64,000 bases of DNA, taken from Acidobacteriota bacterium (GTDB lineage: Bacteria > Acidobacteriota > Vicinamibacteria > Vicinamibacterales > UBA2999). Under the pieces are notes generated by a model that was given only the letters and a program-made list of their open reading frames with translations, did not search any database and was not told the origin of the DNA. The stretch is from assembly GCA_030650395.1 (NCBI GenBank), contig JAUSDY010000063.1:6855-70854 (forward strand), in the 5' to 3' direction. Shown piece by piece: positions 1 through 64,000 of the stretch; the first letter of the stretch is position 1, and each line of letters starts with the position of its first letter. Both the position numbers and the translations under genes were made by a program.

Positions 1-171
1 CGGCCCGGCCGCTCGGAACAATGGCAGCGTCGGCGCCGGTGTGCCGGCGTCGCTGGTGATCCGCGCCACCGCTTCGCGCATCAGCGCGGCCTCGCTGCAG
101 CCCCGTTGCCGCGCGGTCCTGCCCAGCGCCCGCTTCAGCTCACGCGGCAGATAGACGGTGGTCTTTGTCAT
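1..171 (-). CDS. Ribbon-helix-helix (CopG/VapB-type) antitoxin, 5' part; gene runs off the left edge
   Basis: Own translation of the minus strand from ATG at 171: MTKTTVYLPRELKRALGRTARQRGCSEAALMREAVARITSD..., the strand-helix-helix pattern of RHH antitoxins; no stop before position 1, hence absent from the ORF track. Confidence 0.5.
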   Translation of the reverse strand, partial: MTKTTVYLPRELKRALGRTARQRGCSEAALMREAVARITSDAGTPAPTLPLFRAAGP

Positions 172-194
172 GCCCTATCTATACCATACATATA

Positions 195-209
195 CCACCC
201 ATTGGGTGG
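195..209. promoter_or_regulatory. Inverted repeat CCACCC-att-GGGTGG, candidate operator of the RHH gene
   Basis: Read directly; 24-38 bp upstream of the RHH start in an AT-richer patch (ctatctataccatacatatacc). Confidence 0.25.
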
Positions 210-513
210 CACCATGGTGGACGGCGAACGGGCTGGTGGCGCTGTGCCGCGTGATTTACAAGCGCGCGGCATGCTGCCCGTTTCGGCGCGCGAGATGCTC
301 GACATCCTGTTCGATCAGGAGCCCGCCTGGCCGAAGCTCATGCGAAGCGTGAGCGGAGGCTGGCTGGGAGGCAGGGAGTCTCTACGCGAGATTCAAGAAA
401 CCCAGTAAACACGGGCGTTTTCTAGCAAGCGCCATAACGCCAGCGACTTGGCGTTTTCGGACCCTGTCGTCGGCTTTCGTCCGTTTGCGTCCTGTGTCGG
501 GTCTTGCCAGCGC

Positions 514-537
514 AATGACACTCGAAATGACACTCGA
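514..537. repeat. Perfect tandem direct repeat, 2 x AATGACACTCGA
   Basis: Read directly; about 115 bp upstream of the HTH-PIN pair; function unknown. Confidence 0.7.
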
Positions 538-651
538 CGACAACGAGACAGATCGCGAAGGTGGAGCTGAGCACCTTGGAGATCCTAGACTCGTCACGCG
601 GCAGGCCGGATGTCACATCTTCTGACCCACCTGTTGTAGTATGCTACTCCC

Positions 652-897
652 ATGCTGACCGTCCCCGAGGCCGCCCGCCGTGTGCGCTGCAACCCGGAGA
701 CCGTCCGGCGCTGGATTCGGTCCGGCCGTCTCCCGTCGCGCCGCGCCGGGACGCAGCACCTCATCGAGGAGTCGGATCTGCGAGCGCTCGTCCCACCGGG
801 CGAGATTCGCCTGCCCGCGACGTGGCGCAGGACCGCCACGGGTGAGCCGATGCCCGACGTCGTCCGCGCCGTCCGCCGTTCGCGCGAAGGGCGCTGA
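652..897 (+). CDS. Helix-turn-helix (excisionase/MerR-type) DNA-binding protein, likely antitoxin of the downstream PIN toxin
   Basis: 81-aa ORF; MLTVPEAARRVRCNPETVRRWIRSGRLP is an HTH_17-like motif; stop lies 3 nt before the PIN gene. Confidence 0.75.
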   Translation: MLTVPEAARRVRCNPETVRRWIRSGRLPSRRAGTQHLIEESDLRALVPPGEIRLPATWRRTATGEPMPDVVRAVRRSREGR

Positions 898-900
898 CCC

Positions 901-1293
901 GTGATCGTCCTCGACGCCAGCGCGGCCGTCCAGGCGTGTCTGGCGGCCGGCGGTTTCGACCTGTTCGGAAGCGAGCGCCTCATCGCGCCCGTGCTGTTCT
1001 GGTCCGAGGTGTCGTCGGCGTTGCACGAGATGCGTTGGCGTAAGGAGATCTCCGCAGAGCTGGCGGACATCGCGTTCGAACGATTACTCGGGGCTCCGGT
1101 GTCGCGGCGCAGCCCGAAGCGGTTGCGCCGCGAAGCGTGGCGAGTCGCCGAGGAGCTCGGCTGGATGAAGACGTACGACGCTGAGTACGTCGCGCTGGCA
1201 CGGATGGCGCGCTGCCGTCTCTTCACGGTGGACGCTCGCCTGCGCCGCGGCGCAGGCCACGTAGTGCAGATCATCGGGCCTGGAGATCTCTAG
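901..1293 (+). CDS. vapC: PIN-domain ribonuclease toxin (VapC-like)
   Basis: GTG start right after the upstream stop; PIN acidic residues recognisable (VLDAS, SEV, YDAEY, TVD); 130 aa. Confidence 0.85.
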   Translation: MIVLDASAAVQACLAAGGFDLFGSERLIAPVLFWSEVSSALHEMRWRKEISAELADIAFERLLGAPVSRRSPKRLRREAWRVAEELGWMKTYDAEYVALARMARCRLFTVDARLRRGAGHVVQIIGPGDL

Positions 1294-1405
1294 CCCGACG
1301 TGCTGCGGCTGATCGACACCTGGCGCAGGTGAACCCGACACCTGGGGACGCGGAGCAGATCGCGAATGAACTCTCCGCTGCTTCGAGCAGCATCTGAGGG
1401 GTGCC

Positions 1406-1900
1406 ATGTCGATGACAGTCAAAGGGGTGTACCGGAACGGCCGCATCGTGCTGCTTGAGACTCCCAAGGGAGTCGAAGAGGCGGAGGGAGTGGTCACGTT
1501 TCCGGACACGGCCATTTCGCCCGTAGACGCGACTGCCCGAGAGGCGCGGCCGCCGTCACACGGCCGAGATTATCTTGGGGGTTTTCAGGCGGGATCGCCA
1601 ACGACTTGGATGGTGTCCTCGACTCGCGCGTCGAGAGTGAACCCTTCGAACGTCATCAACATCCGACCGACCTGTTCCCACGTGAATGGCTTGCCGTCAA
1701 TGACGATGAGAGGCAGTGCGCCGTTCGTGTCAGAGTCCCACTCGATGCGTCCGACAAGACGCTGGTCGGACGTGAGCTGCCAGCCGAACTCGGTACGCTC
1801 GACGTGGCGCCGCGCCATCTCGCGACGCATGTCGGCGTACAAATGTCGAAAGAGTTCCCATGCGTCGGTCTCGATCTCTCCCAGCACACGGAAGCAGTAA
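1406..1900 (+). CDS. AF2212/DUF104-like antitoxin-family ORF, 3' end uncertain
   Basis: First ~45 aa (MSMTVKGVYRNGRIVLLETPKGVEEAEGVVTF) fit the DUF104 antitoxin pattern; the rest of the 164-aa ORF is low complexity and antisense to 1585..2169. Confidence 0.3.
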   Translation: MSMTVKGVYRNGRIVLLETPKGVEEAEGVVTFPDTAISPVDATAREARPPSHGRDYLGGFQAGSPTTWMVSSTRASRVNPSNVINIRPTCSHVNGLPSMTMRGSAPFVSESHSMRPTRRWSDVSCQPNSVRSTWRRAISRRMSAYKCRKSSHASVSISPSTRKQ

Positions 1901-2169
1901 CCGAGTTGCTGGTCGTTCGTGATCTCCAGCGCTTCCATCTCGTGGCCGGTCGCCACGAGCATTGACCGGATCTGGAAGGTGTGCGGAACTCCGTCTGCAT
2001 CGGTGATCACGATTGGCTGGAGCGGCGTGTGGTCGAAGGCGACGCCCAGCCGATCCGCCATTTCGCGATTGAAACATGGGTGGCAGCGGTCGCCCTCTCC
2101 GGCAACCGAGATCGAATCAAACGACCCCAGCGCCTTACCGCACGCGCCGCATTTGCTGTCCTGGCTCAT
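1585..2169 (-). CDS. Hypothetical protein with N-terminal zinc ribbon
   Basis: 194-aa ORF of balanced composition; CGAC...CHPC ribbon; no family recognised; starts directly after the stop of 2172..2399. Confidence 0.6.
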   Translation of the reverse strand: MSQDSKCGACGKALGSFDSISVAGEGDRCHPCFNREMADRLGVAFDHTPLQPIVITDADGVPHTFQIRSMLVATGHEMEALEITNDQQLGYCFRVLGEIETDAWELFRHLYADMRREMARRHVERTEFGWQLTSDQRLVGRIEWDSDTNGALPLIVIDGKPFTWEQVGRMLMTFEGFTLDARVEDTIQVVGDPA

Positions 2170-2171
2170 GT

Positions 2172-2399
2172 CTACATCCTCATCGAAGGCGGCGCAACGT
2201 CATGTGCGAGCGCGTCTGCTTGGGCACCGCATTGATCGCCGTCGAGGCCGAAGGCGAGCACCATCTTGCGGACGCGCGTTTTCGCCTTGCAGCGGGGGCA
2301 CCGGGTGAACGCCTCGTGCCTATGCGGATTCAGGAAAAAGGAAAATCGCGGCGTGAGCTGGCCCATTTTCTGGCGAGGTCTTTGTTGCGCCATGTTCAT
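2172..2399 (-). CDS. Small hypothetical protein (half zinc ribbon)
   Basis: Internal ATG at 2399 chosen because the upstream part of the 137-aa track ORF overlaps tRNA-Gln; FFLNPHRHEAFTRCPRCKAKTRVRK. Confidence 0.4.
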   Translation of the reverse strand: MNMAQQRPRQKMGQLTPRFSFFLNPHRHEAFTRCPRCKAKTRVRKMVLAFGLDGDQCGAQADALAHDVAPPSMRM

Positions 2400-2464
2400 G
2401 TGCCGCACGGGGTCGGTCTCGAAATGATTGACGTTCTGTCGGAGTGCGACCCGGGTTTCGAACT

Positions 2465-2538
2465 TGGCTGGGAGGCAGGGATTCGAACCCCGATAAGCAG
2501 AGTCAGAGTCTGCTGTCCTACCGTTGAACGACCTCCCA
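2465..2538 (-). tRNA. tRNA-Gln (anticodon CUG), CCA encoded
   Basis: Minus strand 74 nt folds by hand as a cloverleaf: TGGGAGG TC GTTC AACGGTA GGAC A GCAGA CTCTGAC TCTGC TTAT CGGGG TTCGAAT CCCTG CCTCCCA G CCA. Confidence 0.9.
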
Positions 2539-2555
2539 GTAGGTTGGAACCTCTG

Positions 2556-2585
2556 ATTATACGTAACGGGCCGAACAGCGGGCAA
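2556..2585 (-). promoter_or_regulatory. Sigma-70-type promoter of tRNA-Gln
   Basis: Minus strand TTGCCC (2585-2580), 18-nt spacer, perfect TATAAT (2561-2556), 17 nt before the tRNA 5' end. Confidence 0.45.
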
Positions 2586-2912
2586 ATCGCGTCCTTTTAG
2601 CTGGCTCGGCGAGAGAAACTCGGCCCGCCTGACCGTCTATGATTTCAGAGGCTGACGCTCATGGCCCTTTACGCCTTTGACGGAACGTGGAACACGCGTT
2701 CAGGGGCGCATCCCTCTGGTGACGGACGATCAGTCACTGAAGAAAGCGCGCGAGGGTACCGCGATGCTGATCGACCTGGTGATGCGGGCGGCCAGGGAGC
2801 GCGGCTGGAGCCAGCCGGCGGAAGTCTTCTTGCGTCTCGCGCTCGCAAATCGCCGGCACCTGTTCCCGTTTACCGATTAAGGCTGGCTCGATCTTTGAGT
2901 ACGTTATCCCCT

Positions 2913-3443
2913 ATGGCTGACCCGGTTCAAGATTCTAGCGAGGATATCCAAGGGGGACTTTCAGAGCAGGAGAAGCGCGACAACGTCGTTCGACTCGCGT
3001 TCGGCGGAGAATCCGAACGGTTCGACACGTTTTGCCGCACTCTCGACGAGTTCGTGCCGCCCGGCACCAACGTGATCTTGCGAGGCAGCGCCGTGACCGG
3101 CCTGCGCTGGCGCGACGGCGAGCCCTTCGACGCCGATGGCCCGGGCACGAGCGACCTCGACATTACGCTCGTCGGCGACGGCGGCATCCACTATTTCAAC
3201 CTGACGGGATTCTACGTTCCAGGCGTGCACTCACGGCCACTCAGCGACGACGATCCCGACATCGCGCCGGACCTCGTGCCGCTGAGACAGCAGCTGATGG
3301 ACATGGTCAAACGGCCCGTCAACCTCCAGGCATCACGCGACATCGTCACCCGGTTCCGCGGCGATCTGCTTGGGCAACCGTACTTGACGCTGTGCACCAA
3401 ACCAGAGGGGCTGTCGCTCAGCCGGCCCCCAATGCCTGAATGA
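2913..3443 (+). CDS. Minimal nucleotidyltransferase (Pol-beta superfamily)
   Basis: ATG at 2913 inside the 260-aa track ORF (the upstream part is Arg/Pro-rich filler); LRGSAVTG-x20-SDLDITLV is the G[GS]...DxD motif; 176 aa. Confidence 0.7.
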   Translation: MADPVQDSSEDIQGGLSEQEKRDNVVRLAFGGESERFDTFCRTLDEFVPPGTNVILRGSAVTGLRWRDGEPFDADGPGTSDLDITLVGDGGIHYFNLTGFYVPGVHSRPLSDDDPDIAPDLVPLRQQLMDMVKRPVNLQASRDIVTRFRGDLLGQPYLTLCTKPEGLSLSRPPMPE

Positions 3444-4186
3444 CCTTCCGGCTGCTGACCTACAACATCCTCAACGGCGGAGTGGGACGCACGGAAGCGA
3501 TCGCGAGGGTGATCAACGGATGCGCGCCAGACCTGGTGTTGCTGCAGGAGGCCACCGATCCGGCAAACGTCGAGCGACTTGCGCAAGCCACCGGGATGGC
3601 AGACTGGCGGGCGTTCCGGCGGCAGTCGCTGGGATTTCTGAGCCGGCGCCCGGTGTCGTTCTGCCAATGGGTCCGTCCGCGGATCTCGCGGCACGCGTTC
3701 GTTGAAGTGGTGCCCGCGGGCGACCACGTGCGCGTCTTCGGCGTGCACCTCAGCGCCGTCCACGCGGCGTGGACGGAACAGCGGCGGGTGTTCGAGCTGC
3801 GCGCCTTGCTGCGCAGCATCGCTCATCACAAGGACGGGTTTCACGTGCTGGCGGGTGACTTCAATACGGTCGCGCCTGGCGACCCGTTCGAAGTCAACCG
3901 CCTGCCCTGGCGGTTGCGCCCATTGATGTGGCTCAGCGGTGGCAGCGTGCGGTGGCGCACCATCCAAACCATCATCGACGAAGGTTACGTCGACGCCTTC
4001 AAGTCGCTGCATCCTGCGGATCCAGGAATGACCCTGCCGACGACCGATCCGCACATCCGGATCGACTACGTGTTCGTTCCCAAGCCTCATGCCGGACGCG
4101 TGCTGGCGTGCGACGTGGTGAGGGATCCGGCAGCGGTCGGCGCGTCAGATCATTTCCCGGTGGTGGCGGATTTCCAGATCGACTGA
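3440..4186 (+). CDS. Endonuclease/exonuclease/phosphatase (EEP) family protein
   Basis: 248 aa; TYNILNG, LLQEA, GDFN, SDHFPV motifs of the EEP fold all present; ATGA start/stop overlap with the nucleotidyltransferase gene. Confidence 0.85.
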   Translation: MTFRLLTYNILNGGVGRTEAIARVINGCAPDLVLLQEATDPANVERLAQATGMADWRAFRRQSLGFLSRRPVSFCQWVRPRISRHAFVEVVPAGDHVRVFGVHLSAVHAAWTEQRRVFELRALLRSIAHHKDGFHVLAGDFNTVAPGDPFEVNRLPWRLRPLMWLSGGSVRWRTIQTIIDEGYVDAFKSLHPADPGMTLPTTDPHIRIDYVFVPKPHAGRVLACDVVRDPAAVGASDHFPVVADFQID

Positions 4187-4213
4187 ACGAAGCGGCTGAT
4201 CGCGCGCGGCTTC

Positions 4214-6409
4214 TCAGAACCGCCGCAGGTAGGACGCCTTGAAGAACAGGCCGCGGTTCACCGCCAGATACTTCGCGCGGCCGTCGTCCGGTCGAAGCGC
4301 CCCGATCTGATCGCTGCCCTTCTCGTAGAGCGAACCGTAGCCGGCGTGAAACACCGTGCCGGGCACAAACTCGTACGAGGCCAGCAGGTCGGTCAGCACA
4401 CGCTCGGCCGAGCTGTCGTACTGCGCAAGGAACCGCACCAGGAAGTGCTTGTCGAATTGATAGGTCGTCTTGGCATTCACGATGTTGACGCTGTAGACAC
4501 GCTCGCCGGTTGACGCACGGTCGAAGCGCACCATGTTCACGAAGATTTCCTGATTGAGGTGCTGGTTGGGTTGAAGCCCGAACCCGAAGCCGCCGCTGTG
4601 AGAGTGTCCCTGGAACGGATCGACGCGATCGTAAAAAATCTCAGGGCCGGAGTTGACGTAGCTGAAGACGTTCAACCAGCGGAGGATCTGGGCGCCGATG
4701 AAGGCGTTGGCGCCGCCGGTCTCGAACCGCCGGCCGATCCACGGCTCGAACCCGCGGCCGTAGCTGACACTCATGTGGCCCTGGCGCGTGAAGCTGAAGT
4801 CGAGCGAGACGCGGGCGAAGCCTTCATCGCCGTCCTGCACGTCGTCGTGCCCCCGCTTGCCAAAAAACGACGGCGTCACACGGCGCAGCCAGAAATTGGT
4901 GCCCTGCTTCGGATAGAAATTGACCGCGCTGTACAGGTTTCCCACGGTAAAACCGGTGCGGTTATAGAACGCGGTATCCATTTGAAACTCGCGCCCGTAG
5001 CGCTCGACCTGGCTGCCAATGGAGAAGCGGCGGGTCTCGTAGTTGTACGAGACCTGCGCGGCGGTGCCCCGGATGTCGCCGCTCGATCCGATGCCCGTCT
5101 GCGATGCCAGAAACGTCGCCGACAGCTGCTGCGTCGCGGAGGGTTTAATCGACAGGTCCCCGCCGATCACGCGATTGTGTCGGCCCGCGTGCTCGGTATC
5201 GGTGACGATGGCGCCGACGTAGTCCGCACGACGCAGCGCAAAAGTGGCGCGGCCGATCGTGTACAGCTTGTCGCGTTCGAATACGGCGCCGCCGCGGTTG
5301 CCGATGTCCTCCGGGTTGTCATCCCACGCATTGAGCACGCCGAACGTTGTCTTGCCGGAGGTCCCGGTGAGCTTGGTTCCCCAGAACGGATTGGAAATCC
5401 GGCGGGTGTGCACCGCGGTCCGCATGTTCCCCGGCCCGCCGGTGCCGGCGATGTTGAACAGCCCCATGCCTTCCATAAAGAAGGGACGCTTCTCAGAATA
5501 GAAAATCGGGAAGCGCTGGTTGATTTCGACCTGGAACGCATCGCTTTCGACCTGGCTGAAGTCAGGGTTGATGGTGCCATCGAACGTGATGTTTGAGGTG
5601 ATGCCGAACTTGCCGCTGGCGCCGGCGTGGACGTCGCCATCGGCGGCATTCCATCGTTCGGCCGTCTCGCGATCCTGGCGGACGCCATAGGTGACGCTGG
5701 GCAACAGCTCGACCAGCCGCGGCTGCGTCAGGTTGGCGAACAACAGGTGCGCCGGCTGATCGAAGACCCATTGGCCTGGTGGCATCGGCGGCCACGAGTA
5801 CGCAACGCCCATACGGCTGATCTTGCGGAAGAACACCAGGCCCATCCGCACCTGATCGCCGCTGGAAAACCTGAGCGTCTGCAGAGGTAACCGGATCTCG
5901 ACGACGTAGCCGTCGTCCACGACCTTGCCGGCGCTGTACCACACGACGTCGGCGTCGAACTGCTCGCCGGAGGCCGAGGTGTTGAGCGCGTCCATCTGCA
6001 CGCCGCTCGGGTTGACAAACAAGTGATAGGCGGTCTGGCCGGTGCCGGCCGAGTCGAGGCTGATCGCGATCCAGTCGTCGTTGAACGCGCTGTCGCGTTT
6101 GCTGATCGTGGTGCGGATCTTCGCGGGCTCGTGATCGAAGCTGTGAATGGCGAGGTAGATGTTGCGATCGTCGTAGGCGATCTTCACCTCGGTGCGCAGA
6201 GCCGCCGGCATCTTGTCGCCGCGGTTCGGTTGGTACGAGAGCCACTCGCCCAGCGGCAGGGCCTCCCGCTGCCAGACTTCGTCGTTCAGCACGCCGTCGA
6301 TAATCGGCGGTTGTGCGGCGCGCGTGACGGAAAAGTCCGGCTGGGTCTGGGCGTGCAAGCCAGTAACCGAAGCGAGCACCAGAGCGATGACTGCGAACGC
6401 TCGCTTCAT
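4214..6409 (-). CDS. CBM9-like / DUF5916 family outer-membrane protein
   Basis: Signal peptide MKRAFAVIALVLASVTGLHAQ at internal ATG 6409; PPIIDGVLNDEVW...DDRNIYLAIH carbohydrate-binding-family-9-like module, then a long beta-rich region ending ..SYLRRF. Confidence 0.8.
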   Translation of the reverse strand: MKRAFAVIALVLASVTGLHAQTQPDFSVTRAAQPPIIDGVLNDEVWQREALPLGEWLSYQPNRGDKMPAALRTEVKIAYDDRNIYLAIHSFDHEPAKIRTTISKRDSAFNDDWIAISLDSAGTGQTAYHLFVNPSGVQMDALNTSASGEQFDADVVWYSAGKVVDDGYVVEIRLPLQTLRFSSGDQVRMGLVFFRKISRMGVAYSWPPMPPGQWVFDQPAHLLFANLTQPRLVELLPSVTYGVRQDRETAERWNAADGDVHAGASGKFGITSNITFDGTINPDFSQVESDAFQVEINQRFPIFYSEKRPFFMEGMGLFNIAGTGGPGNMRTAVHTRRISNPFWGTKLTGTSGKTTFGVLNAWDDNPEDIGNRGGAVFERDKLYTIGRATFALRRADYVGAIVTDTEHAGRHNRVIGGDLSIKPSATQQLSATFLASQTGIGSSGDIRGTAAQVSYNYETRRFSIGSQVERYGREFQMDTAFYNRTGFTVGNLYSAVNFYPKQGTNFWLRRVTPSFFGKRGHDDVQDGDEGFARVSLDFSFTRQGHMSVSYGRGFEPWIGRRFETGGANAFIGAQILRWLNVFSYVNSGPEIFYDRVDPFQGHSHSGGFGFGLQPNQHLNQEIFVNMVRFDRASTGERVYSVNIVNAKTTYQFDKHFLVRFLAQYDSSAERVLTDLLASYEFVPGTVFHAGYGSLYEKGSDQIGALRPDDGRAKYLAVNRGLFFKASYLRRF

Positions 6410-6428
6410 GGCCGACCCTGGCAGCTCC

Positions 6429-8075
6429 CTACTGCGAGGATGGTGTTCCGCTGGCGATCCTCCTGGCTTCCGACACTTCCGGCCGCTCGGTATCGGCCTT
6501 CGCGCACATGGCGAGGAGGTCGCGCGCGTAGCGCCCCGCCGCGGCGCCGTCGCCCGAACGCTCGGCGGCACGCATCGCGCCCGCGACGCTGTTGAAGCGC
6601 TTGGGCGAATGCGCCAGCGTCGCCTGGTAGGCCTTCAGCGCTTCGGCCGGCTGCTGCTGCGCGAGCAGCAGATCGCCGAGCAGCTCGCGCGCCGGCAGCA
6701 CCGCGCCGGGCGTGACGGGGTGCTTCTCGATCGATTCCTCGAGGTCGGCTGCCGAACGCAGCAGCGTGACCGCTTCGTCGGGGCGGCCCTCGGCCTGCGC
6801 GATCCACGCGGCGGCGGCACGGCGTTGCGCCTCGATCAAGCCGGCGTACTTGTCTTTTCCGTTCACCTCCCGGTGGCGCGCCTCGAGCGTCGCCACCTGC
6901 TGCTTCGCCCGCGGCAGGTCGCCCGTGCGCGCCGCGCCGAGCGCGGCGGCGAAGTAGATGTTGGTCTCCGACCAGCGGTACTGCTCCCACGCAATGTTGG
7001 TCGCCGGCAGCGCGAGGGCCGCGGCCGCGCGCCAGTCGCGCCGCTCGAGCGCGTAACGCGCCGGCCCCGCCGCCAGCGCGTAGGCGGCGGCAATCACCGG
7101 CGGCTCCGCTCGCGTGACGCCGCGCAGCCGTTCGAGCACCTCTGCGGCGCGACGATCCTGCGCGCCCTGCAGGTAGCCGTACATCAGGTAGTCGAGCGCG
7201 TGCAGCTCCTGATCCCAGACGCCGGCCATGCCGCTCCGCGTCGCAAAGGTCCGCGCCGACTCGGCCGACGCGATGTTCGAGAGGATCGCGTCCTCCCACA
7301 GCCCGAGGCGCGTGAAGATGTGCGACGGCATGTGGAGCGCGTGCGGCACGCCGGGCGCGATCTTGGCGTAGGAGCGGGCCGCGCCGAGCGCCAGGTGCGC
7401 CAGCTCCGGCGCGTCATAGGCGTGGATGAAGTAGTGGGCGATGCCCGGATGGCGCGGCTGTGCGGCAGCAACGGCGTCGAGCAGGCCGGCCGCCTTCTTC
7501 TGCCGCGCGAAGGTGCGATCCGATGGCAAGCCGGCCGCGCTCCCGAGCAGCGCCAGCGCATAGAACGCGGCCGCCTCGTCGTCTTTTGGATGCGCGGCAT
7601 GCACCTCCGCCATCGCAGCTTCGTACGCGGCCACGCGCGCGGGGTACGGGGTCGCATCTTGATAGAGAGCGGCGACCGCCCGGACGTAAGCCTGCTCGCG
7701 CGCATCGGCATGCTTCGCGGTCTTCGCCCGGGCAATGGCGGCCGACGCCCGCTGCATCTCCGCCGCGGACGGGGGCTGCCAGAGCGGTTTGTGCAGGCTC
7801 ATCGCCACGCCCCAGTGGGCGATCGCGCACTCGGGCTCGCGCCCGGCGATGGCGGCGAAGGCGGCTTCCGCCCGTTCGTACCAGAACGAGTGGAGCATGG
7901 CGACGGCGCGCTCCAGGTCCGGCTGAACGGCGGGGGCGCAGGTGGTGGAAAACGTGACGCGTCCGACGTCTTCACCCGCCTGGGCGCCGTGCTGGTGCTC
8001 CTGGGCGGCGACGGGCGCGGGGGAGAGAGCGAACAGCAACGCCGCGACTGCGAGAACCGATCCACGAATCATCAT
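6429..8075 (-). CDS. Secreted helical-repeat (TPR-like) protein, family not recognised
   Basis: 548 aa; signal peptide MMIRGSVLAVAALLFALSPAPVAAQ; Ala/Leu-rich helical repeats; + strand ORF 6192..8228 is its Arg-rich shadow. Confidence 0.7.
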   Translation of the reverse strand: MMIRGSVLAVAALLFALSPAPVAAQEHQHGAQAGEDVGRVTFSTTCAPAVQPDLERAVAMLHSFWYERAEAAFAAIAGREPECAIAHWGVAMSLHKPLWQPPSAAEMQRASAAIARAKTAKHADAREQAYVRAVAALYQDATPYPARVAAYEAAMAEVHAAHPKDDEAAAFYALALLGSAAGLPSDRTFARQKKAAGLLDAVAAAQPRHPGIAHYFIHAYDAPELAHLALGAARSYAKIAPGVPHALHMPSHIFTRLGLWEDAILSNIASAESARTFATRSGMAGVWDQELHALDYLMYGYLQGAQDRRAAEVLERLRGVTRAEPPVIAAAYALAAGPARYALERRDWRAAAALALPATNIAWEQYRWSETNIYFAAALGAARTGDLPRAKQQVATLEARHREVNGKDKYAGLIEAQRRAAAAWIAQAEGRPDEAVTLLRSAADLEESIEKHPVTPGAVLPARELLGDLLLAQQQPAEALKAYQATLAHSPKRFNSVAGAMRAAERSGDGAAAGRYARDLLAMCAKADTERPEVSEARRIASGTPSSQ

Positions 8076-8107
8076 GCCTGCCTCCTGCCGACCGCCGATT
8101 ATAGCGG

Positions 8108-8384
8108 CTATCGCCGTTTCTTCTTCGGCTTGGGCTTGGGCTTGGCTGTCGTTTTTGTCCTCGTCTTGGGCTCTGGCTTGGCGCCCTTGGATTGCGGCTT
8201 TGCCGCAAGCACATCCTGTAGCTCATAGGCCTTGTTGTGGGGACAAACCTTTAGGTTTGTCCTTGACCGGAGCGATGCGCGGCGGAACCGCTTTGAGGAT
8301 GTGTCTGCGCGCGGTGGTATACCGCTCGCCGGTCTTGGCGGCGCGATCGCGAATCAGTTGCTTGAGGGCTCGGGCGCGGGTCAT
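8108..8384 (-). pseudogene. Small basic protein gene split by a 22-nt hairpin element
   Basis: ATG 8384 gives MTRARALKQLIRDRAAKTGERYTTARRHILKAVPPRIAPVKDKPKGLSPQQGL* (stop 8223). Deleting GGACAAACCTAAAGGTTTGTCC joins it in frame to ...NHNKAYELQDVLAAKPQSKGAKPEPKTRTKTTAKPKPKPKKKRR* (stop 8108). Confidence 0.4.
8237..8262 (+). repeat. GTRG-hairpin micro-element A1 (GACAAACC subfamily)
   Basis: GTGG GGACAAACC TTTA GGTTTGTCC; interrupts the small ORF 8108..8384. Confidence 0.85.
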
Positions 8385-8550
8385 AACGGTCCTTCTCTGG
8401 CCACACCACCCCCAGCCCCCGCCTGCTGGCCGCGCGACCGTGAAGAACCCACGTTATTCAGCCCGAGGTGTGGACCCCTTTGCCTCGATCGCAGCCCCGC
8501 GGGGGGAGGCCATGTCGAGGTGAGGCGCCAGGCCAGCGCCAGTCCAAATA

Positions 8551-8586
8551 CTAACAGGAGGTCAGGAGACCAGGAGGAACTTCTTC
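8551..8586 (+). repeat. D-type element D1 (one arm only)
   Basis: CTAACAGGAGGTCAGGAGACCAGGAGGAACTTCTTC; matches the arm and tail of D3. Confidence 0.6.
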
Positions 8587-8589
8587 ATC

Positions 8590-8621
8590 CAAGCCCCCAA
8601 GCCCTCAAGCCCTCAAGCCCT
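8590..8621. repeat. Tandem octamer CAAGCCC(C/T), 4 copies
   Basis: Read directly; 20 nt upstream of the 2Fe-2S subunit start. Confidence 0.8.
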
Positions 8622-8640
8622 CGGGAGTATCATTCCCGGC

Positions 8641-9117
8641 ATGGCCACCATCAATCTGCGGGTGAACGGCAAGGCGCATACGGTTGACGTGGAGCCTTCC
8701 ACTCCCCTGCTCTATGTCCTGCGAAACGATCTGGATTTGTCGGGGCCGCGCTTCGGCTGTGGGCTGGGGCAGTGCGGTGCCTGCACCGTCTTGATCAGGG
8801 GCGAAGCGGTGCGGTCGTGCATCCGCCCGGTGTCGCAGGTGCAGGGCGCTGAAATCACCACGCTCGAAGGCCTCGCGCAAAACGGCAAGCTCCATCCGGT
8901 GCAGCAGGCATGGATCGACGAACAGGTCCCGCAGTGCGGCTTCTGCCAGAACGGGCAAATCCTCACCGCGAAGGTGCTGCTCGACAAGACCCCGAACCCG
9001 ACCGACGCGCAAATCCGCGAGGGCATGCAAGGCGCGTTGTGCCGCTGCATGACGTATTACCGCGTGCAGAAGGCCGTGCGGCTTGCGGCCGACACGATGA
9101 AGGGAGAACGCGCATGA
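8641..9117 (+). CDS. [2Fe-2S]-binding small subunit of a molybdenum hydroxylase (IorA/aldehyde oxidoreductase type)
   Basis: 158 aa; CGLGQCGAC and CGFCQNG...CRC cluster motifs. Confidence 0.9.
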   Translation: MATINLRVNGKAHTVDVEPSTPLLYVLRNDLDLSGPRFGCGLGQCGACTVLIRGEAVRSCIRPVSQVQGAEITTLEGLAQNGKLHPVQQAWIDEQVPQCGFCQNGQILTAKVLLDKTPNPTDAQIREGMQGALCRCMTYYRVQKAVRLAADTMKGERA

Positions 9118-11477
9118 GCTCCCGGCGCGACTTCATCAAATCGTCGGGCATGCTCGTCGTCGGGATTGCAGCGACGAACTCGCTTGCGGATGCATTCGTA
9201 GGGCCCCCCTTTATGGGGGGCCAAAATGCTGCGGGCCCGTATCCCGATCCCGATTTCCACCAGCTCGACTCCTGGATCGTCATCCGCCAGGACAACACCG
9301 CGACGTTCTTCGTCGGCAAGACCGATCTCGGCCAGGGCACCGGCACGGCGTTCCGCCAGATCATGTGCGACGAGCTCGACATCGCGTACGACAAGACCAG
9401 CTGCGTGATGGGCAGCACGCACAACACCGTCGATCAAGGCGGGTCCGGCGGATCCGATGCGTTGCAGACGGATGGCTATCCGATGCGCCGCGTCGCCGCC
9501 GAAGCCCGGCGTGTGTTGCTCGAGATGGGAGCGACCCATTTCGGCGTTCCCGTGTCTGCCCTCGCTGTGAGCGACGGTGTGATCTCCGTGCGTAGAGGCG
9601 GGTCTTTAGACCCGCCTACGCGTGGCGACAAACCTTTAGGTTTGTCGATCACCTACGGCGACCTGATCGGCGGCAGGAAGTTCAACGTCACGTTGACCGG
9701 CCGCAACACCGATGCGACCACGGGCGTTGCGCCGCTCAAGCCGGTGCAGGAGATGAAGAACGTCGGCAAGTCGCCGCAGCGCTACGACATTCCCGCCAAG
9801 GTTGAAGGCTCGCTGAAGTGGGCGGTGGACGTAAAGGCTCCGGGAATGGTCCACGCGCGCAACGTCAAGCCGCCGGTCGCCGGCGCCACGCTCGTCAGCA
9901 TCGACGAAGCGTCGGTGCGCGGGATTCCGGGGTTCATCACAGTGGTGAGCAAAGGCAACTACGTTGCGGTGGTGTGCGAGCGCGAGGAGCAGGCGATCCG
10001 CGCGGCGAGGCAGATCAAGGTCGACTGGAAGAAGCCGGCAACGGCGCCCTTCCCTGCTTCCGACGATCTGTTCACGTACATGCGCGCGGCGTCGCCCTCG
10101 TCTACTGGTAAACCAACTGAAATCGGCGCGACCGATGCCTCGTTCGCCAGTGCGGCCACGGTGATCGAAGCCGAGTACGACGTGCCGTTCCAGGGCCACA
10201 CCGCGATCGGCCCGGCGCATGCGATGGCCGATCCGTCGAACGATCAGCTCACCATCTACACCAACGACATGAAGTCGTACGGCATGCGCAACGGCGTCGC
10301 CGAGTTCCTCAAGATGCCGCGCGACCGCGTCCGCGTCGTCTGGATGGAAGGGCCGCAAGGCTACGGCCGCACCGCGGCGGACGATGCGGGGTTTGAGGCG
10401 GCGTATCTGGCAAAGGAGATCGGCCGTCCGGTGCGGGTGCAGTGGAGCCGGCAGGAAGAAACGGCGTGGGACACCAAGGGTCCGGCGTATGCGTTCAAGA
10501 TGCGCGGCGGCCTCGATGCCCAGGGCAACGTCGTCGCGCTCCACTACGACGCGTGCGCTGCAGATCACAATCATCTTGGCTACAACGAACACGAGACTGT
10601 TCTGATCTCGCAGCTGATGGGCATCCGGAAAGCGACGCCCTCGCCCGGACGTGCGTCGCTGCCGTCGGACATGTACGTGATTCCGAACCGCAAGCAGACG
10701 ACGAGGGTGGTGCCGCTGCCGATGCCGTTCGAGACGCCTCTTCGTACCGGCAACCTGCGCGACCCCGATGGTCCGCAGGTAACGTTTGCGGCGGAGAGCT
10801 TCATCGACGAGCTCGCCGTCGCGGCGAAGGCGGACCCGGTGGCGTTCCGCTTGAAGATGTTGCAGGCGAGCACGGGCGACGACAGCGGCTTCAAGCGCGC
10901 GCGCTCGATCGTGTGCATCAAGGCGGCGGCGGAGAAGTTCGGCTGGGACCCGCGCCCTTCACCGAAGGTGCCAGTTGGTGGAGACAAACCTTTAGGTTTG
11001 TCTGAAGATATTCTCACCGGCCGCGGCATCGCGTATGCGTACCGCAGTCAGACCGTGGTCGCCGAGATCGCCGAGGTCGAGGTCAATCGCAAGACCGGCC
11101 GCGTCTGGGTGAAGCGCCTGGTGATCGCGCACGACTGCGGGCTGGTGATCAACCCGGCCGCGCTCACGCGCGTGATCGAGTGCGGCGCGCTTTATGGTCT
11201 GAGCCGGGCGCTCCACGAGGAAGTGAAGTTCGACACCGAGAAGGTCACGAGCGTGGACTGGGTGACGCATCCGACGCTGACGCATGCGGATACGCCGGAG
11301 CGAATCGATGTGGTGCTGGTGAATGGGGACCCGAACCCGAACCGGCCCGACCTGCAGCACTACGGCGCCGGCGAGACGATGTGCAAGCCGATGCTGGCGG
11401 CGGTGGCGAACGCGGTATTTGATGCGACGGGAACCCGCTTGAGACGCATACCCCTTAGCCTCCCGCGTCCTGTTTGA
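9114..11477 (+). CDS. Molybdopterin-binding large subunit (IorB/aldehyde oxidoreductase type), Tat-exported
   Basis: ATGA overlap with the small subunit; twin-arginine signal SRRDFIKSSG; 787 aa; carries four hairpin inserts (see repeats). Confidence 0.9.
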   Translation: MSSRRDFIKSSGMLVVGIAATNSLADAFVGPPFMGGQNAAGPYPDPDFHQLDSWIVIRQDNTATFFVGKTDLGQGTGTAFRQIMCDELDIAYDKTSCVMGSTHNTVDQGGSGGSDALQTDGYPMRRVAAEARRVLLEMGATHFGVPVSALAVSDGVISVRRGGSLDPPTRGDKPLGLSITYGDLIGGRKFNVTLTGRNTDATTGVAPLKPVQEMKNVGKSPQRYDIPAKVEGSLKWAVDVKAPGMVHARNVKPPVAGATLVSIDEASVRGIPGFITVVSKGNYVAVVCEREEQAIRAARQIKVDWKKPATAPFPASDDLFTYMRAASPSSTGKPTEIGATDASFASAATVIEAEYDVPFQGHTAIGPAHAMADPSNDQLTIYTNDMKSYGMRNGVAEFLKMPRDRVRVVWMEGPQGYGRTAADDAGFEAAYLAKEIGRPVRVQWSRQEETAWDTKGPAYAFKMRGGLDAQGNVVALHYDACAADHNHLGYNEHETVLISQLMGIRKATPSPGRASLPSDMYVIPNRKQTTRVVPLPMPFETPLRTGNLRDPDGPQVTFAAESFIDELAVAAKADPVAFRLKMLQASTGDDSGFKRARSIVCIKAAAEKFGWDPRPSPKVPVGGDKPLGLSEDILTGRGIAYAYRSQTVVAEIAEVEVNRKTGRVWVKRLVIAHDCGLVINPAALTRVIECGALYGLSRALHEEVKFDTEKVTSVDWVTHPTLTHADTPERIDVVLVNGDPNPNRPDLQHYGAGETMCKPMLAAVANAVFDATGTRLRRIPLSLPRPV
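9198..9222 (+). repeat. GTAG-hairpin micro-element A2
   Basis: GTAG GGCCCCCC TTTAT GGGGGGCC; in frame in the Mo-oxidoreductase gene (encodes VGPPFMGG). Confidence 0.85.
9592..9619 (+). repeat. GTAG-hairpin micro-element A3
   Basis: GTAG AGGCGGGTC TTTA GACCCGCCT AC; a GTAG box on both strands; encodes RRGGSLDPPT. Confidence 0.85.
9622..9647 (+). repeat. GTRG-hairpin micro-element A4 (GACAAACC subfamily)
   Basis: GTGG CGACAAACC TTTA GGTTTGTCG, 2 nt after A3; encodes GDKPLGLS. Confidence 0.85.
10978..11003 (+). repeat. GTRG-hairpin micro-element A5 (GACAAACC subfamily)
   Basis: GTGG AGACAAACC TTTA GGTTTGTCT; same frame as A4, again encodes GDKPLGLS. Confidence 0.85.
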
Positions 11478-11478
11478 A

Positions 11479-11967
11479 TCACTGCTTCAACGGTCCCAGA
11501 GGGCTCGGGTCGCACTTGGCTTCGACCGTGTACGCGCCGCCCGCAATCTTCCAGCCCTCATCGGTCTTGATCAGATCGAACGCATCGACGCCGCAGTGGC
11601 TGAACTTGCCGTCGATCCAGAAATCGTACGGCGTCCACAGCGTGGCAATCACGCCGCGGATGCGCACGTCGGGGTTCCATATCCGCTCTCGGCGCGCCGG
11701 CTTGATGCCGGCGAGATCCTTCAGATACTCCTCGTTCGTGACGGTGCGTGTCACCGTCTTGCCGTCCTGCTGACGCACCGCAAAAAGGCGGCCCTCGGCC
11801 ATCAGAGTGCGGCGTGCGCCCGCCACATCCCTAGCGGCCATGGTGTCGAAAAACGCCTGGACCGTCTTGAGCACGGCGTCGCGCTCAGCCGCCGGCGCGG
11901 GCTGGCCCTGTGCGAGCGCAATTCCACCCATATGGACCACCAGCAGCAGAACAAGCACAGCGCGCAT
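11479..11967 (-). CDS. NTF2-fold (SnoaL/DUF4440-like) secreted protein
   Basis: Internal ATG 11967 gives signal peptide MRAVLVLLLVVHMGGIALAQG; VLKTVQAFFDTMAARD... pattern. Confidence 0.7.
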   Translation of the reverse strand: MRAVLVLLLVVHMGGIALAQGQPAPAAERDAVLKTVQAFFDTMAARDVAGARRTLMAEGRLFAVRQQDGKTVTRTVTNEEYLKDLAGIKPARRERIWNPDVRIRGVIATLWTPYDFWIDGKFSHCGVDAFDLIKTDEGWKIAGGAYTVEAKCDPSPLGPLKQ

Positions 11968-12051
11968 CGGCGATTCCTCCGGACGAGAGCTTAACCCGCC
12001 TTCACCCATTGTCGATTTCATCTGGCCTCGAGCGACGTGTAAGTACGTCAG

Positions 12052-12107
12052 AACAGGAACTCAGAAGATCAGGAGAAAGTTTTCTCCTGATCTCGTGGAC
12101 TCCTGTT
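12052..12107. terminator. D-type long hairpin D2 downstream of the PEGA gene
   Basis: AACAGGA actcagaa GATCAGGAGAAA gt TTTCTCCTGATC tcgtggac TCCTGTT; outer 7-bp and inner 12-bp stems; 13 nt after the PEGA stop. Confidence 0.6.
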
Positions 12108-12120
12108 ACTTATCTGGCCG

Positions 12121-13035
12121 TTATGGCGTGATCGTCGTCAGCCGCTTGAGATCGCAGCCGGAGGGCAGCTTGAGATCCTGTGGCGGCACGTTGCCCATGT
12201 AACAACCGGGAATCAGGTACATCGTCCGGCTGCCGCTCGGCGCGGGTGGCGGCGCAAGCGCGGGCGGAGCGGCCGGCGCGGCCGGGAAAACGGGTGGAGG
12301 AACGACGCGCGTCGGCGCGATGCGATCGAGCGTGGCACGATACACGATGGTCCGCTCGGACACGATCTGCGCATCGATCGTCAGCGTCTTGTAACCGGGG
12401 GCGCGAAACTCGATGCGCCTCGAGCCGGGCTGCAGCTCGAGCTCGCCGCCAAGATCGGCCGGCGTGCCGAGGTATGCGCCATCGACGAACACTTGCAGGA
12501 TGTCGGCAGGCTCAACCTCGAGGCGGAGCCGTCCCGTCATCGGTTCCGGCACGACCGTGATCACACCAGGAACGATGGTGCCCTGCGTGACCTGCGTCGA
12601 GGACCCGATGCTGCCCCAAGGGTACGGCTGCCCCACATAGATATACGAGGGGCCCGGCCATGGTCCGAATGGATTGCCAAACCCTCTCTGCTGGCCGTCT
12701 CTCCGCTGATCGTCTCTCTGGCGGCCGTCTCTCTGTTGGCCGTTCTGTTGCCAGCCTTGCTGCTGCCAATCTCTTTGCTGCCACTCTCTCTGTTGCCAGT
12801 CTCGCTGGTGCCCGTCGCGCTGTTGCGGGCCTCGCTGTTGTCCTGTGTTGCCGCGCCTGGATTCATCGGCGGCTCCGCGGGGGGGCAAGCCGATCGACGG
12901 AAGCGGCAAGCCGAGCGAGGGCAACGGCTGGGCAATCGGCGCGACGGCGGATCCCCGCTGAACGGGCGCTACGTACTGCGCCGCGGCAATCGCGGGCACA
13001 CCGAGCAAGGCGAGGACGAGGCAGATGCCGCGCAT
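12121..13035 (-). CDS. Secreted PEGA-domain protein with Q/R/D/W tandem repeats
   Basis: Signal peptide MRGICLVLALLGVPAIAAAQ; LRLEVEPADILQVFVDGAYLGT...IEFRAPGYKTL is a PEGA module; central QQRDWQQREWQQRDWQQQGWQQ repeats. Confidence 0.75.
   Translation of the reverse strand: MRGICLVLALLGVPAIAAAQYVAPVQRGSAVAPIAQPLPSLGLPLPSIGLPPRGAADESRRGNTGQQRGPQQRDGHQRDWQQREWQQRDWQQQGWQQNGQQRDGRQRDDQRRDGQQRGFGNPFGPWPGPSYIYVGQPYPWGSIGSSTQVTQGTIVPGVITVVPEPMTGRLRLEVEPADILQVFVDGAYLGTPADLGGELELQPGSRRIEFRAPGYKTLTIDAQIVSERTIVYRATLDRIAPTRVVPPPVFPAAPAAPPALAPPPAPSGSRTMYLIPGCYMGNVPPQDLKLPSGCDLKRLTTITP
12682..12846 (-). repeat. Imperfect tandem repeats (about 12-15 nt units) encoding the Q/R/D/W-rich segment of the PEGA protein
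   Basis: Read directly: ctgttgccagtctc / ctgctgccaatctc / ctgttggccgttct type units. Confidence 0.7.
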
Positions 13036-13105
13036 GGGTCTTCACCTATTGTGCACCTTTTACACCTGTTTGAACCTCGGCTGTTTGGCCGTGCCAGACT
13101 GGAGC

Positions 13106-13651
13106 ATGCCTCACCCCGGCACCCCTAAAAGGGGTGCCCTACCGCCGCTGCGCGATCGGATCCGGCCGGGCGTGCGCGTGCTCTTCGTCGGCATCAACCC
13201 CGGCATCCGGTCGTCGCAGACCGGCCATCACTTCGCCGGCCCGTCGAATCGGTTCTGGCTATTGCTGTATGCGTCGGGGCTCGTTCCCGAGCGGCTCACG
13301 TTGGAGCATGACGATCGGTTGCCTGAGTTCCGGTTCGGCATCACCAACATCGTTGCGCGGCCGACGCCCGGCATCGATACGCTGACGCCGGCCGAGTACG
13401 TCGAGGGCCGCCTCAAGCTGCGCCGGAAGATTCTGAAGAACAAGCCGAAGGTCGTGGCGATGGTCGGCGTGACGGTGTTCCGCGCGATGTTTCCCGGGCG
13501 GAAAGACGCGGTGACCCTCGGAATTCAATCCGAGCGAATCGGAGAAACGGCGGTCTTCGTGTTGCCCAATCCAAGCGGACGCAATGCCAACTTCACCTGC
13601 GCGGAAATGCTGGCGGCGTTTCGCGGGTTGCGACGCTACCTGGTCAGGTAG
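13106..13651 (+). CDS. mug: G/U mismatch-specific uracil-DNA glycosylase
   Basis: Colinear by eye with E. coli Mug as I remember it: VLFVGINPG, GHHFAGPSNRFW, NIVARPT, VLPNPSGRN; first 20 aa include a hairpin element. Confidence 0.85.
   Translation: MPHPGTPKRGALPPLRDRIRPGVRVLFVGINPGIRSSQTGHHFAGPSNRFWLLLYASGLVPERLTLEHDDRLPEFRFGITNIVARPTPGIDTLTPAEYVEGRLKLRRKILKNKPKVVAMVGVTVFRAMFPGRKDAVTLGIQSERIGETAVFVLPNPSGRNANFTCAEMLAAFRGLRRYLVR
13118..13142 (-). repeat. GTAG-hairpin micro-element A6
   Basis: + strand GGCACCCC TAAAA GGGGTGCC CTAC; in frame in the mug N-terminus (GTPKRGALP). Confidence 0.85.
13636..13651. repeat. 16-bp palindrome CTACCTG-gt-CAGGTAG forming the whole mug/gltD overlap
   Basis: Both convergent genes terminate in it (TAG on each strand); the proteins end ..YLVR* and ..YLTR*. 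Confidence 0.8.
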
Positions 13652-15084
13652 TGATCAATGGCAGCGGCCGCGCGCCGGCCGTCGTCAATCGCCCAGACGA
13701 TAAGCGACTGACCTCGCTGCATGTCGCCGGCAGCAAAGACACCGGGAACGCTCGTCATCCATTGCTCATCGCGCGCGACGGTGCCGCGGTCGTTGATGCG
13801 AACATCGAGCTCGGCCAGCAATCGGCTCTTCTCGGGGCCGACGAACCCCATCGCAAGCAGCACGAGATCGGCTTTCATTTCGAACGCGCTGTTTGCAACA
13901 GGCTCGAAACTGACGCGGCCACCAGAGACGGTGCGCTCGACGCGGTGGCCGTGGAGCATGCGGACGTGTCCGCTGTCATCGCCAGTGAGCTCTGTAGTGG
14001 CAACGGCGTAGACGCGATCGCCGCCTTCTTCGTGCGCCGGCGACGTGCGAAAGACGTTCGGCCATAACGGCCACGGATTGTCGGCCGCTCGTTCCTGCGG
14101 AGGCGTGGGCAACAATTCGAGCTGGCTCACCGATGCCGCGCCCTGGCGATGCACGGTGCCAAGGCAATCCGCGCCGGTGTCGCCGCCGCCGATGATGATG
14201 ACGTGTTTGCCTTCGGCCCAAAGGGCATTAGCGGAGCTAAAGCTCCGCTCTACGGCACCGTTGTCGAGGTCATCGCCCTGGCAGCGGCGGTTTTGCTGGG
14301 TCAGGTATGGCATCGCGAAGTGGACGCCGTCGAGACCGCGGCCGGGCACGTTGAGATCGCGCGGCTGGCCCGCGCCGCCGGCAAGAAGAACCGCGTCGAA
14401 GTCACGCTGCAGGTCCTGGGCCGTCACGTCCACGCCGACATCGACGCGCGTCCGGAACACCACGCCCTCGGCCGCCAGCAGATCGAGGCGGCGATCGAGC
14501 ACGCGCTTTTCCATCTTGAACTCGGGAATGCCGTAGCGCAGCAGCCCGCCAACGCGATCTGACTTCTCGAACACGGTCACGCTGTGGCCAGCGGCGTTGA
14601 GCTGCGCGGCCGCCGCGAGGCCGGCCGGTCCCGAGCCGACGATGGCCACTTTCTTCCAGGTGCGCGTCGGCGGCGGCTGCGGAACGATCCACTCTTCGTC
14701 GAACGCGCGATCGACAATGGCGAGCTCGATTGACTTGATGGTGACGGGATCCTTATTGATCCCCAGCACGCACGATCCTTCGCACGGCGCCGGACACAGC
14801 AGGCCCGTGAACTCAGGAAAGTTGTTGGTCTGGTGCAGGCGCTCGATCGCCGCTCGCCACGAATCGCGGTAGACCAGATCGTTCCAGTCGGGGATGAGGT
14901 TGCCGAGCGGGCAGCCTTGGTGACAGAACGGGATGCCGCAGTCCATGCAGCGCGCGGCCTGGCGCGTCAGGTCCTCGACCGGATAGGCCTTGTAGACGTG
15001 CCGATAGTCGCCAATACGTTCGGCAATGGGTCTGGAGGGCTGTTTCACCCTCGAGAACTCTATGAAACCTGTGGCTTTACCCAT
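13636..15084 (-). CDS. gltD: Glutamate synthase (NADPH) small subunit
   Basis: 482 aa; CMDCGIPFC...CPLGN Fe-S motifs; GSGPAGLAAA dinucleotide fold; directly downstream of gltB. Confidence 0.95.
   Translation of the reverse strand: MGKATGFIEFSRVKQPSRPIAERIGDYRHVYKAYPVEDLTRQAARCMDCGIPFCHQGCPLGNLIPDWNDLVYRDSWRAAIERLHQTNNFPEFTGLLCPAPCEGSCVLGINKDPVTIKSIELAIVDRAFDEEWIVPQPPPTRTWKKVAIVGSGPAGLAAAAQLNAAGHSVTVFEKSDRVGGLLRYGIPEFKMEKRVLDRRLDLLAAEGVVFRTRVDVGVDVTAQDLQRDFDAVLLAGGAGQPRDLNVPGRGLDGVHFAMPYLTQQNRRCQGDDLDNGAVERSFSSANALWAEGKHVIIIGGGDTGADCLGTVHRQGAASVSQLELLPTPPQERAADNPWPLWPNVFRTSPAHEEGGDRVYAVATTELTGDDSGHVRMLHGHRVERTVSGGRVSFEPVANSAFEMKADLVLLAMGFVGPEKSRLLAELDVRINDRGTVARDEQWMTSVPGVFAAGDMQRGQSLIVWAIDDGRRAAAAIDHYLTR
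14231..14253 (-). repeat. GTAG-hairpin micro-element A7
   Basis: + strand GCGGAGC TAAA GCTCCGC TCTAC; in frame in gltD (VERSFSSA). Confidence 0.85.
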
Positions 15085-15122
15085 TGCGTGACAGTTCAGA
15101 GTGCAGAGTTAACAGTTAAGAG
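15085..15122 (-). repeat. E-type intercistronic spacer E1 (gltB-gltD)
   Basis: Coding strand after the gltB stop: CTCTTAACTGTTAACTCTGCACTCTGAACTGTCACGCA then ATG of gltD; no purine-rich SD. Confidence 0.75.
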
Positions 15123-19763
<4,641 letters not shown>

Positions 19764-19768
19764 GGCGA

Positions 19769-19793
19769 TCTCTCTGGGGACCTATTAGAGAGA
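19769..19793 (-). promoter_or_regulatory. 5'-UTR hairpin immediately upstream of the gltB start
   Basis: mRNA sense UCUCUCU-aauaggucccc-AGAGAGA, 5 nt before AUG; the purine arm is the only SD-like sequence there. Confidence 0.25.
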
Positions 19794-19855
19794 AACGCGA
19801 TGTATAACAAAAGCGCAATCTATTTATAAGAATTGTGCGTAAAAGTGATGGGTCC

Positions 19856-19915
19856 CCCTTCGCCAAGGCTTCCACCTCCGCCAAGGCTACGGTGGACAAG
19901 ACGGCGGGACAAGTC
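19856..19915 (-). repeat. C-type GC-rich element C1, begins at the glnK stop codon
   Basis: Minus strand tGACTTGTCCCGCCGTCTTGTCCACCGTAGCCTTGGCGGAGGTGGAAGCCTTGGCGAAGGGGG; internal direct repeat AGCCTTGGCG x2 and TCCACC/GGTGGA stem. Confidence 0.6.
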
Positions 19916-20273
19916 ACGAGTCGCTGTGTACCGGCGTGACGGCGTCCTGATCCTGCTCACCGGTGCGAATCCGGTAAATCTTCTCGATCGGCAGCACCAG
20001 GATCTTGCCATCGCCGACCTCGCCCGTCCTGGCAGCGCTCAAGATGGCGTCGATGGTCGGCTGCACGAAATGGTTCGAGACGCCGATCTCGAGCCGCACC
20101 TTCTCGGCGAGCGCCATCTTGACGCTGGTGCCGCGGTAGTTCTCGACGTGCTCGATCTCGCCGCCGTGCCCCTGCACCCTGCTGATCGTGACCCCGCGCA
20201 CGTCGGCGTGAAACAGCGCCTCGAGCACGTCGCTCAGTTGTTCGGGCCGGATGATCGCGACTATCAGCTTCAC
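19914..20273 (-). CDS. glnK: P-II nitrogen regulatory protein (GlnK/NrgB-like)
   Basis: 119 aa; MKLIVAIIRPEQL start; T-loop with conserved Tyr (ENYRG); 4-nt overlap with amtB. Confidence 0.93.
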   Translation of the reverse strand: MKLIVAIIRPEQLSDVLEALFHADVRGVTISRVQGHGGEIEHVENYRGTSVKMALAEKVRLEIGVSNHFVQPTIDAILSAARTGEVGDGKILVLPIEKIYRIRTGEQDQDAVTPVHSDS

Positions 20274-21559
20274 AGCCCGCCTCCACTCTCTGAGACAACC
20301 ACGTCGGCGACGCCGTGAGCGATCGACGCTTCCTTGGGTTTGACCAGGATCGCTCCGTCGCCGGCAGTGTACGCCTCTTCGCCGTGCTGGGTCACGTCGA
20401 GGCCGACGCCCTCGACGCGTCCGGTGATCCTGAGCGGCATCATCAGCGCGAGGACCTTGAGAATCACGAAGGTCGCACCGCCGCTATAGGCCAGCACGAT
20501 CAGCACGCTGGCAGCCTGCGTCAGCACCTGCCCCGGGTTCCCGTCGATAAGGCCGCTCGGGCCGCCGCTCCACGCCGCATCGGCAAAGACACCGGTCAGG
20601 ATCGCGCCGGTCGCGCCTCCCAAACCGTGGGCGGCGACGACATCAAGTGAATCATCGAGCTTGGTCTTGGCCCGATAGATCAGCGCAAAGTAGCTCGGAA
20701 TGGCGCCCAGCGCGCCCATGGCGATAGCCGAAAGCGGGCTGATGTAGCCGGCCGCTGGCGTCACGACCACCAGGCCGACGACGATGGCGGTGGCCGCGCC
20801 GACGGCGGTCGCCGCTCCTCCACGGAAGAGATCGAACATCGTCCACACCGCCAGCGTGGTGGCGGGCGCCAGCAGCGTATTCGTGAACGCCAGCGCCGCG
20901 GTCGGTCCCGCTGATAGGGCGCTACCCGCGTTGAAGCCGAACCATCCAAACCACAACAGGCCGGCGCCGAGCATGGCAAACGGCACGTTGTGCGGCAGCA
21001 TCGCGTGGCGGCCGTAGTCTTTGCGGGGGCCCACCACCACCGCCGCGACCAGCGCCGCCGTCGCCGCATTCACGTGCACGACCGCACCACCCGCAAAATC
21101 CAGCGCCCCCATCGTCGCCAGAAAACCACCGCCCCATACCCAATGGGCGACCGGCGCGTAGACGCCGACGACCCACAACAGGATGAAAGCCAGGTAGGCG
21201 TTGAATCGCATGCGCTCGACGACGGCGCCCGAAATGAGCGCGGGCGTGATGATCGCGAACGTGCCCTGGAAGGCCATGAACAGCAAGTGCGGAATCGCGC
21301 CGTGCGCCTCCATCCCGACTCCGCGCAGGCCGGCGAAGGCGAGCGATCCGATCGCTCCGTTGCCGGGCGCAAACGCGAGGGAGTAGCCGAGCAGCGCCCA
21401 GATGACGGCGACAGGGCCGAGCGCCACGAAGCTCATCATCATGGTGTTGAGCACGTTCTTCGAGCGCACGAGGCCGCCGTAGAAGAACGCGAGGGCGGGC
21501 GTCATCAGCAGCACCAGCGCCGTGGCCACCAACATCCACGCAATGTCCGCGTTATTCAT
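20270..21559 (-). CDS. amtB: Ammonium transporter
   Basis: 429 aa; Amt/MEP motifs AFFYGGLVR, DFAGGAVVH, GWFGFNAGS. Confidence 0.95.
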   Translation of the reverse strand: MNNADIAWMLVATALVLLMTPALAFFYGGLVRSKNVLNTMMMSFVALGPVAVIWALLGYSLAFAPGNGAIGSLAFAGLRGVGMEAHGAIPHLLFMAFQGTFAIITPALISGAVVERMRFNAYLAFILLWVVGVYAPVAHWVWGGGFLATMGALDFAGGAVVHVNAATAALVAAVVVGPRKDYGRHAMLPHNVPFAMLGAGLLWFGWFGFNAGSALSAGPTAALAFTNTLLAPATTLAVWTMFDLFRGGAATAVGAATAIVVGLVVVTPAAGYISPLSAIAMGALGAIPSYFALIYRAKTKLDDSLDVVAAHGLGGATGAILTGVFADAAWSGGPSGLIDGNPGQVLTQAASVLIVLAYSGGATFVILKVLALMMPLRITGRVEGVGLDVTQHGEEAYTAGDGAILVKPKEASIAHGVADVVVSESGGGL

Positions 21560-21602
21560 GACGATATTGAATAGGTAGAGGTGGTCTCATGTCCAATAGG
21601 TT

Positions 21603-22424
21603 TTACTTCTGACAAACAGGACAAAAGAAGGTCGAACGGCCGATCTGCGTGATGCGCTTGATGCTGCCGCGGCACCCTTTAGTAAGACAGTGATTTCCCT
21701 CGCGTTCGTAGACGCGGAACCGGCCGCCGTCCGCGGCATACGAGCCACCGCAATCGATGGCATCGATCAGGACGGCCTTGATTGCAGCCGTCAGACGGAC
21801 GGCGCTGTCAAGCGGGGCCCCGCCGCGCGTGGCAATGGTCGATGCCTTTCGCCGCGGCGACAATCCGGCGCGGTGCAGTGCCTCGCTTGCGTAGATGTTG
21901 CCGATGCCGGCGACGACGCGCTGATCGAGCAGCGCGACCTTGAGCGAGGTCTTCTTGCCCTTGCAGGCGCGAGCGAGTACGGCGGCATCGAAGTCCGGGG
22001 ACAGGGGCTCGGGTCCGAGCTTGCTGAGCGTGGCATGACCCGCCATCGCCTTGCGCGTCACCAGGTCCATGAAACCGAAGCGCCGTGGATCGTTGAAGGT
22101 AATGGTCGCACTCGGCGACATCTCGAACACGACGTGATCGTGTTTATCGGCCTCTGCGCGGGCGGATGATCCGGCTTCGACGTTGAAGGAGCCCGACATG
22201 CCGAGATGCATCACCAGCGTGTCGCCCGATGACAACTCGATGAGCAGGTACTTGCCGCGGCGATCGACGCGGACCACCGTCTGGGTGCGAAGCCGCGCGG
22301 CGAACTTTCGGGGAAAGGACGTGCGCAGGTCCGGCCGGCGCAGCAGCACGCGCTCGAAGCGCGCGTCCTGCATGGCCGGCTCGAGCTCTCGCCGCGTCCG
22401 TTCGACTTCGGGCAGCTCAGGCAC
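21603..22424 (-). CDS. mutM: Formamidopyrimidine-DNA glycosylase
   Basis: MPELPEVE N-terminus; C-terminal CLTKGC...CPVC zinc finger; 273 aa. Confidence 0.9.
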   Translation of the reverse strand: MPELPEVERTRRELEPAMQDARFERVLLRRPDLRTSFPRKFAARLRTQTVVRVDRRGKYLLIELSSGDTLVMHLGMSGSFNVEAGSSARAEADKHDHVVFEMSPSATITFNDPRRFGFMDLVTRKAMAGHATLSKLGPEPLSPDFDAAVLARACKGKKTSLKVALLDQRVVAGIGNIYASEALHRAGLSPRRKASTIATRGGAPLDSAVRLTAAIKAVLIDAIDCGGSYAADGGRFRVYEREGNHCLTKGCRGSIKRITQIGRSTFFCPVCQK

Positions 22425-22442
22425 GCGACAGCAATGTTACGC

Positions 22443-23261
22443 TCACCGAACGAATTGCAGCACGTCTGCGATGATCCGCGTCTTGTGCGAGGCGAGCAAG
22501 CCGTGAGGCCCGCCTTCGTATTCGATCAACTTGCTGTTGGCGATGCCGGCTGCGGCCGCGCGCGCCGAGGCATCGATCGGCACCGTCTTGTCTTCGGTGC
22601 CGTGAATGATCAACGTCGGCACCGTGAAGGCCTTGAGGTCGGGACGAAAGTCGGTGGTGGCGAACGCGCCCGCACAGGCCAGCGTGGCCTTGAGGCCGGC
22701 GTGCATTGACAGGTCGCGCGACCATTCGAGCACTTCATCGCTGACCAGCTGCTTGCCGGAGCCGACGCCGTAGAAGTCCTTGAAGAATCCGGCCCAGAAC
22801 TTCGCGCGGTCGGCCTTGATGGCCGCGCCCGCTTGATCGAAAACCGCCTGGTCGGTCCCCTTGGGATTGTCAGCCGTTTTCAACATATAGGGAACGATCG
22901 ACGCAACGAGGATCGCCTGCTTCACATTCGCGGCGCCGTGGCGCGACAGGTAGCGGGCCACTTCGCCGCCACCCATCGAGAAGCCAAGCAGGGTGGCATC
23001 ACGAGCGCCGGTCTCGGCCAGCACGGCTGCGAGGTCGTCGGCCAGCGTGTCGTAGTCGTAGCCGTCCCAGGTCTGCTGCGATCGGCCGAACCCGCGGCGA
23101 TCGTAGGAGATAGCGCGAAGGCCGGCGTCGGCCAGCGCCATCGAAAGGTCGTCGAACGTCGCCGACGACAACGGCCAGCCGTGCATCATCACGACGGGGC
23201 GGCCCTTGCCCCAGTCCTTGAAGTACAGCTTCACGTTGTCGCGCGTGGTGATGTAACTCAT
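22443..23261 (-). CDS. Alpha/beta hydrolase (non-haem haloperoxidase/arylesterase-like)
   Basis: 272 aa; GFSMGGGE nucleophile elbow; HGWPLS start region typical of the subgroup. Confidence 0.85.
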   Translation of the reverse strand: MSYITTRDNVKLYFKDWGKGRPVVMMHGWPLSSATFDDLSMALADAGLRAISYDRRGFGRSQQTWDGYDYDTLADDLAAVLAETGARDATLLGFSMGGGEVARYLSRHGAANVKQAILVASIVPYMLKTADNPKGTDQAVFDQAGAAIKADRAKFWAGFFKDFYGVGSGKQLVSDEVLEWSRDLSMHAGLKATLACAGAFATTDFRPDLKAFTVPTLIIHGTEDKTVPIDASARAAAAGIANSKLIEYEGGPHGLLASHKTRIIADVLQFVR

Positions 23262-23328
23262 GTGCGGGTCCTCTCGTAACTGGCGGTTATGGCTGTGGAA
23301 CCTGCAGGAAGGGTGCCACGCTCACGGA

Positions 23329-24645
23329 TCAGGTCACGGCCGCGCGCACGCTGAAGCGCGGGTCGCCCCATTCGCCGTCCTTCAGGACCTCGTGCAAGCG
23401 ATCGACCGCGTCCCACACATCGACGAACCGCGTGTAAAGCGGGGTGAAACCAAACCTGAGGATGTCTGGCGCGCGGAAGTCGCCGATCACCCCTCGCGCG
23501 ATCAGCGCCTGCACGATCGCGTAGGCGCCGCCGGCATGCGCAAACGACACCTGGCTGCCCCGCGCGCCGGCGTCGCGCGGGGTGACCAGCTCGAGACCCA
23601 GCCCCGCGCAGCGCGACTCGACCAGCTCGATGAACAGATCGGTGAGCGCGACCGACTTCTGCCGGATCGCCGCGAGCCCGCCGCGGGCCTCGGCTGCCAG
23701 CACGGTATCGACGCCGCACTCGAGCGCCGCCAGCGACAACACCGGCGGGGTGCCGCAGACGAACCGCGCCATTCCGGCGGCAGGCCGGTAGTTGGGGGTG
23801 AAATCGAACGGCGCGGCGTGGCCGAGCCAGCCAGACAGCGGCTGCCGCCAGCCGGTGCGATCCATCCACGCGATGTGACGCGGATGCGCCCACGCAAACG
23901 CGGGAGCACCCGGACCGCCGTTCAGATACTTGTAGCCGCAGCCAACAGCGAAGTCGGCATCTTCGTTGGTGTCGCCGGTCACGAGACGAATCGGCATCGC
24001 TCCCGCAGAGTGGGCAAGATCCCAAATCACGATCGCGCCGGCGTCGTGCGCGGCGCGCGTGACATCAGCCATGTCGTGCATGCGGCCGGTGCGGTAATTG
24101 ACGTGCGTCAACATCAGGATGGCGAGCTGATCGTTGAGGTGCTCGGGGAGCTCGCTGTGATCGACGAGCACCAGCTCGAAGCCGTGGTCGCGTGCGAGCG
24201 TCTCGGCAATGTACAAGTCAGTGGGAAAGTTGGTGCGCTCCGAGACAATTCGCTTGCGGGTACTGATCGCCATCGCCGCGCTCAGGACCTTGTAGAGATT
24301 GATCGACGTCGAATCGGCAACGACGACTTCGCCCGCACCTGCACCGATCAGCCGCGCGATTTTGGCGGCGATGCGCTGCGATAGGTCAATCCATCCCCTC
24401 GACTCGGAAGACCTCGCTCGGGACAAGCCCGCCGTCGAGTTCCAGCTGCGAATCAATCCGACGCCCCACTCATCTTCCACGACCGTGCGCACCCGGACAG
24501 CGGTTGCCCTCGGCACGACGCCGAGCGAGTTGCCGTCGAGATAGATGACGGCCGCTTCGTCAACCCGCTCCAGCGCGAATAGGCTCCGCAACGGTGCCAA
24601 TGGGTCGGCGGCGTCGCGAGCGGCAGAGTCGCTTCTTGAAAACAT
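23329..24645 (-). CDS. kynU: Kynureninase
   Basis: Near full-length colinearity with Pseudomonas KynU as I remember it: YLDGNSLG, IRSWNS, DSTSINLYKVL, CGYKYLNGGPG; carries one GC-rich insert. Confidence 0.9.
   Translation of the reverse strand: MFSRSDSAARDAADPLAPLRSLFALERVDEAAVIYLDGNSLGVVPRATAVRVRTVVEDEWGVGLIRSWNSTAGLSRARSSESRGWIDLSQRIAAKIARLIGAGAGEVVVADSTSINLYKVLSAAMAISTRKRIVSERTNFPTDLYIAETLARDHGFELVLVDHSELPEHLNDQLAILMLTHVNYRTGRMHDMADVTRAAHDAGAIVIWDLAHSAGAMPIRLVTGDTNEDADFAVGCGYKYLNGGPGAPAFAWAHPRHIAWMDRTGWRQPLSGWLGHAAPFDFTPNYRPAAGMARFVCGTPPVLSLAALECGVDTVLAAEARGGLAAIRQKSVALTDLFIELVESRCAGLGLELVTPRDAGARGSQVSFAHAGGAYAIVQALIARGVIGDFRAPDILRFGFTPLYTRFVDVWDAVDRLHEVLKDGEWGDPRFSVRAAVT
24395..24435 (+). 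repeat. Hairpin-less B-type element B3 inside kynU
   Basis: CCCCTCGACTCGG aag ACCTCGCTCGGGACAAGC...; encodes TAGLSRARSSESR between the conserved SWNS and GW.DLS. Confidence 0.6.
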
Positions 24646-24682
24646 CAGTGCAGAGTTCAGAGTTAAGAGTTCAGAGTCAACG
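24646..24682 (-). repeat. E-type intercistronic spacer E2 (kynB-kynU)
   Basis: Coding strand TTGACTCTGAACTCTTAACTCTGAACTCTGCACTG then ATG of kynU; the kynB stop TAA and last 5 codons lie inside the repeat. Confidence 0.75.
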
Positions 24683-25298
24683 ATCGCAACACGGCCCGCA
24701 CCGGCGAGGCGTCTGCGTCGATCAGCTTTAGCGGCAACGCGATCAGCTCGTAGTCGCCGGCCTCGACTTCATCGAGGACCAGGTTTTCCAGCACGCGCAT
24801 GTCGTGCTTCAACAGCCGTTGATGGCTATCGAGCGTTTTACTGCTGGCCGGGTCGACGGATTGGGAGTCGATTCCGACCAGCCGCACGCCAAGGCCGGCG
24901 AGCCAGTCGATGGTATCGGGCGCGAATGCCGAGAACTGGTCCGACCATTTCGCCGGCGCGTTCACGCACGTCCGCACCAGCACGCGGGGCGGAAGGGCGG
25001 CGACCGCGTGCTCGAGATGCGCTCGCGTGACGAGCGCGCCACGGTTGATGGCGTGGATCACGCGGCACGCGCCGAGATAGGGATCGAGATCGACCTGGCC
25101 GATCGCGCTGGCGCCGGCTGCGTAATGCAGCGGCGCATCGGCATGCGCGCCCAGATGCGGCGACATCGTGATTGCGCTGACGTTGACGGGACAGCCGGGG
25201 CCGATCTGCGCGTTCCACCGTTGCGAGTAGACGGTGTCGCCGGGAAAGGCGGGTGTCGCCGGGAAGATCGGCGGTGAGATGTCCCAAAGGCGCGGCAT
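24663..25298 (-). CDS. kynB: Kynurenine formamidase (arylformamidase, cyclase family)
   Basis: HLGAHADAPLH is the HxGxHxDxPxH metal motif; 17 nt upstream of kynU. Confidence 0.85.
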   Translation of the reverse strand: MPRLWDISPPIFPATPAFPGDTVYSQRWNAQIGPGCPVNVSAITMSPHLGAHADAPLHYAAGASAIGQVDLDPYLGACRVIHAINRGALVTRAHLEHAVAALPPRVLVRTCVNAPAKWSDQFSAFAPDTIDWLAGLGVRLVGIDSQSVDPASSKTLDSHQRLLKHDMRVLENLVLDEVEAGDYELIALPLKLIDADASPVRAVLRSLTLNS

Positions 25299-25313
25299 GT
25301 TGAAAACACGATA

Positions 25314-25346
25314 AAGGCAAAAGGCAAAAGGCAGAAGGCAAAAGGG
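25314..25346. repeat. Tandem heptamer AAGGCA(A/G), about 4.7 copies
   Basis: Read directly; divergent region between kynB (-) and the permease (+). Confidence 0.8.
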
Positions 25347-25369
25347 CGTATGCGTGTACCCTACGCGGC

Positions 25370-26731
25370 ATGTCTTCCGCCAGCTCGGCGCCGCCGAGTG
25401 AATCGCTGGTCCGCGCGATCGGCACGTTCGGGCTCGCCGCCGGGATCATCAACATCACGATCGGCGGCGGCATCTTCCGCCTGCCTGCGAACGTGGCTGA
25501 ATCGCTCGGCGCCGCGGCGCCGATCGCCTATCTCGTCTGCGCCGTTGCGATGGGTTTGATCGTGCTGTGCATCGCCGACGCGGGCAGCCGGGTCTCGCTC
25601 ACCGGCGGGCCGTACGCCTACGTCGGCACGGCGTTCGGGCCGTATGCCGGCTTCATCTCGGGCGTGCTGTTATGGATGCTCGGCACATTCGCGACTGCCG
25701 CGGTGTCAACGGTGCTGGCCTCGAGCCTTGGGCTGCTGATGCCGGCCCTGGCCGGCCGCACGATGGAGATCGCGATCCTGGTGGTCGCCTACGGTTTCTG
25801 GTCGCTCATCAACCTGCGCGGGGTCACACTCGGCGTGCGGCTCAATTCGATCGCGACGGTGGCGAAGCTGCTGCCGCTGTTGCTGGTGGCAATCGGCGGA
25901 GCGTTCTTCGTGCAGAGCGAGAACCTGCGCATCGTGTCGATGCCCGCGGCGGCGGACGTCGCTCGCACCTCACTGCTGTTGATCTTCGCCTTCGCGGGGA
26001 TCGAATGCGCGCTCGTGCCGAGCGGCGAAGTGCGCGACACCGCGCGCACGGTTCCGCGCGCGATCGCGCTTGCCATGCTCGGCATCACCGCGCTCTACGT
26101 GGCGCTGCAAGTGGTGGCGCAGGGCATTCTTGGCAGCGGCCTCGCGCACGCCACCGTGTCGCCGCTCGCCGACGCCGCCGGCGCTTCACTCGGCGGCTGG
26201 GCACGCTCACTCTTGCTCGCCGGTGCGACCGTCTCGATGTTCGGCTACCTGGGCGGCATGACGCTCTCGATGCCGCGAATGCTGTTCGCACTCGCCCGCG
26301 ACGGCTTCCTGCCGCGCGCGCTGGCGTCGGTGCACCCGGTGCATCGCTCACCCCAGGCCGCCATCATCGCGCAGTCGCTTCTCGCGCTCGTGTTGGCCAT
26401 CTCCGGCACGTTCGAGAAACTCGCCATCCTCGCCAACGTCTCGGCGCTGGCGCTGTATTTCGGCTGCGCGCTGGCGTCGTGGCGGCTTCGTCAGCTCGGC
26501 GTGAGCGGCCCTTCGACTCGTTCCCGCCCCTTTCGGGGCGGGACCTCGCTCAGGGCAGGCGACGTGGTGCCATGGCTGGCGTGCGCCGTGATCGTGTGGC
26601 TGCTTACCGGCCTGACGCGCGACGAGTGGCTCGGCTTCGGCGTGTGCCTTGCGGCCGGAACGCTGGTGTATTTCTTGGCACGTTCGCGGAAGTTTAGTTC
26701 CGCGATCGACAGCAATAGAATGCAGGGATGA
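25370..26731 (+). CDS. APC-superfamily amino acid permease
   Basis: 453 aa, about 12 hydrophobic segments; C-terminal tail carries two repeat inserts. Confidence 0.85.
   Translation: MSSASSAPPSESLVRAIGTFGLAAGIINITIGGGIFRLPANVAESLGAAAPIAYLVCAVAMGLIVLCIADAGSRVSLTGGPYAYVGTAFGPYAGFISGVLLWMLGTFATAAVSTVLASSLGLLMPALAGRTMEIAILVVAYGFWSLINLRGVTLGVRLNSIATVAKLLPLLLVAIGGAFFVQSENLRIVSMPAAADVARTSLLLIFAFAGIECALVPSGEVRDTARTVPRAIALAMLGITALYVALQVVAQGILGSGLAHATVSPLADAAGASLGGWARSLLLAGATVSMFGYLGGMTLSMPRMLFALARDGFLPRALASVHPVHRSPQAAIIAQSLLALVLAISGTFEKLAILANVSALALYFGCALASWRLRQLGVSGPSTRSRPFRGGTSLRAGDVVPWLACAVIVWLLTGLTRDEWLGFGVCLAAGTLVYFLARSRKFSSAIDSNRMQG
26509..26561 (+). repeat. 53-nt composite GC-rich element B1
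   Basis: CCCTTCGACTCG tt CCCGCCCC tttc GGGGCGGG ACCTCGCTCAGGGCAGGCG; in frame in the permease (GPSTRSRPFRGGTSLRAG). Confidence 0.8.
26685..26704. repeat. Hairpin micro-element A10 (CGCGGAA subfamily, degenerate GTAG box)
   Basis: CGCGGAA GTTTAG TTCCGCG; in frame in the permease tail (SRKFSSA). Confidence 0.7.
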
Positions 26732-27717
26732 CTTCAACGCTCCCGATCCTGAAGACCGAGGATGTGCTGGAGGCCCTGCGCGGCCTCAGGACACGCCAGC
26801 CGGTCAAATACTGGGCTTTTTACTCCAGCCAGCTCGGTGGCATCGTCACCGACCCGGCGCTGATGGTGTTGCCGTTCGACGACCACATGGTCCATCGCGG
26901 GCACGGCATCTTCGACACCGCGGCGATCGTCGGCGGCAAGCTTTACGACCTCGACGCTCACCTCGACCGCTTCATCGCATCGGCCGAGCGTTCCAAGCTT
27001 CGCTTGCCGGGCACGCGCCAGCAAATGCGCGACATCATCATGGCCACCGCCGCTGCCAGCGGCAAACCCGACGGCGGCATCCGCTACTGGCTTTCATCCG
27101 GGCCCGGCAGTCTCGATCTCACCCCGGCCGCCGGCGCGGATCCCGGGTTCTTCGTCATGATCTTCGCCGGCCTCTCGTACCCCGAACGTTGGTACAACGA
27201 GGGGCTCAAGGTGATGACGACGACGTACCCGATCAAGCCGGCGCTCTACGCGATCACCAAAAGCACGAACTATCTGCCCAACGTGCTGATGCAGATGGAA
27301 GCGAAAGAAGTCGGTCTCGATAACGGCGTCTTCATCGACAAGGACGGCTTCATCGGCGAGAGCTCGAACATGAACGTGGCGTTCGTCACGCAGGACGGCG
27401 TGTTCCGCCATCCGAAGTTCGATCAGATCCTGTCGGGCTGCACGTCCAAGCGGCTGCTCGAGCTCGCGCCCCGATTGGTGGAGCGCGGTCTCATCAAAGG
27501 CGTTGAGGTCTGCGACATCCCGGTCGCCGACGCGCGCGCCGCGCGGGAGATGATGCTGTTCGGCAGCTCGATCAAGGTGGCGCCGATCGTCGAGTGGGAC
27601 AAGAAGCCGATCCACGACGGCAAGCCCGGACCGGTATCGAAGGCGCTACTCGAGCTGCTCGAGGAAGACATGCGGACGACGAGTCAGGGCCGGCTGGTCG
27701 ATCTGGGCACCCCATAA
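26728..27717 (+). CDS. Class IV (fold-type IV) aminotransferase
   Basis: 329 aa; HRGHGIFDT, NYLPNVLMQMEAKEVG, ESSNMNVAFV motifs; ATGA overlap with the permease; stop codon lies in a hairpin loop. Confidence 0.85.
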   Translation: MTSTLPILKTEDVLEALRGLRTRQPVKYWAFYSSQLGGIVTDPALMVLPFDDHMVHRGHGIFDTAAIVGGKLYDLDAHLDRFIASAERSKLRLPGTRQQMRDIIMATAAASGKPDGGIRYWLSSGPGSLDLTPAAGADPGFFVMIFAGLSYPERWYNEGLKVMTTTYPIKPALYAITKSTNYLPNVLMQMEAKEVGLDNGVFIDKDGFIGESSNMNVAFVTQDGVFRHPKFDQILSGCTSKRLLELAPRLVERGLIKGVEVCDIPVADARAAREMMLFGSSIKVAPIVEWDKKPIHDGKPGPVSKALLELLEEDMRTTSQGRLVDLGTP

Positions 27718-27730
27718 AGGGGTGCCCTAC
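27706..27730 (-). repeat. GTAG-hairpin micro-element A12
   Basis: + strand GGCACCCC ATAAA GGGGTGCC CTAC; the loop TAA (27715-27717) is the aminotransferase stop codon. Confidence 0.85.
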
Positions 27731-27734
27731 ATCG

Positions 27735-28040
27735 TTATTTCCCCAGCTCGACGATCGTGATGGCGTTCCAGTCGTTCATCGGAATCACCAGGCGATTGCG
27801 CTTCGAGTCGTAGGTCATCGACGCCGCGCTTGGAATGCCGGAAGCAATAATCTCCGCCTTCTGCCCCGGGCGGATGCGCGACACGGTGCCCTGCCGCACG
27901 CTGCTGACGTACTTGGTGCCGTCGGGAACGATGACGAGGCCATCGTTACCGGCGTCGACTGCCTGCTCGGTCGCCAGCAGCTTGCCGTCGGGCGAAAACG
28001 TCAGGACGTCGTTGGATCCTTGGATGACGACCGATCGATC
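27735..28040 (-). pseudogene. C-terminal fragment of a beta-propeller protein (SMP-30/NHL-like)
   Basis: Only the last ~100 codons of track ORF 27735..28232 look protein-like (VVIQGSNDVLTFSPDGKLLATE...NRLVIPMNDWNAITIVELGK); upstream part is a shadow of the neighbouring frame. Confidence 0.4.
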
Positions 28041-28759
28041 GGTTCCATCCGGTAGACCGGCGTCGGCTTGCCGTCGCGATCGTCGGTGACCAGGTAGATC
28101 AACCCATCGAGTCCCTGGCGGATGTCGCGGATGCGGCCCATCTGCGGCACCAGCGTTTCGCGCGGGCTCGTCGGCGTCAGCCGCACCAATTGCTGGCCGA
28201 CCATGCCACCGACAAAGAGATGGTTCCGCCACTGCGGAAACTTGTCGCCGGTGTAGAACATCATCCCGGAGATGCCGATCGACGGGACCCAGACCTGCAC
28301 CGGTTGTTCCATGCCCTCGCGGTGCGTGCCCGAATGAATCGCCAGCCCCGTCGTGTAGTTAACGCCGAACCCAACCACCGGCCAGCCGTAGTTGCGGCCC
28401 GGAAGAATGCGATTGAGCTCGTCACCGCCCTGCGGCCCGTGTTCGTTCGCCCACACCTCGCCGGTTTCCGGATGAATGGCGAGTCCCTGGACGTTGCGAT
28501 GCCCGTAACTCCAGATCTCGGGCCGCGCGTCCGCGCGGTTCACAAACGGATTGTCGGCCGGCACCCGGCCATCGTCATGCAGCCGGATAGTCTTGCCGTG
28601 GTGGTTCGACAGATCCTGCGCCGGGTGCGCTTCGAGCTTGCCTTCCGGCGGCACCTGGCGATCGCCGAGCGTGAGAAAGAGGAAGCCGTTCTTGTCGAAC
28701 GCAATCTTGCCGCCGAAGTGCCCGCGGCCGGTGGAGACTGATTCGAACAACTGCGTCAC
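28001..28759 (-). pseudogene. PQQ-dependent sugar dehydrogenase (YliI-like), N-terminal third missing
   Basis: HFGGKIAFDKNGFLFLTLGD, GHRNVQGLAIHP, GGDELN, NYGWP ... PVYRMEP motifs; homology starts at about residue 130 of a typical ~370-aa enzyme; no signal peptide. Confidence 0.65.
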
Positions 28760-28776
28760 GCCGGTGAGCCGATCGA

Positions 28777-28788
28777 GGGGTGCCCTAC
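28777..28788 (-). repeat. Half element A13 (right arm plus GTAG box only)
   Basis: + strand GGGGTGCC CTAC with no left arm; CTA (28785-28787) is the complement of the truncated pilT stop TAG. Confidence 0.6.
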
Positions 28789-29597
28789 CTCATGATCAGC
28801 GAGTCTTCATCGGGCACATCCGCCAGCTGCACGCGCAGGTTGCCGGCGTTGGTGGCGTAAAGGTACGCGGTCAACGCGATCTCGATGGTCTCGCGGTCGC
28901 GCATCTCGCCGACTAGAATCACCTTCGGCGCCTGCCGCAGCGCGGCGCGCAGCGCCAGCGCGAACGTCGGCGTGTCGTTGTGCAGCTCGCGCTGGTGGAC
29001 GGTGCCCATCTTGTGGACGTGCAGGAACTCGATCGGGTCCTCGATGGTGAGGATGTGCTCGGCGCGGCTTTCGTTGATCAAATCGATGATCGCGGCCAGC
29101 GTGGACGACTTGCCGGAGCCGGTCGGGCCGGTCACCAGCACGATGCCGTTCTTGAGCGTGGCCGTGTCGGCAATCGCGGGCGGCAGGTTCAGCTCCTCGA
29201 TGCTGGGAATCTTCGACGCGATCATCCGCATCACGATCGCGAACGTGTTGCGCTGCTTGAAGACGTTGACGCGAAACCGGCACCGGTCGGGCAGCGAATA
29301 CGACAGATCGGTCGCGCCCTGTTCTTTCAGCGTCTTCAACACGTGCTCGTTGCCGTTGATCAGGTCGCAGGCGATGCCGGCCGTATCTTCCGGCCGCAGC
29401 ACCGGCAGCTCGGGCACCGAGACGGGCATCAAGTTGCCGTGCCGCTCGACCTGCGGCGGGCGCCAGGGTGAGAACACCAGGTCGCTGATGCCGTCGCCCG
29501 AGTCAATCAACGCCAGGATGACTGCCGGCGTCGGCAAGGCGCGGGTCTTGTCGGTGCCAAACAGTGCGTCGTTCAGGGTAGAAGCCGGGGTCGTCAT
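28785..29597 (-). pseudogene. pilT: PilT-like type IV pilus retraction ATPase, C-terminally truncated
   Basis: Walker A GPTGSGKSST, Asp box, Walker B ILVGEMRD present, but the sequence diverges after ETIEIALTA; the His box (TGHLV..TLHT) is absent; 270 aa versus about 345-370 typical. Confidence 0.65.
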
Positions 29598-29615
29598 AGT
29601 CGGAGCGTTAGCTTA

Positions 29616-29668
29616 CCCTTCGACTCGATCCCGCCGCTATAGCGGCGGGATCTCGCTCAGGGCAGGCG
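29616..29668 (+). repeat. 53-nt composite GC-rich element B2
   Basis: CCCTTCGACTCG at CCCGCCGC tata GCGGCGGG ATCTCGCTCAGGGCAGGCG; intergenic; 47/53 identical to B1 with a compensated stem change. Confidence 0.8.
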
Positions 29669-29774
29669 CTCCCCTCAGAGCAGGCCGATCGCAAAAAACA
29701 GGCCGAAAAGCACGACGAGATTCGGCGGATGTTCGAGGCGGAGCTGGCGGGATTGCGGAAGACGGGAGGACACG

Positions 29775-30674
29775 GTGAGTGATCCGTTCATCATCGAGAC
29801 GGCCGGACTCCACAAGAACTACGACGGTATCGAAGCGCTGCGCGGCCTGACCCTCCAGGTGCCGGCTGGCTCGATCTTCGGGTTCCTGGGCAGAAACGGC
29901 GCCGGCAAGACGACGACGATCAAGATCCTGCTCGGCCTGGCAAAGCCGACCAGCGGCAAGGCGCACGTCTTCGGGCTCGATGCCGACGATCAGGCGGCGA
30001 GCGTCGCGATCCGACGCCGCACGGCGTTTGTCAGCGACGAAAAGGATCTCTACGACTACATGACCGTGGGCGAGATGATTCGGTTCACCGCCTCCTTCTT
30101 CCCGAAATGGCGCGCCGACATGGAGGAGCGGCAACTGCGCCGCTTCGACTTGCGACGCGAGCGGCCGATCAAAGGACTGTCGCGCGGCATGCGCACCAAG
30201 CTTTCGCTGCTGCTCGCGCTGTGCCGCGGCGCCGAGCTGCTGATCCTCGATGAGCCGACCTCGGGCCTCGACCCCGTCGTGACCGAAGAGGTGCTGCAGG
30301 CGCTCGTCTCCGGCGTGGCCGGCGAAGCGATGACAGTGTTCTTCTCGTCGCACCAGATTAGCGAGGTCGATCAAATCGCCGATCACGTCGCGATCATCGA
30401 TCGCGGGCAGTTGGCGATCTCGGGTGCGCTCGACGACCTGCGCCAGAATTATCGGCGCATCCAACTGGTCTTCGAGGGCGACGCGCCGAACGTCAAGTTC
30501 CACCCCGCCGGCGTCAGGCGCGTGCAGCGCAAGGGCCGCGTCCTCACGATTCTCTCCAGTGCCGGGACCGAGCAAATCCTGGACGAAGCCAAACGCTACC
30601 GTCCCGTCTCGATCGACGTCGTCCCCGTCACGCTGAAAGACATTTTTCTCGAAACCGTTGCCGCGGAGGACTGA
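29775..30674 (+). CDS. ABC transporter ATP-binding protein
   Basis: GTG start 4 nt after GGGAGGA; Walker A GRNGAGKTT, signature LSRGMRTKLSL, Walker B LLILDEPTSGLD. Confidence 0.9.
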   Translation: MSDPFIIETAGLHKNYDGIEALRGLTLQVPAGSIFGFLGRNGAGKTTTIKILLGLAKPTSGKAHVFGLDADDQAASVAIRRRTAFVSDEKDLYDYMTVGEMIRFTASFFPKWRADMEERQLRRFDLRRERPIKGLSRGMRTKLSLLLALCRGAELLILDEPTSGLDPVVTEEVLQALVSGVAGEAMTVFFSSHQISEVDQIADHVAIIDRGQLAISGALDDLRQNYRRIQLVFEGDAPNVKFHPAGVRRVQRKGRVLTILSSAGTEQILDEAKRYRPVSIDVVPVTLKDIFLETVAAED

Positions 30675-30675
30675 C

Positions 30676-31368
30676 ATGGTCTGGTACAAATCGTGGCTCG
30701 AAACCCGGTGGCGGTTCCTGATCGGCCTGGGAGTGCTGACGCTGCTCGCCTGCGGCGCCGTCTTCGGTTACCCGGCCGTGCAGGAGCTGATGCCCATCGC
30801 GGAGCAAGTGGAGGCGAAGGGTCCAATCGCACAGATTATCAAGGACGCGATTGAGGTGCAGCGCCAGTATCGCGGCTACGTCTGGTATCAATGGGTCCGG
30901 CAGAACCTAACGCAGACGTGGACGATCTTCGCGATCCTGCTCGGCAGCGGAGGGCTGCTGGCGCACGCGTCCGGAGGAGCGCCGCTCTTCACGCTCGCGC
31001 TGCCCGTTTCGCGTCAACAGGTGTTGTGGGTCCGGGCCGCAACAGGTCTCGCGGAGCTGTTGGTGCTCGCGATCGTCCCCTACCTGATCTTTCCTGTGTT
31101 GTCGCCGGCGATCGCTCAGCACTACAGCCTCCGCGATGTCGCTGTGCATGCCACGTGCATCTTCGTCGGCGGCTCGGTGTTCTTCAGCGTCGCGTTGTTT
31201 CTTTCGACGATGTTCAGTGATATCTGGCGGCCGTTGCTGATCACGTGCGCAGTGGCTGTGATGTTGATGCTGATCGAACGGATCCCCGGGGAGTTCTACG
31301 GCATCTTCGGGATCATGAGCGGCGATTCCTATTTCGCGGTGGCGCGGTGCCGTGGGCCGGTCTGCTGA
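30676..31368 (+). CDS. ABC-2-type permease, apparent frameshift near its 3' end
   Basis: MVWYKSWLETRWRFLIGLG... with about 6 hydrophobic segments; after ...GIMSGDSYF the plausible continuation (RGGAVPWAGLLTSATVSAGILYGAATNFARQDF*) is in another frame up to 31436. Confidence 0.65.
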   Translation: MVWYKSWLETRWRFLIGLGVLTLLACGAVFGYPAVQELMPIAEQVEAKGPIAQIIKDAIEVQRQYRGYVWYQWVRQNLTQTWTIFAILLGSGGLLAHASGGAPLFTLALPVSRQQVLWVRAATGLAELLVLAIVPYLIFPVLSPAIAQHYSLRDVAVHATCIFVGGSVFFSVALFLSTMFSDIWRPLLITCAVAVMLMLIERIPGEFYGIFGIMSGDSYFAVARCRGPVC

Positions 31369-31451
31369 CGAGTGCCACGGTGTCGGCGGGGATTTTATAC
31401 GGCGCCGCCACTAATTTCGCCCGGCAGGATTTCTAACGCGCACAGGACAGC

Positions 31452-31475
31452 GTAGCGCGGAACTTTAGTTCCGCG
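31452..31475 (+). repeat. GTAG-hairpin micro-element A11
   Basis: GTAG CGCGGAAC TTTA GTTCCGCG; the complement of loop positions 31465-31467 is the ArsR stop TAA. Confidence 0.85.
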
Positions 31476-31854
31476 GTTTGCAGAAACTCGCGTCAGTCCT
31501 GTTGCCCTTCTCGACAAACCCCTTCAAGCGGCCGAGTGCCTCGTCCCACTGGCACGACATCTGCTCGAGAAAACGACGCGCTTCGTCCAGCCGGTCGGCC
31601 TCGACGTTCCAGATGCGCTCCCGTCCCAGCCTGGCGCTGCGGACGAGTCCGGCGGCGCCGAGAACCTGCAGATGCTTCGTAATGGCCTGCCGGGTCACTG
31701 CGGCCCCCGCGGCCAGCTGGGCGATCGAATGGGGGCCCGCCGAACCAAGACGCAGGACCAGCGCGAGCCGCGTTTCGTCGCCAAGGGCGGCGAAGAGGGG
31801 CGCGGCATGCGCGAAGCCGGCAGGCTTGACAGCCCGGCGCGGCTTGCGGCTCAA
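31465..31854 (-). CDS. ArsR/SmtB-family transcriptional regulator
   Basis: LFAALGDETRLALVLRL...HSIAQLAAGAAVTRQAITKHLQVLGAAGLV winged HTH; TTG start overlapping the upstream stop (cgTTGAgc); stop codon lies in a hairpin loop. Confidence 0.8.
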   Translation of the reverse strand: MSRKPRRAVKPAGFAHAAPLFAALGDETRLALVLRLGSAGPHSIAQLAAGAAVTRQAITKHLQVLGAAGLVRSARLGRERIWNVEADRLDEARRFLEQMSCQWDEALGRLKGFVEKGNRTDASFCKPRN

Positions 31855-32315
31855 CGGGCGCCCGCCCGACTGGTGACGTAACGATCGATGTTCTTGAGCT
31901 GCTCGGTCCATCCTCCCTCGTTCATGCGGAAGGCCGTGTCCCGGCGAGCGGCCGGAATCTGATCGAAACCCGACTCCACCACCGTGAGGCGTGTGCCCTC
32001 GGCGACTTCGTCCAGGCGGAACTCGACGAGCGTTGTGGGCTCGCTCGAGTAATCCACGCCAGGTTCGATGGCATAGGGATGCCAGCGGTACGCGAACACG
32101 CGCTCCGGCTCGACCCGTTCGATCTGCATCGTGAGCGTAAAGTGCTCGTAGCCGGGTGTCGTGATCGGGCCGGAGATCTGCGCGCCCGGAACGAACGCTC
32201 CCGTAACCTTGGCGCCGAACCAGGCTCCGAAATCCTCGGCAGTGGTAATCGCGCGCCAGACCTGCGATCGGGGCGCGCGGATCACCGTGGTTTTCTGGAT
32301 GCGGTCTGAGCTCAT
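31851..32315 (-). CDS. SRPBCC (Aha1-domain) protein
   Basis: MSSDRIQKTTVIRAPRSQVWRAIT...FGAWFG pattern; ATG at 32315 preferred over the TTG at 32321. Confidence 0.8.
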   Translation of the reverse strand: MSSDRIQKTTVIRAPRSQVWRAITTAEDFGAWFGAKVTGAFVPGAQISGPITTPGYEHFTLTMQIERVEPERVFAYRWHPYAIEPGVDYSSEPTTLVEFRLDEVAEGTRLTVVESGFDQIPAARRDTAFRMNEGGWTEQLKNIDRYVTSRAGAR

Positions 32316-32316
32316 A

Positions 32317-32334
32317 TGCAACCTCTTGGTTGCA
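32317..32334. promoter_or_regulatory. Operator-like palindrome TGCAACC-tctt-GGTTGCA
   Basis: Perfect 7-4-7 palindrome abutting the SRPBCC start codon. Confidence 0.55.
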
Positions 32335-32358
32335 CTTTACCGCCGCGCGACCGTCTAA

Positions 32359-32376
32359 TGCAACCATTTGGTTGCA
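32359..32376. promoter_or_regulatory. Operator-like palindrome TGCAACC-attt-GGTTGCA
   Basis: Second identical-arm palindrome 42 bp from the first, same intergenic region. Confidence 0.55.
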
Positions 32377-32384
32377 CGATAACT

Positions 32385-33716
32385 TCAGCGGATCCGCCAG
32401 CCGTTGACCGGCCCGCCGTGGAAGAACGCCGCCGGCGTCATCACGCCGTCTTTCTTGAACACCATCCCGTCCTTCATCACGAACTGGACGTTCTTCAACG
32501 CATTCAGGTCATCGAGCGGGTTGCCGGGAAGGGCGATGATGTCGGCAAAGAATCCCGCCTTGATCGGTCCCCGTGTAGTCTCCGTCTCGCTAAGCTTGTA
32601 GCCGTTGATCGTCATCGCGCGCAGCGTGTCGGCATTGGGGATCGCGGCATCGATCCACGTCTTGAGGAATTCCATGCACAACTCGCCGCGGGTCTTGCCG
32701 GGCACCCAGTAGTCGGCATCGGTGGAAAAGGTCAGCGGCACCTTGTTGGCAAACGCGTTCTTCAGGCCGGCGACCGTGCGCTCGTAGGCTTGCGCCGAAA
32801 CCGGATGGCCTTCGAGGCCCGGCGGCGTTTCGGTGCCGGCGCGGAAGATACCTTTCTGCGCCATCAGCTTGTGGAACTCGTCGGTGAGCGCGCCCGAGTG
32901 CGCGATCGACCAGATGCCGGCCTCAATCGCATTGCGGGCGCCGTTCTGCGTCTGGACGTGCCCTTCGACCTTCATCCCCGACTTGGCCGCCTCGCGGATC
33001 ACCAGCCGGATCTCATCCGCGGTGTACCCGTACGGCTTGCAATCGACGCAGATCTTGATCACCTTCGCCCCGAACAGGACGTTCTGGCGGATCGCCTTCA
33101 CGATCTCATCCGCCGTGTCGGCGTCGAGGTACTCCGGATAGACGATGTTGTGATCGGTGACCATTTCGGGCGTCGGAAAGAACTGCCCGCCCATGCCGCC
33201 GATGATGATGCCGGAGTTGATGATCGTCGGCCCGGGGATCCAGCCCTGCTCGATCGCCTGCCGCAGCGCGGTGTCGGCGTAGAGGGCGTTGTTGCCCATG
33301 TCGCGGACGATCGTGAATCCGGACGCCAGCATCTGGATGCCGTTCGACGCCGCCTGGATGGCGCGCAGCGCCGTCGATTCCTGCACGTAGGTGTAGTAGT
33401 AAACGTTGTTCTCGGGCACCGGCTTGTAGGTGAGCGCGAGGTGGTTGTGCGCCTCGACGAGCCCGGGCATCACGGTCATCGCCGACAGGTCGATCACTTG
33501 CGCGCCCGGCGGAATCGCCAGGTTTGGTCCGACGTCGCGGATGCGCGTGCCCTCGACGAGGATGATCTGATTGGTGAGGATTCGTCCCGCTTCGGGATCG
33601 AGCAAGCGGCCGGCGCGAATGGCGGTGACGGGCGCGGGCGCCTGTGCACGGACGCCATCGCCGAAGAGTAAACAGGCACAAATAACCAATAACGAATTGC
33701 GAATAACCAAGTTCAT
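32385..33716 (-). CDS. Secreted amidohydrolase-family metallohydrolase
   Basis: Internal ATG 33716 gives signal peptide MNLVIRNSLLVICACLLFGDGVRAQA; MPGLVEAHNHL HxH motif. Confidence 0.85.
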   Translation of the reverse strand: MNLVIRNSLLVICACLLFGDGVRAQAPAPVTAIRAGRLLDPEAGRILTNQIILVEGTRIRDVGPNLAIPPGAQVIDLSAMTVMPGLVEAHNHLALTYKPVPENNVYYYTYVQESTALRAIQAASNGIQMLASGFTIVRDMGNNALYADTALRQAIEQGWIPGPTIINSGIIIGGMGGQFFPTPEMVTDHNIVYPEYLDADTADEIVKAIRQNVLFGAKVIKICVDCKPYGYTADEIRLVIREAAKSGMKVEGHVQTQNGARNAIEAGIWSIAHSGALTDEFHKLMAQKGIFRAGTETPPGLEGHPVSAQAYERTVAGLKNAFANKVPLTFSTDADYWVPGKTRGELCMEFLKTWIDAAIPNADTLRAMTINGYKLSETETTRGPIKAGFFADIIALPGNPLDDLNALKNVQFVMKDGMVFKKDGVMTPAAFFHGGPVNGWRIR

Positions 33717-33767
33717 CTCCCTTCCAGAGGTCGCCATTATGAGGCTTCATCAAGTATTGTGCGCGGT

Positions 33768-35546
33768 ATGAAGAACCTCAGCCTTCGGACAAACCTAAAG
33801 GTTTGTCCCCACATCGTGACGCTCGTCCTGATGGGGGGCGCCCTGCTGTCGGCGCGCCAACTGCAACCGCCGCCCCCGCCGGTAGCGGCACCGATGCCTG
33901 CGCTGCTGAAGAGCTACACGGCAGTCACGGCCGAACGGTTGAAGAGTCCAGCAGACGCGGACTGGCTGATGATTCGGCGCAGCTACGACGGGTGGGGCTA
34001 CAGCCCGCTCGATCAGATCACGCCGGCCAACATCTCCCGGCTGCAGCCGGCGTGGGTGTTTTCAACCGGCGTGAACAGCGGGCACGAGGCGCCGCCGATC
34101 GTCAACAACGGCGTGATGTTCGTCTCGACGCCGGGTCACCGCGTCACCGCCCTCGATGCCAGGACCGGTGTGATGCTGTGGCGCTACATCAAGGAAGTCG
34201 CCGATCCGATCGTCGCACCGCATCCCACGACGCGCGGCATCGCGCTCTACGGCGACAAGGTGTTCTTCGCCGCCAACGATGCGGTGCTGGTCGCGCTCGA
34301 CGCCAGGACCGGCACGCAGCTGTGGACCGCCACCGTCGCCGACAACAAGAGCGGCTACTACATGACGCTGGCGCCGCTCGTCGCCGACGGCAAGGTGATG
34401 GTCGGCGTGTCGGGAGGCGAGCTCGGGGTGCGCGGCTTCATCGCCGCCTACGATCCCGACAGCGGCAAGCAAGTGTGGAAGACCTACACCGTGCCCGCGC
34501 CCGGTGAGCCAGGCAGCGAGACGTGGCCGAACGGCAACCAGTGGAGAACCGGCGGCGCACCGGTGTGGGTCACCGGCAATTACGATCCGCAAACCAATCT
34601 CGCCTTCTGGGGCACCGGCAACGGTGGACCGTGGATGGGCGATCAGCGGCCCGGCGACAATCTCTATACCGCGTCGGTCGTCGCCGTCGATGCCGCCACC
34701 GGGCGCATCAAAGGCCACCATCAATATCATCCGAACGATTCGTGGGATTGGGACGAGGTCTCGCCGCCGATCCTGGTCGATTACCAGCGTAACGGCCGCA
34801 CCATCAAGGGCCTGATCGACGTCGCGCGTAACGGCTATCTGTGGTTCCTGGAGCGCACCGACGGCGCGATCAACTTCGTCGAAGGCACGCCGTTCGTCAG
34901 GCAGAACGTGTTCAGGAGCCTTGACCCGAAGACCGGACGGCCCGACGTGGATCCGGCGCGCAAGCCCGGCACCGGCAAGACCGCGGATTTCTGCCCGTCA
35001 CATTGGGGCGGCAAGAACTGGCCGCCGATTGCGTACAGCCCGAAGACGCGGCTGATCTACATCCCCGCCAACGAGAACCTGTGCGGCACGCTGGTCGGCC
35101 GTGACGTCGCGTACACGCCAGGCAGCGGCTATACCGGCGCGACGAGCACATTGGTCATCACCCCCGGCGCCGACCATATCGGCGAAGTGCAAGCGTGGAA
35201 CGTCGACACCGGCAAGCGAGTGTGGACGCACAATTATCCGAAGTCGGCGAACTGGGGACCGATGCTCGCCACCGGCGGCGGGCTCGCATTTACCGGCGGT
35301 ACCAACGATCGGATGTTTCACGCGTTCGACGCGTCGACCGGCAAGCTGTTGTGGGAGTTTCCAACCAACTCCGGCATCACCGGCCAGCCTTCGTCGTTCA
35401 TGGTCGACGGCAAGCAGTACATCGCCGTGATGTCGGGCTGGGGCGTCGACGCCAGGGCGGTGCAGCTCCGGCTCAACCGGTTGATGCCGGGTGATTACCC
35501 GGAGGTGCCCGAGGGCGGGGCGATCTGGGTCTTCGCGATCAAATAA
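33768..35546 (+). CDS. PQQ-dependent alcohol dehydrogenase (methanol/ethanol family)
   Basis: Eight-bladed quinoprotein pattern (repeated ALDARTG..LW / A.D..TGK..W motifs); NDSWDWDE active-site segment; signal-peptide region contains a hairpin element; ATG 33768 preferred to GTG 33759. Confidence 0.88.
   Translation: MKNLSLRTNLKVCPHIVTLVLMGGALLSARQLQPPPPPVAAPMPALLKSYTAVTAERLKSPADADWLMIRRSYDGWGYSPLDQITPANISRLQPAWVFSTGVNSGHEAPPIVNNGVMFVSTPGHRVTALDARTGVMLWRYIKEVADPIVAPHPTTRGIALYGDKVFFAANDAVLVALDARTGTQLWTATVADNKSGYYMTLAPLVADGKVMVGVSGGELGVRGFIAAYDPDSGKQVWKTYTVPAPGEPGSETWPNGNQWRTGGAPVWVTGNYDPQTNLAFWGTGNGGPWMGDQRPGDNLYTASVVAVDAATGRIKGHHQYHPNDSWDWDEVSPPILVDYQRNGRTIKGLIDVARNGYLWFLERTDGAINFVEGTPFVRQNVFRSLDPKTGRPDVDPARKPGTGKTADFCPSHWGGKNWPPIAYSPKTRLIYIPANENLCGTLVGRDVAYTPGSGYTGATSTLVITPGADHIGEVQAWNVDTGKRVWTHNYPKSANWGPMLATGGGLAFTGGTNDRMFHAFDASTGKLLWEFPTNSGITGQPSSFMVDGKQYIAVMSGWGVDARAVQLRLNRLMPGDYPEVPEGGAIWVFAIK
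33787..33812 (-). repeat. GTRG-hairpin micro-element A14 (GACAAACC subfamily)
   Basis: + strand GGACAAACC TAAA GGTTTGTCC CCAC; in frame in the n-region of the PQQ-ADH signal peptide (RTNLKVCPH). Confidence 0.85.
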
Positions 35547-35626
35547 CAGGAGGCCAGGAGGTCAGGAGAAAATATTTCTCCTGACCTCCTGAACTCCTGT
35601 TTGGTTTTCTTCTGGTCTCCTGTTAG
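35545..35626. terminator. D-type long hairpin D3 plus tail, between convergent genes
   Basis: 27-nt arms, 25/27 paired: AACAGGAGGCCAGGAGGTCAGGAGAAA ata TTTCTCCTGACCTCCTGAACTCCTGTT, then GGTTTTCTTCTGGTCTCCTGTTAG; both flanking stop codons lie in TAACAGGAG motifs. Confidence 0.7.
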
Positions 35627-36699
35627 GGTGCCTTGCCGACGACGCCCACACTGGCGATCGGGTCGCCCTTCGAGATCGACGGCACCGCCCGCACGTACAA
35701 CAACACGCCGCCCTCTTTCGCGCGCGCCTCGAAGATCGTCTTGCCGAAATAGTCGGTGACGTATCCGAGCTTCATGCCGGCGGCGACGTACGCGCCGCGC
35801 TTCACCAGGGGATAGAAGATCCCGCCCTGCTCGCTGGCGACATCGGCAAGGTGATCGATCCACACCGGATTCTCGACCGGCACGGCCGCACCCGGCAGCA
35901 TTTTCAGGTGACGCATCACGCTGAGGCTGCCGTTCACCATCAGCGCCACATCGTCCGCCTCCACCGTCCCGGCATGACCGGCCTCGACGATGATCGACGG
36001 TTTGCCGCGCGTGGTGGCAGTGTTCTCGAAATACACGGAGGCGGCGGGGTCGGAAGGGCGACCCGTCGAGATCACGATGTGATCGAGGCCAAACGCGAGC
36101 ACCATGCCGCGCGAAATGGCGTCCTGCGCGGCGCGGCCGGTCTTGTTCCAGTACGCATACGGCCGAAGGCTCTCGTCGATGTCGCCGCCATGGAAATCGA
36201 TGACGTGGTCGGCGGGCTCGACGACCTGCCTGGTGATCAGGTGTGAGGCGCGATCGGTTTGCGTGCCGTTGGCGCTGCCCGGGTACATACGGTTCATGTT
36301 CTTGCCGTCCACGGGATTGAGGTGCGGCACGATTCTCACGAACGATGGCACGTTGAGGAGCGGCACGATGATCACCGTGCCGGAGAGCTGGTTCGGGTCG
36401 ATGGCGGAGATCAGCTTCTCGAGGGCGATGATCGAGGCGTATTCGGTGCCGTGCGCGCCGGCCAGCAGTGCGAGTACCGGGCCGGCCTTGGCGCCGTGGG
36501 CCACCGCGACGGGAATCGACAGCGCCGCATCGCTGCCGGCGGGGACCTCGATGCCTCCGGTAGCCGTCTGACCACGTGACGCCTTCGCCGTCCCGACCGT
36601 GAACACGGCTTGATCGCCGGGCTTGGCTTGCCCTGAGGCGCGGACGCCCGCCCACGGGGACAAGGCCAACAGCAGGAGGCCGACAACGCGCGTCTTCAT
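35623..36699 (-). CDS. Succinylglutamate desuccinylase/aspartoacylase-family (M14-like) deacylase, secreted
   Basis: Signal peptide MKTRVVGLLLLALSPWAGVRASG; AGAHGTEYAS HxxE zinc motif. Confidence 0.8.
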   Translation of the reverse strand: MKTRVVGLLLLALSPWAGVRASGQAKPGDQAVFTVGTAKASRGQTATGGIEVPAGSDAALSIPVAVAHGAKAGPVLALLAGAHGTEYASIIALEKLISAIDPNQLSGTVIIVPLLNVPSFVRIVPHLNPVDGKNMNRMYPGSANGTQTDRASHLITRQVVEPADHVIDFHGGDIDESLRPYAYWNKTGRAAQDAISRGMVLAFGLDHIVISTGRPSDPAASVYFENTATTRGKPSIIVEAGHAGTVEADDVALMVNGSLSVMRHLKMLPGAAVPVENPVWIDHLADVASEQGGIFYPLVKRGAYVAAGMKLGYVTDYFGKTIFEARAKEGGVLLYVRAVPSISKGDPIASVGVVGKAP

Positions 36700-36763
36700 G
36701 ACGATGTCCTCTCTTCAAGGCTTGTTGTATCATGCGGCGCAATCCGACACAGGAGGGTGCTTG

Positions 36764-37759
36764 ATGCGCAAAGCGTTCTTTTTCACCGCGTGCCTTCTTT
36801 TCTTCGCGCCGGCCGCGGCGGTGGCCCAACCGCACACGATTGTCGCGCTCAGCCACAGCGACCACACCGCCTACGAAATCGACCCGGTCTCAGGGACGAT
36901 CCTGAACAAGTTCACCGCGGTGAATCAGCCGCACGAGGGCGTCGCGTCGGCGGACGGCAAGACCTTTTATGCCGCGATCCCGAACGGGCCCCACGTCGTG
37001 ATCCTGGATGCGGCGACGTTCAAGGAGAAAGGGAAGATCGAGTCGCCGTTTTTCGAGTCGTCACGAGAGAACGGATCCGCGTCTCCGCACGGCATCGCCC
37101 TCACGAACGACGGAGGCAAGCTGTATGTCGGGCTCGAGAACGCCGACATCCCCGGAATCGTCGTCTACGACACCAAGGCCAGCAAGGTCCTCCGCAAGAT
37201 CGACGTCGTCTTGCGCGGCGGCCATTTTCTGGCGATCCAGCCGAAGACCGACAAGCTCTATTACCCGATGCGGGAAGACAACCGCGTGCTGGTGATCGAC
37301 ACCAGGACCGACCAGATCGTGAAGATCATCGTGATCGAAGGCGGACCGGTCGGCGTCGGGTTCGCACCGAACGGTGAGGTCTGGATTCACAACGACCGTG
37401 ACGGCGCCGTGCACGTAATCGACGGCAAGAAGGACGAAGTCGTGAAGGTGATCAAGGGCCTGGGAACGGGCGCGGGCCGCATGGCCGTGTCGCCGGACGG
37501 CAAGTGGGCGGCGTCGACCCACGGGGGCTCCCAGGATGTGGCGATTATCGACGCGGTCACGAAAGAGGTTGCGGCGACGATCACCATCGGGCGCGGCCCG
37601 GGCTTCCCGGTGTTCTCTCCCGACGGGGCGAAGCTTTACGTCATGAATTCCGGCGCGGGCGACGTGTGCGTGATCGACCTGAAAGAGATGAAGGTCGCGG
37701 CACGGCACAAGGTTGGCGTGAATCCATTTGGCGGCGGTCTGCGCCTCACTGCCAAATAG
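36764..37759 (+). CDS. YVTN-type beta-propeller repeat protein, secreted
   Basis: AGGAGGG 7 nt upstream of ATG 36764; signal peptide MRKAFFFTACLLFFAPAAAVAQ; repeated DG(K)xLYV blades. Confidence 0.8.
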   Translation: MRKAFFFTACLLFFAPAAAVAQPHTIVALSHSDHTAYEIDPVSGTILNKFTAVNQPHEGVASADGKTFYAAIPNGPHVVILDAATFKEKGKIESPFFESSRENGSASPHGIALTNDGGKLYVGLENADIPGIVVYDTKASKVLRKIDVVLRGGHFLAIQPKTDKLYYPMREDNRVLVIDTRTDQIVKIIVIEGGPVGVGFAPNGEVWIHNDRDGAVHVIDGKKDEVVKVIKGLGTGAGRMAVSPDGKWAASTHGGSQDVAIIDAVTKEVAATITIGRGPGFPVFSPDGAKLYVMNSGAGDVCVIDLKEMKVAARHKVGVNPFGGGLRLTAK

Positions 37760-37868
37760 TCCTCACTGCCAGATCGATCGTGATGGAGGCCCGGTTGCGT
37801 TTGCGGGTATCACGTAAGATTCTCAGTCTCATCGCGGGCCGGTCGCTCCGCGAAGGATTCGGAAACGA

Positions 37869-38804
37869 ATGCTGCTGAAAACTGTTACCCGCACGCAAGG
37901 CAACAACCAGGCTCTCAAGGACGGAAGCGTCAAACCGAAGACCTTCGATTTCGACTTCGAGGAAATCCCCGTCCTCGTCGATGCGTTCCGGCGGATGGTC
38001 CGCGAGCGGGAGTTCGACATCTGTGAGATGGCGATTACCACCTACCTCTGCGCCAGGGAGCACGGCAAGCGTTTCACCGCCCTGCCCATCTTTCTGGTGC
38101 GGGCCTTCCACCACGGCGCCATCGTCTACAACGTGAAGGCGGGCATTGGCGTACCCAAAGATCTGGAAGGCCGGAAGGTCGGCGTGAACCGCGGCTACAC
38201 CGTGACGACAGGCTTGTGGGCGCGGAGCATCCTTCAGGATGAGCACGGAGTCGACCTGAGCAAGATCACCTGGGTGCTCTCGGGCGATGAACATGTCGCG
38301 GAGTACCGGCCTCCCGCCAACGTGGTGTCGATGGCGCAGGGAAAGACGCTCGCCAACATGGTGGCGACGGGGGAGCTGGCCGCCGCCATCGGCGTGGAGG
38401 TTGACCACGCCGACGTGATGCCGTTGATCCCCAATGGCGAGGACGCGGGCCTCGCTGCCCTGCGTCACCGCGGCCACTACCCGATCAATCACCTCATCGT
38501 GGTCAAGGACGACCGGCTCGAGAGCGCGCCCGATCTCGCACAGGATGTCTTCAACACCTTCACGGAGGCCAAGCGCCGCTATCTTCAGCGGCTCACGGCC
38601 GGTGCGATCGACGCGCCGACCGAGGTCGACCGAATGCACCAGCGGGTGATGGAGATCACAGGCGACCCGCTGCCGTACGGCATCGGGCCAAATCGCCGGG
38701 TCCTCGAGGACCTCATCGATCACGCGCGAACGCAGGGCATCATTACCCGGACGATCGCTCCGGAAGACATGTTCCCCGCCACGACGCACGGGTTGGTGGG
38801 GTGA
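37869..38804 (+). CDS. 4,5-dihydroxyphthalate decarboxylase-like (PhtD/OphC-type, periplasmic-binding-protein fold)
   Basis: ALKDGSVKP, FRRMVREREFDICEMAITTY, FTALPIFLVRAFHHGAIVYN match the PhtD pattern as I remember it. Confidence 0.7.
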   Translation: MLLKTVTRTQGNNQALKDGSVKPKTFDFDFEEIPVLVDAFRRMVREREFDICEMAITTYLCAREHGKRFTALPIFLVRAFHHGAIVYNVKAGIGVPKDLEGRKVGVNRGYTVTTGLWARSILQDEHGVDLSKITWVLSGDEHVAEYRPPANVVSMAQGKTLANMVATGELAAAIGVEVDHADVMPLIPNGEDAGLAALRHRGHYPINHLIVVKDDRLESAPDLAQDVFNTFTEAKRRYLQRLTAGAIDAPTEVDRMHQRVMEITGDPLPYGIGPNRRVLEDLIDHARTQGIITRTIAPEDMFPATTHGLVG

Positions 38805-39818
38805 ATGGCGTTTACCATTACCCTGGCCGGCTCGATGACGGCATTTCCGTGCGCGGCCCACGACACGATCACGCGCGCGGCGCTGCGGGCGGGCGTGGCA
38901 TTGCCGTACGAATGCAATACCGGCGCATGCGGCAGCTGCAAAGTGGAGTTGATGTCCGGCGACATCGAGTCGCTGCGTCCCGACTCCACGGCATTGTCGG
39001 ACCGCGACCGCGCCAAGAGCCGCGTGCTCGGCTGCCAGGCCCAGCCCAGGAGCGACTGCGTGATCAAGGTCCGGGTTGATCCGGCCGCGCCCGCGATGCC
39101 ACGCCCTGCGGAGCAGGCGGCCACGCTGGTCAGTACCCGAGATCTGACACATGACATCCGCGAGTTCGATTTCGCACTGGCGGCGCCGGCCGGATTTCTT
39201 CCGGGCCAGTACGCGCTGCTACGCCTACCTGGTGTACCGACGGTGCGAGCCTACTCGATGTCGAATATCGCCGGCGGCCGGCTCTGGCAGTTCCAGGTCA
39301 AGCGGGTGCCGGGCGGGCGGGCAACCGGCGTATTGTTCGATCGGCTCACGGTCGGTGACGAGATTACGCTCGATGGGCCATTCGGCCACGGGTATCTGCG
39401 TGCGGACGCCGCGCGTGACATCGTCTGCATCGCGGGGGGATCCGGCATCGCGCCGATGTTGTCGATCGCGCGGGGTTTGGCAGAGTGCGCGTCGCTGAAG
39501 GGTCGGCACCTCCATTTCTTTTACGGCGGGCGGGCGCCCTCGGACATCTGCGGCGAAGACGTCTTGCGGACGCTGCCGCAATTGCATAGCCGATGGACCT
39601 ATGTACCGGTTGTGTCAGACATGGAAACGGTGGCGCCCGCTGCCTGGAGCGGACGCACCGGATTGGTGCACGATGCCGTGGCGGAGACCATGGGCGCCGG
39701 GCTGGCTGATTTCGAGTTCTATTTCGCCGGCCCGCCGCCAATGACCTTGGCTGTGCAACGGATGTTGATGCAGGCTAAAGTTCCTATGAGCCAGGCGCAC
39801 TTCGACCAGTTTTTTTAA
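38805..39818 (+). CDS. Oxygenase reductase: plant-type [2Fe-2S] ferredoxin fused to an FNR-like FAD/NAD(P) module
   Basis: CNTGACGSCKV (Cx4Cx2C), RAYSMS flavin motif, GGSGIAP dinucleotide motif. Confidence 0.85.
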   Translation: MAFTITLAGSMTAFPCAAHDTITRAALRAGVALPYECNTGACGSCKVELMSGDIESLRPDSTALSDRDRAKSRVLGCQAQPRSDCVIKVRVDPAAPAMPRPAEQAATLVSTRDLTHDIREFDFALAAPAGFLPGQYALLRLPGVPTVRAYSMSNIAGGRLWQFQVKRVPGGRATGVLFDRLTVGDEITLDGPFGHGYLRADAARDIVCIAGGSGIAPMLSIARGLAECASLKGRHLHFFYGGRAPSDICGEDVLRTLPQLHSRWTYVPVVSDMETVAPAAWSGRTGLVHDAVAETMGAGLADFEFYFAGPPPMTLAVQRMLMQAKVPMSQAHFDQFF

Positions 39819-39856
39819 TTCGACGCACGACGCCTGACCCGATAGGGAGTCCTCGT

Positions 39857-41143
39857 ATGCTCAAAAAAGAACAGAATGACCTTCTGGTTCAGTGCGGGCC
39901 AGGCACCCCGATGGGCCAGATGTTCCGGCGCTATTGGCTGCCGGCCCTGCTGGCCGACGAGCTGCCGGAAAACGAATGCCCGCCGGTCCGGGTCAAGATC
40001 TTGTCTGAACGCCTGATCGCCTGGCGCGACACGCAAGGCCGCCTCGCACTGACGGACGAGTTCTGCGCGCATCGTGGCGTCTCGCTGTGGTTTGGCCGGA
40101 ACGAGGAGAACGGGCTGCGCTGTCCGTACCACGGCTGGAAGTACGACCACACCGGCCAATGTATCGAGGTGCCCTCGGAGCCCGTCGAGAGTGGCTTCTG
40201 TCAGCAAATCAAGCTGGCGTCCTATCCCCTGGTTGAGCGCGGCGGCGTCCTCTGGGCGTACCTGGGCCCACCCGAGGCGCAACCACCCTTGCCGGAATGG
40301 GAATTCGCCATGATGCCGCCGGACCGCCGCTTCATGTCGAAGCGGATCCAGGAGTCCAATTGGCTGCAAGCGATGGAGGGTGGCATCGATTCAAGCCACG
40401 TCTCATTCCTGCATCGCGGCGACCTGAGTCAGGATCCGCTGTTCAAGGGCGCGAAGGGCAATCAATACAACCTTCAGGATGCGCGGCCGGTGTTCGAAGT
40501 GGTCGAAAGCCCGGGCGGCTTGCACATCGGCGCCCGCCGCAACGCGGAGGCCGATCACTACTACTGGCGGATCACCCAGTGGGTGATGCCGTCGTTCACG
40601 ATGATTCCGCCGCGCGGCGATCATCCGGTGCACGGGCATTTCTGGGTGCCGATCGATGACGAGAACTGCTGGGCGTGGAGCTTCGACTACAAAGTCACGC
40701 GGCCGCTGGCGCCGAGCGAATTGGAGGCGATGCGGGCGGGCAAGGGCATTCACGTCGATTACGAACCAGGCAGCTTCCGTCCGCTGGCGAACAAGGACAA
40801 CGACTATCTGATGGATCGCGCAGCCCAGAAGCGCGGTGACACGTTCTCGGGTATCAAGGGCATCGGCATGCAGGACGCGTCGCTGCAGGAAAGCATGGGG
40901 CCGATCGTGGATCGCACCAAGGAAAACCTGGTCTCGACCGACAATGGCATCATCATGGCCCGCCACCGCCTGCTGCGGGCCGTCAAGGCCCTGGTGGAGA
41001 AGGGCGCGACGCCGCCGGGCGTCGATACCGCCCATCAACGCTGCCGCTCGGCCTCGATCGTTCTGCCGGCGGACCAGCATTTCAAGGACGCCGCCAGGGA
41101 CGCCCTTGCGATCCAGCCGGACGCCGAACACGTGACGGTCTGA
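39857..41143 (+). CDS. Rieske non-haem iron oxygenase, phthalate-family alpha subunit
   Basis: CAHRGVSLWFGRNEENGLRCPYHGW Rieske motif; GGIDSSHVSFLH mononuclear iron motif; no beta subunit adjacent. Confidence 0.9.
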   Translation: MLKKEQNDLLVQCGPGTPMGQMFRRYWLPALLADELPENECPPVRVKILSERLIAWRDTQGRLALTDEFCAHRGVSLWFGRNEENGLRCPYHGWKYDHTGQCIEVPSEPVESGFCQQIKLASYPLVERGGVLWAYLGPPEAQPPLPEWEFAMMPPDRRFMSKRIQESNWLQAMEGGIDSSHVSFLHRGDLSQDPLFKGAKGNQYNLQDARPVFEVVESPGGLHIGARRNAEADHYYWRITQWVMPSFTMIPPRGDHPVHGHFWVPIDDENCWAWSFDYKVTRPLAPSELEAMRAGKGIHVDYEPGSFRPLANKDNDYLMDRAAQKRGDTFSGIKGIGMQDASLQESMGPIVDRTKENLVSTDNGIIMARHRLLRAVKALVEKGATPPGVDTAHQRCRSASIVLPADQHFKDAARDALAIQPDAEHVTV

Positions 41144-41144
41144 C

Positions 41145-41594
41145 GTGGTTACCGAAAGCGCCCGGATGACGAGCGCCGCTGAGGCGCGGTTCCGCATCGA
41201 CCGGCCGAACTCGCGGCCGCGCGCGATCACGGTCATCGCGCTCGATCAGCCGAGCGAGCGGGTCGTCATGGATCTGGCGGGGAGGCAATGGAATCGTGCG
41301 GCCTTCTTCGCGTTGCGTGCCCTGACCAGGGCGCAGCTGGATGATCAGATCGACAGCGCGGACCTTGTGGTCGTCGTGGCCACGGCGGGCGAGGACGCTC
41401 GCGACGCAGCCCTGATCGGCGAAGCGTGCAGTGCCAGGCGCGTGCAGACGACGGGCCTCATTCTCGGCGGGATCGAGAGCGCGGACGAGGCGCTCTCGAC
41501 GACGCTGGCGGAGTTACGTCCGTGGATGCTGATGCTCGTGATCGCCAGCTCCGCGGAGTACGTCGAGGACATGCTGCGCGCCCTGCGCGCGTAA
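41145..41594 (+). CDS. Hypothetical protein, remote FtsZ/tubulin-N-domain-like pattern without a GTP motif
   Basis: 149-aa ORF 2 nt after the oxygenase stop; ITVIALDQ...ADLVVVVATAGEDARDAALIGEACSARRVQTTGLIL...MLMLVIASS. Confidence 0.5.
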   Translation: MVTESARMTSAAEARFRIDRPNSRPRAITVIALDQPSERVVMDLAGRQWNRAAFFALRALTRAQLDDQIDSADLVVVVATAGEDARDAALIGEACSARRVQTTGLILGGIESADEALSTTLAELRPWMLMLVIASSAEYVEDMLRALRA

Positions 41595-41601
41595 TTGTCG
41601 G

Positions 41602-41644
41602 GGTTCGGAACAACAAGAACCTTGAAACCTCGGAACTTCGGAAC
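41602..41644. repeat. Low-complexity spacer built from (T)TCGGAAC / GAACC units
   Basis: GGTTCGGAACAACAAGAACCTTGAAACCTCGGAACTTCGGAAC between convergent genes. Confidence 0.7.
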
Positions 41645-44600
41645 TAGAAGTTGAACTTCACGCCCAACTGGATCTGCCGCGCGGCGGTCGAGGTGTTGTT
41701 GATCTCGCCGGCCGTTGGATTGCGTACACCACCCGCGTTGAAGATGGTGTTGTTGGGCAGCCCGAGGTTCACCCAGTTGAACGCGTTGAAGGCTTCGATA
41801 CGGAACTGCGCGACCGTTCTGCCGATCGCGAAGTTCTTGAACACCGAAATGTCCGCGACCTTCAAGCCTGGCCCCCGGATCGAATTGCGCGTCGCGTTCC
41901 CGAACACGCCCGCAGCCGGCACGGTGTACACCGACGGATCGAACCACTGGAGCGCCGTGCGCGGGTACGTCACTTCGCCGTTCACATTGGGTTTCTGCAG
42001 GCCGGTGTCGCTCTGACGATCGCCCACCTGGTCGTACGACAGGTATGGCGTGGTGGGAAGGCCGGTCGACGCCTGAAACACGCCGCCGATATTCCAGCCT
42101 TTCAGGAGCGCCCCAACCAGCCCGGTGCTATCGCGGCCAAACGGCAGCTGGTAGACCGCATTGAACACGAAGTTGTGCCGGACATCGTAGCTGGACGGTC
42201 CGTACTCGTACTCCGGATCGAACCAGTCGGTGGCGCTGCCGGCGCCGCTGTCGAAGTCGCTGCCGCCAATCAGGCCGCCCGACCACGTGTCCTTGGAGTT
42301 ACCGAGCGTGTAGGACGCCTGGAACTGCCAGCCGTCTGAATAGCGCTTGTTGAGTGCGAGCGTCATGCCCTGGTAGTTCGACCGCGCCACGTTGGTGCGC
42401 GTCCGGATGCGGCCCCAGCTCGGATACCGCAGCGCCGCGCCTGTCACGAGGCGCTTGACGCCATCGGACCCATACGCCGACGGCGTCGTATTGGGGTCGC
42501 CGTAGAACGGCAGATGGTGGCCGCGCGACCCGATGTACCCGGCCTCGGCCACGAGGTTGTGCCCGAGGTCCCGCTCGAAGTTCACGTGCCATTGCTGTGA
42601 GAAGGGCTGATCGATGTCGTACTCGATGAACTCCGAGCGCTTCTGCACGGTCGCGGGGTTCACGCCCGCCGCAAGGACAGTGATCATGCCCGGACCGAAC
42701 ACGGTCGGCTGCCGGATGTCGACGCCGGCGAAGTACGGGTAGATGCGGAACGTAGTGCCGCGATAAAACGAGGTGGTCAGCGGCTGATAGAAGACCCCGT
42801 AGCCGCCCTTGATCGTCTGCTTCTTGTTGCCCAACGGGTTCCACGCGACGCCAAGCCTCGGCGCCAGGCTCCTCTTTGACGGGTTCTTGAACATCGGCGT
42901 GCCGGGGGTGATCCCTTTCGGACCGTTCTCGAGGTCGTTGAGGCTCAGGAGTCCCGCCACTTTTCCGTTGAGCTCCTTGGGGTCGGTCACAAATTCGTAG
43001 CGCAACCCGTAATTGACGCTCAACGAGTCGCCCGCCCGCCAGTCGTCCTGCACGAAAAACGCCGCATAGTGCTGCCGCATTTTCCGGAACGTGTCCGTGC
43101 CGGGCAAGTTGCCGGTGAACCGGTCGGCCTGCGCGCCCCCGCCGCGATTGAGCGTCAGGAATTCCGTGAGATTGCGGAAGCGGAACTCGCCGCCGTAACG
43201 GGAGAACGAGAAGCCGTCGAAGTGCGTCTTCTGCCAGTCGAAGCCGGCCTTGATCACGTGGCCGCCCCGGCTCCACGTGAGCGTGTCGCTCAGCTGAAAC
43301 AGATCCTGGCGGTAGTCAACGGGAATGGTGGCGATCGAGCCGGCGGTCGAGACATTCAGGATGTTGATGGCGCCCCAGTGCGGATCTTCGCTGAAGTAGA
43401 GCGACCTCGGAATGTCGATTGTCGACAACAGATCGTTGTCACGTCCGGTGCGGTTGGCGGCGAACTTGAGCGTGTTCAGCAGCCTCGAGTTGAAGATGTG
43501 CTGGTACTGCGTCGTGAAGTAGCGCGTGTCGGTGCCGACCGTCTCGTAGAACAGTGGATGCGTCTGGGCGATCTTCGTGTCGGACACGTCGCGCGACCAG
43601 CGCACCATGTAGGTGCCCTTCCTTCCCACGTTGTAGTCGAATTTCACAACACCGAAATTCTCGTCGGTCGGGTCCTGGCTCGAGTGGGCCTGCTCGGCGG
43701 TGCCGTCACCAAAGTCACGGCCCGTCGGAATCGGGAAGAGCAGGTCAAGATAGGGGCGCACCGCCGGATGCACGCCGACATTGACCAGCTGCCCCTGGGC
43801 GTTCGGCACCAGCCCCTGCCGTGACTGCGCATTCGGAAGTCGTGCGAAGCGCGTCACCGCGAGCCGCTCTCTGAGGCCCTCGTAGCTGCCGAAGTAAAAC
43901 AGCTTGTTCTTGAAAATCGGCCCACCCAATGTCAGGCCGAACTGATTGCGCTTGAAATCGGGTAGCTCGCCCTCGTCGAAGAAGTTGCGGGAGTCGAACG
44001 CCGCGTCGCGGTTAAACTCGAACACCGTGCCATGGATCCGATTGGTCCCCGACTTGGTGACCGCGCTCATGATGCCGCCGGCGGCGCGGCCGAACTCGGC
44101 GCTGTAGCCGTGCGTCTGGACGCTGAACTCCTGCACGGTGTCGACGCCCAACAGCACGCCGGAGAGGCTCGAGGGCGCCTTGTCTGAAATGTCGGCGATG
44201 TTGGTGCCGTCCATGAGGTATCCGGTCTGCTCCGGCCGCGCACCACCGATGGAGAGCTGTGTGCTGCCAAAGCCCCCGGTGAAGTCGCGCGAGGTGGCCC
44301 GGCTGACCACCACGCCAGGCTGGAGTGTCGCCAGCTGCATGAAGCTGCGGCCGTTGAGCGGCAATTCCGCAATCTGCCTGGTGGTGACCACGCCGCCGGC
44401 CGTCGTGGCCCCGAGCGACACGGTGCTCGTTTCGCCCGCGACGGTGACCTGCTGGCTGAAATTTCCGATCTTGAGCTGGACGTCCGCGAGCACGTCCTTG
44501 CTGATGGCGACGGTCAAACCCGTGCGCTTCACCTGGGTAAATCCCTGGAGTTCCGCGACAAGTTCGTAGGACCCTGGACTCAGGCTGAGCACGCGATAGC

Positions 44601-44793
44601 GGCCGTTGCTGTCGCTGACCTGCGTGCGTTCGAGGCCGGTGTCGATATTCTTCACAGTGATCGTGACCCCGGGCATCACGGCGCCGCTCTCGTCGGCCAC
44701 AGTGCCCGAAATACTCCCCGTGGTGGCCTGCGCGAACAGGGCGTCCGGCGCACACAGCAGAGCCGCCAGCAATACAGCAGAAGTCATGCGCAT
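41644..44793 (-). CDS. TonB-dependent receptor with N-terminal carboxypeptidase-regulatory-like domain
   Basis: Signal peptide, then SISGTVADESGAVMPGVTITVKNIDTGLERTQVSDSNGRYRVLSLSPGSYEL; plug (LNGRSFMQLATLQPGV); barrel terminus LGVKFNF. Confidence 0.85.
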   Translation of the reverse strand: MRMTSAVLLAALLCAPDALFAQATTGSISGTVADESGAVMPGVTITVKNIDTGLERTQVSDSNGRYRVLSLSPGSYELVAELQGFTQVKRTGLTVAISKDVLADVQLKIGNFSQQVTVAGETSTVSLGATTAGGVVTTRQIAELPLNGRSFMQLATLQPGVVVSRATSRDFTGGFGSTQLSIGGARPEQTGYLMDGTNIADISDKAPSSLSGVLLGVDTVQEFSVQTHGYSAEFGRAAGGIMSAVTKSGTNRIHGTVFEFNRDAAFDSRNFFDEGELPDFKRNQFGLTLGGPIFKNKLFYFGSYEGLRERLAVTRFARLPNAQSRQGLVPNAQGQLVNVGVHPAVRPYLDLLFPIPTGRDFGDGTAEQAHSSQDPTDENFGVVKFDYNVGRKGTYMVRWSRDVSDTKIAQTHPLFYETVGTDTRYFTTQYQHIFNSRLLNTLKFAANRTGRDNDLLSTIDIPRSLYFSEDPHWGAINILNVSTAGSIATIPVDYRQDLFQLSDTLTWSRGGHVIKAGFDWQKTHFDGFSFSRYGGEFRFRNLTEFLTLNRGGGAQADRFTGNLPGTDTFRKMRQHYAAFFVQDDWRAGDSLSVNYGLRYEFVTDPKELNGKVAGLLSLNDLENGPKGITPGTPMFKNPSKRSLAPRLGVAWNPLGNKKQTIKGGYGVFYQPLTTSFYRGTTFRIYPYFAGVDIRQPTVFGPGMITVLAAGVNPATVQKRSEFIEYDIDQPFSQQWHVNFERDLGHNLVAEAGYIGSRGHHLPFYGDPNTTPSAYGSDGVKRLVTGAALRYPSWGRIRTRTNVARSNYQGMTLALNKRYSDGWQFQASYTLGNSKDTWSGGLIGGSDFDSGAGSATDWFDPEYEYGPSSYDVRHNFVFNAVYQLPFGRDSTGLVGALLKGWNIGGVFQASTGLPTTPYLSYDQVGDRQSDTGLQKPNVNGEVTYPRTALQWFDPSVYTVPAAGVFGNATRNSIRGPGLKVADISVFKNFAIGRTVAQFRIEAFNAFNWVNLGLPNNTIFNAGGVRNPTAGEINNTSTAARQIQLGVKFNF

Positions 44794-44875
44794 GTCGAAA
44801 TCTCCCTTACAAATGTCCTGGCCCGAGCGGGACATTGCGAACCTTGGTCGAGGTGTTTGGCCCTGTCAACAACAA

Positions 44876-45724
44876 TCAGCGGGCCCCGAGGAACGACAGC
44901 AGACGGGGTGCGACGGTCTCTTCTGTCTGGCCGTCCACGGGCATATCCCAGTATTCGGCGCGGGGGAGGCATTCTTCGAGATACCGCGCGGCGGACGTCG
45001 CGTGCGAGGCATCCCGTCCTGGAACGACCAGCGCCGGAATATCGAGGCGCATCAAGTCTTCCGGATCGGCGCCGGGCGCCGTGTCACGGTCGAAGAGCGC
45101 GCGCCCCAGGCCGGCGACCAGCAGCTTGTACTGATCGACGTCCTGCCCCGCAAACGCGTCGGCAAACGCGCGGTCGTGCCGGATCACCGCGGCCCACGGC
45201 CCGCCGCGCGGATCGGCGCCGAACGACTTGCCTTCCGTGGCGACGAGCGAGACGACCGCCTCGAGACCATGCTGATTGACAAAGGCCAGGTGTTCCGCAA
45301 ATCGCTGCTGGCTGTTGATGCGGTACCTTGCGCCGCCAACCGGCCAATACAGAATCATGCTGAGCGTCGCGCTGGGATGCATGACGCCGAACGCCGCGGC
45401 CGGGCAGCAGCCCATGCAGCCGCCCATGAGGTGTGCGCGCTCGATTTTCAGGTGGTCCAGTAATCCCCTGCCCTGCGCGACGTAGTGGGCCCACGTGACG
45501 GGCTCCAGTTTGCCGCCCGACTGGCCGGTTTCGCGGCGGTCGAAGATGATGCAGCGATAGTGCTTCGACAGGTAGTCCAGCATCTTCGTCTTCGCGTACA
45601 CGCCGAGCGTGGACCACTTCTCCAGCGTGGCGTCGAAGCCACCGGGCGAGAACATCAGGAGCGGCGGCCCCGAGCCCACGACTTCATAGCGTGTCGTGAT
45701 GCCGTCGATGATGGCGGTGGGCAT
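44876..45724 (-). CDS. Alpha/beta hydrolase with Cys at the nucleophile elbow
   Basis: Internal ATG 45724 (MPTAIIDGITTRYEVVGSGPPLLMFSPGG); elbow reads LMGGCMGCC instead of GxSxG. Confidence 0.8.
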   Translation of the reverse strand: MPTAIIDGITTRYEVVGSGPPLLMFSPGGFDATLEKWSTLGVYAKTKMLDYLSKHYRCIIFDRRETGQSGGKLEPVTWAHYVAQGRGLLDHLKIERAHLMGGCMGCCPAAAFGVMHPSATLSMILYWPVGGARYRINSQQRFAEHLAFVNQHGLEAVVSLVATEGKSFGADPRGGPWAAVIRHDRAFADAFAGQDVDQYKLLVAGLGRALFDRDTAPGADPEDLMRLDIPALVVPGRDASHATSAARYLEECLPRAEYWDMPVDGQTEETVAPRLLSFLGAR

Positions 45725-45746
45725 ATTGGGGAACGTGGATCGGGAA

Positions 45747-46580
45747 TCAGGGCTTCGGACGCGCGCCTTTGATGTGGCGGGCGCCGCGCACATCATTGGC
45801 GAACTCCGTAATCGCATCGAAGGCGACCTTCGCCACGTTGGCGTAGGTCTCCGCCGGGGCATCAAGGTTGCTGGCGGCATAGCCCATGGCGGCGTGCGCC
45901 ATTCGCATTCGGCCATCCAGCCACGGCCCTCCGCCGAACCCCCCGATCACTGGAATGGACACCGCACTCACGACCGCGGCGCCCGCCACCGGGCCCGAGT
46001 TGGTGAAGTCGAGCAGCGACGCGCCCGCGTCTTCGAGCCGCTTCGCCTCGTCCACGAGCCGTGCGGTCATCTCCGGCGTCGCCTGGGCGGCGGGCGTCGA
46101 CGCGGCGCTGTACGGGATGCCGTATTGCAGCGCCGTCTGCGGAGTGATGCCGAACTGCGCAAAAACCGGAATGCCCGCTCGCGCGATGGCTCGCACGGCA
46201 TCGGGGAAAGCGGCCGCGCCATCCAACTTGACCATGTCCGCGCCCCCTTCTTTGACCAGTCGGATCGCCGCACCGAGCGCCCCGTCCGTGCCGGACTGAA
46301 GGGGCCCGAAAGGAAAATCGCAACTCACGAGCGCCCGCTTGACGCCACGGCGCACCGCCCTGCACACCACGAGCATCTCCTCGATCGTCACTTCCAATGG
46401 ACTGGACTGGCCCCACAAGTTGACGCCCACCGTGTCTCCGACCGAGACGATCTCCACGCCCGCCCGGTCGACGATCTGCGCGATCTGGTAGTCCCACGCC
46501 ACGACGCCCACGATTTTTCGCGCGTCGCGTTTCATCTGCCCGAGCGAGGGAATCGTGACGGGGGTTTGATTCGACTCCAT
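45747..46580 (-). CDS. PanB-family (3-methyl-2-oxobutanoate hydroxymethyltransferase-like, ICL/PEPM superfamily) enzyme
   Basis: Internal ATG 46580; VGVVAWDYQIAQIVDRAGVEIVSVGDTVGVNLWG...VSCDFPFG...VKLDG pattern. Confidence 0.75.
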   Translation of the reverse strand: MESNQTPVTIPSLGQMKRDARKIVGVVAWDYQIAQIVDRAGVEIVSVGDTVGVNLWGQSSPLEVTIEEMLVVCRAVRRGVKRALVSCDFPFGPLQSGTDGALGAAIRLVKEGGADMVKLDGAAAFPDAVRAIARAGIPVFAQFGITPQTALQYGIPYSAASTPAAQATPEMTARLVDEAKRLEDAGASLLDFTNSGPVAGAAVVSAVSIPVIGGFGGGPWLDGRMRMAHAAMGYAASNLDAPAETYANVAKVAFDAITEFANDVRGARHIKGARPKP

Positions 46581-46600
46581 GGGTCCTTGTCCTGCCCCCC

Positions 46601-47305
46601 TCACAACGTCTCGCCGTCGCGCAGCACGCCGGCGGCACGCAGCGCTCCGTCGAGCCACTTCGGACGCACGTTGGTGCCCGAGACGATCTCGGCGAGGCGC
46701 GTCCGCTCGTCTTCGACTTTCTGCGCCGCCAACGCCAGCAGCGACGCGGCTCTCTCCCGCTCGACGACCACGACCCCGTCGGCGTCACCGACGATGAGAT
46801 CGCCGGGATTGATGGCGACGCCGCCGCACGAGATCGGCCAGTTGATGCGTCCGGGAATACTCTTCGTCGGGCCGTTGGGATTGGCCCCCACGGAATACAC
46901 CGGAAACCCGAGGGCAAGAAGTTCCTCGGTGTCGCGGTGCGCCCCATCGAGGACCACTCCGCCCAAGCCCAGCGCCTTGCAGGCGCTGATCATGATCGCG
47001 CCCATCAAGGCGCAGCTGGTGTCGGCCTTGCCGTCGACGACCAGGATGTCTCCTGGCTTGGCCATCGCCATGGCGGCATGAATCATCAGGTTGTCGCCCG
47101 GGCGAACTTCGATCGTGAACGCGGGGCCGCCCAATCTCGTGGCGGGCGTGAGTGGAGAGATGCGGCCGTCCAGTGTGCCGCGGCGTCCGGCGACATCGGC
47201 GAGGATGGACGCGGCAAACCTGGACGCGCGCTCCACGATCGCGGGCGACACACGCTCGAAGTCGCGCCGGATGGCCGATAACGACGCGGCGAGTGTGTCG
47301 TCCAT
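46601..47305 (-). CDS. RraA-family aldolase (4-hydroxy-4-methyl-2-oxoglutarate / 4-carboxy-4-hydroxy-2-oxoadipate aldolase-like)
   Basis: 234 aa; GPAFTIEVRPGDNLMIHAAMAMAKPGDILVVDG...GGVVLDGAHRD pattern. Confidence 0.8.
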   Translation of the reverse strand: MDDTLAASLSAIRRDFERVSPAIVERASRFAASILADVAGRRGTLDGRISPLTPATRLGGPAFTIEVRPGDNLMIHAAMAMAKPGDILVVDGKADTSCALMGAIMISACKALGLGGVVLDGAHRDTEELLALGFPVYSVGANPNGPTKSIPGRINWPISCGGVAINPGDLIVGDADGVVVVERERAASLLALAAQKVEDERTRLAEIVSGTNVRPKWLDGALRAAGVLRDGETL

Positions 47306-47347
47306 GTGAAGTGTTCCCGTCTCCTCGATGGGCCCCAGGCGGGTGCG

Positions 47348-48391
47348 TTAGTGGCTCGTCTGGCCGGCGTGACCGCGCTTGGTCAACAGCGCGTCGAGTC
47401 GAGGATATACCCGGCGGGCATTGCCCTCAAAGATCTTGTAGCGGTCTTCGTCACTGAGAGTGCTCACCTGATCGATGTAGCGCTTGGTGTCGTCGAAATG
47501 GTGACCCGTTTCCGGGTCGACGCCCGGCACCGCGCCCATCAGCTCTGAAGCGAAGAGGATGTTGTCGACCGGGACCACCTTGGTGAGCAGCTCGATGCCG
47601 GGCAGGTGATACACGCACGTATCGAAGAAGACGTTCTGCATTACATGTTCGACCAACGGGAGTTTTTTGATGCTCAGGCACAAGCCGCGGTAGCGGCCCC
47701 AATGGAACGGTGCGGCGCCACCGCCGTGCGGGATGATGAGCTTGAGGGCCGGAAAGTCCTTGAAGAGATCGCCTTGAATGAGCTGCATGAACGCCGTGGT
47801 GTCGGCGTTGATGTAGTGCGCGCCCGTATGGTGAAAATTGCGGTTGCAGGACGACGACACGTGGATGGTCGCCGGGACGTTCAGCTCGCAGAGCTTTTCG
47901 TAGATGGGGTACCAGTACCTATCGGTCAGGGGCGGCTCTGTCCAATGCCCACCCGACGGGTCCGGGTTCAGGTTGACGCCGACAAACCCCAGCTCCTTCA
48001 CGACGCGCTCGAGCTCGGCCAGGCAGTTCGCCGGGGGGACGCCGGGGAACTGCGGGAGCTGGGCGACGCCGACGAAATTGTCGGGGAGCAGCGTGCAGAT
48101 CCGATGAATGAGGTTGTTGGAGACCGTCGTCCACTGCCGGCTGACGGCCTCGCTGCCGACGTGATGGGCCATGCCGGCGGCACGTGGCGAGAAGATCGTG
48201 AGGTCGCTGCCGCGGTCCTTCTGGAGCTTGAGCTGCGGCGCCACGCTGGCGACGAGGACCTCGTCGGTGATGCCCAGATCCGTCGACGCTGGCTTCCGGG
48301 CGGGATCGGCCAGTCCGGCGAGCTGCTTGTCGCGGAACACCTGGAGCGCTGGCGGCTCGGTCGTGTAGTGGCAGTGGGTATCGATGATCAT
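47348..48391 (-). CDS. Amidohydrolase-2 family hydratase/decarboxylase (LigJ-like 4-oxalomesaconate hydratase)
   Basis: MIIDTHCHYTTEP start and overall length (347 aa) as in LigJ-type enzymes. Confidence 0.75.
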   Translation of the reverse strand: MIIDTHCHYTTEPPALQVFRDKQLAGLADPARKPASTDLGITDEVLVASVAPQLKLQKDRGSDLTIFSPRAAGMAHHVGSEAVSRQWTTVSNNLIHRICTLLPDNFVGVAQLPQFPGVPPANCLAELERVVKELGFVGVNLNPDPSGGHWTEPPLTDRYWYPIYEKLCELNVPATIHVSSSCNRNFHHTGAHYINADTTAFMQLIQGDLFKDFPALKLIIPHGGGAAPFHWGRYRGLCLSIKKLPLVEHVMQNVFFDTCVYHLPGIELLTKVVPVDNILFASELMGAVPGVDPETGHHFDDTKRYIDQVSTLSDEDRYKIFEGNARRVYPRLDALLTKRGHAGQTSH

Positions 48392-48404
48392 GCGATCGCA
48401 GCCC

Positions 48405-49511
48405 CTACCTCCACGGCATGAGGGAGACGTGGATCACGTCGGGGGCACCTTCGCCGCCCACGGACTTGATGGCATGCGCCGTGTCGGCAAGGCCAAAGGT
48501 GTGCGTGGTCACCACCTCCAAAGGGAAGCGGTGCGAGGCCAGTTGCCGCAGGGCAAGCTCGCAGGCCTTGTAGCTATGTCCACGGGCGCTCTTGATGGTG
48601 ATGAACTTGAGGGTGACCTTGGCGATCGGGAAGTTTGGGAACTCGTTCATCTCGCCCTGAACGACCATCGTGCCACCCTTCCGCTTGAGGGCGTCCACGC
48701 CGAGCAGCACGGGCGTGGTGCCGGCCCCGGCCGTGCAATCGAGCACCACGTCCACGCCCTTCCCGCCGGTGATCGCCATGATCCGCGTGAGCGCATCCTC
48801 CTGCTGGACGTCGATGACGTGGTCCGCTCCCAGCTTCTTGGCCACGGCCAGACGGGCGCCATCCTTGGAGGTGCCGGTGACAATAATGAGAGACGCCCCC
48901 GCCTGCTTGCAAATCACGGTCTGCGACAGCCCCTGCTGGCCTGGCCCCTGGATGAGTACGGTGGAGTCGTAGCCGACACCGCCATCGAACAGCGACCATT
49001 CGACGCCGTTGGCCATCGGCGTCGCCAGACCGGCCAGTTCAGGCGTCAGGCCATCCGGCACCTTGTGAATGACCGAATTCCACGGCAGGTAAACGTATTG
49101 GGCAAAGCCACCCCACAAATGGGGAGGCCGTTCTGATGACGTGTAGCCATACCGAATGCCGTCGGGGTTGTCGCGCCAGTCGGTATTGGCGCAGTGCCGG
49201 TACTGGCCCGAGTGGCACCATTCACACTTGCCGCACATTACATAGTGTTCCAAAAACACCAGGTCCCCTTCCTTGAGGCCCTTGCGTTCGGTGAAAGCGC
49301 GGCCCGCCTTGGCGATGTAGCCGATGTTCTCGTGACCCATGATCACCGGAGCGCCCTTGAGGGGCTGCTTGAACATCTTGACGTCGGTGCCACAGATACC
49401 GGCGACCTCCATTTTCAGCAGGGCGCTGTCGTCAGACATCTCGGGCATCGGGAACTCGCGTAACTCGATCTTGCTCGGGCCCACCTTCGCTGCTGCAAGC
49501 ACTTTTTCCAC
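48405..49511 (-). CDS. Zinc-dependent medium-chain dehydrogenase/reductase
   Basis: GTG 49511 preceded by GGAGAG (9-nt spacing); GICGTDV, GHENIGY, CGKCEWC zinc motifs; upstream part of the 467-aa track ORF is not protein-like. Confidence 0.8.
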   Translation of the reverse strand: MEKVLAAAKVGPSKIELREFPMPEMSDDSALLKMEVAGICGTDVKMFKQPLKGAPVIMGHENIGYIAKAGRAFTERKGLKEGDLVFLEHYVMCGKCEWCHSGQYRHCANTDWRDNPDGIRYGYTSSERPPHLWGGFAQYVYLPWNSVIHKVPDGLTPELAGLATPMANGVEWSLFDGGVGYDSTVLIQGPGQQGLSQTVICKQAGASLIIVTGTSKDGARLAVAKKLGADHVIDVQQEDALTRIMAITGGKGVDVVLDCTAGAGTTPVLLGVDALKRKGGTMVVQGEMNEFPNFPIAKVTLKFITIKSARGHSYKACELALRQLASHRFPLEVVTTHTFGLADTAHAIKSVGGEGAPDVIHVSLMPWR

Positions 49512-49623
49512 GGTCGGTTTCTCTCCAAATATCGGCGATGTGTGATGTAGTCTACCGCCAGCGTCCGGCCAAGAAATCTGCCGTTGGCGGCCGCCGGGCA
49601 GTCGGGTGCGCCCAAGGTTCAAT

Positions 49624-52600
49624 ATGACCAACAGATCCCTGACGGTGACTGTCGGAATCCTCGTGATGATACTCGCCCTGGCGCCGGTCGGGTACGCGCA
49701 AGGCACGGGCTCGATTTCCGGAACGATCAAAGACACGACCGACGCAGTGCTGCCAGGTGCCGCCGTGATCATCAAGCAGACCGACACCGGTCTGACGCGC
49801 GAAGTCATCTCGGACGTCCGCGGCCGTTACACCGCGCCCAATCTGCCGCCCGGGCCGTACGAGGTGACGGCTACGCTGACGGGGTTCGGCGCCATGACAC
49901 GAAGCGGCGTGCGCCTGACCGTCGGCCGTGACGCGATCGTTGACCTCGCCCTGACGATTGGCACCCTGCAGGACCAGGTGACGGTGGTCGGCGAAGCGCC
50001 GACGGTCGACACCCGGTCGGCGTCAACCGGCGCCCTGATCAGCCAGGAACAAATTGCTAGCCTCCCGCTCAATGGCCGGAGCTTTATCGAACTCGCGAAC
50101 CTGACACCGGGCGTGCAGCTCACCGATAACGGCGGCCGGAGCACGAGCACGGGATTCGGCGCGAAGCTCAGCGTCAACGGGTCTCGCTATACGGCAAATC
50201 TGTTTACGATCGACGGGACGGCGCTCAACGACCAGTTCAACCAGGCGGGCAGCGCGTCGGGCAACGTGCTCGGCGTCGAAGCGATCGCCGAGTTTCAAGT
50301 GCTGACCAACTCGTTCAGCGCGGAGTTCGGCCGGCACACCGGCGCGGTGGTCAATGCGGTCACCAAGTCTGGAACCAACGCCTTCCGCGGGTCGCTCTTC
50401 GAGTTCCATCGGGGCGACCGGCTCAACTCGCGGGGCTACTTCGATCCGACGGATCGGGCCAAGCCGGACTTCAAACGCAACCAACTCGGCTTCTCGGCGG
50501 GCGGCCCGGTACGCAAGGATCGGCTGTTCGTGTTCGCCACTTACGAAGGCCTGCGCGAGACGCTCGGCACCTCCCGGACCTTCAACGTCTTCTCGGAGGC
50601 GATCCGCGACCGCGCCAGGGCGCAGAACTCGCCCACGCTGCCGTTCATGCTCTCGTATCCCCTGCCGAACGGCCGCGCCATCGACGCCAACCGTGGCCAG
50701 TTCATCCGCCAGGCGAACCGGGAGACGGCGGAGGACTACGCCGTGCTTCGCGCCGACGCCCAGTTGTCGGTAAACCAGTCGGCGTTTGTTCGGTATACGT
50801 ATGACGTCGGTGAGGTCACCAACCCTGTCCGCGTCACCACCGGCGAAAAAGTACGGACGGAAGTCCAGTTCATGACGGCGTCACACCAGTGGATCAAAGG
50901 CAATTCGTTCGTCAATCGCGCGCAGCTCGGGGTGACCCGAAGCAAGCTCGACGGGTTCGACTACGCTTACGACGGCATCGCGCTGCCCCGAACGACATTC
51001 ACCGACATCAACCGCGGCATCGCGGCCATCTCGATCAGCGGCGGCATCGCGCCCTGGGGCGGCAGCACGACGAACCCGAAGATTCACCAGTTCGCGAACT
51101 ACCAGTTCAGCGATGTGGTGACCCTGTCCAAGGGGCTCCACAGCATCCGGGCCGGCGCCCACATGGAGCTGCTGCAGTTCAACCTCACCTCCGACTTCAC
51201 GTCGATGGGGAATTACACGTTCAACTCCGTCACTGACTTCCTGAACGGCGTGCCCCGTACCTTTGACGCCGTCATGCCCGGGTCCGACGCCACGCGCAAC
51301 CTGCGGCAGAAGGTGTTCGGGTTCTTCGTGCAGGACGACATGCAGTTGTCGTCGCGCCTCTCGGTGAACGCCGGCGTCCGCTACGAGCCCACCACCGACA
51401 CGACCGACACGGGCAACCGGCTCGCGCAGCTCATCGACTTCACGGCGCCGACCGCCACGCTGAACGACACCACGAAGGTCAACACCCTGTTCACGAATCC
51501 CTCGCGCAAGACCTTCGCGCCGCGGGCGGGATTCGCCTGGGATGTCACCGGCGGCAGCAAGATGGTGCTGCGCGGGGGCGCGGGCGTTTTCTACGACTTG
51601 ATCACGCTCAATGTGCCCTTCGTGCAGAATACCGCCGTCCGCGTCCCGCCGTTTTTCAATCGCGGCGGGCTGGTCGCGAGCGCCACGGCGCCGATCAACT
51701 TCCCCGAAGCCTACGCCACCCAGTCGGCGCAGCTGGCGGGACAAGCCCAGCTCGAAGGGATCGTCTCCGAACCCGACCAGCCCGTCATGTACAAGTGGAA
51801 TCTCAATGTGCAGCGCGAGCTGACCGGCCGGACGACACTCGAGGTCGGCTACACCGGGACCCGCGGGAAGAACCTCTTCCGGCAGATTTTCACCAATGGC
51901 CGCAACGCCGTGGACGTCAACGGCCGTCTGACGGTGCTACCGAACACGCCGCTCATTCAGCCGGCGTTCGGCCGCATGCGTTACCGCGTCAGCGACGCCG
52001 ATTCCTGGTACAAAGGACTCACCGCCAGCCTCTCCAAGCGGGCCTCCAACCTGTCAACGCAAGTCTCCTACACGTGGTCGAAGTCCGAGGACACCGGCGC
52101 GTCGGCGCTCGGCGGCAACGACTTCGACGGCGAAGGGGCCGGCTCTCGCTACCTCTTCACCCCGGACCGTGGACTGTCTCCGTACGACATCCGCCAGTCT
52201 CTTGTCGCCAGTGTGTCTTATCTCTTGCCGTTCGGACAGGGGGGTACGACCCTGCTCTCGCGGGTGATCCGCGATTGGGAGGTCAGTAGCCTCGTTCGCG
52301 TGCGGAGCGGACAGCCGTTCTCGGTGTTTGTCGGCTACGACCAGAGCCTGCAGGTGTGGTCGCCGGTCTACCCGGACCTCGTTCCGGGCGCCAAGCCCAA
52401 TCCGGTCCTTGGCGGTCCGGAGAAGTACTTCGACCCATTGGCGTTCAGTTTGCCCGCACCCGGAGTCATCGGTAACGCGCCGCGCAACTCGCTCATTGGC
52501 CCGGGTCTGATCACCTGGGATTTGATGACTTCGCGGAACGTGCCCTTCGGTGGGGGCCGCAAGAGCCTGCAACTGCGATTCGAGGTGTTCAACCTGCTCA

Positions 52601-52734
52601 ACCGCGCGAACTTCGGCATTCCGTCGCAGTCACTGTTTGCGGCCAACGGTAGCCGTCTCGCCGACGCCGGCCGCATCACCACGCTCGCATCGGCACCGCG
52701 TCAGGCACAGCTCGGCGTCAAGTTTCAGTGGTAA
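49624..52734 (+). CDS. TonB-dependent receptor with carboxypeptidase-regulatory-like domain (paralogue of 41644..44793)
   Basis: Signal peptide, then SISGTIKDTTDAVLPGAAVIIKQTDTGLTREVISDVRGRYTAPNLPPGPYEV; plug LNGRSFIELANLTPGV; terminus LGVKFQW. Confidence 0.85.
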   Translation: MTNRSLTVTVGILVMILALAPVGYAQGTGSISGTIKDTTDAVLPGAAVIIKQTDTGLTREVISDVRGRYTAPNLPPGPYEVTATLTGFGAMTRSGVRLTVGRDAIVDLALTIGTLQDQVTVVGEAPTVDTRSASTGALISQEQIASLPLNGRSFIELANLTPGVQLTDNGGRSTSTGFGAKLSVNGSRYTANLFTIDGTALNDQFNQAGSASGNVLGVEAIAEFQVLTNSFSAEFGRHTGAVVNAVTKSGTNAFRGSLFEFHRGDRLNSRGYFDPTDRAKPDFKRNQLGFSAGGPVRKDRLFVFATYEGLRETLGTSRTFNVFSEAIRDRARAQNSPTLPFMLSYPLPNGRAIDANRGQFIRQANRETAEDYAVLRADAQLSVNQSAFVRYTYDVGEVTNPVRVTTGEKVRTEVQFMTASHQWIKGNSFVNRAQLGVTRSKLDGFDYAYDGIALPRTTFTDINRGIAAISISGGIAPWGGSTTNPKIHQFANYQFSDVVTLSKGLHSIRAGAHMELLQFNLTSDFTSMGNYTFNSVTDFLNGVPRTFDAVMPGSDATRNLRQKVFGFFVQDDMQLSSRLSVNAGVRYEPTTDTTDTGNRLAQLIDFTAPTATLNDTTKVNTLFTNPSRKTFAPRAGFAWDVTGGSKMVLRGGAGVFYDLITLNVPFVQNTAVRVPPFFNRGGLVASATAPINFPEAYATQSAQLAGQAQLEGIVSEPDQPVMYKWNLNVQRELTGRTTLEVGYTGTRGKNLFRQIFTNGRNAVDVNGRLTVLPNTPLIQPAFGRMRYRVSDADSWYKGLTASLSKRASNLSTQVSYTWSKSEDTGASALGGNDFDGEGAGSRYLFTPDRGLSPYDIRQSLVASVSYLLPFGQGGTTLLSRVIRDWEVSSLVRVRSGQPFSVFVGYDQSLQVWSPVYPDLVPGAKPNPVLGGPEKYFDPLAFSLPAPGVIGNAPRNSLIGPGLITWDLMTSRNVPFGGGRKSLQLRFEVFNLLNRANFGIPSQSLFAANGSRLADAGRITTLASAPRQAQLGVKFQW

Positions 52735-54146
52735 CGGCGCACACCCACGAGACTGCCGGGGGCCCGCGCCCGCGGCAGCTCGCAGGCTTCGTGCTGGCAC
52801 CCCTCGTGTGCCTGGTCCTGTGGTTCCTCCCGACACATGACTCGCCAATCGCCCAGCATGCGCTGGCGATTGCCGGGTTGACGATCGTGCTGTGGATCAC
52901 GGAGGCCGTCGACCACGCCACGGCCGGCTTGATCGGGCTGTTCCTGTTCTGGGCCACGGGACTGGGCAACATCAACCAGGTCTTCTCCGGATTTGCCGGC
53001 GAGACGCCATGGTTCCTGTTGGGCGCGATGCTGATCGGCACCATGGCCGGCAAGTCCGGACTGGCGCAACGCATCGCCTTCGCGGTGATGGCACGGACGG
53101 GCGGTTCCTACTCGCGCCTGCTCTTCGGCTTTATCATCGTCGACTTCCTGCTGACGTTTATCGTCCCGTCGGGCATCGCCCGCGTCACCATTCTCGGCGC
53201 GATTGCCATTGGCGTGGTCGAGGCGTTCAAGGTGGGGCCCCGCAGCAACATTGGCCGCGGCCTCTTCATCATCATCACCTATGCCGCCACCATCTTCGAC
53301 AAGATGCTGATCGCCGGCGCCGCCTCGATTCTTGCGCGCGGCATCATCCAGGATGCCGGCGGCGTGACGGTGCTTTACAGCCTGTGGTTTCTCGCCTACC
53401 TGCCCTGCGACATCATCACCATCGTGAGCTGCTGGCGAATCATCCTCTGGCTCTACCCGCCGGAAAAGCCGGCCATCGACGACAGCCAGCACCTGCAGAA
53501 ACAGTACGACGCGCTCGGCCCCTGGTCGGTGGCCGAAAAAAAATGCGCGGTGTATTTGCTGATTGCCGTCACGTTGTGGATGAGCGACTTTCTGCACCAC
53601 ATCAGCCCGGCGCTGATCGGCATGTCGGTGGGCCTGTTGGGCGTGCTGCCTCGCGTCGGCCTGCTCGATGTGACCGACCTGAAGAAGCTCAACTACTCGG
53701 CCATCTGGTTCACGGCCGCGGCTCTGAGCCTGGCTCGCCTCCTGACCTCGACCAAGGGCCTCGAGGTGCTCACCAACATCGTCACGGCCGTTATCGATCC
53801 GCTCGTGACCGGGCCACTTTCGAGCGCCATCGTGCTCTACTGGACGGCGTTCGCGTATCACTTCTTCCTCGGCAACGAGACGGCGATGCTGAGCACGTCG
53901 TTGCCGGTAATCATGGAATTTGCAAAGGCGCGAAGTCTCGATCCGCTGGCCATTGGCATGATCTGGACCTTTGCGGCCGGCGGCAAGATCTTCATCTACC
54001 AAGGAGCTGTGCTGATTGTTGGATACTCGTTCGGCTACTTTGAAGCCCGCGACATGCTCAAGGTCGGTCTCGCGCTGACCATCGTCGAGTCGCTTATTCT
54101 CCTGCTGCTGGTGCCGTTCTACTGGCCGCTGCTCGGCATTGGTTAG
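52728..54146 (+). CDS. DASS/SLC13-type anion:cation symporter (di/tricarboxylate permease-like)
   Basis: 472 aa, many hydrophobic segments, two-fold internal repeat look; GTG start overlapping the receptor stop. Confidence 0.75.
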   Translation: MVTAHTHETAGGPRPRQLAGFVLAPLVCLVLWFLPTHDSPIAQHALAIAGLTIVLWITEAVDHATAGLIGLFLFWATGLGNINQVFSGFAGETPWFLLGAMLIGTMAGKSGLAQRIAFAVMARTGGSYSRLLFGFIIVDFLLTFIVPSGIARVTILGAIAIGVVEAFKVGPRSNIGRGLFIIITYAATIFDKMLIAGAASILARGIIQDAGGVTVLYSLWFLAYLPCDIITIVSCWRIILWLYPPEKPAIDDSQHLQKQYDALGPWSVAEKKCAVYLLIAVTLWMSDFLHHISPALIGMSVGLLGVLPRVGLLDVTDLKKLNYSAIWFTAAALSLARLLTSTKGLEVLTNIVTAVIDPLVTGPLSSAIVLYWTAFAYHFFLGNETAMLSTSLPVIMEFAKARSLDPLAIGMIWTFAAGGKIFIYQGAVLIVGYSFGYFEARDMLKVGLALTIVESLILLLLVPFYWPLLGIG

Positions 54147-54152
54147 GGTGCG

Positions 54153-55394
54153 ATGGTGACGACATCGAGTGATGTTGGCCGGGCGTTGGTGCCCGTTGTG
54201 GGTGCAGCCGCCGTGCTGCTTGCGCCCATCGAGATGGACGGCCACGCGCGTAGCGCGCTGGCCATCGCCGTGGCGATGGTGTTGTGTTGGGTCGCCGATG
54301 TCCTGCACCCGGCGATTGTCGGATTCGTCGGATGTTTTCTGTTTCGGGCCACGGGGGACGTTGAGTTCGGCACGGCCTTCGGCGGCTTCGGCACCACGAC
54401 GCCCTGGTTTCTGTACGGCACGTTGCTGCTGTTCAGCGCGGCCGATCGATCGGGCCTGATTGGTTGGCTGGGCGCGCACACGCCTCGCCCGCTCCTGCGA
54501 TCGCCGCTGACGGCGGGCCTCGCCCTGATCGCGCTGTCGTACCTGCTGGCCCTCGTCGTCCCGTCGAGCCTCGCGCGGGCAACTCTCGTCTCGATGCTGG
54601 CGGTGGCGTGGGGCCGCCAATCGCTCAACCGGGGAGCCGCCGCAACCGGTGGGCTCGTGTTGACGGCGACCTACAGCGCCGCCATGTTTGGCCACGCGGA
54701 CATGCCGGGCGGTCCGGGCGCCATCATGGGATGGGACGTCGCGGCCGCAGTGGCGTTGCTCGTGGGCCTCGTCTGGTTGTCGACACCGTCGAGCGCCGCC
54801 GCAAGCGCCACGGTCGCGCCGGACGGACTCGCGCCGGTCGCTCTCGACCTGAGGGTGGCGGCACCGGTCGCGATTGCGGCGGGCCTCTGGGCCACCACAC
54901 CCTTCCACGGCATCCCGCCGGCGCTCGTGGGTCTGGGCGCCGGGCTGGTCTGCTGTCTGCCGGGTTTTGCCACGCAAACGGGACAAGGGGCCAACAATCC
55001 GGATCCGCTCGCCATCATCCTTGCGGGCGCCGCGATTTCGATTCCCATGGTGCTCATCGAGACCAAGGCCGTGGACGCCTTGACGCACCTGTGGGTGATG
55101 GGCAATCAGTGGGCGGGCGTGCTGCCGGACAGCCTGGTCGCGTACTGGACTACCACGGCATATCGGCTATTCTCTCCCGATGGCGCTCAGCCGGGGCTTC
55201 CGGCGTTGACCGGACCGGCCGGCGTCCAGGGGTCGGCCGCGACGTGGGCGTACGCAGGTAGCACGATGCTCGCGCTCCATCAATCGCCCGCGCTAATCTT
55301 CGGGCTATCGGTGGCGGGATTTCGCGCGTGGCAGGTTTTGGTCGCCGGGTTGGCAGTGCTGGCCGCAGGTTCAGTCGTCGTGCTGCTGTTCTGA
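54153..55394 (+). CDS. Divergent DASS/SLC13-like permease paralogue
   Basis: 413 aa; same N-terminal pattern (ALAIAVAMVLCWVADVLHPAIVGFVGCFLF...TPWFLYGTLLL) as the upstream permease. Confidence 0.65.
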   Translation: MVTTSSDVGRALVPVVGAAAVLLAPIEMDGHARSALAIAVAMVLCWVADVLHPAIVGFVGCFLFRATGDVEFGTAFGGFGTTTPWFLYGTLLLFSAADRSGLIGWLGAHTPRPLLRSPLTAGLALIALSYLLALVVPSSLARATLVSMLAVAWGRQSLNRGAAATGGLVLTATYSAAMFGHADMPGGPGAIMGWDVAAAVALLVGLVWLSTPSSAAASATVAPDGLAPVALDLRVAAPVAIAAGLWATTPFHGIPPALVGLGAGLVCCLPGFATQTGQGANNPDPLAIILAGAAISIPMVLIETKAVDALTHLWVMGNQWAGVLPDSLVAYWTTTAYRLFSPDGAQPGLPALTGPAGVQGSAATWAYAGSTMLALHQSPALIFGLSVAGFRAWQVLVAGLAVLAAGSVVVLLF

Positions 55395-55420
55395 GTTCAT
55401 TGCTCTGGGGGAAGTCATCC

Positions 55421-56458
55421 ATGAATCCGACTCGAGTGCTCGTCACCGTCCTTGCTTTCTTGGCCTTGCCAGGTGTCCTCAATGGACAGCGCTACGTCAG
55501 ACAGACGGAGTCGATCGACTATGTCCTCACCGTCGAAAATGATTCTGAGGCGGCCGTCAACGCATGGTGGAAACCCTTTCAGCAGACCGCCGCGCGCACG
55601 GGGTACTGCTTCGATCTGCCGACGCTGCCGCTGGTCGACCGGCCTCAGCTTGGCGACAAGGCAGTGATCCTCAAGGCGGGAGGCGTGGGCCAGCTGGTGC
55701 AGCTCATCGAAATTCCGCCCGGAGGTCAAACCAAGTGGCACGGCTACGGGTGGGAAGGCGAAGCGTTGTTCTACGTGCTGTCGGGACGCGGCGAGACCGA
55801 GTTTCGCTCTCCCGGTGGATTGCCGACGAATAAGTACACCTGGAAGAAGAACTCGCTCTTCGCGATTCCGGTCGATCACCAGATGCAGCACCGCAACCTT
55901 GACAAGGCGCAGCCATTGCGCCTGTTGGCGACGACCGGCTACGCCGTCAACATGTATCCCTATGTCGCCGAAGAATTGCGATCCGGCCGGCAGAATCCCG
56001 CGGAGGGTCCCGCGGAGCGTGCAGCGACTCTGTCCCGCACTACCTACCCGGGACACTACGTCGACGATTTGCGCGAACACCCGGTTGCCATGCGTGAGGC
56101 GCGCGGCAACAAGACCGCGTTCTTCAACACCATGGCAACGGCGGGCCATCGCACGCACCCCAACGTCCACATCAGTGAGTTGACGGGGCCGGAGGCGTTC
56201 GCGCACAAGCACGGCAATCAGCCGATGTTCGTGATCCTCAAGGGCAAGGGCTACGACGTCTGGTCCGAGGCCTCAGATCTCAAGGCCTACGAGGCCGCGG
56301 TGAAGGCCAAGCAGGCACAAAGCGCGCCGTACGACGTCGGCACCCTGTGCGGCGTACCGGCGGGCCCGCATTGGCACCAGCACTTCAGTACGGGCACCGA
56401 TCCGCTTCGGTATCTGGCTATCGTGCCGCGCGGCGCCTACGAGGAAAAGCCCCGCTAG
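55421..56458 (+). CDS. Secreted bicupin protein
   Basis: ATG 55421 gives signal peptide MNPTRVLVTVLAFLALPGVLNGQ; two cupin modules, the second with HKH...PAGPHWHQHF metal ligands. Confidence 0.7.
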   Translation: MNPTRVLVTVLAFLALPGVLNGQRYVRQTESIDYVLTVENDSEAAVNAWWKPFQQTAARTGYCFDLPTLPLVDRPQLGDKAVILKAGGVGQLVQLIEIPPGGQTKWHGYGWEGEALFYVLSGRGETEFRSPGGLPTNKYTWKKNSLFAIPVDHQMQHRNLDKAQPLRLLATTGYAVNMYPYVAEELRSGRQNPAEGPAERAATLSRTTYPGHYVDDLREHPVAMREARGNKTAFFNTMATAGHRTHPNVHISELTGPEAFAHKHGNQPMFVILKGKGYDVWSEASDLKAYEAAVKAKQAQSAPYDVGTLCGVPAGPHWHQHFSTGTDPLRYLAIVPRGAYEEKPR

Positions 56459-58662
56459 AAGTCGAGCGAGTACGTCATCTTGATGAGGACGGTGTACTCG
56501 GCCGGCCGGCCGGTGCCGCGATCAGCCGCCCGGTTGACGACGACGAAGACGTCGTCTCCGGGGCGATAGATGTAATTGAGGCGCGCGAAGACGACCTGGC
56601 GTTGCGATGCACTGTCGTATTGCAGGAGCGCGGTCGTGAGCCAGCGGTTCGACAGGTTGATGTTGGCGCGCGTGTTGAGGACGTGAGTGGTGAACGCTCC
56701 CTGGGGCAGCGTGACATCGTTCAACTCGTAGCTGGCTTCGATTGACAGAACGTCGGCGGGCTTGAACGTGGGCGTCACGCGCACGAATTGACGCCGGCCC
56801 GAATAGAACGTGCCGCCGCCGTAGCGGACGCGGCCCGACAGGACGCGTTTGCCTCCGCCTTCGGCCTCGACGAAGTGCTCGCGGTAGTTGTAGTCTCCGC
56901 GCGGCAGCGTGACACCGGTCGCGATCTCGAAAGGACGATCGAGCCGGTCGAAGATGGCCGTCGTATTGACCCGCACGGCATCGTCCGACTGCCAGCGCGA
57001 CGTGGCCTGGACCACTTGATCGCGAGTCTGCAGCCTGCCCCGGGTGTCGGTCAGATAGACCACCTCCGTCCGGACCACGAAGTTGCGGATATCGAGAATG
57101 CCGGGCCGCGGCTGCCAGATGGCCGCCGCGTTGGATCGCTGCATATCGGCGCGGCGTACGAAGCCCAAGTCGTGCTGAAAGTCGGGCCCCACGTAGAGGT
57201 GTTCGACAAACAGCTCGTACTTGTCGGTGAACCAGTTGTACTTGGCCCGGCCGGCGAAGGCATCGCCGCTACGGCCGGGCGTCCAGGCGCGCGCCAGAAA
57301 ACCCTGCAGGTCCGTGTTCTTGAACAGCGTCAACGTGGCGTCCGCGCCGGCGACTCGGTTGTATTCGTCCGGGCTTGATTGCCGGTTCGACAGAAACGCA
57401 CCGATGTTCGAACGGGCCAGCACGTTGCGCTTGACCCTGACGACGGCAGCGTTGCTGCCGCGCGTCCGGCCGACGGCGCCCGTCTGGACCGACAACACGC
57501 CGAGATCGAGGCCTGCGACCCGGCCGACGAGTTTGGCTCCGCCGAGGATCGGTACCGGCCGGCGATCATCGGTGAGACCGATGCGTCGCGAGAAGAACAT
57601 CTGCACATTGCGCTCGAATTGGCCGCCGCGGCGCCCGCCAAGCCCGAACTCGAAGATGCCGGCGCGTTCGAGGAAGAACTCGCGTTTCTCCGGAAAGAAC
57701 AGGGGGAAACGTGTGAGGTTGACCACGGCCTCGTCCACTTCGGTTTGGGCGAAATCCGTGTTGGCCGTGATCTCGGCCGTCAGCGCTGGCGTGAGGCTGA
57801 ACTTCGCCACTTCGAGGCCGACATCCGCAACGCGGGCGCTCGCGCCGCCGGGGTCTCGCCGCATCCCTCCGAGCACGTAGGGCTTGATGCGCAGCTTGAG
57901 ACCGGTCTGAACGCCGTCCACGCCGGTCAGGTGCCCAGCCTGTGACACCTGGAGGAACTGGAAGTCACGATCCCAGGCCGTCCACAGCACTTTTTCGTTC
58001 GTGCGGCGCGTAAATCGCAGGAAGTTCACGCCAAAGGTGTCGAGGTTCTGGTCGGAGCGAAGGGTCGTGAACGGGATCTTGATTTCGGCGGTCCATCCCT
58101 GCGCGGTGACGCGTGTCTCCGACCACCAGCGTTCGTCCCACTCGACGTTGACATCGCGCCCCTCGTCCGTTGTCAGCGCATCGTACTGCGTGCCGAGGGG
58201 ATTGATGGCGAAGTGGTAGCCGTTGCGATGATCGTGAAACGTGTCGAGCACGATCTCGAACCGGTCGTCGTCAATCAACGGATTATCGCGGCGCCGTTCC
58301 CGGGCGGTGACGGGCTTCGCGTCCGCGCAGGTGATGCCGAAGTAGAACGCATCCTCGCCGACCACAACGCGCACCTCGGTGCGCTGGGTAGCCGGGTCAT
58401 TGACGTGCGGCTCCTGCTGAACAAAATCCGTTATCATCTCGGCCTGGTTCCAGACCGCCTCGTCCAGAACGCCATCGACGGTCAGCGCCGCGTTTGTCCG
58501 CGTCGCGCGGGCGGTCTTGGTGAGCGCAGCGGGCGCCTGCGCCTGCGCCGAGACACCGACCAACACGCAGAAGGCCACGAGGGCGGCCGCAAGGGTCGTG
58601 CGACCTCGTTGCTGCTGGCGGCGCTCTGTCTGTCGCTGGCGGGCGTGTGCCTGACGGCCCAC
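56455..58662 (-). CDS. CBM9-like / DUF5916 family outer-membrane protein (paralogue of 4214..6409)
   Basis: TVDGVLDEAVWNQAE...GEDAFYFGITC CBM9-like module; ends ...KMTYSLDF; no ATG near the signal peptide, in-frame GTG at 58662 proposed. Confidence 0.75.
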   Translation of the reverse strand: MGRQAHARQRQTERRQQQRGRTTLAAALVAFCVLVGVSAQAQAPAALTKTARATRTNAALTVDGVLDEAVWNQAEMITDFVQQEPHVNDPATQRTEVRVVVGEDAFYFGITCADAKPVTARERRRDNPLIDDDRFEIVLDTFHDHRNGYHFAINPLGTQYDALTTDEGRDVNVEWDERWWSETRVTAQGWTAEIKIPFTTLRSDQNLDTFGVNFLRFTRRTNEKVLWTAWDRDFQFLQVSQAGHLTGVDGVQTGLKLRIKPYVLGGMRRDPGGASARVADVGLEVAKFSLTPALTAEITANTDFAQTEVDEAVVNLTRFPLFFPEKREFFLERAGIFEFGLGGRRGGQFERNVQMFFSRRIGLTDDRRPVPILGGAKLVGRVAGLDLGVLSVQTGAVGRTRGSNAAVVRVKRNVLARSNIGAFLSNRQSSPDEYNRVAGADATLTLFKNTDLQGFLARAWTPGRSGDAFAGRAKYNWFTDKYELFVEHLYVGPDFQHDLGFVRRADMQRSNAAAIWQPRPGILDIRNFVVRTEVVYLTDTRGRLQTRDQVVQATSRWQSDDAVRVNTTAIFDRLDRPFEIATGVTLPRGDYNYREHFVEAEGGGKRVLSGRVRYGGGTFYSGRRQFVRVTPTFKPADVLSIEASYELNDVTLPQGAFTTHVLNTRANINLSNRWLTTALLQYDSASQRQVVFARLNYIYRPGDDVFVVVNRAADRGTGRPAEYTVLIKMTYSLDF

Positions 58663-59655
58663 CCCTTGAGCGTCAGTTACGCGCACATCGTAATCGGTGA
58701 TGTTGACGTCGTCGTGACGATGCGGCTGCCGCTCGATGACATGGACCTGTTGCTTCGCCTCGATCGGGACCTCGACGGCTCGGTGTCCGACGGGGAAATT
58801 TCGGCGGCGGCGCCCGCGCTCCATGCGTATCTCGGCGCGCACATCGTGCTGCGCGCCGATGGCGTCGCCGGCGCAGGCGCGCTCGAAAAGACCGCACGCT
58901 GGCCGGACAGCACCGGGTTCCCGTATGTCGAGGCGACCCTCCGCTACCCGGTCGTTCGACCGCCTGCTGCGGTCGCGATTCAGGTGCGGGTCTTGAGCGA
59001 CCTGTATGCCGGCCATCGCACGCTGGGCGACATCGAATGGGGGCCGCGCCGAGAGGAGTTCGTGTTCCAGAACGGCAACACGTTCGAGGGGACCGCCGTC
59101 TCGACCGGCTGGTGGCGTGCGGCTCGCACGTTTCTGGCGCTCGGCGTCGAGCACATCCTGACCGGCTACGATCATCTACTGTTCCTCGTCGGATTGCTGG
59201 TGGCGGGCCGGGGGATTCCGCAGTTGGTCGCCATCGTCTCGTCGTTCACGGTCGCGCACAGCCTCACGCTCGCGGCCGCGACGTTAGGGTTCATTTCACC
59301 CCCGCCACGGCTGGTCGAAGCCGTCATTGCGCTGAGCATCGCATACGTGGGAATCGAGAATCTGCTCGCCAGGGAGGTGCGCGGCCGATGGAAGCTCGCG
59401 TTTGCCTTCGGTCTGGTCCACGGCTTCGGCTTCGCGAACGTGCTGCGCGAGATGGAGCTGCCGCGGCAAGCGCTCGCGTCGAGCTTGTTCACCTTCAATC
59501 TCGGTGTCGAAATCGGGCAGCTCGGCGTTGTCGTGCTGTTATGGCCCCTCTTGCGATGGGTGCAAGGGTCGTCGTACGCTGCCCCGGTGACGCGATGGAC
59601 GTCGGCAGTGATCACGGTCTGCGGCCTGGGCTGGTTCGTCCAGCGGATGATGTGA
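58609..59655 (+). CDS. HupE/UreJ-family membrane protein with a ~170-aa periplasmic N-terminal domain
   Basis: EHILTGYDHLLFLVGLL and following TM helices are the HupE/UreJ core; proposed TTG start at 58609 gives signal peptide LLLAALCLSLAGVCLTA. Confidence 0.7.
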   Translation: MLLAALCLSLAGVCLTAHPLSVSYAHIVIGDVDVVVTMRLPLDDMDLLLRLDRDLDGSVSDGEISAAAPALHAYLGAHIVLRADGVAGAGALEKTARWPDSTGFPYVEATLRYPVVRPPAAVAIQVRVLSDLYAGHRTLGDIEWGPRREEFVFQNGNTFEGTAVSTGWWRAARTFLALGVEHILTGYDHLLFLVGLLVAGRGIPQLVAIVSSFTVAHSLTLAAATLGFISPPPRLVEAVIALSIAYVGIENLLAREVRGRWKLAFAFGLVHGFGFANVLREMELPRQALASSLFTFNLGVEIGQLGVVVLLWPLLRWVQGSSYAAPVTRWTSAVITVCGLGWFVQRMM

Positions 59656-59656
59656 G

Positions 59657-60400
59657 ATGCGAATTCCCTGCCTTCGCGTGAGGTCCGCGGTGGTGCCGGT
59701 AGTGCTGGCTCTGCTCGCGATGGCGACGCCGGTCATGGCGGATGTCATCCTGTCCGCCACCGTCGTCAACGACACGTTGAAGAAGATGCAGCGCCTGCAG
59801 CAAGCCCTCGGCTCCCAGACCGGCGCCGCTCGCGCGGAGGCCCTGTTCCAGCTCGGTATCGAAGCCGACGGACTGACCTCTCGCATCAACGATGAAGTCG
59901 CGGCCCACGGCTCTCAGGAAAAGCCGCTGATCGACCTGGCTGTGGACCGGACCCGTGAGCTCGGCGTCGTGATTAGCTACGACGCGGGCAAGAAAAAGTT
60001 CTTCTACGACAACGCCGCCTTTCGACAATACCTCGTGGTGGCTTCCCGCAGTGCGCACGCGGCGGAGGCGGCGTTCAAATTGATCGAGGGCGACTTCTTC
60101 CAATCGTCGGCCACAGACACGGCCGCGATCCTCTCGGCGGCGGAGCGGAAGCGCGGGTTCCTGCGGCAGCATCGCGCGTTCGCGGCCGCCGTGGAAGTGC
60201 ACATGATGCTGAGCGTCGATTATCGGGATTTGTACCACCACTATCACTCAGCCGGCGATGCGGCGAACCGCGATCGATACCGTGATCTGACGAGACAGCA
60301 ACTCCGACTGTTGATGAAGAGTTTTCCAGACTCCGAGCAGGCTGAAATCGCGCGGCGCATGCTCGAGCGTTTCGACCAGCAACTGCGCGGGTCGCCGTAA
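59657..60400 (+). CDS. Secreted alpha-helical hypothetical protein
   Basis: 247 aa; signal peptide ...VVPVVLALLAMATPVMA; starts 1 nt after the HupE stop. Confidence 0.6.
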   Translation: MRIPCLRVRSAVVPVVLALLAMATPVMADVILSATVVNDTLKKMQRLQQALGSQTGAARAEALFQLGIEADGLTSRINDEVAAHGSQEKPLIDLAVDRTRELGVVISYDAGKKKFFYDNAAFRQYLVVASRSAHAAEAAFKLIEGDFFQSSATDTAAILSAAERKRGFLRQHRAFAAAVEVHMMLSVDYRDLYHHYHSAGDAANRDRYRDLTRQQLRLLMKSFPDSEQAEIARRMLERFDQQLRGSP

Positions 60401-60425
60401 AGCGCCTTGTGCGGCGCGAAGGAAG

Positions 60426-61079
60426 ATGGCAGAATCTGCCCGCACAGGTCACAGCATTATAGAGAACATCGACTTCACCCGTAACGGCCGCACAGCGCGT
60501 GGGGCTTCGGTCCTCGCCTGGGCTACCGCGATCGTCGCGCTGTTGTCGGGCGCGGCCCTGATCTGGTTCTCAGCGTGGCGGCAACCCCTGCTGGACGCCG
60601 AGGCCGCCGCGACGACGGGCGACTGGCCCCGCGCGCTCGAGCGCTACGCGGCGGCCGAGGCGCGCTTCAATGACTGGCCGCTCTCGCAGCGGGTGTTTCC
60701 GGCGGTGTACCGCGCGACGCTCGCCAATCAACTGGCCGCCCACTACCGCCTCGGCGCGCTTGACGCCGTGCTCGAAAAAGCCGAGACCGTGCCTGCGACC
60801 GCGGCGAGCCATTTCTGGACGGGTTCGGCGTTGTTCGATAAGAGCCGGGCGGAGCAAAACGCCGACGCGCGTCTCGGTTGGCTCGGACGCGCGACCGATG
60901 AGTTCAAGGCCGTACTCGAAATCGAGCCGGAGAACTGGGACGCGATTTATAACTACGAGCTGACCAAGCGCCTCTTCGAGGAGCTGCGCAAGAAGCCCAA
61001 GACCCCACCCAAGCAGCTGTTGGAATTGCTCAGGCCGCAGCCCAAGGAAGGCAACAAGCCGGTCAAGAGGATCGGCTGA
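60426..61079 (+). CDS. Membrane-anchored TPR protein (BatC-like)
   Basis: One TM segment then TPR-like helices; C-terminal ...WDAIYNYELTKRLFEELRKK resembles the BatC end pattern. Confidence 0.65.
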   Translation: MAESARTGHSIIENIDFTRNGRTARGASVLAWATAIVALLSGAALIWFSAWRQPLLDAEAAATTGDWPRALERYAAAEARFNDWPLSQRVFPAVYRATLANQLAAHYRLGALDAVLEKAETVPATAASHFWTGSALFDKSRAEQNADARLGWLGRATDEFKAVLEIEPENWDAIYNYELTKRLFEELRKKPKTPPKQLLELLRPQPKEGNKPVKRIG

Positions 61080-61103
61080 CGCCGCGCCCGCCCCGGTAGG
61101 TAG

Positions 61104-62086
61104 ATGCGATTCTTGCACCCGGAAATCGCCGCGTGGCTTCTCGCGCTTCCCGTTGTCTTCGGGGCCTGGGCGTTGCATACGCGTGCGCGTACCAATTTTC
61201 GGAACAGGGTGATGCCACCGGCGCTCAGAACACGGTCCCGGCTCACGACGTGGCGGCGTGATGCGGCCGTGCTCGTCTGCGCCGCGACGGCGTGGACGGC
61301 GGTGGTGATCGCGCTCATGCGCCCGCAGGTTTTGGTCGAGTCGCAGACACCTGATTACGCGCGCGAGGATCTGGTCATCGTGCTCGACCACTCCGCCTCG
61401 ATGGCGGCGCGTGACGTGCCGCCGTCACGTTTCGGTCGAGCCGCGCAGGAGATCAAAACCTTTCTTGCACACAAGCCGGACATCATCGATCGCGTCGGCC
61501 TGGTGGAGTTTTCCGGCACGTCGCTCGTCCTGTCGCATCTGACGCGGGACACCGACAGCCTGTCGTTTTATCTCGACTGGATCCGCGAGAGTCCTGAGGT
61601 GCGCTTCGGGACCGATCTCGGCGGGGCCCTGGCGACCGCCCGCGAACTGGTCCGCAAGGACGATCGCTCGACCACCAAAGTGTTTCTCGTCATTTCGGAC
61701 GGCGCCGATCAGGGCACGCAACTGGCGAAGGAATTGGCGGCGGTTCGCGACGAGCGAACCCGGGTCTACGCGATCGGTATCGGCGCGGACCGCGAGGCGG
61801 TGATTCCGGTCGTGAACGAGATGGGCGTCGAAACGCTGCTCGAGGACGAGGACGGCCGTCTCTTGACGGCGGGCTTCGACGAATCGACGCTCAGGGACAT
61901 TGCGTCGCAGACCGGCGGGCGTTACGTGCGATCGGTCACGGGGGCGGACCTCTCGCTCGCCCTGCGGGATCTGGTTCTGCGCGAACGGCCGCTGTTGGCC
62001 ATGAAGACCACGACCGAGTACAAGGATTTCTACCGGGAAAGCCTCATGGTGGCCGCGGTCGCCGTGGGCCTCCTGCTCTGTTTGTT

Positions 62087-62090
<4 letters not shown>
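61104..62090 (+). CDS. VWA-domain membrane protein (BatA-like)
   Basis: Two N-terminal TM helices, MIDAS motif DHSASM, C-terminal TM anchor. Confidence 0.85.
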
Positions 62091-63127
<1,037 letters not shown>

Positions 63128-63140
63128 GAGAGCTGCCCCG

Positions 63141-64000
63141 ATGCTGCCCGATGAGGTCAGACGCGAGCTCCGGTACATCGAGATGTACACGGCCAAGCGG
63201 ATTCGCAACCTTCGGGTGGGCGCGTATACGAGTCGTGTCGCCGGCAGCGGCTTCGACTTCAAGGAACACCGGCCCTACCGGGCGGGAGACGATGTCCGCA
63301 GGATTGACTGGAACGTCACGGCACGGTTGCGCGCGCCGTTCGTGCGGGTGACTGACGCGGAGCGCGAGCTCAACCTGATCGTCGCGCTCGATCTGTCGCC
63401 GAGCATGGGGTTCGGCACCGTCCGCCGATCCAAGAAGGACGCCATGCTCTTCATCGCCGGATGCCTGGTGTTTTCGGCCCTCGCGGATCGTATCAATATC
63501 GGGTTCGTCGCGTTCGCCGATCGAGTGCTGGCCTACTTCCCGCCGCGCCACAATCGGGCGCACGCCTGGGAGGCGCTGGAGCAACTGTGGTCGCTCGACG
63601 CGCCGGCGACACGGACATCGGTTGCACCAGTAGCCCGGCTGCTCGCCGGACGGCTCAAGCGCACGAGCCTGGTGTGCGTGGTGTCGGACTTCATCACCTC
63701 GGACGTCTTCGGTGCTGCGCGCGAGCTCAAGATGGTCGCGGCACGACACGACCTGGTCGGTGTGGTGGTCGAAGATCCCGCCGAAGCGTCGCTGCCAGAC
63801 GGACACGGTGTGGTGCGGGTGCGAGACATGGAGTCGGGCCGATCGCTCAGTGTCGGCCTTGGCGACGGGGTTCGGCGCCGCTATCGCGAGACGGCGGTGG
63901 CGCAGCGCCTGGCGTTGACCGAGGCGTTTTACAAGATCCCGATGGATCCGGTCTTCGTGCGCTCTGACGAGAACGCCGTCGAGCCGCTGTTACGACTGTT
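63141..64000 (+). CDS. DUF58-domain protein, 3' end beyond the window
   Basis: Own translation from ATG 63141: MLPDEVRRELRYIEMYTAKRIRN...HRPYRAGDDVRRIDWNVTARL...; open to the right edge so not in the ORF track. Confidence 0.85.
   Translation, partial: MLPDEVRRELRYIEMYTAKRIRNLRVGAYTSRVAGSGFDFKEHRPYRAGDDVRRIDWNVTARLRAPFVRVTDAERELNLIVALDLSPSMGFGTVRRSKKDAMLFIAGCLVFSALADRINIGFVAFADRVLAYFPPRHNRAHAWEALEQLWSLDAPATRTSVAPVARLLAGRLKRTSLVCVVSDFITSDVFGAARELKMVAARHDLVGVVVEDPAEASLPDGHGVVRVRDMESGRSLSVGLGDGVRRRYRETAVAQRLALTEAFYKIPMDPVFVRSDENAVEPLLRL

Follow-up and report, generated by a model that had tools for sequence, protein, structure and literature searches.

GTAG REPs have been described (Di Nocera, De Gregorio & Rocco 2013, BMC Genomics 14:522, PMC3733652) as palindromes of 20-40 nt, one end of which is GTAG; their stems span 6-9 bp, each genome has several stem subfamilies, and a GTGG variant is known, the Opitutus terrae GTAG-20 (PMC3733652). 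Most of them follow genes, in spacers between ORFs that converge or run the same way, and often at less than 20 bp from a stop codon; their termini often supply a TAG stop, and REPs can be intragenic, single units within ORFs encoding 7-8 residues (PMC3733652). REPs of E. coli situated less than 16 nt from a stop have been found to stall ribosomes and to lower translation, according to the work of Liang, Rudd & Deutscher (2015) as it is cited in PMC12306157.

We show here that GTAG/GTGG-tagged repeats of the REP type, 24-26 nt in length, occur in the genome (65% G+C) of a soil bacterium of the Vicinamibacterales (Acidobacteriota). The window, meaning the whole 64-kb stretch of DNA that was analysed, holds 12 full elements and one half copy, of at least five stem types. 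They consist of a 4-nt box, a perfect stem of 8-9 bp and a TTTA(T) loop, with a GTAG or GTGG box present in 12/12 full copies and in the half copy, and the predicted folds (-15 to -27 kcal/mol) are stable in both orientations. Loops among GTRG-tagged hairpins are 105 TTTA, 17 TTCA and otherwise singletons. The box does not vary at any position across 112 related copies, found by a scan that itself demanded GT[AG]G, and the flanks are without conservation. At the gathering score, the sole Rfam match in the whole window was a tRNA (2468-2538), and no element was matched. Away from the three gene ends treated below, the elements are as follows.

8237-8262, + strand: element GTGG GGACAAACC TTTA GGTTTGTCC, intergenic, with divergent genes on either side
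9198-9222, + strand: element within the Mo-hydroxylase large subunit, read as VGPPFMGG
9592-9647, + strand: two direct-tandem elements (9592-9617, 9622-9647) in the Mo-hydroxylase, read as RGGSLDPP and GDKPLGLS
10978-11003, + strand: element within the Mo-hydroxylase, read as GGDKPLGLS
13118-13142, - strand: element at the 5' end of a UDG-family gene or just upstream
14230-14253, - strand: element within gltD, read as VERSFSSA
16009-16033, - strand: element within gltB, part of an exact 27-nt insertion read as VSRAPLYGA
17322-17345, - strand: element within gltB with one stem mismatch, read as VAWNFSSA; also in the related locus L002
33787-33812, - strand: element at the 5' end of a PQQ-dehydrogenase gene or just upstream

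A related locus (L003) carries a copy at the site matching 10978-11003, with compensatory changes in its stem. Assignment to the REPINs, in which two inverted REPs form the mobile unit, was rejected, as the window holds just singletons and one direct tandem (9592/9622).

Stop triplets are scarce in DNA of 65% G+C, and an element carries them at fixed places. These are TAG in the GTAG box, TAG formed in the sense direction from TTTA followed by G, and TAA in the antisense TAAA loop. The preliminary description of this DNA had supposed that one frame in three is a stop. Elements do carry TAA and TAG, but the number of stop frames varies with subtype and orientation: the GTAG types of 24 nt and the one of 26 nt have two, because sense TTTA followed by G also reads TAG, and the 26-nt GTGG type has a stop in the loop and not in the box. 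Three gene stops lie inside elements in the window, at the very codon strings first reported for the aminotransferase, arsR and pilT genes, against about 0.26 expected under uniform placement (12 full elements and one half element, about 55 genes). The first of these ends an aminotransferase.

26728-27717, + strand: class IV aminotransferase, 329 aa, Pfam Aminotran_4 complete (1-223/223)
27706-27730, - strand: full REP-type element GTAG GGCACCCC TTTAT GGGGTGCC, 25 nt, between the convergent aminotransferase and fragment X
27715-27717, + strand: aminotransferase stop TAA in the ATAAA loop of the element (ctg ggc acc cca TAA at 27703-27717)
27735-28020, - strand: fragment X, ~95 C-terminal codons from a conserved gene, with the end ...ITIVELGK-stop; 5' limit approximate

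On the + strand this element reads GGCACCCC-ATAAA-GGGGTGCC-CTAC, with its GTAG end on the - strand, 4 nt from the TAA stop of fragment X. Its predicted folds are -23.6 and -26.6 kcal/mol (z -4.4 and -5.3), and it is identical in the Logan contig L001. The last residues of the aminotransferase, G-T-P, are encoded by the left arm, and the protein ends ...DLGTP-stop here, compared with ...DL-P-stop or ...DV-PY-stop in 117/120 orthologues. Among close relatives the element at this locus varies in subfamily, in position (overlapping, +8 or +15 nt) and in state (intact, nested, decayed). L009 and L002 keep a native cca/cct TAG and have a different element 8-15 nt downstream, in L007/L008 the end likewise comes from the element, its loop mutated to TGA, and L006 and L003-L005 have no element.

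The second stop is that of a regulator gene.

31452-31475, + strand: full REP-type element GTAG CGCGGAAC TTTA GTTCCGCG, 24 nt
31465-31854, - strand: ArsR/SmtB-family regulator, Pfam HTH_20/ArsR
31465-31467, - strand: ArsR stop TAA in the element loop (TAAA), ccg cgg aac TAA

This element lies 15 nt past the native stop of an ABC-2 permease gene and overlaps the ArsR stop. The native ...FVEK of ArsR is followed by 13 codons, GNRTDASFCKPRN (31506-31468), a tail that most orthologues do without, ending ...FVEK-stop. Homology to L104 stops at 31508 and restarts at 31440 inside the permease, and about 1.2 kb (three genes) is missing at the junction relative to L104. Judged against the orthologues, the element-supplied stops of both the aminotransferase and ArsR are derived.

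The third case involves a half element between two damaged genes.

28001-28776, - strand: glucose/sorbosone dehydrogenase (GSDH) remnant without ~128 N-terminal residues, Pfam profile 95-329/332
28777-28788, - strand: orphan half element GTAGGGCACCCC, GTAG plus left arm GGCACCCC only, with GSDH sequence directly replacing the loop and right arm
28785-28787, - strand: PilT stop TAG, within the half element's GTAG box, atg agg TAG
28785-29597, - strand: PilT-like ATPase remnant, 270 aa, Pfam T2SSE matched only at profile 90-233 of 370

The truncation of pilT that the preliminary description noted is borne out by this partial match, and the last ~25 residues of the remnant give no T2SSE match at all. 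A full 385-aa GSDH gene is present in L002, and homology to it runs to 28775, i.e. up to the half element; at its 3' end the GSDH remnant has a 5-residue read-through tail. As read from the sequence, the half element joins a PilT pseudogene remnant to a GSDH truncated at its 5' end. The proposal of random insertion followed by selection is supported in part, in that elements provide stops, but the ArsR and PilT cases sit at deletion junctions and are not simple insertions.

The excess of stops in elements extends beyond the window. In a sample of 643 kb, made up of the window and related loci picked via one 20-mer, we counted 130 elements and 530 gene stops. Because the loci were ascertained with one 20-mer, the element sample is biased to one subfamily, and because gene calls came from a crude codon-usage caller, 5' ends and small genes in the related loci are uncertain. 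A gene stop lies inside the element in 19/130 copies, against about 2.5 expected. With the crude gene calls, a further 30 elements lie no more than 30 nt downstream of a stop; 20 are within 10 nt downstream and 13 within 5 nt. By the same crude calls, 65 of the 130 copies are intergenic, 19 are on stops and 46 (35%, an unusually high share) are internal, and 30/53 of the 3'-flanking copies lie within 30 nt of a stop; of the 56 spacers classified, just 7 are divergent. The closeness of elements to stops (13 within 5 nt plus 19 overlapping) could reflect targeting or function, beyond what short spacers would give.

Loop-derived stops make up 16/19 of the stop-in-element cases, and two element-coded tails recur, V[A/G]TNL-stop seven times and [R/G]QT-stop seven times. 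The suggestion that stop-frame copies survive only near 3' ends fits the 16 additional stop-in-element genes from related genomes, since in most of those with a Pfam match the domain reaches or nears the profile end before the tail, as in Aminotran_3 (10-403/403), NamZ_C (1-152/152) and PfkB (26-301/302). The expectation that elements are read through in both permissive frames did not hold: internal copies of the main 26-nt type keep almost wholly to one frame in each orientation (18 copies read xGDKPLGLS, 14 read DKPKGLSP), and the other open frame is unused. Translated copies are found in gltB, gltD and the Mo-hydroxylase. The gltB insertion VSRAPLYGA is derived, measures exactly 27 nt (9 codons) and is absent from all 120 closest orthologues; in L102 and L103 the empty site is ATG^CCG/CCA, with no GTAG, and the insert brings GTAAGTAG, a single clean case. 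In the orthologous loci L059, L076, L066 and L063, a series of deletions ends at the GTGG box.

Taken together, we consider it probable, at roughly three in four, that stop donation is an ordinary by-product when REPs insert, adjoining DNA is deleted and selection acts. Elements would accumulate in short spacers after genes; they also adjoin deletions, whose limits are the edge of the box or the tip of the hairpin. Where the native stop or the last codons are lost, through insertion or through deletion nearby, the frame would continue into the element and be closed by the first element stop in register. Selection, as the presumed filter, would then keep copies that alter few C-terminal residues, and internal copies in the single frame that codes for a tolerable Gly/Pro-rich loop (GDKPLGLS or DKPKGLSP). 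If only tolerable copies are kept by selection, stop donation would therefore be a passive by-product and not a dedicated function. In this scheme element-associated deletion is the putative cause of the junctions, and mobility would be conferred by a RAYT-like enzyme.

It is also possible, although unlikely, that a hairpin at the stop is a selected regulatory device, a stem-loop overlapping the stop or lying within ~15 nt of it that stalls terminating ribosomes or blocks 3'-5' exonucleases and so tunes the upstream gene, as reported for REPs of E. coli. The stability of the hairpins both ways, the concentration of their positions (19 overlapping a stop, 20 within 10 nt downstream) and the reported stalling by REPs less than 16 nt from a stop, to the extent that PMC12306157 relates it, are all in its favour. 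So is a stop-in-element state in Dus that is common to two species-level relatives whose genomes are ~88% identical in DNA, L044 (...VGTNL-stop) and L030 (...RTNL-stop), which is also compatible with retained function. However, the element at the aminotransferase locus is inconstant among close relatives, the same elements also occur within genes (35%) and in 5' regions, and in the window two of the three cases come from a pseudogene or a rearranged stretch.

For the box stops, one may ask whether the TAG is the gene's own codon, a native ...G TAG serving as a pre-existing GTAG target with the hairpin alone inserted 3' of it, in the manner of IS200/IS605, which go in beside a fixed tetranucleotide. 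On this view it is the gene that would lend its box to the element, and not the element to the gene. Two comparisons point this way: L030 ends ...GTVTQ TAG where the L044 orthologue, with no element at that spot, ends ...GTVTQ TAA, and L006 ends ...IVELGK TAG where the window and L007 end ...IVELGK TAA. In this GTAG-box subclass, C-termini and stop positions are the same with and without the element, and the TAG is at the same place as the native stop. Comparison of C-termini with orthologues, as the preliminary description advised, gives changed ends for the aminotransferase and ArsR but identical ends for these two, the outcome which that description had named as refuting it and which here concerns the box subclass. 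Nevertheless, the sole clean empty site, that of gltB, has no GTAG, its 27-nt insert bringing its own, and the loop-derived stops (16/19) are left without an account, as is the PilT case of the window, a truncation. As a general explanation we therefore regard it as improbable.

The hairpins are very improbable as intrinsic (Rho-independent) terminators at gene ends, an alternative raised at the outset. Their stems are G+C-rich, 8-9 bp long and sited at the 3' ends of genes that converge or run the same way, but the terminator reading is unsupported, since a T-run is absent after all three hairpins on both strands. A terminator-like scan of 26500-32500 returned nine sites, none at 27706, 28777 or 31452, and identical elements are translated in gltB, gltD and the Mo-hydroxylase, genes that termination would harm. 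Finally, it is scarcely credible that the junctions are assembly artefacts, with contigs misjoined at a repeated 25-nt element to give false truncated genes: the DNA evidently comes from a metagenome-assembled genome, short-k assembly can go wrong at repeats of 24-26 nt and several neighbour genes look broken, but Logan unitig/contig assemblies of SRR13727527, maybe of the same sample and hence a sign of assembler-independence only, repeat both arrangements (L001, aminotransferase-element-X-GSDH-PilT; L106, ArsR converging on the permease), and the 12-nt half copy at the PilT/GSDH junction is too short for a contig misjoin.

Returning to the by-product reading, the repeats are widespread. The one 20-mer occurs in at least 92 stretches of GTDB genomes, with up to 19 loci in one MAG among the matches listed, and related elements are found in MAGs across the Vicinamibacterales and also in other phyla, there as classic inverted doublets. 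Neither motif nor phmmer searches with approximate query sequences gave a RAYT-like ORF in the window and ~790 kb of related loci from incomplete genomes, nor was a RAYT found between the REP doublets of L032. Because no RAYT was found in those loci, we infer mobility from presence/absence polymorphism alone.

Compared with known systems, the elements share GTAG-flanked hairpins with REPIN/RAYT systems (Bertels & Rainey 2011, PMC3116915; Nunvar et al. 2010, PMC2817692). REPIN-like inverted doublets, in which the same 26-nt unit pairs with a near-identical partner, are seen only in low-GC genomes of other phyla, a Nitrospirae MAG among them; in contrast, the Vicinamibacterales copies are mostly singletons or direct tandems. 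Rickettsia palindromic elements, as cited in PMC3733652 (Ogata et al. 2000/2002), are likewise in-frame, translated palindromes in functional genes. By length and consensus this identity was rejected for the elements here, which are 24-27 nt (8-9 residues) and have a GTAG box. RPE-1 is ~100-150 bp, encodes tens of residues and resides in an AT-rich obligate intracellular host. The E. coli REPs, as cited in PMC12306157, place the hairpin within 15 nt of the upstream stop, whereas here the stop is inside the hairpin. The likeness to GTAG-tagged (SMAG-like) REPs covers the palindromic stem-loop, the box, several stem subfamilies, stop supply and in-ORF units, and perhaps the predominance of sites after genes. 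The stems seen here (GGACAAACC, GGCACCCC, CGCGGAAC and others) are not found in PMC3733652 or its supplements, and 35% of sampled copies are internal. Thus stop donation is not a new mechanism, as stop supply by REPs was already described (Di Nocera et al. 2013, PMC3733652). What is added to that picture is minor: stops that come mostly from the loop (TAA, or TAG from TTTA followed by G) instead of the box, and the recurrent tails that they end.

Three gene ends of the window fall within hairpin elements of the REP type, 24-26 nt long and made of a GTAG or GTGG box, an 8-9 bp stem and a TTTA(T) loop. The codon strings that the preliminary description gave for these ends are exact, each at its place:

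26728-27717, + strand, class IV aminotransferase (Pfam Aminotran_4, positions 1-223 of 223), ending ctg ggc acc cca TAA, a stop placed in the loop of element 27706-27730
27706-27730, full element with its GTAG end on the - strand, GTAG GGCACCCC TTTAT GGGGTGCC
28777-28788, - strand, half copy, GTAG GGCACCCC only
28785-29597, - strand, PilT-like ORF ending atg agg TAG, whose stop belongs to the half copy's GTAG box
31452-31475, + strand, full element, GTAG CGCGGAAC TTTA GTTCCGCG, whose loop holds the stop of an ArsR-family gene (- strand, ending ccg cgg aac TAA)

For 13 elements and about 55 genes in the 64 kb, ~0.26 stops would be expected within elements if placement were uniform; the three seen uphold the claim that the hairpins supply the stops. 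Loop TAA and box TAG were likewise read correctly, but a single stop frame does not hold for all subtypes: in the sense reading, TTTA followed by G makes an extra TAG, so that some subtypes have two stop frames.

The aminotransferase ends in ...DLGTP* (asterisk, stop), which comparison with orthologues identifies as derived. Among orthologues 75-94% identical to it, 117 of 120 have the native end, ...RLxDL-P* or ...DV-PY*, and a few carry short extensions. In the related locus L009 (94%) the stop is cca TAG, and a decayed CGCGGAAC-type element follows it 8 nt downstream; L002 (92%) has cct TAG and, 15 nt further downstream, a CGCGGAAC-type element that is intact. L007 and L008 (93%) have an element-derived end too (GIP*), where the loop now reads TGA by mutation and another copy is nested, and DNA comparison finds no hairpin after the gene in L006 and L003-L005. 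The orthologue ends and this comparison of loci together indicate that the native stop was replaced by the element in the window lineage. The spacer 3' of the gene is a site of repeated element turnover, which argues against a conserved device. After the aminotransferase stop of L003 (~10985-11030) there is also a 9-nt tandem repeat, GGGCTGGTA, with GTAG within it; it is longer in L004 and L005, and its copy number varies between near-identical contigs.

At the ArsR gene, most of the 120 aligned orthologues stop at the native end, ...FVEK* (116 aa), and about a quarter of those displayed have short extensions. The window gene carries a 13-residue tail, GNRTDASFCKPRN*, which is missing from most orthologues and common to a 99% identical ArsR protein (P0121). 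Compared with the syntenic locus L104, ArsR homology ends at 31508, four bases short of the native stop, and restarts at 31440, inside a convergent ABC-2 permease; ~1.2 kb with three genes is absent from the window, and the element lies inside the 67-nt junction. The permease itself (30676-31436, + strand) has a 1-nt deletion at ~31318 relative to L104 (TCCTAT-TTCGC vs TCCTATCTTCGC), which puts its last ~38 codons out of frame; the gene is likewise short in Logan contig L106, and the deletion reflects a true pseudogene or else an error in the sequence. In L104 (1483-1545), two copies of GGGTCTGACCCC directly follow the TAG stop of the ArsR orthologue, with TAC after the second, which suggests that this gene end carries another inverted pair of GTAG type there.

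The PilT-like ORF matches just positions 90-233 of the 370 in the T2SSE profile (Pfam), and the gene that follows on that strand, a glucose/sorbosone dehydrogenase, matches 95-329 of 332. In L002 a full 385-aa dehydrogenase adjoins the aminotransferase and there is no PilT; homology to that dehydrogenase extends in the window to 28775, one base short of the half element. Judged from the sequences, a deletion has joined two gene remnants at 28776/28777, the hairpin tip, and the PilT stop is not one given to a working gene. Misassembly of the junctions is rejected, both arrangements recurring in Logan contigs L001 and L106. The region 27735-29597 (- strand) holds a row of three gene remnants:

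from 27735, - strand, fragment X (the C-terminal ~95 codons of a conserved gene), 5'-truncated, C-terminus ...ITIVELGK*
28001-28776, - strand, dehydrogenase remnant without ~128 N-terminal residues and with a 5-residue read-through tail
to 29597, - strand, PilT remnant, C-truncated

The wider sample comprised 84 high-GC stretches, the window and related loci together (643 kb), in which gene calling by codon usage learned from the window gave 530 gene stops. There, 65 of 130 elements are intergenic, 46 lie inside genes and 19 contain a gene's stop (~2.5 expected); a further 30 lie no more than 30 nt after a stop, 13 of these within 5 nt. The 19 stops divide into sense-loop TAG (7, tail V[A/G]TNL*), box TAG (3) and antisense-loop TAA (9, tail [R/G]QT* in 7). 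In the 16 cases outside the window, most genes with a Pfam hit have the domain at or near its profile end before the tail (Aminotran_3 403/403, NamZ_C 152/152, PfkB 301/302, FAA_hydrolase 212/214, GGACT 119/120). They are real gene ends with a few residues swapped, in keeping with the earlier proposal that stop-frame copies survive only near 3' ends. The stop-in-element state of Dus is common to L044 and L030, at ~88% DNA identity. For two of the box-TAG stops, orthologues that lack the element there agree in C-terminus and stop position, so that the box TAG coincides with the gene's own stop. Four orthologous loci (L059 5577, L076 7198, L066 6206, L063 5000) share one element, and the distance from the upstream gene to its GTGG box runs from 0 to ~52 nt, which makes them a series of deletions that stop at the box; the L059 gene reads into the element (...YLRVGTNL*).

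Copies inside genes follow a narrower rule than the two permissive frames first proposed. The 26-nt GTGG-type copies use one frame per orientation, coding xGDKPLGLS in sense (18) and DKPKGLSP in antisense (14), and the alternative open frame (WxQTFRFV or TNLKVC) is confined to doubtful 5' ends; the earlier statement was thus too generous, and the coded peptide, besides the stops, seems to be under selection. A sense-only orientation (7 of 7 in the window) was discarded, as the larger sample holds 30 sense and 16 antisense copies. Translated copies are found in housekeeping genes (gltB, gltD and a Mo-hydroxylase; window 9198-11003, 14230-14253, 16009-16033 and 17322-17345). The gltB element at 16009 lies within an exact 27-nt (9-codon) insertion missing from all 120 closest orthologues. 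Since L102 and L103 have ATG^CCG at the empty site, with no GTAG, the box travels with the element, and GTAG as a pre-existing insertion target is rejected at gltB, the one clean empty site; for the box-stop cases it is possible. Other pairs of a filled and an empty site (L082/L013, L030/L044 and L079/L057) do not define the exact mobile unit, their alignments being ambiguous, with extra decayed or half copies. At matching positions of the window and L003 (10978-11003 vs 16982-17007; 9198 vs 15188) the stems differ and yet pair (for example AGACAAACC vs GGGCAACCC), which suggests compensatory change or palindrome self-correction in coding DNA. Unrelated to the elements, gltB of L103 has an in-frame TAG at 7995-7997 where the window has CAG (..PDH*TVV.. 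vs ..PDHQTVL..), splitting the gene call.

A scan of the window for stems of 7-10 bp behind a GT[AG]G box gave 12 full copies with a TTTA-type loop and at least five stem types, and RNA folding predicts a stable hairpin from either strand (-15 to -27 kcal/mol). All 13 copies, half copy included, lie within 8.2-33.8 kb; 34000-64000 has none despite equal gene density. As short, dispersed palindromes with a GTAG/GTGG box at one end and stem subfamilies, the elements fit the definition of GTAG-tagged REPs. Loops of GTRG-tagged hairpins in the 643 kb are TTTA (105), TTCA (17) and singletons, and flanking bases lack conservation, so that the unit is the 24-26 nt alone. By homologue searches the window belongs to Vicinamibacterales, Acidobacteriota. 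A 20-mer of the commonest stem, GACAAACCTTTAGGTTTGTC, matched at least 92 GTDB genome stretches; among the matches listed, the majority are Vicinamibacterales or Acidobacteriota MAGs, and others include a Nitrospirae MAG (41% GC) and one MAG each of Ignavibacteria and Dehalococcoidia. In these other genomes, most clearly in the Nitrospirae MAG, the 26-nt unit is paired with a GGACAGACC partner in classic inverted doublets. The unit GTAG GGACAAACC TTTA GGTTTGTCC is present in 40-51% GC genomes of other phyla (L017, L020, L032, L033, L070, L072 and L085 of Nitrospirae MAG MHER01; L081; L010), and a single REP sequence is thus common to phyla of very different base composition. Six-frame ORFs of the window and ~790 kb of loci yielded nothing convincing as a RAYT-like gene, the expected Y1/HUH transposase, either in two scans for motifs or by phmmer with three RAYT-like queries; ORFs between the doublets of L032 are chemotaxis and porin genes, with no RAYT. 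L082 (~2450-2760, - strand) and L019 (~80-300) carry tandem arrays of half elements (GTGGCGACAAACCTTTAC, 18-nt period), in frame within coding sequence and ending in a full copy.

A passive origin is the best-supported reading of the element stops. REP-type elements would insert or persist in the short spacers after genes. Deletions adjoin them in the GTGG-box series (L059, L076, L066, L063), at the hairpin tip of 28776/28777 and at the ArsR junction. In G+C-rich sequence the nearest stop would then be one in the AT-rich loop or in the box, and selection would purge copies that truncate proteins or code a disruptive peptide. Judging by E. coli REPs that lie within 15 nt of stops (PMC12306157), it is plausible that the hairpins affect mRNA stability or termination. 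We consider it improbable that Vicinamibacterales REPs actively remodel gene ends, with stop capture systematic and partly selected rather than scattered accidents. Nuclease-driven deletions from the GTRG box or hairpin tip would then erode the spacer until the element stop captures the frame, a protein family with stereotyped C-terminal tails (V[A/G]TNL, [R/G]QT, GTP) would result, and a stop inside a stable hairpin could modulate termination or trans-translation. The intrinsic-terminator role proposed at first is rejected because no T-run follows any of the three window hairpins, and a known structured RNA is ruled out, Rfam matching none of the elements and only a tRNA in the window (2468-2538, - strand).

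Here an AT-rich loop in a G+C-rich genome becomes a ready-made stop, and REP copies mark deletion junctions. The practical value is for annotation: in these poorly studied soil Acidobacteriota, REP-type repeats code the ends of many genes and many loops of 8-9 residues inside genes, gltB and gltD among them. Tails, extensions and truncations that derive from elements are to be expected in gene calling and when orthologues are compared. The accessible text of Di Nocera et al. 2013 (PMC3733652) and its supplements contain no match to the window stems or coded tails, and that text holds no mention of loop-derived stops. The box is alike in both systems; so are the GTGG variant, there from Opitutus terrae, and the intragenic copies, many of them single there and coding 7-8 residues. 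Stop donation by GTAG REPs has been known since that work (PMC3733652), and what we describe is essentially this known side effect, leaving known REP biology unchanged.
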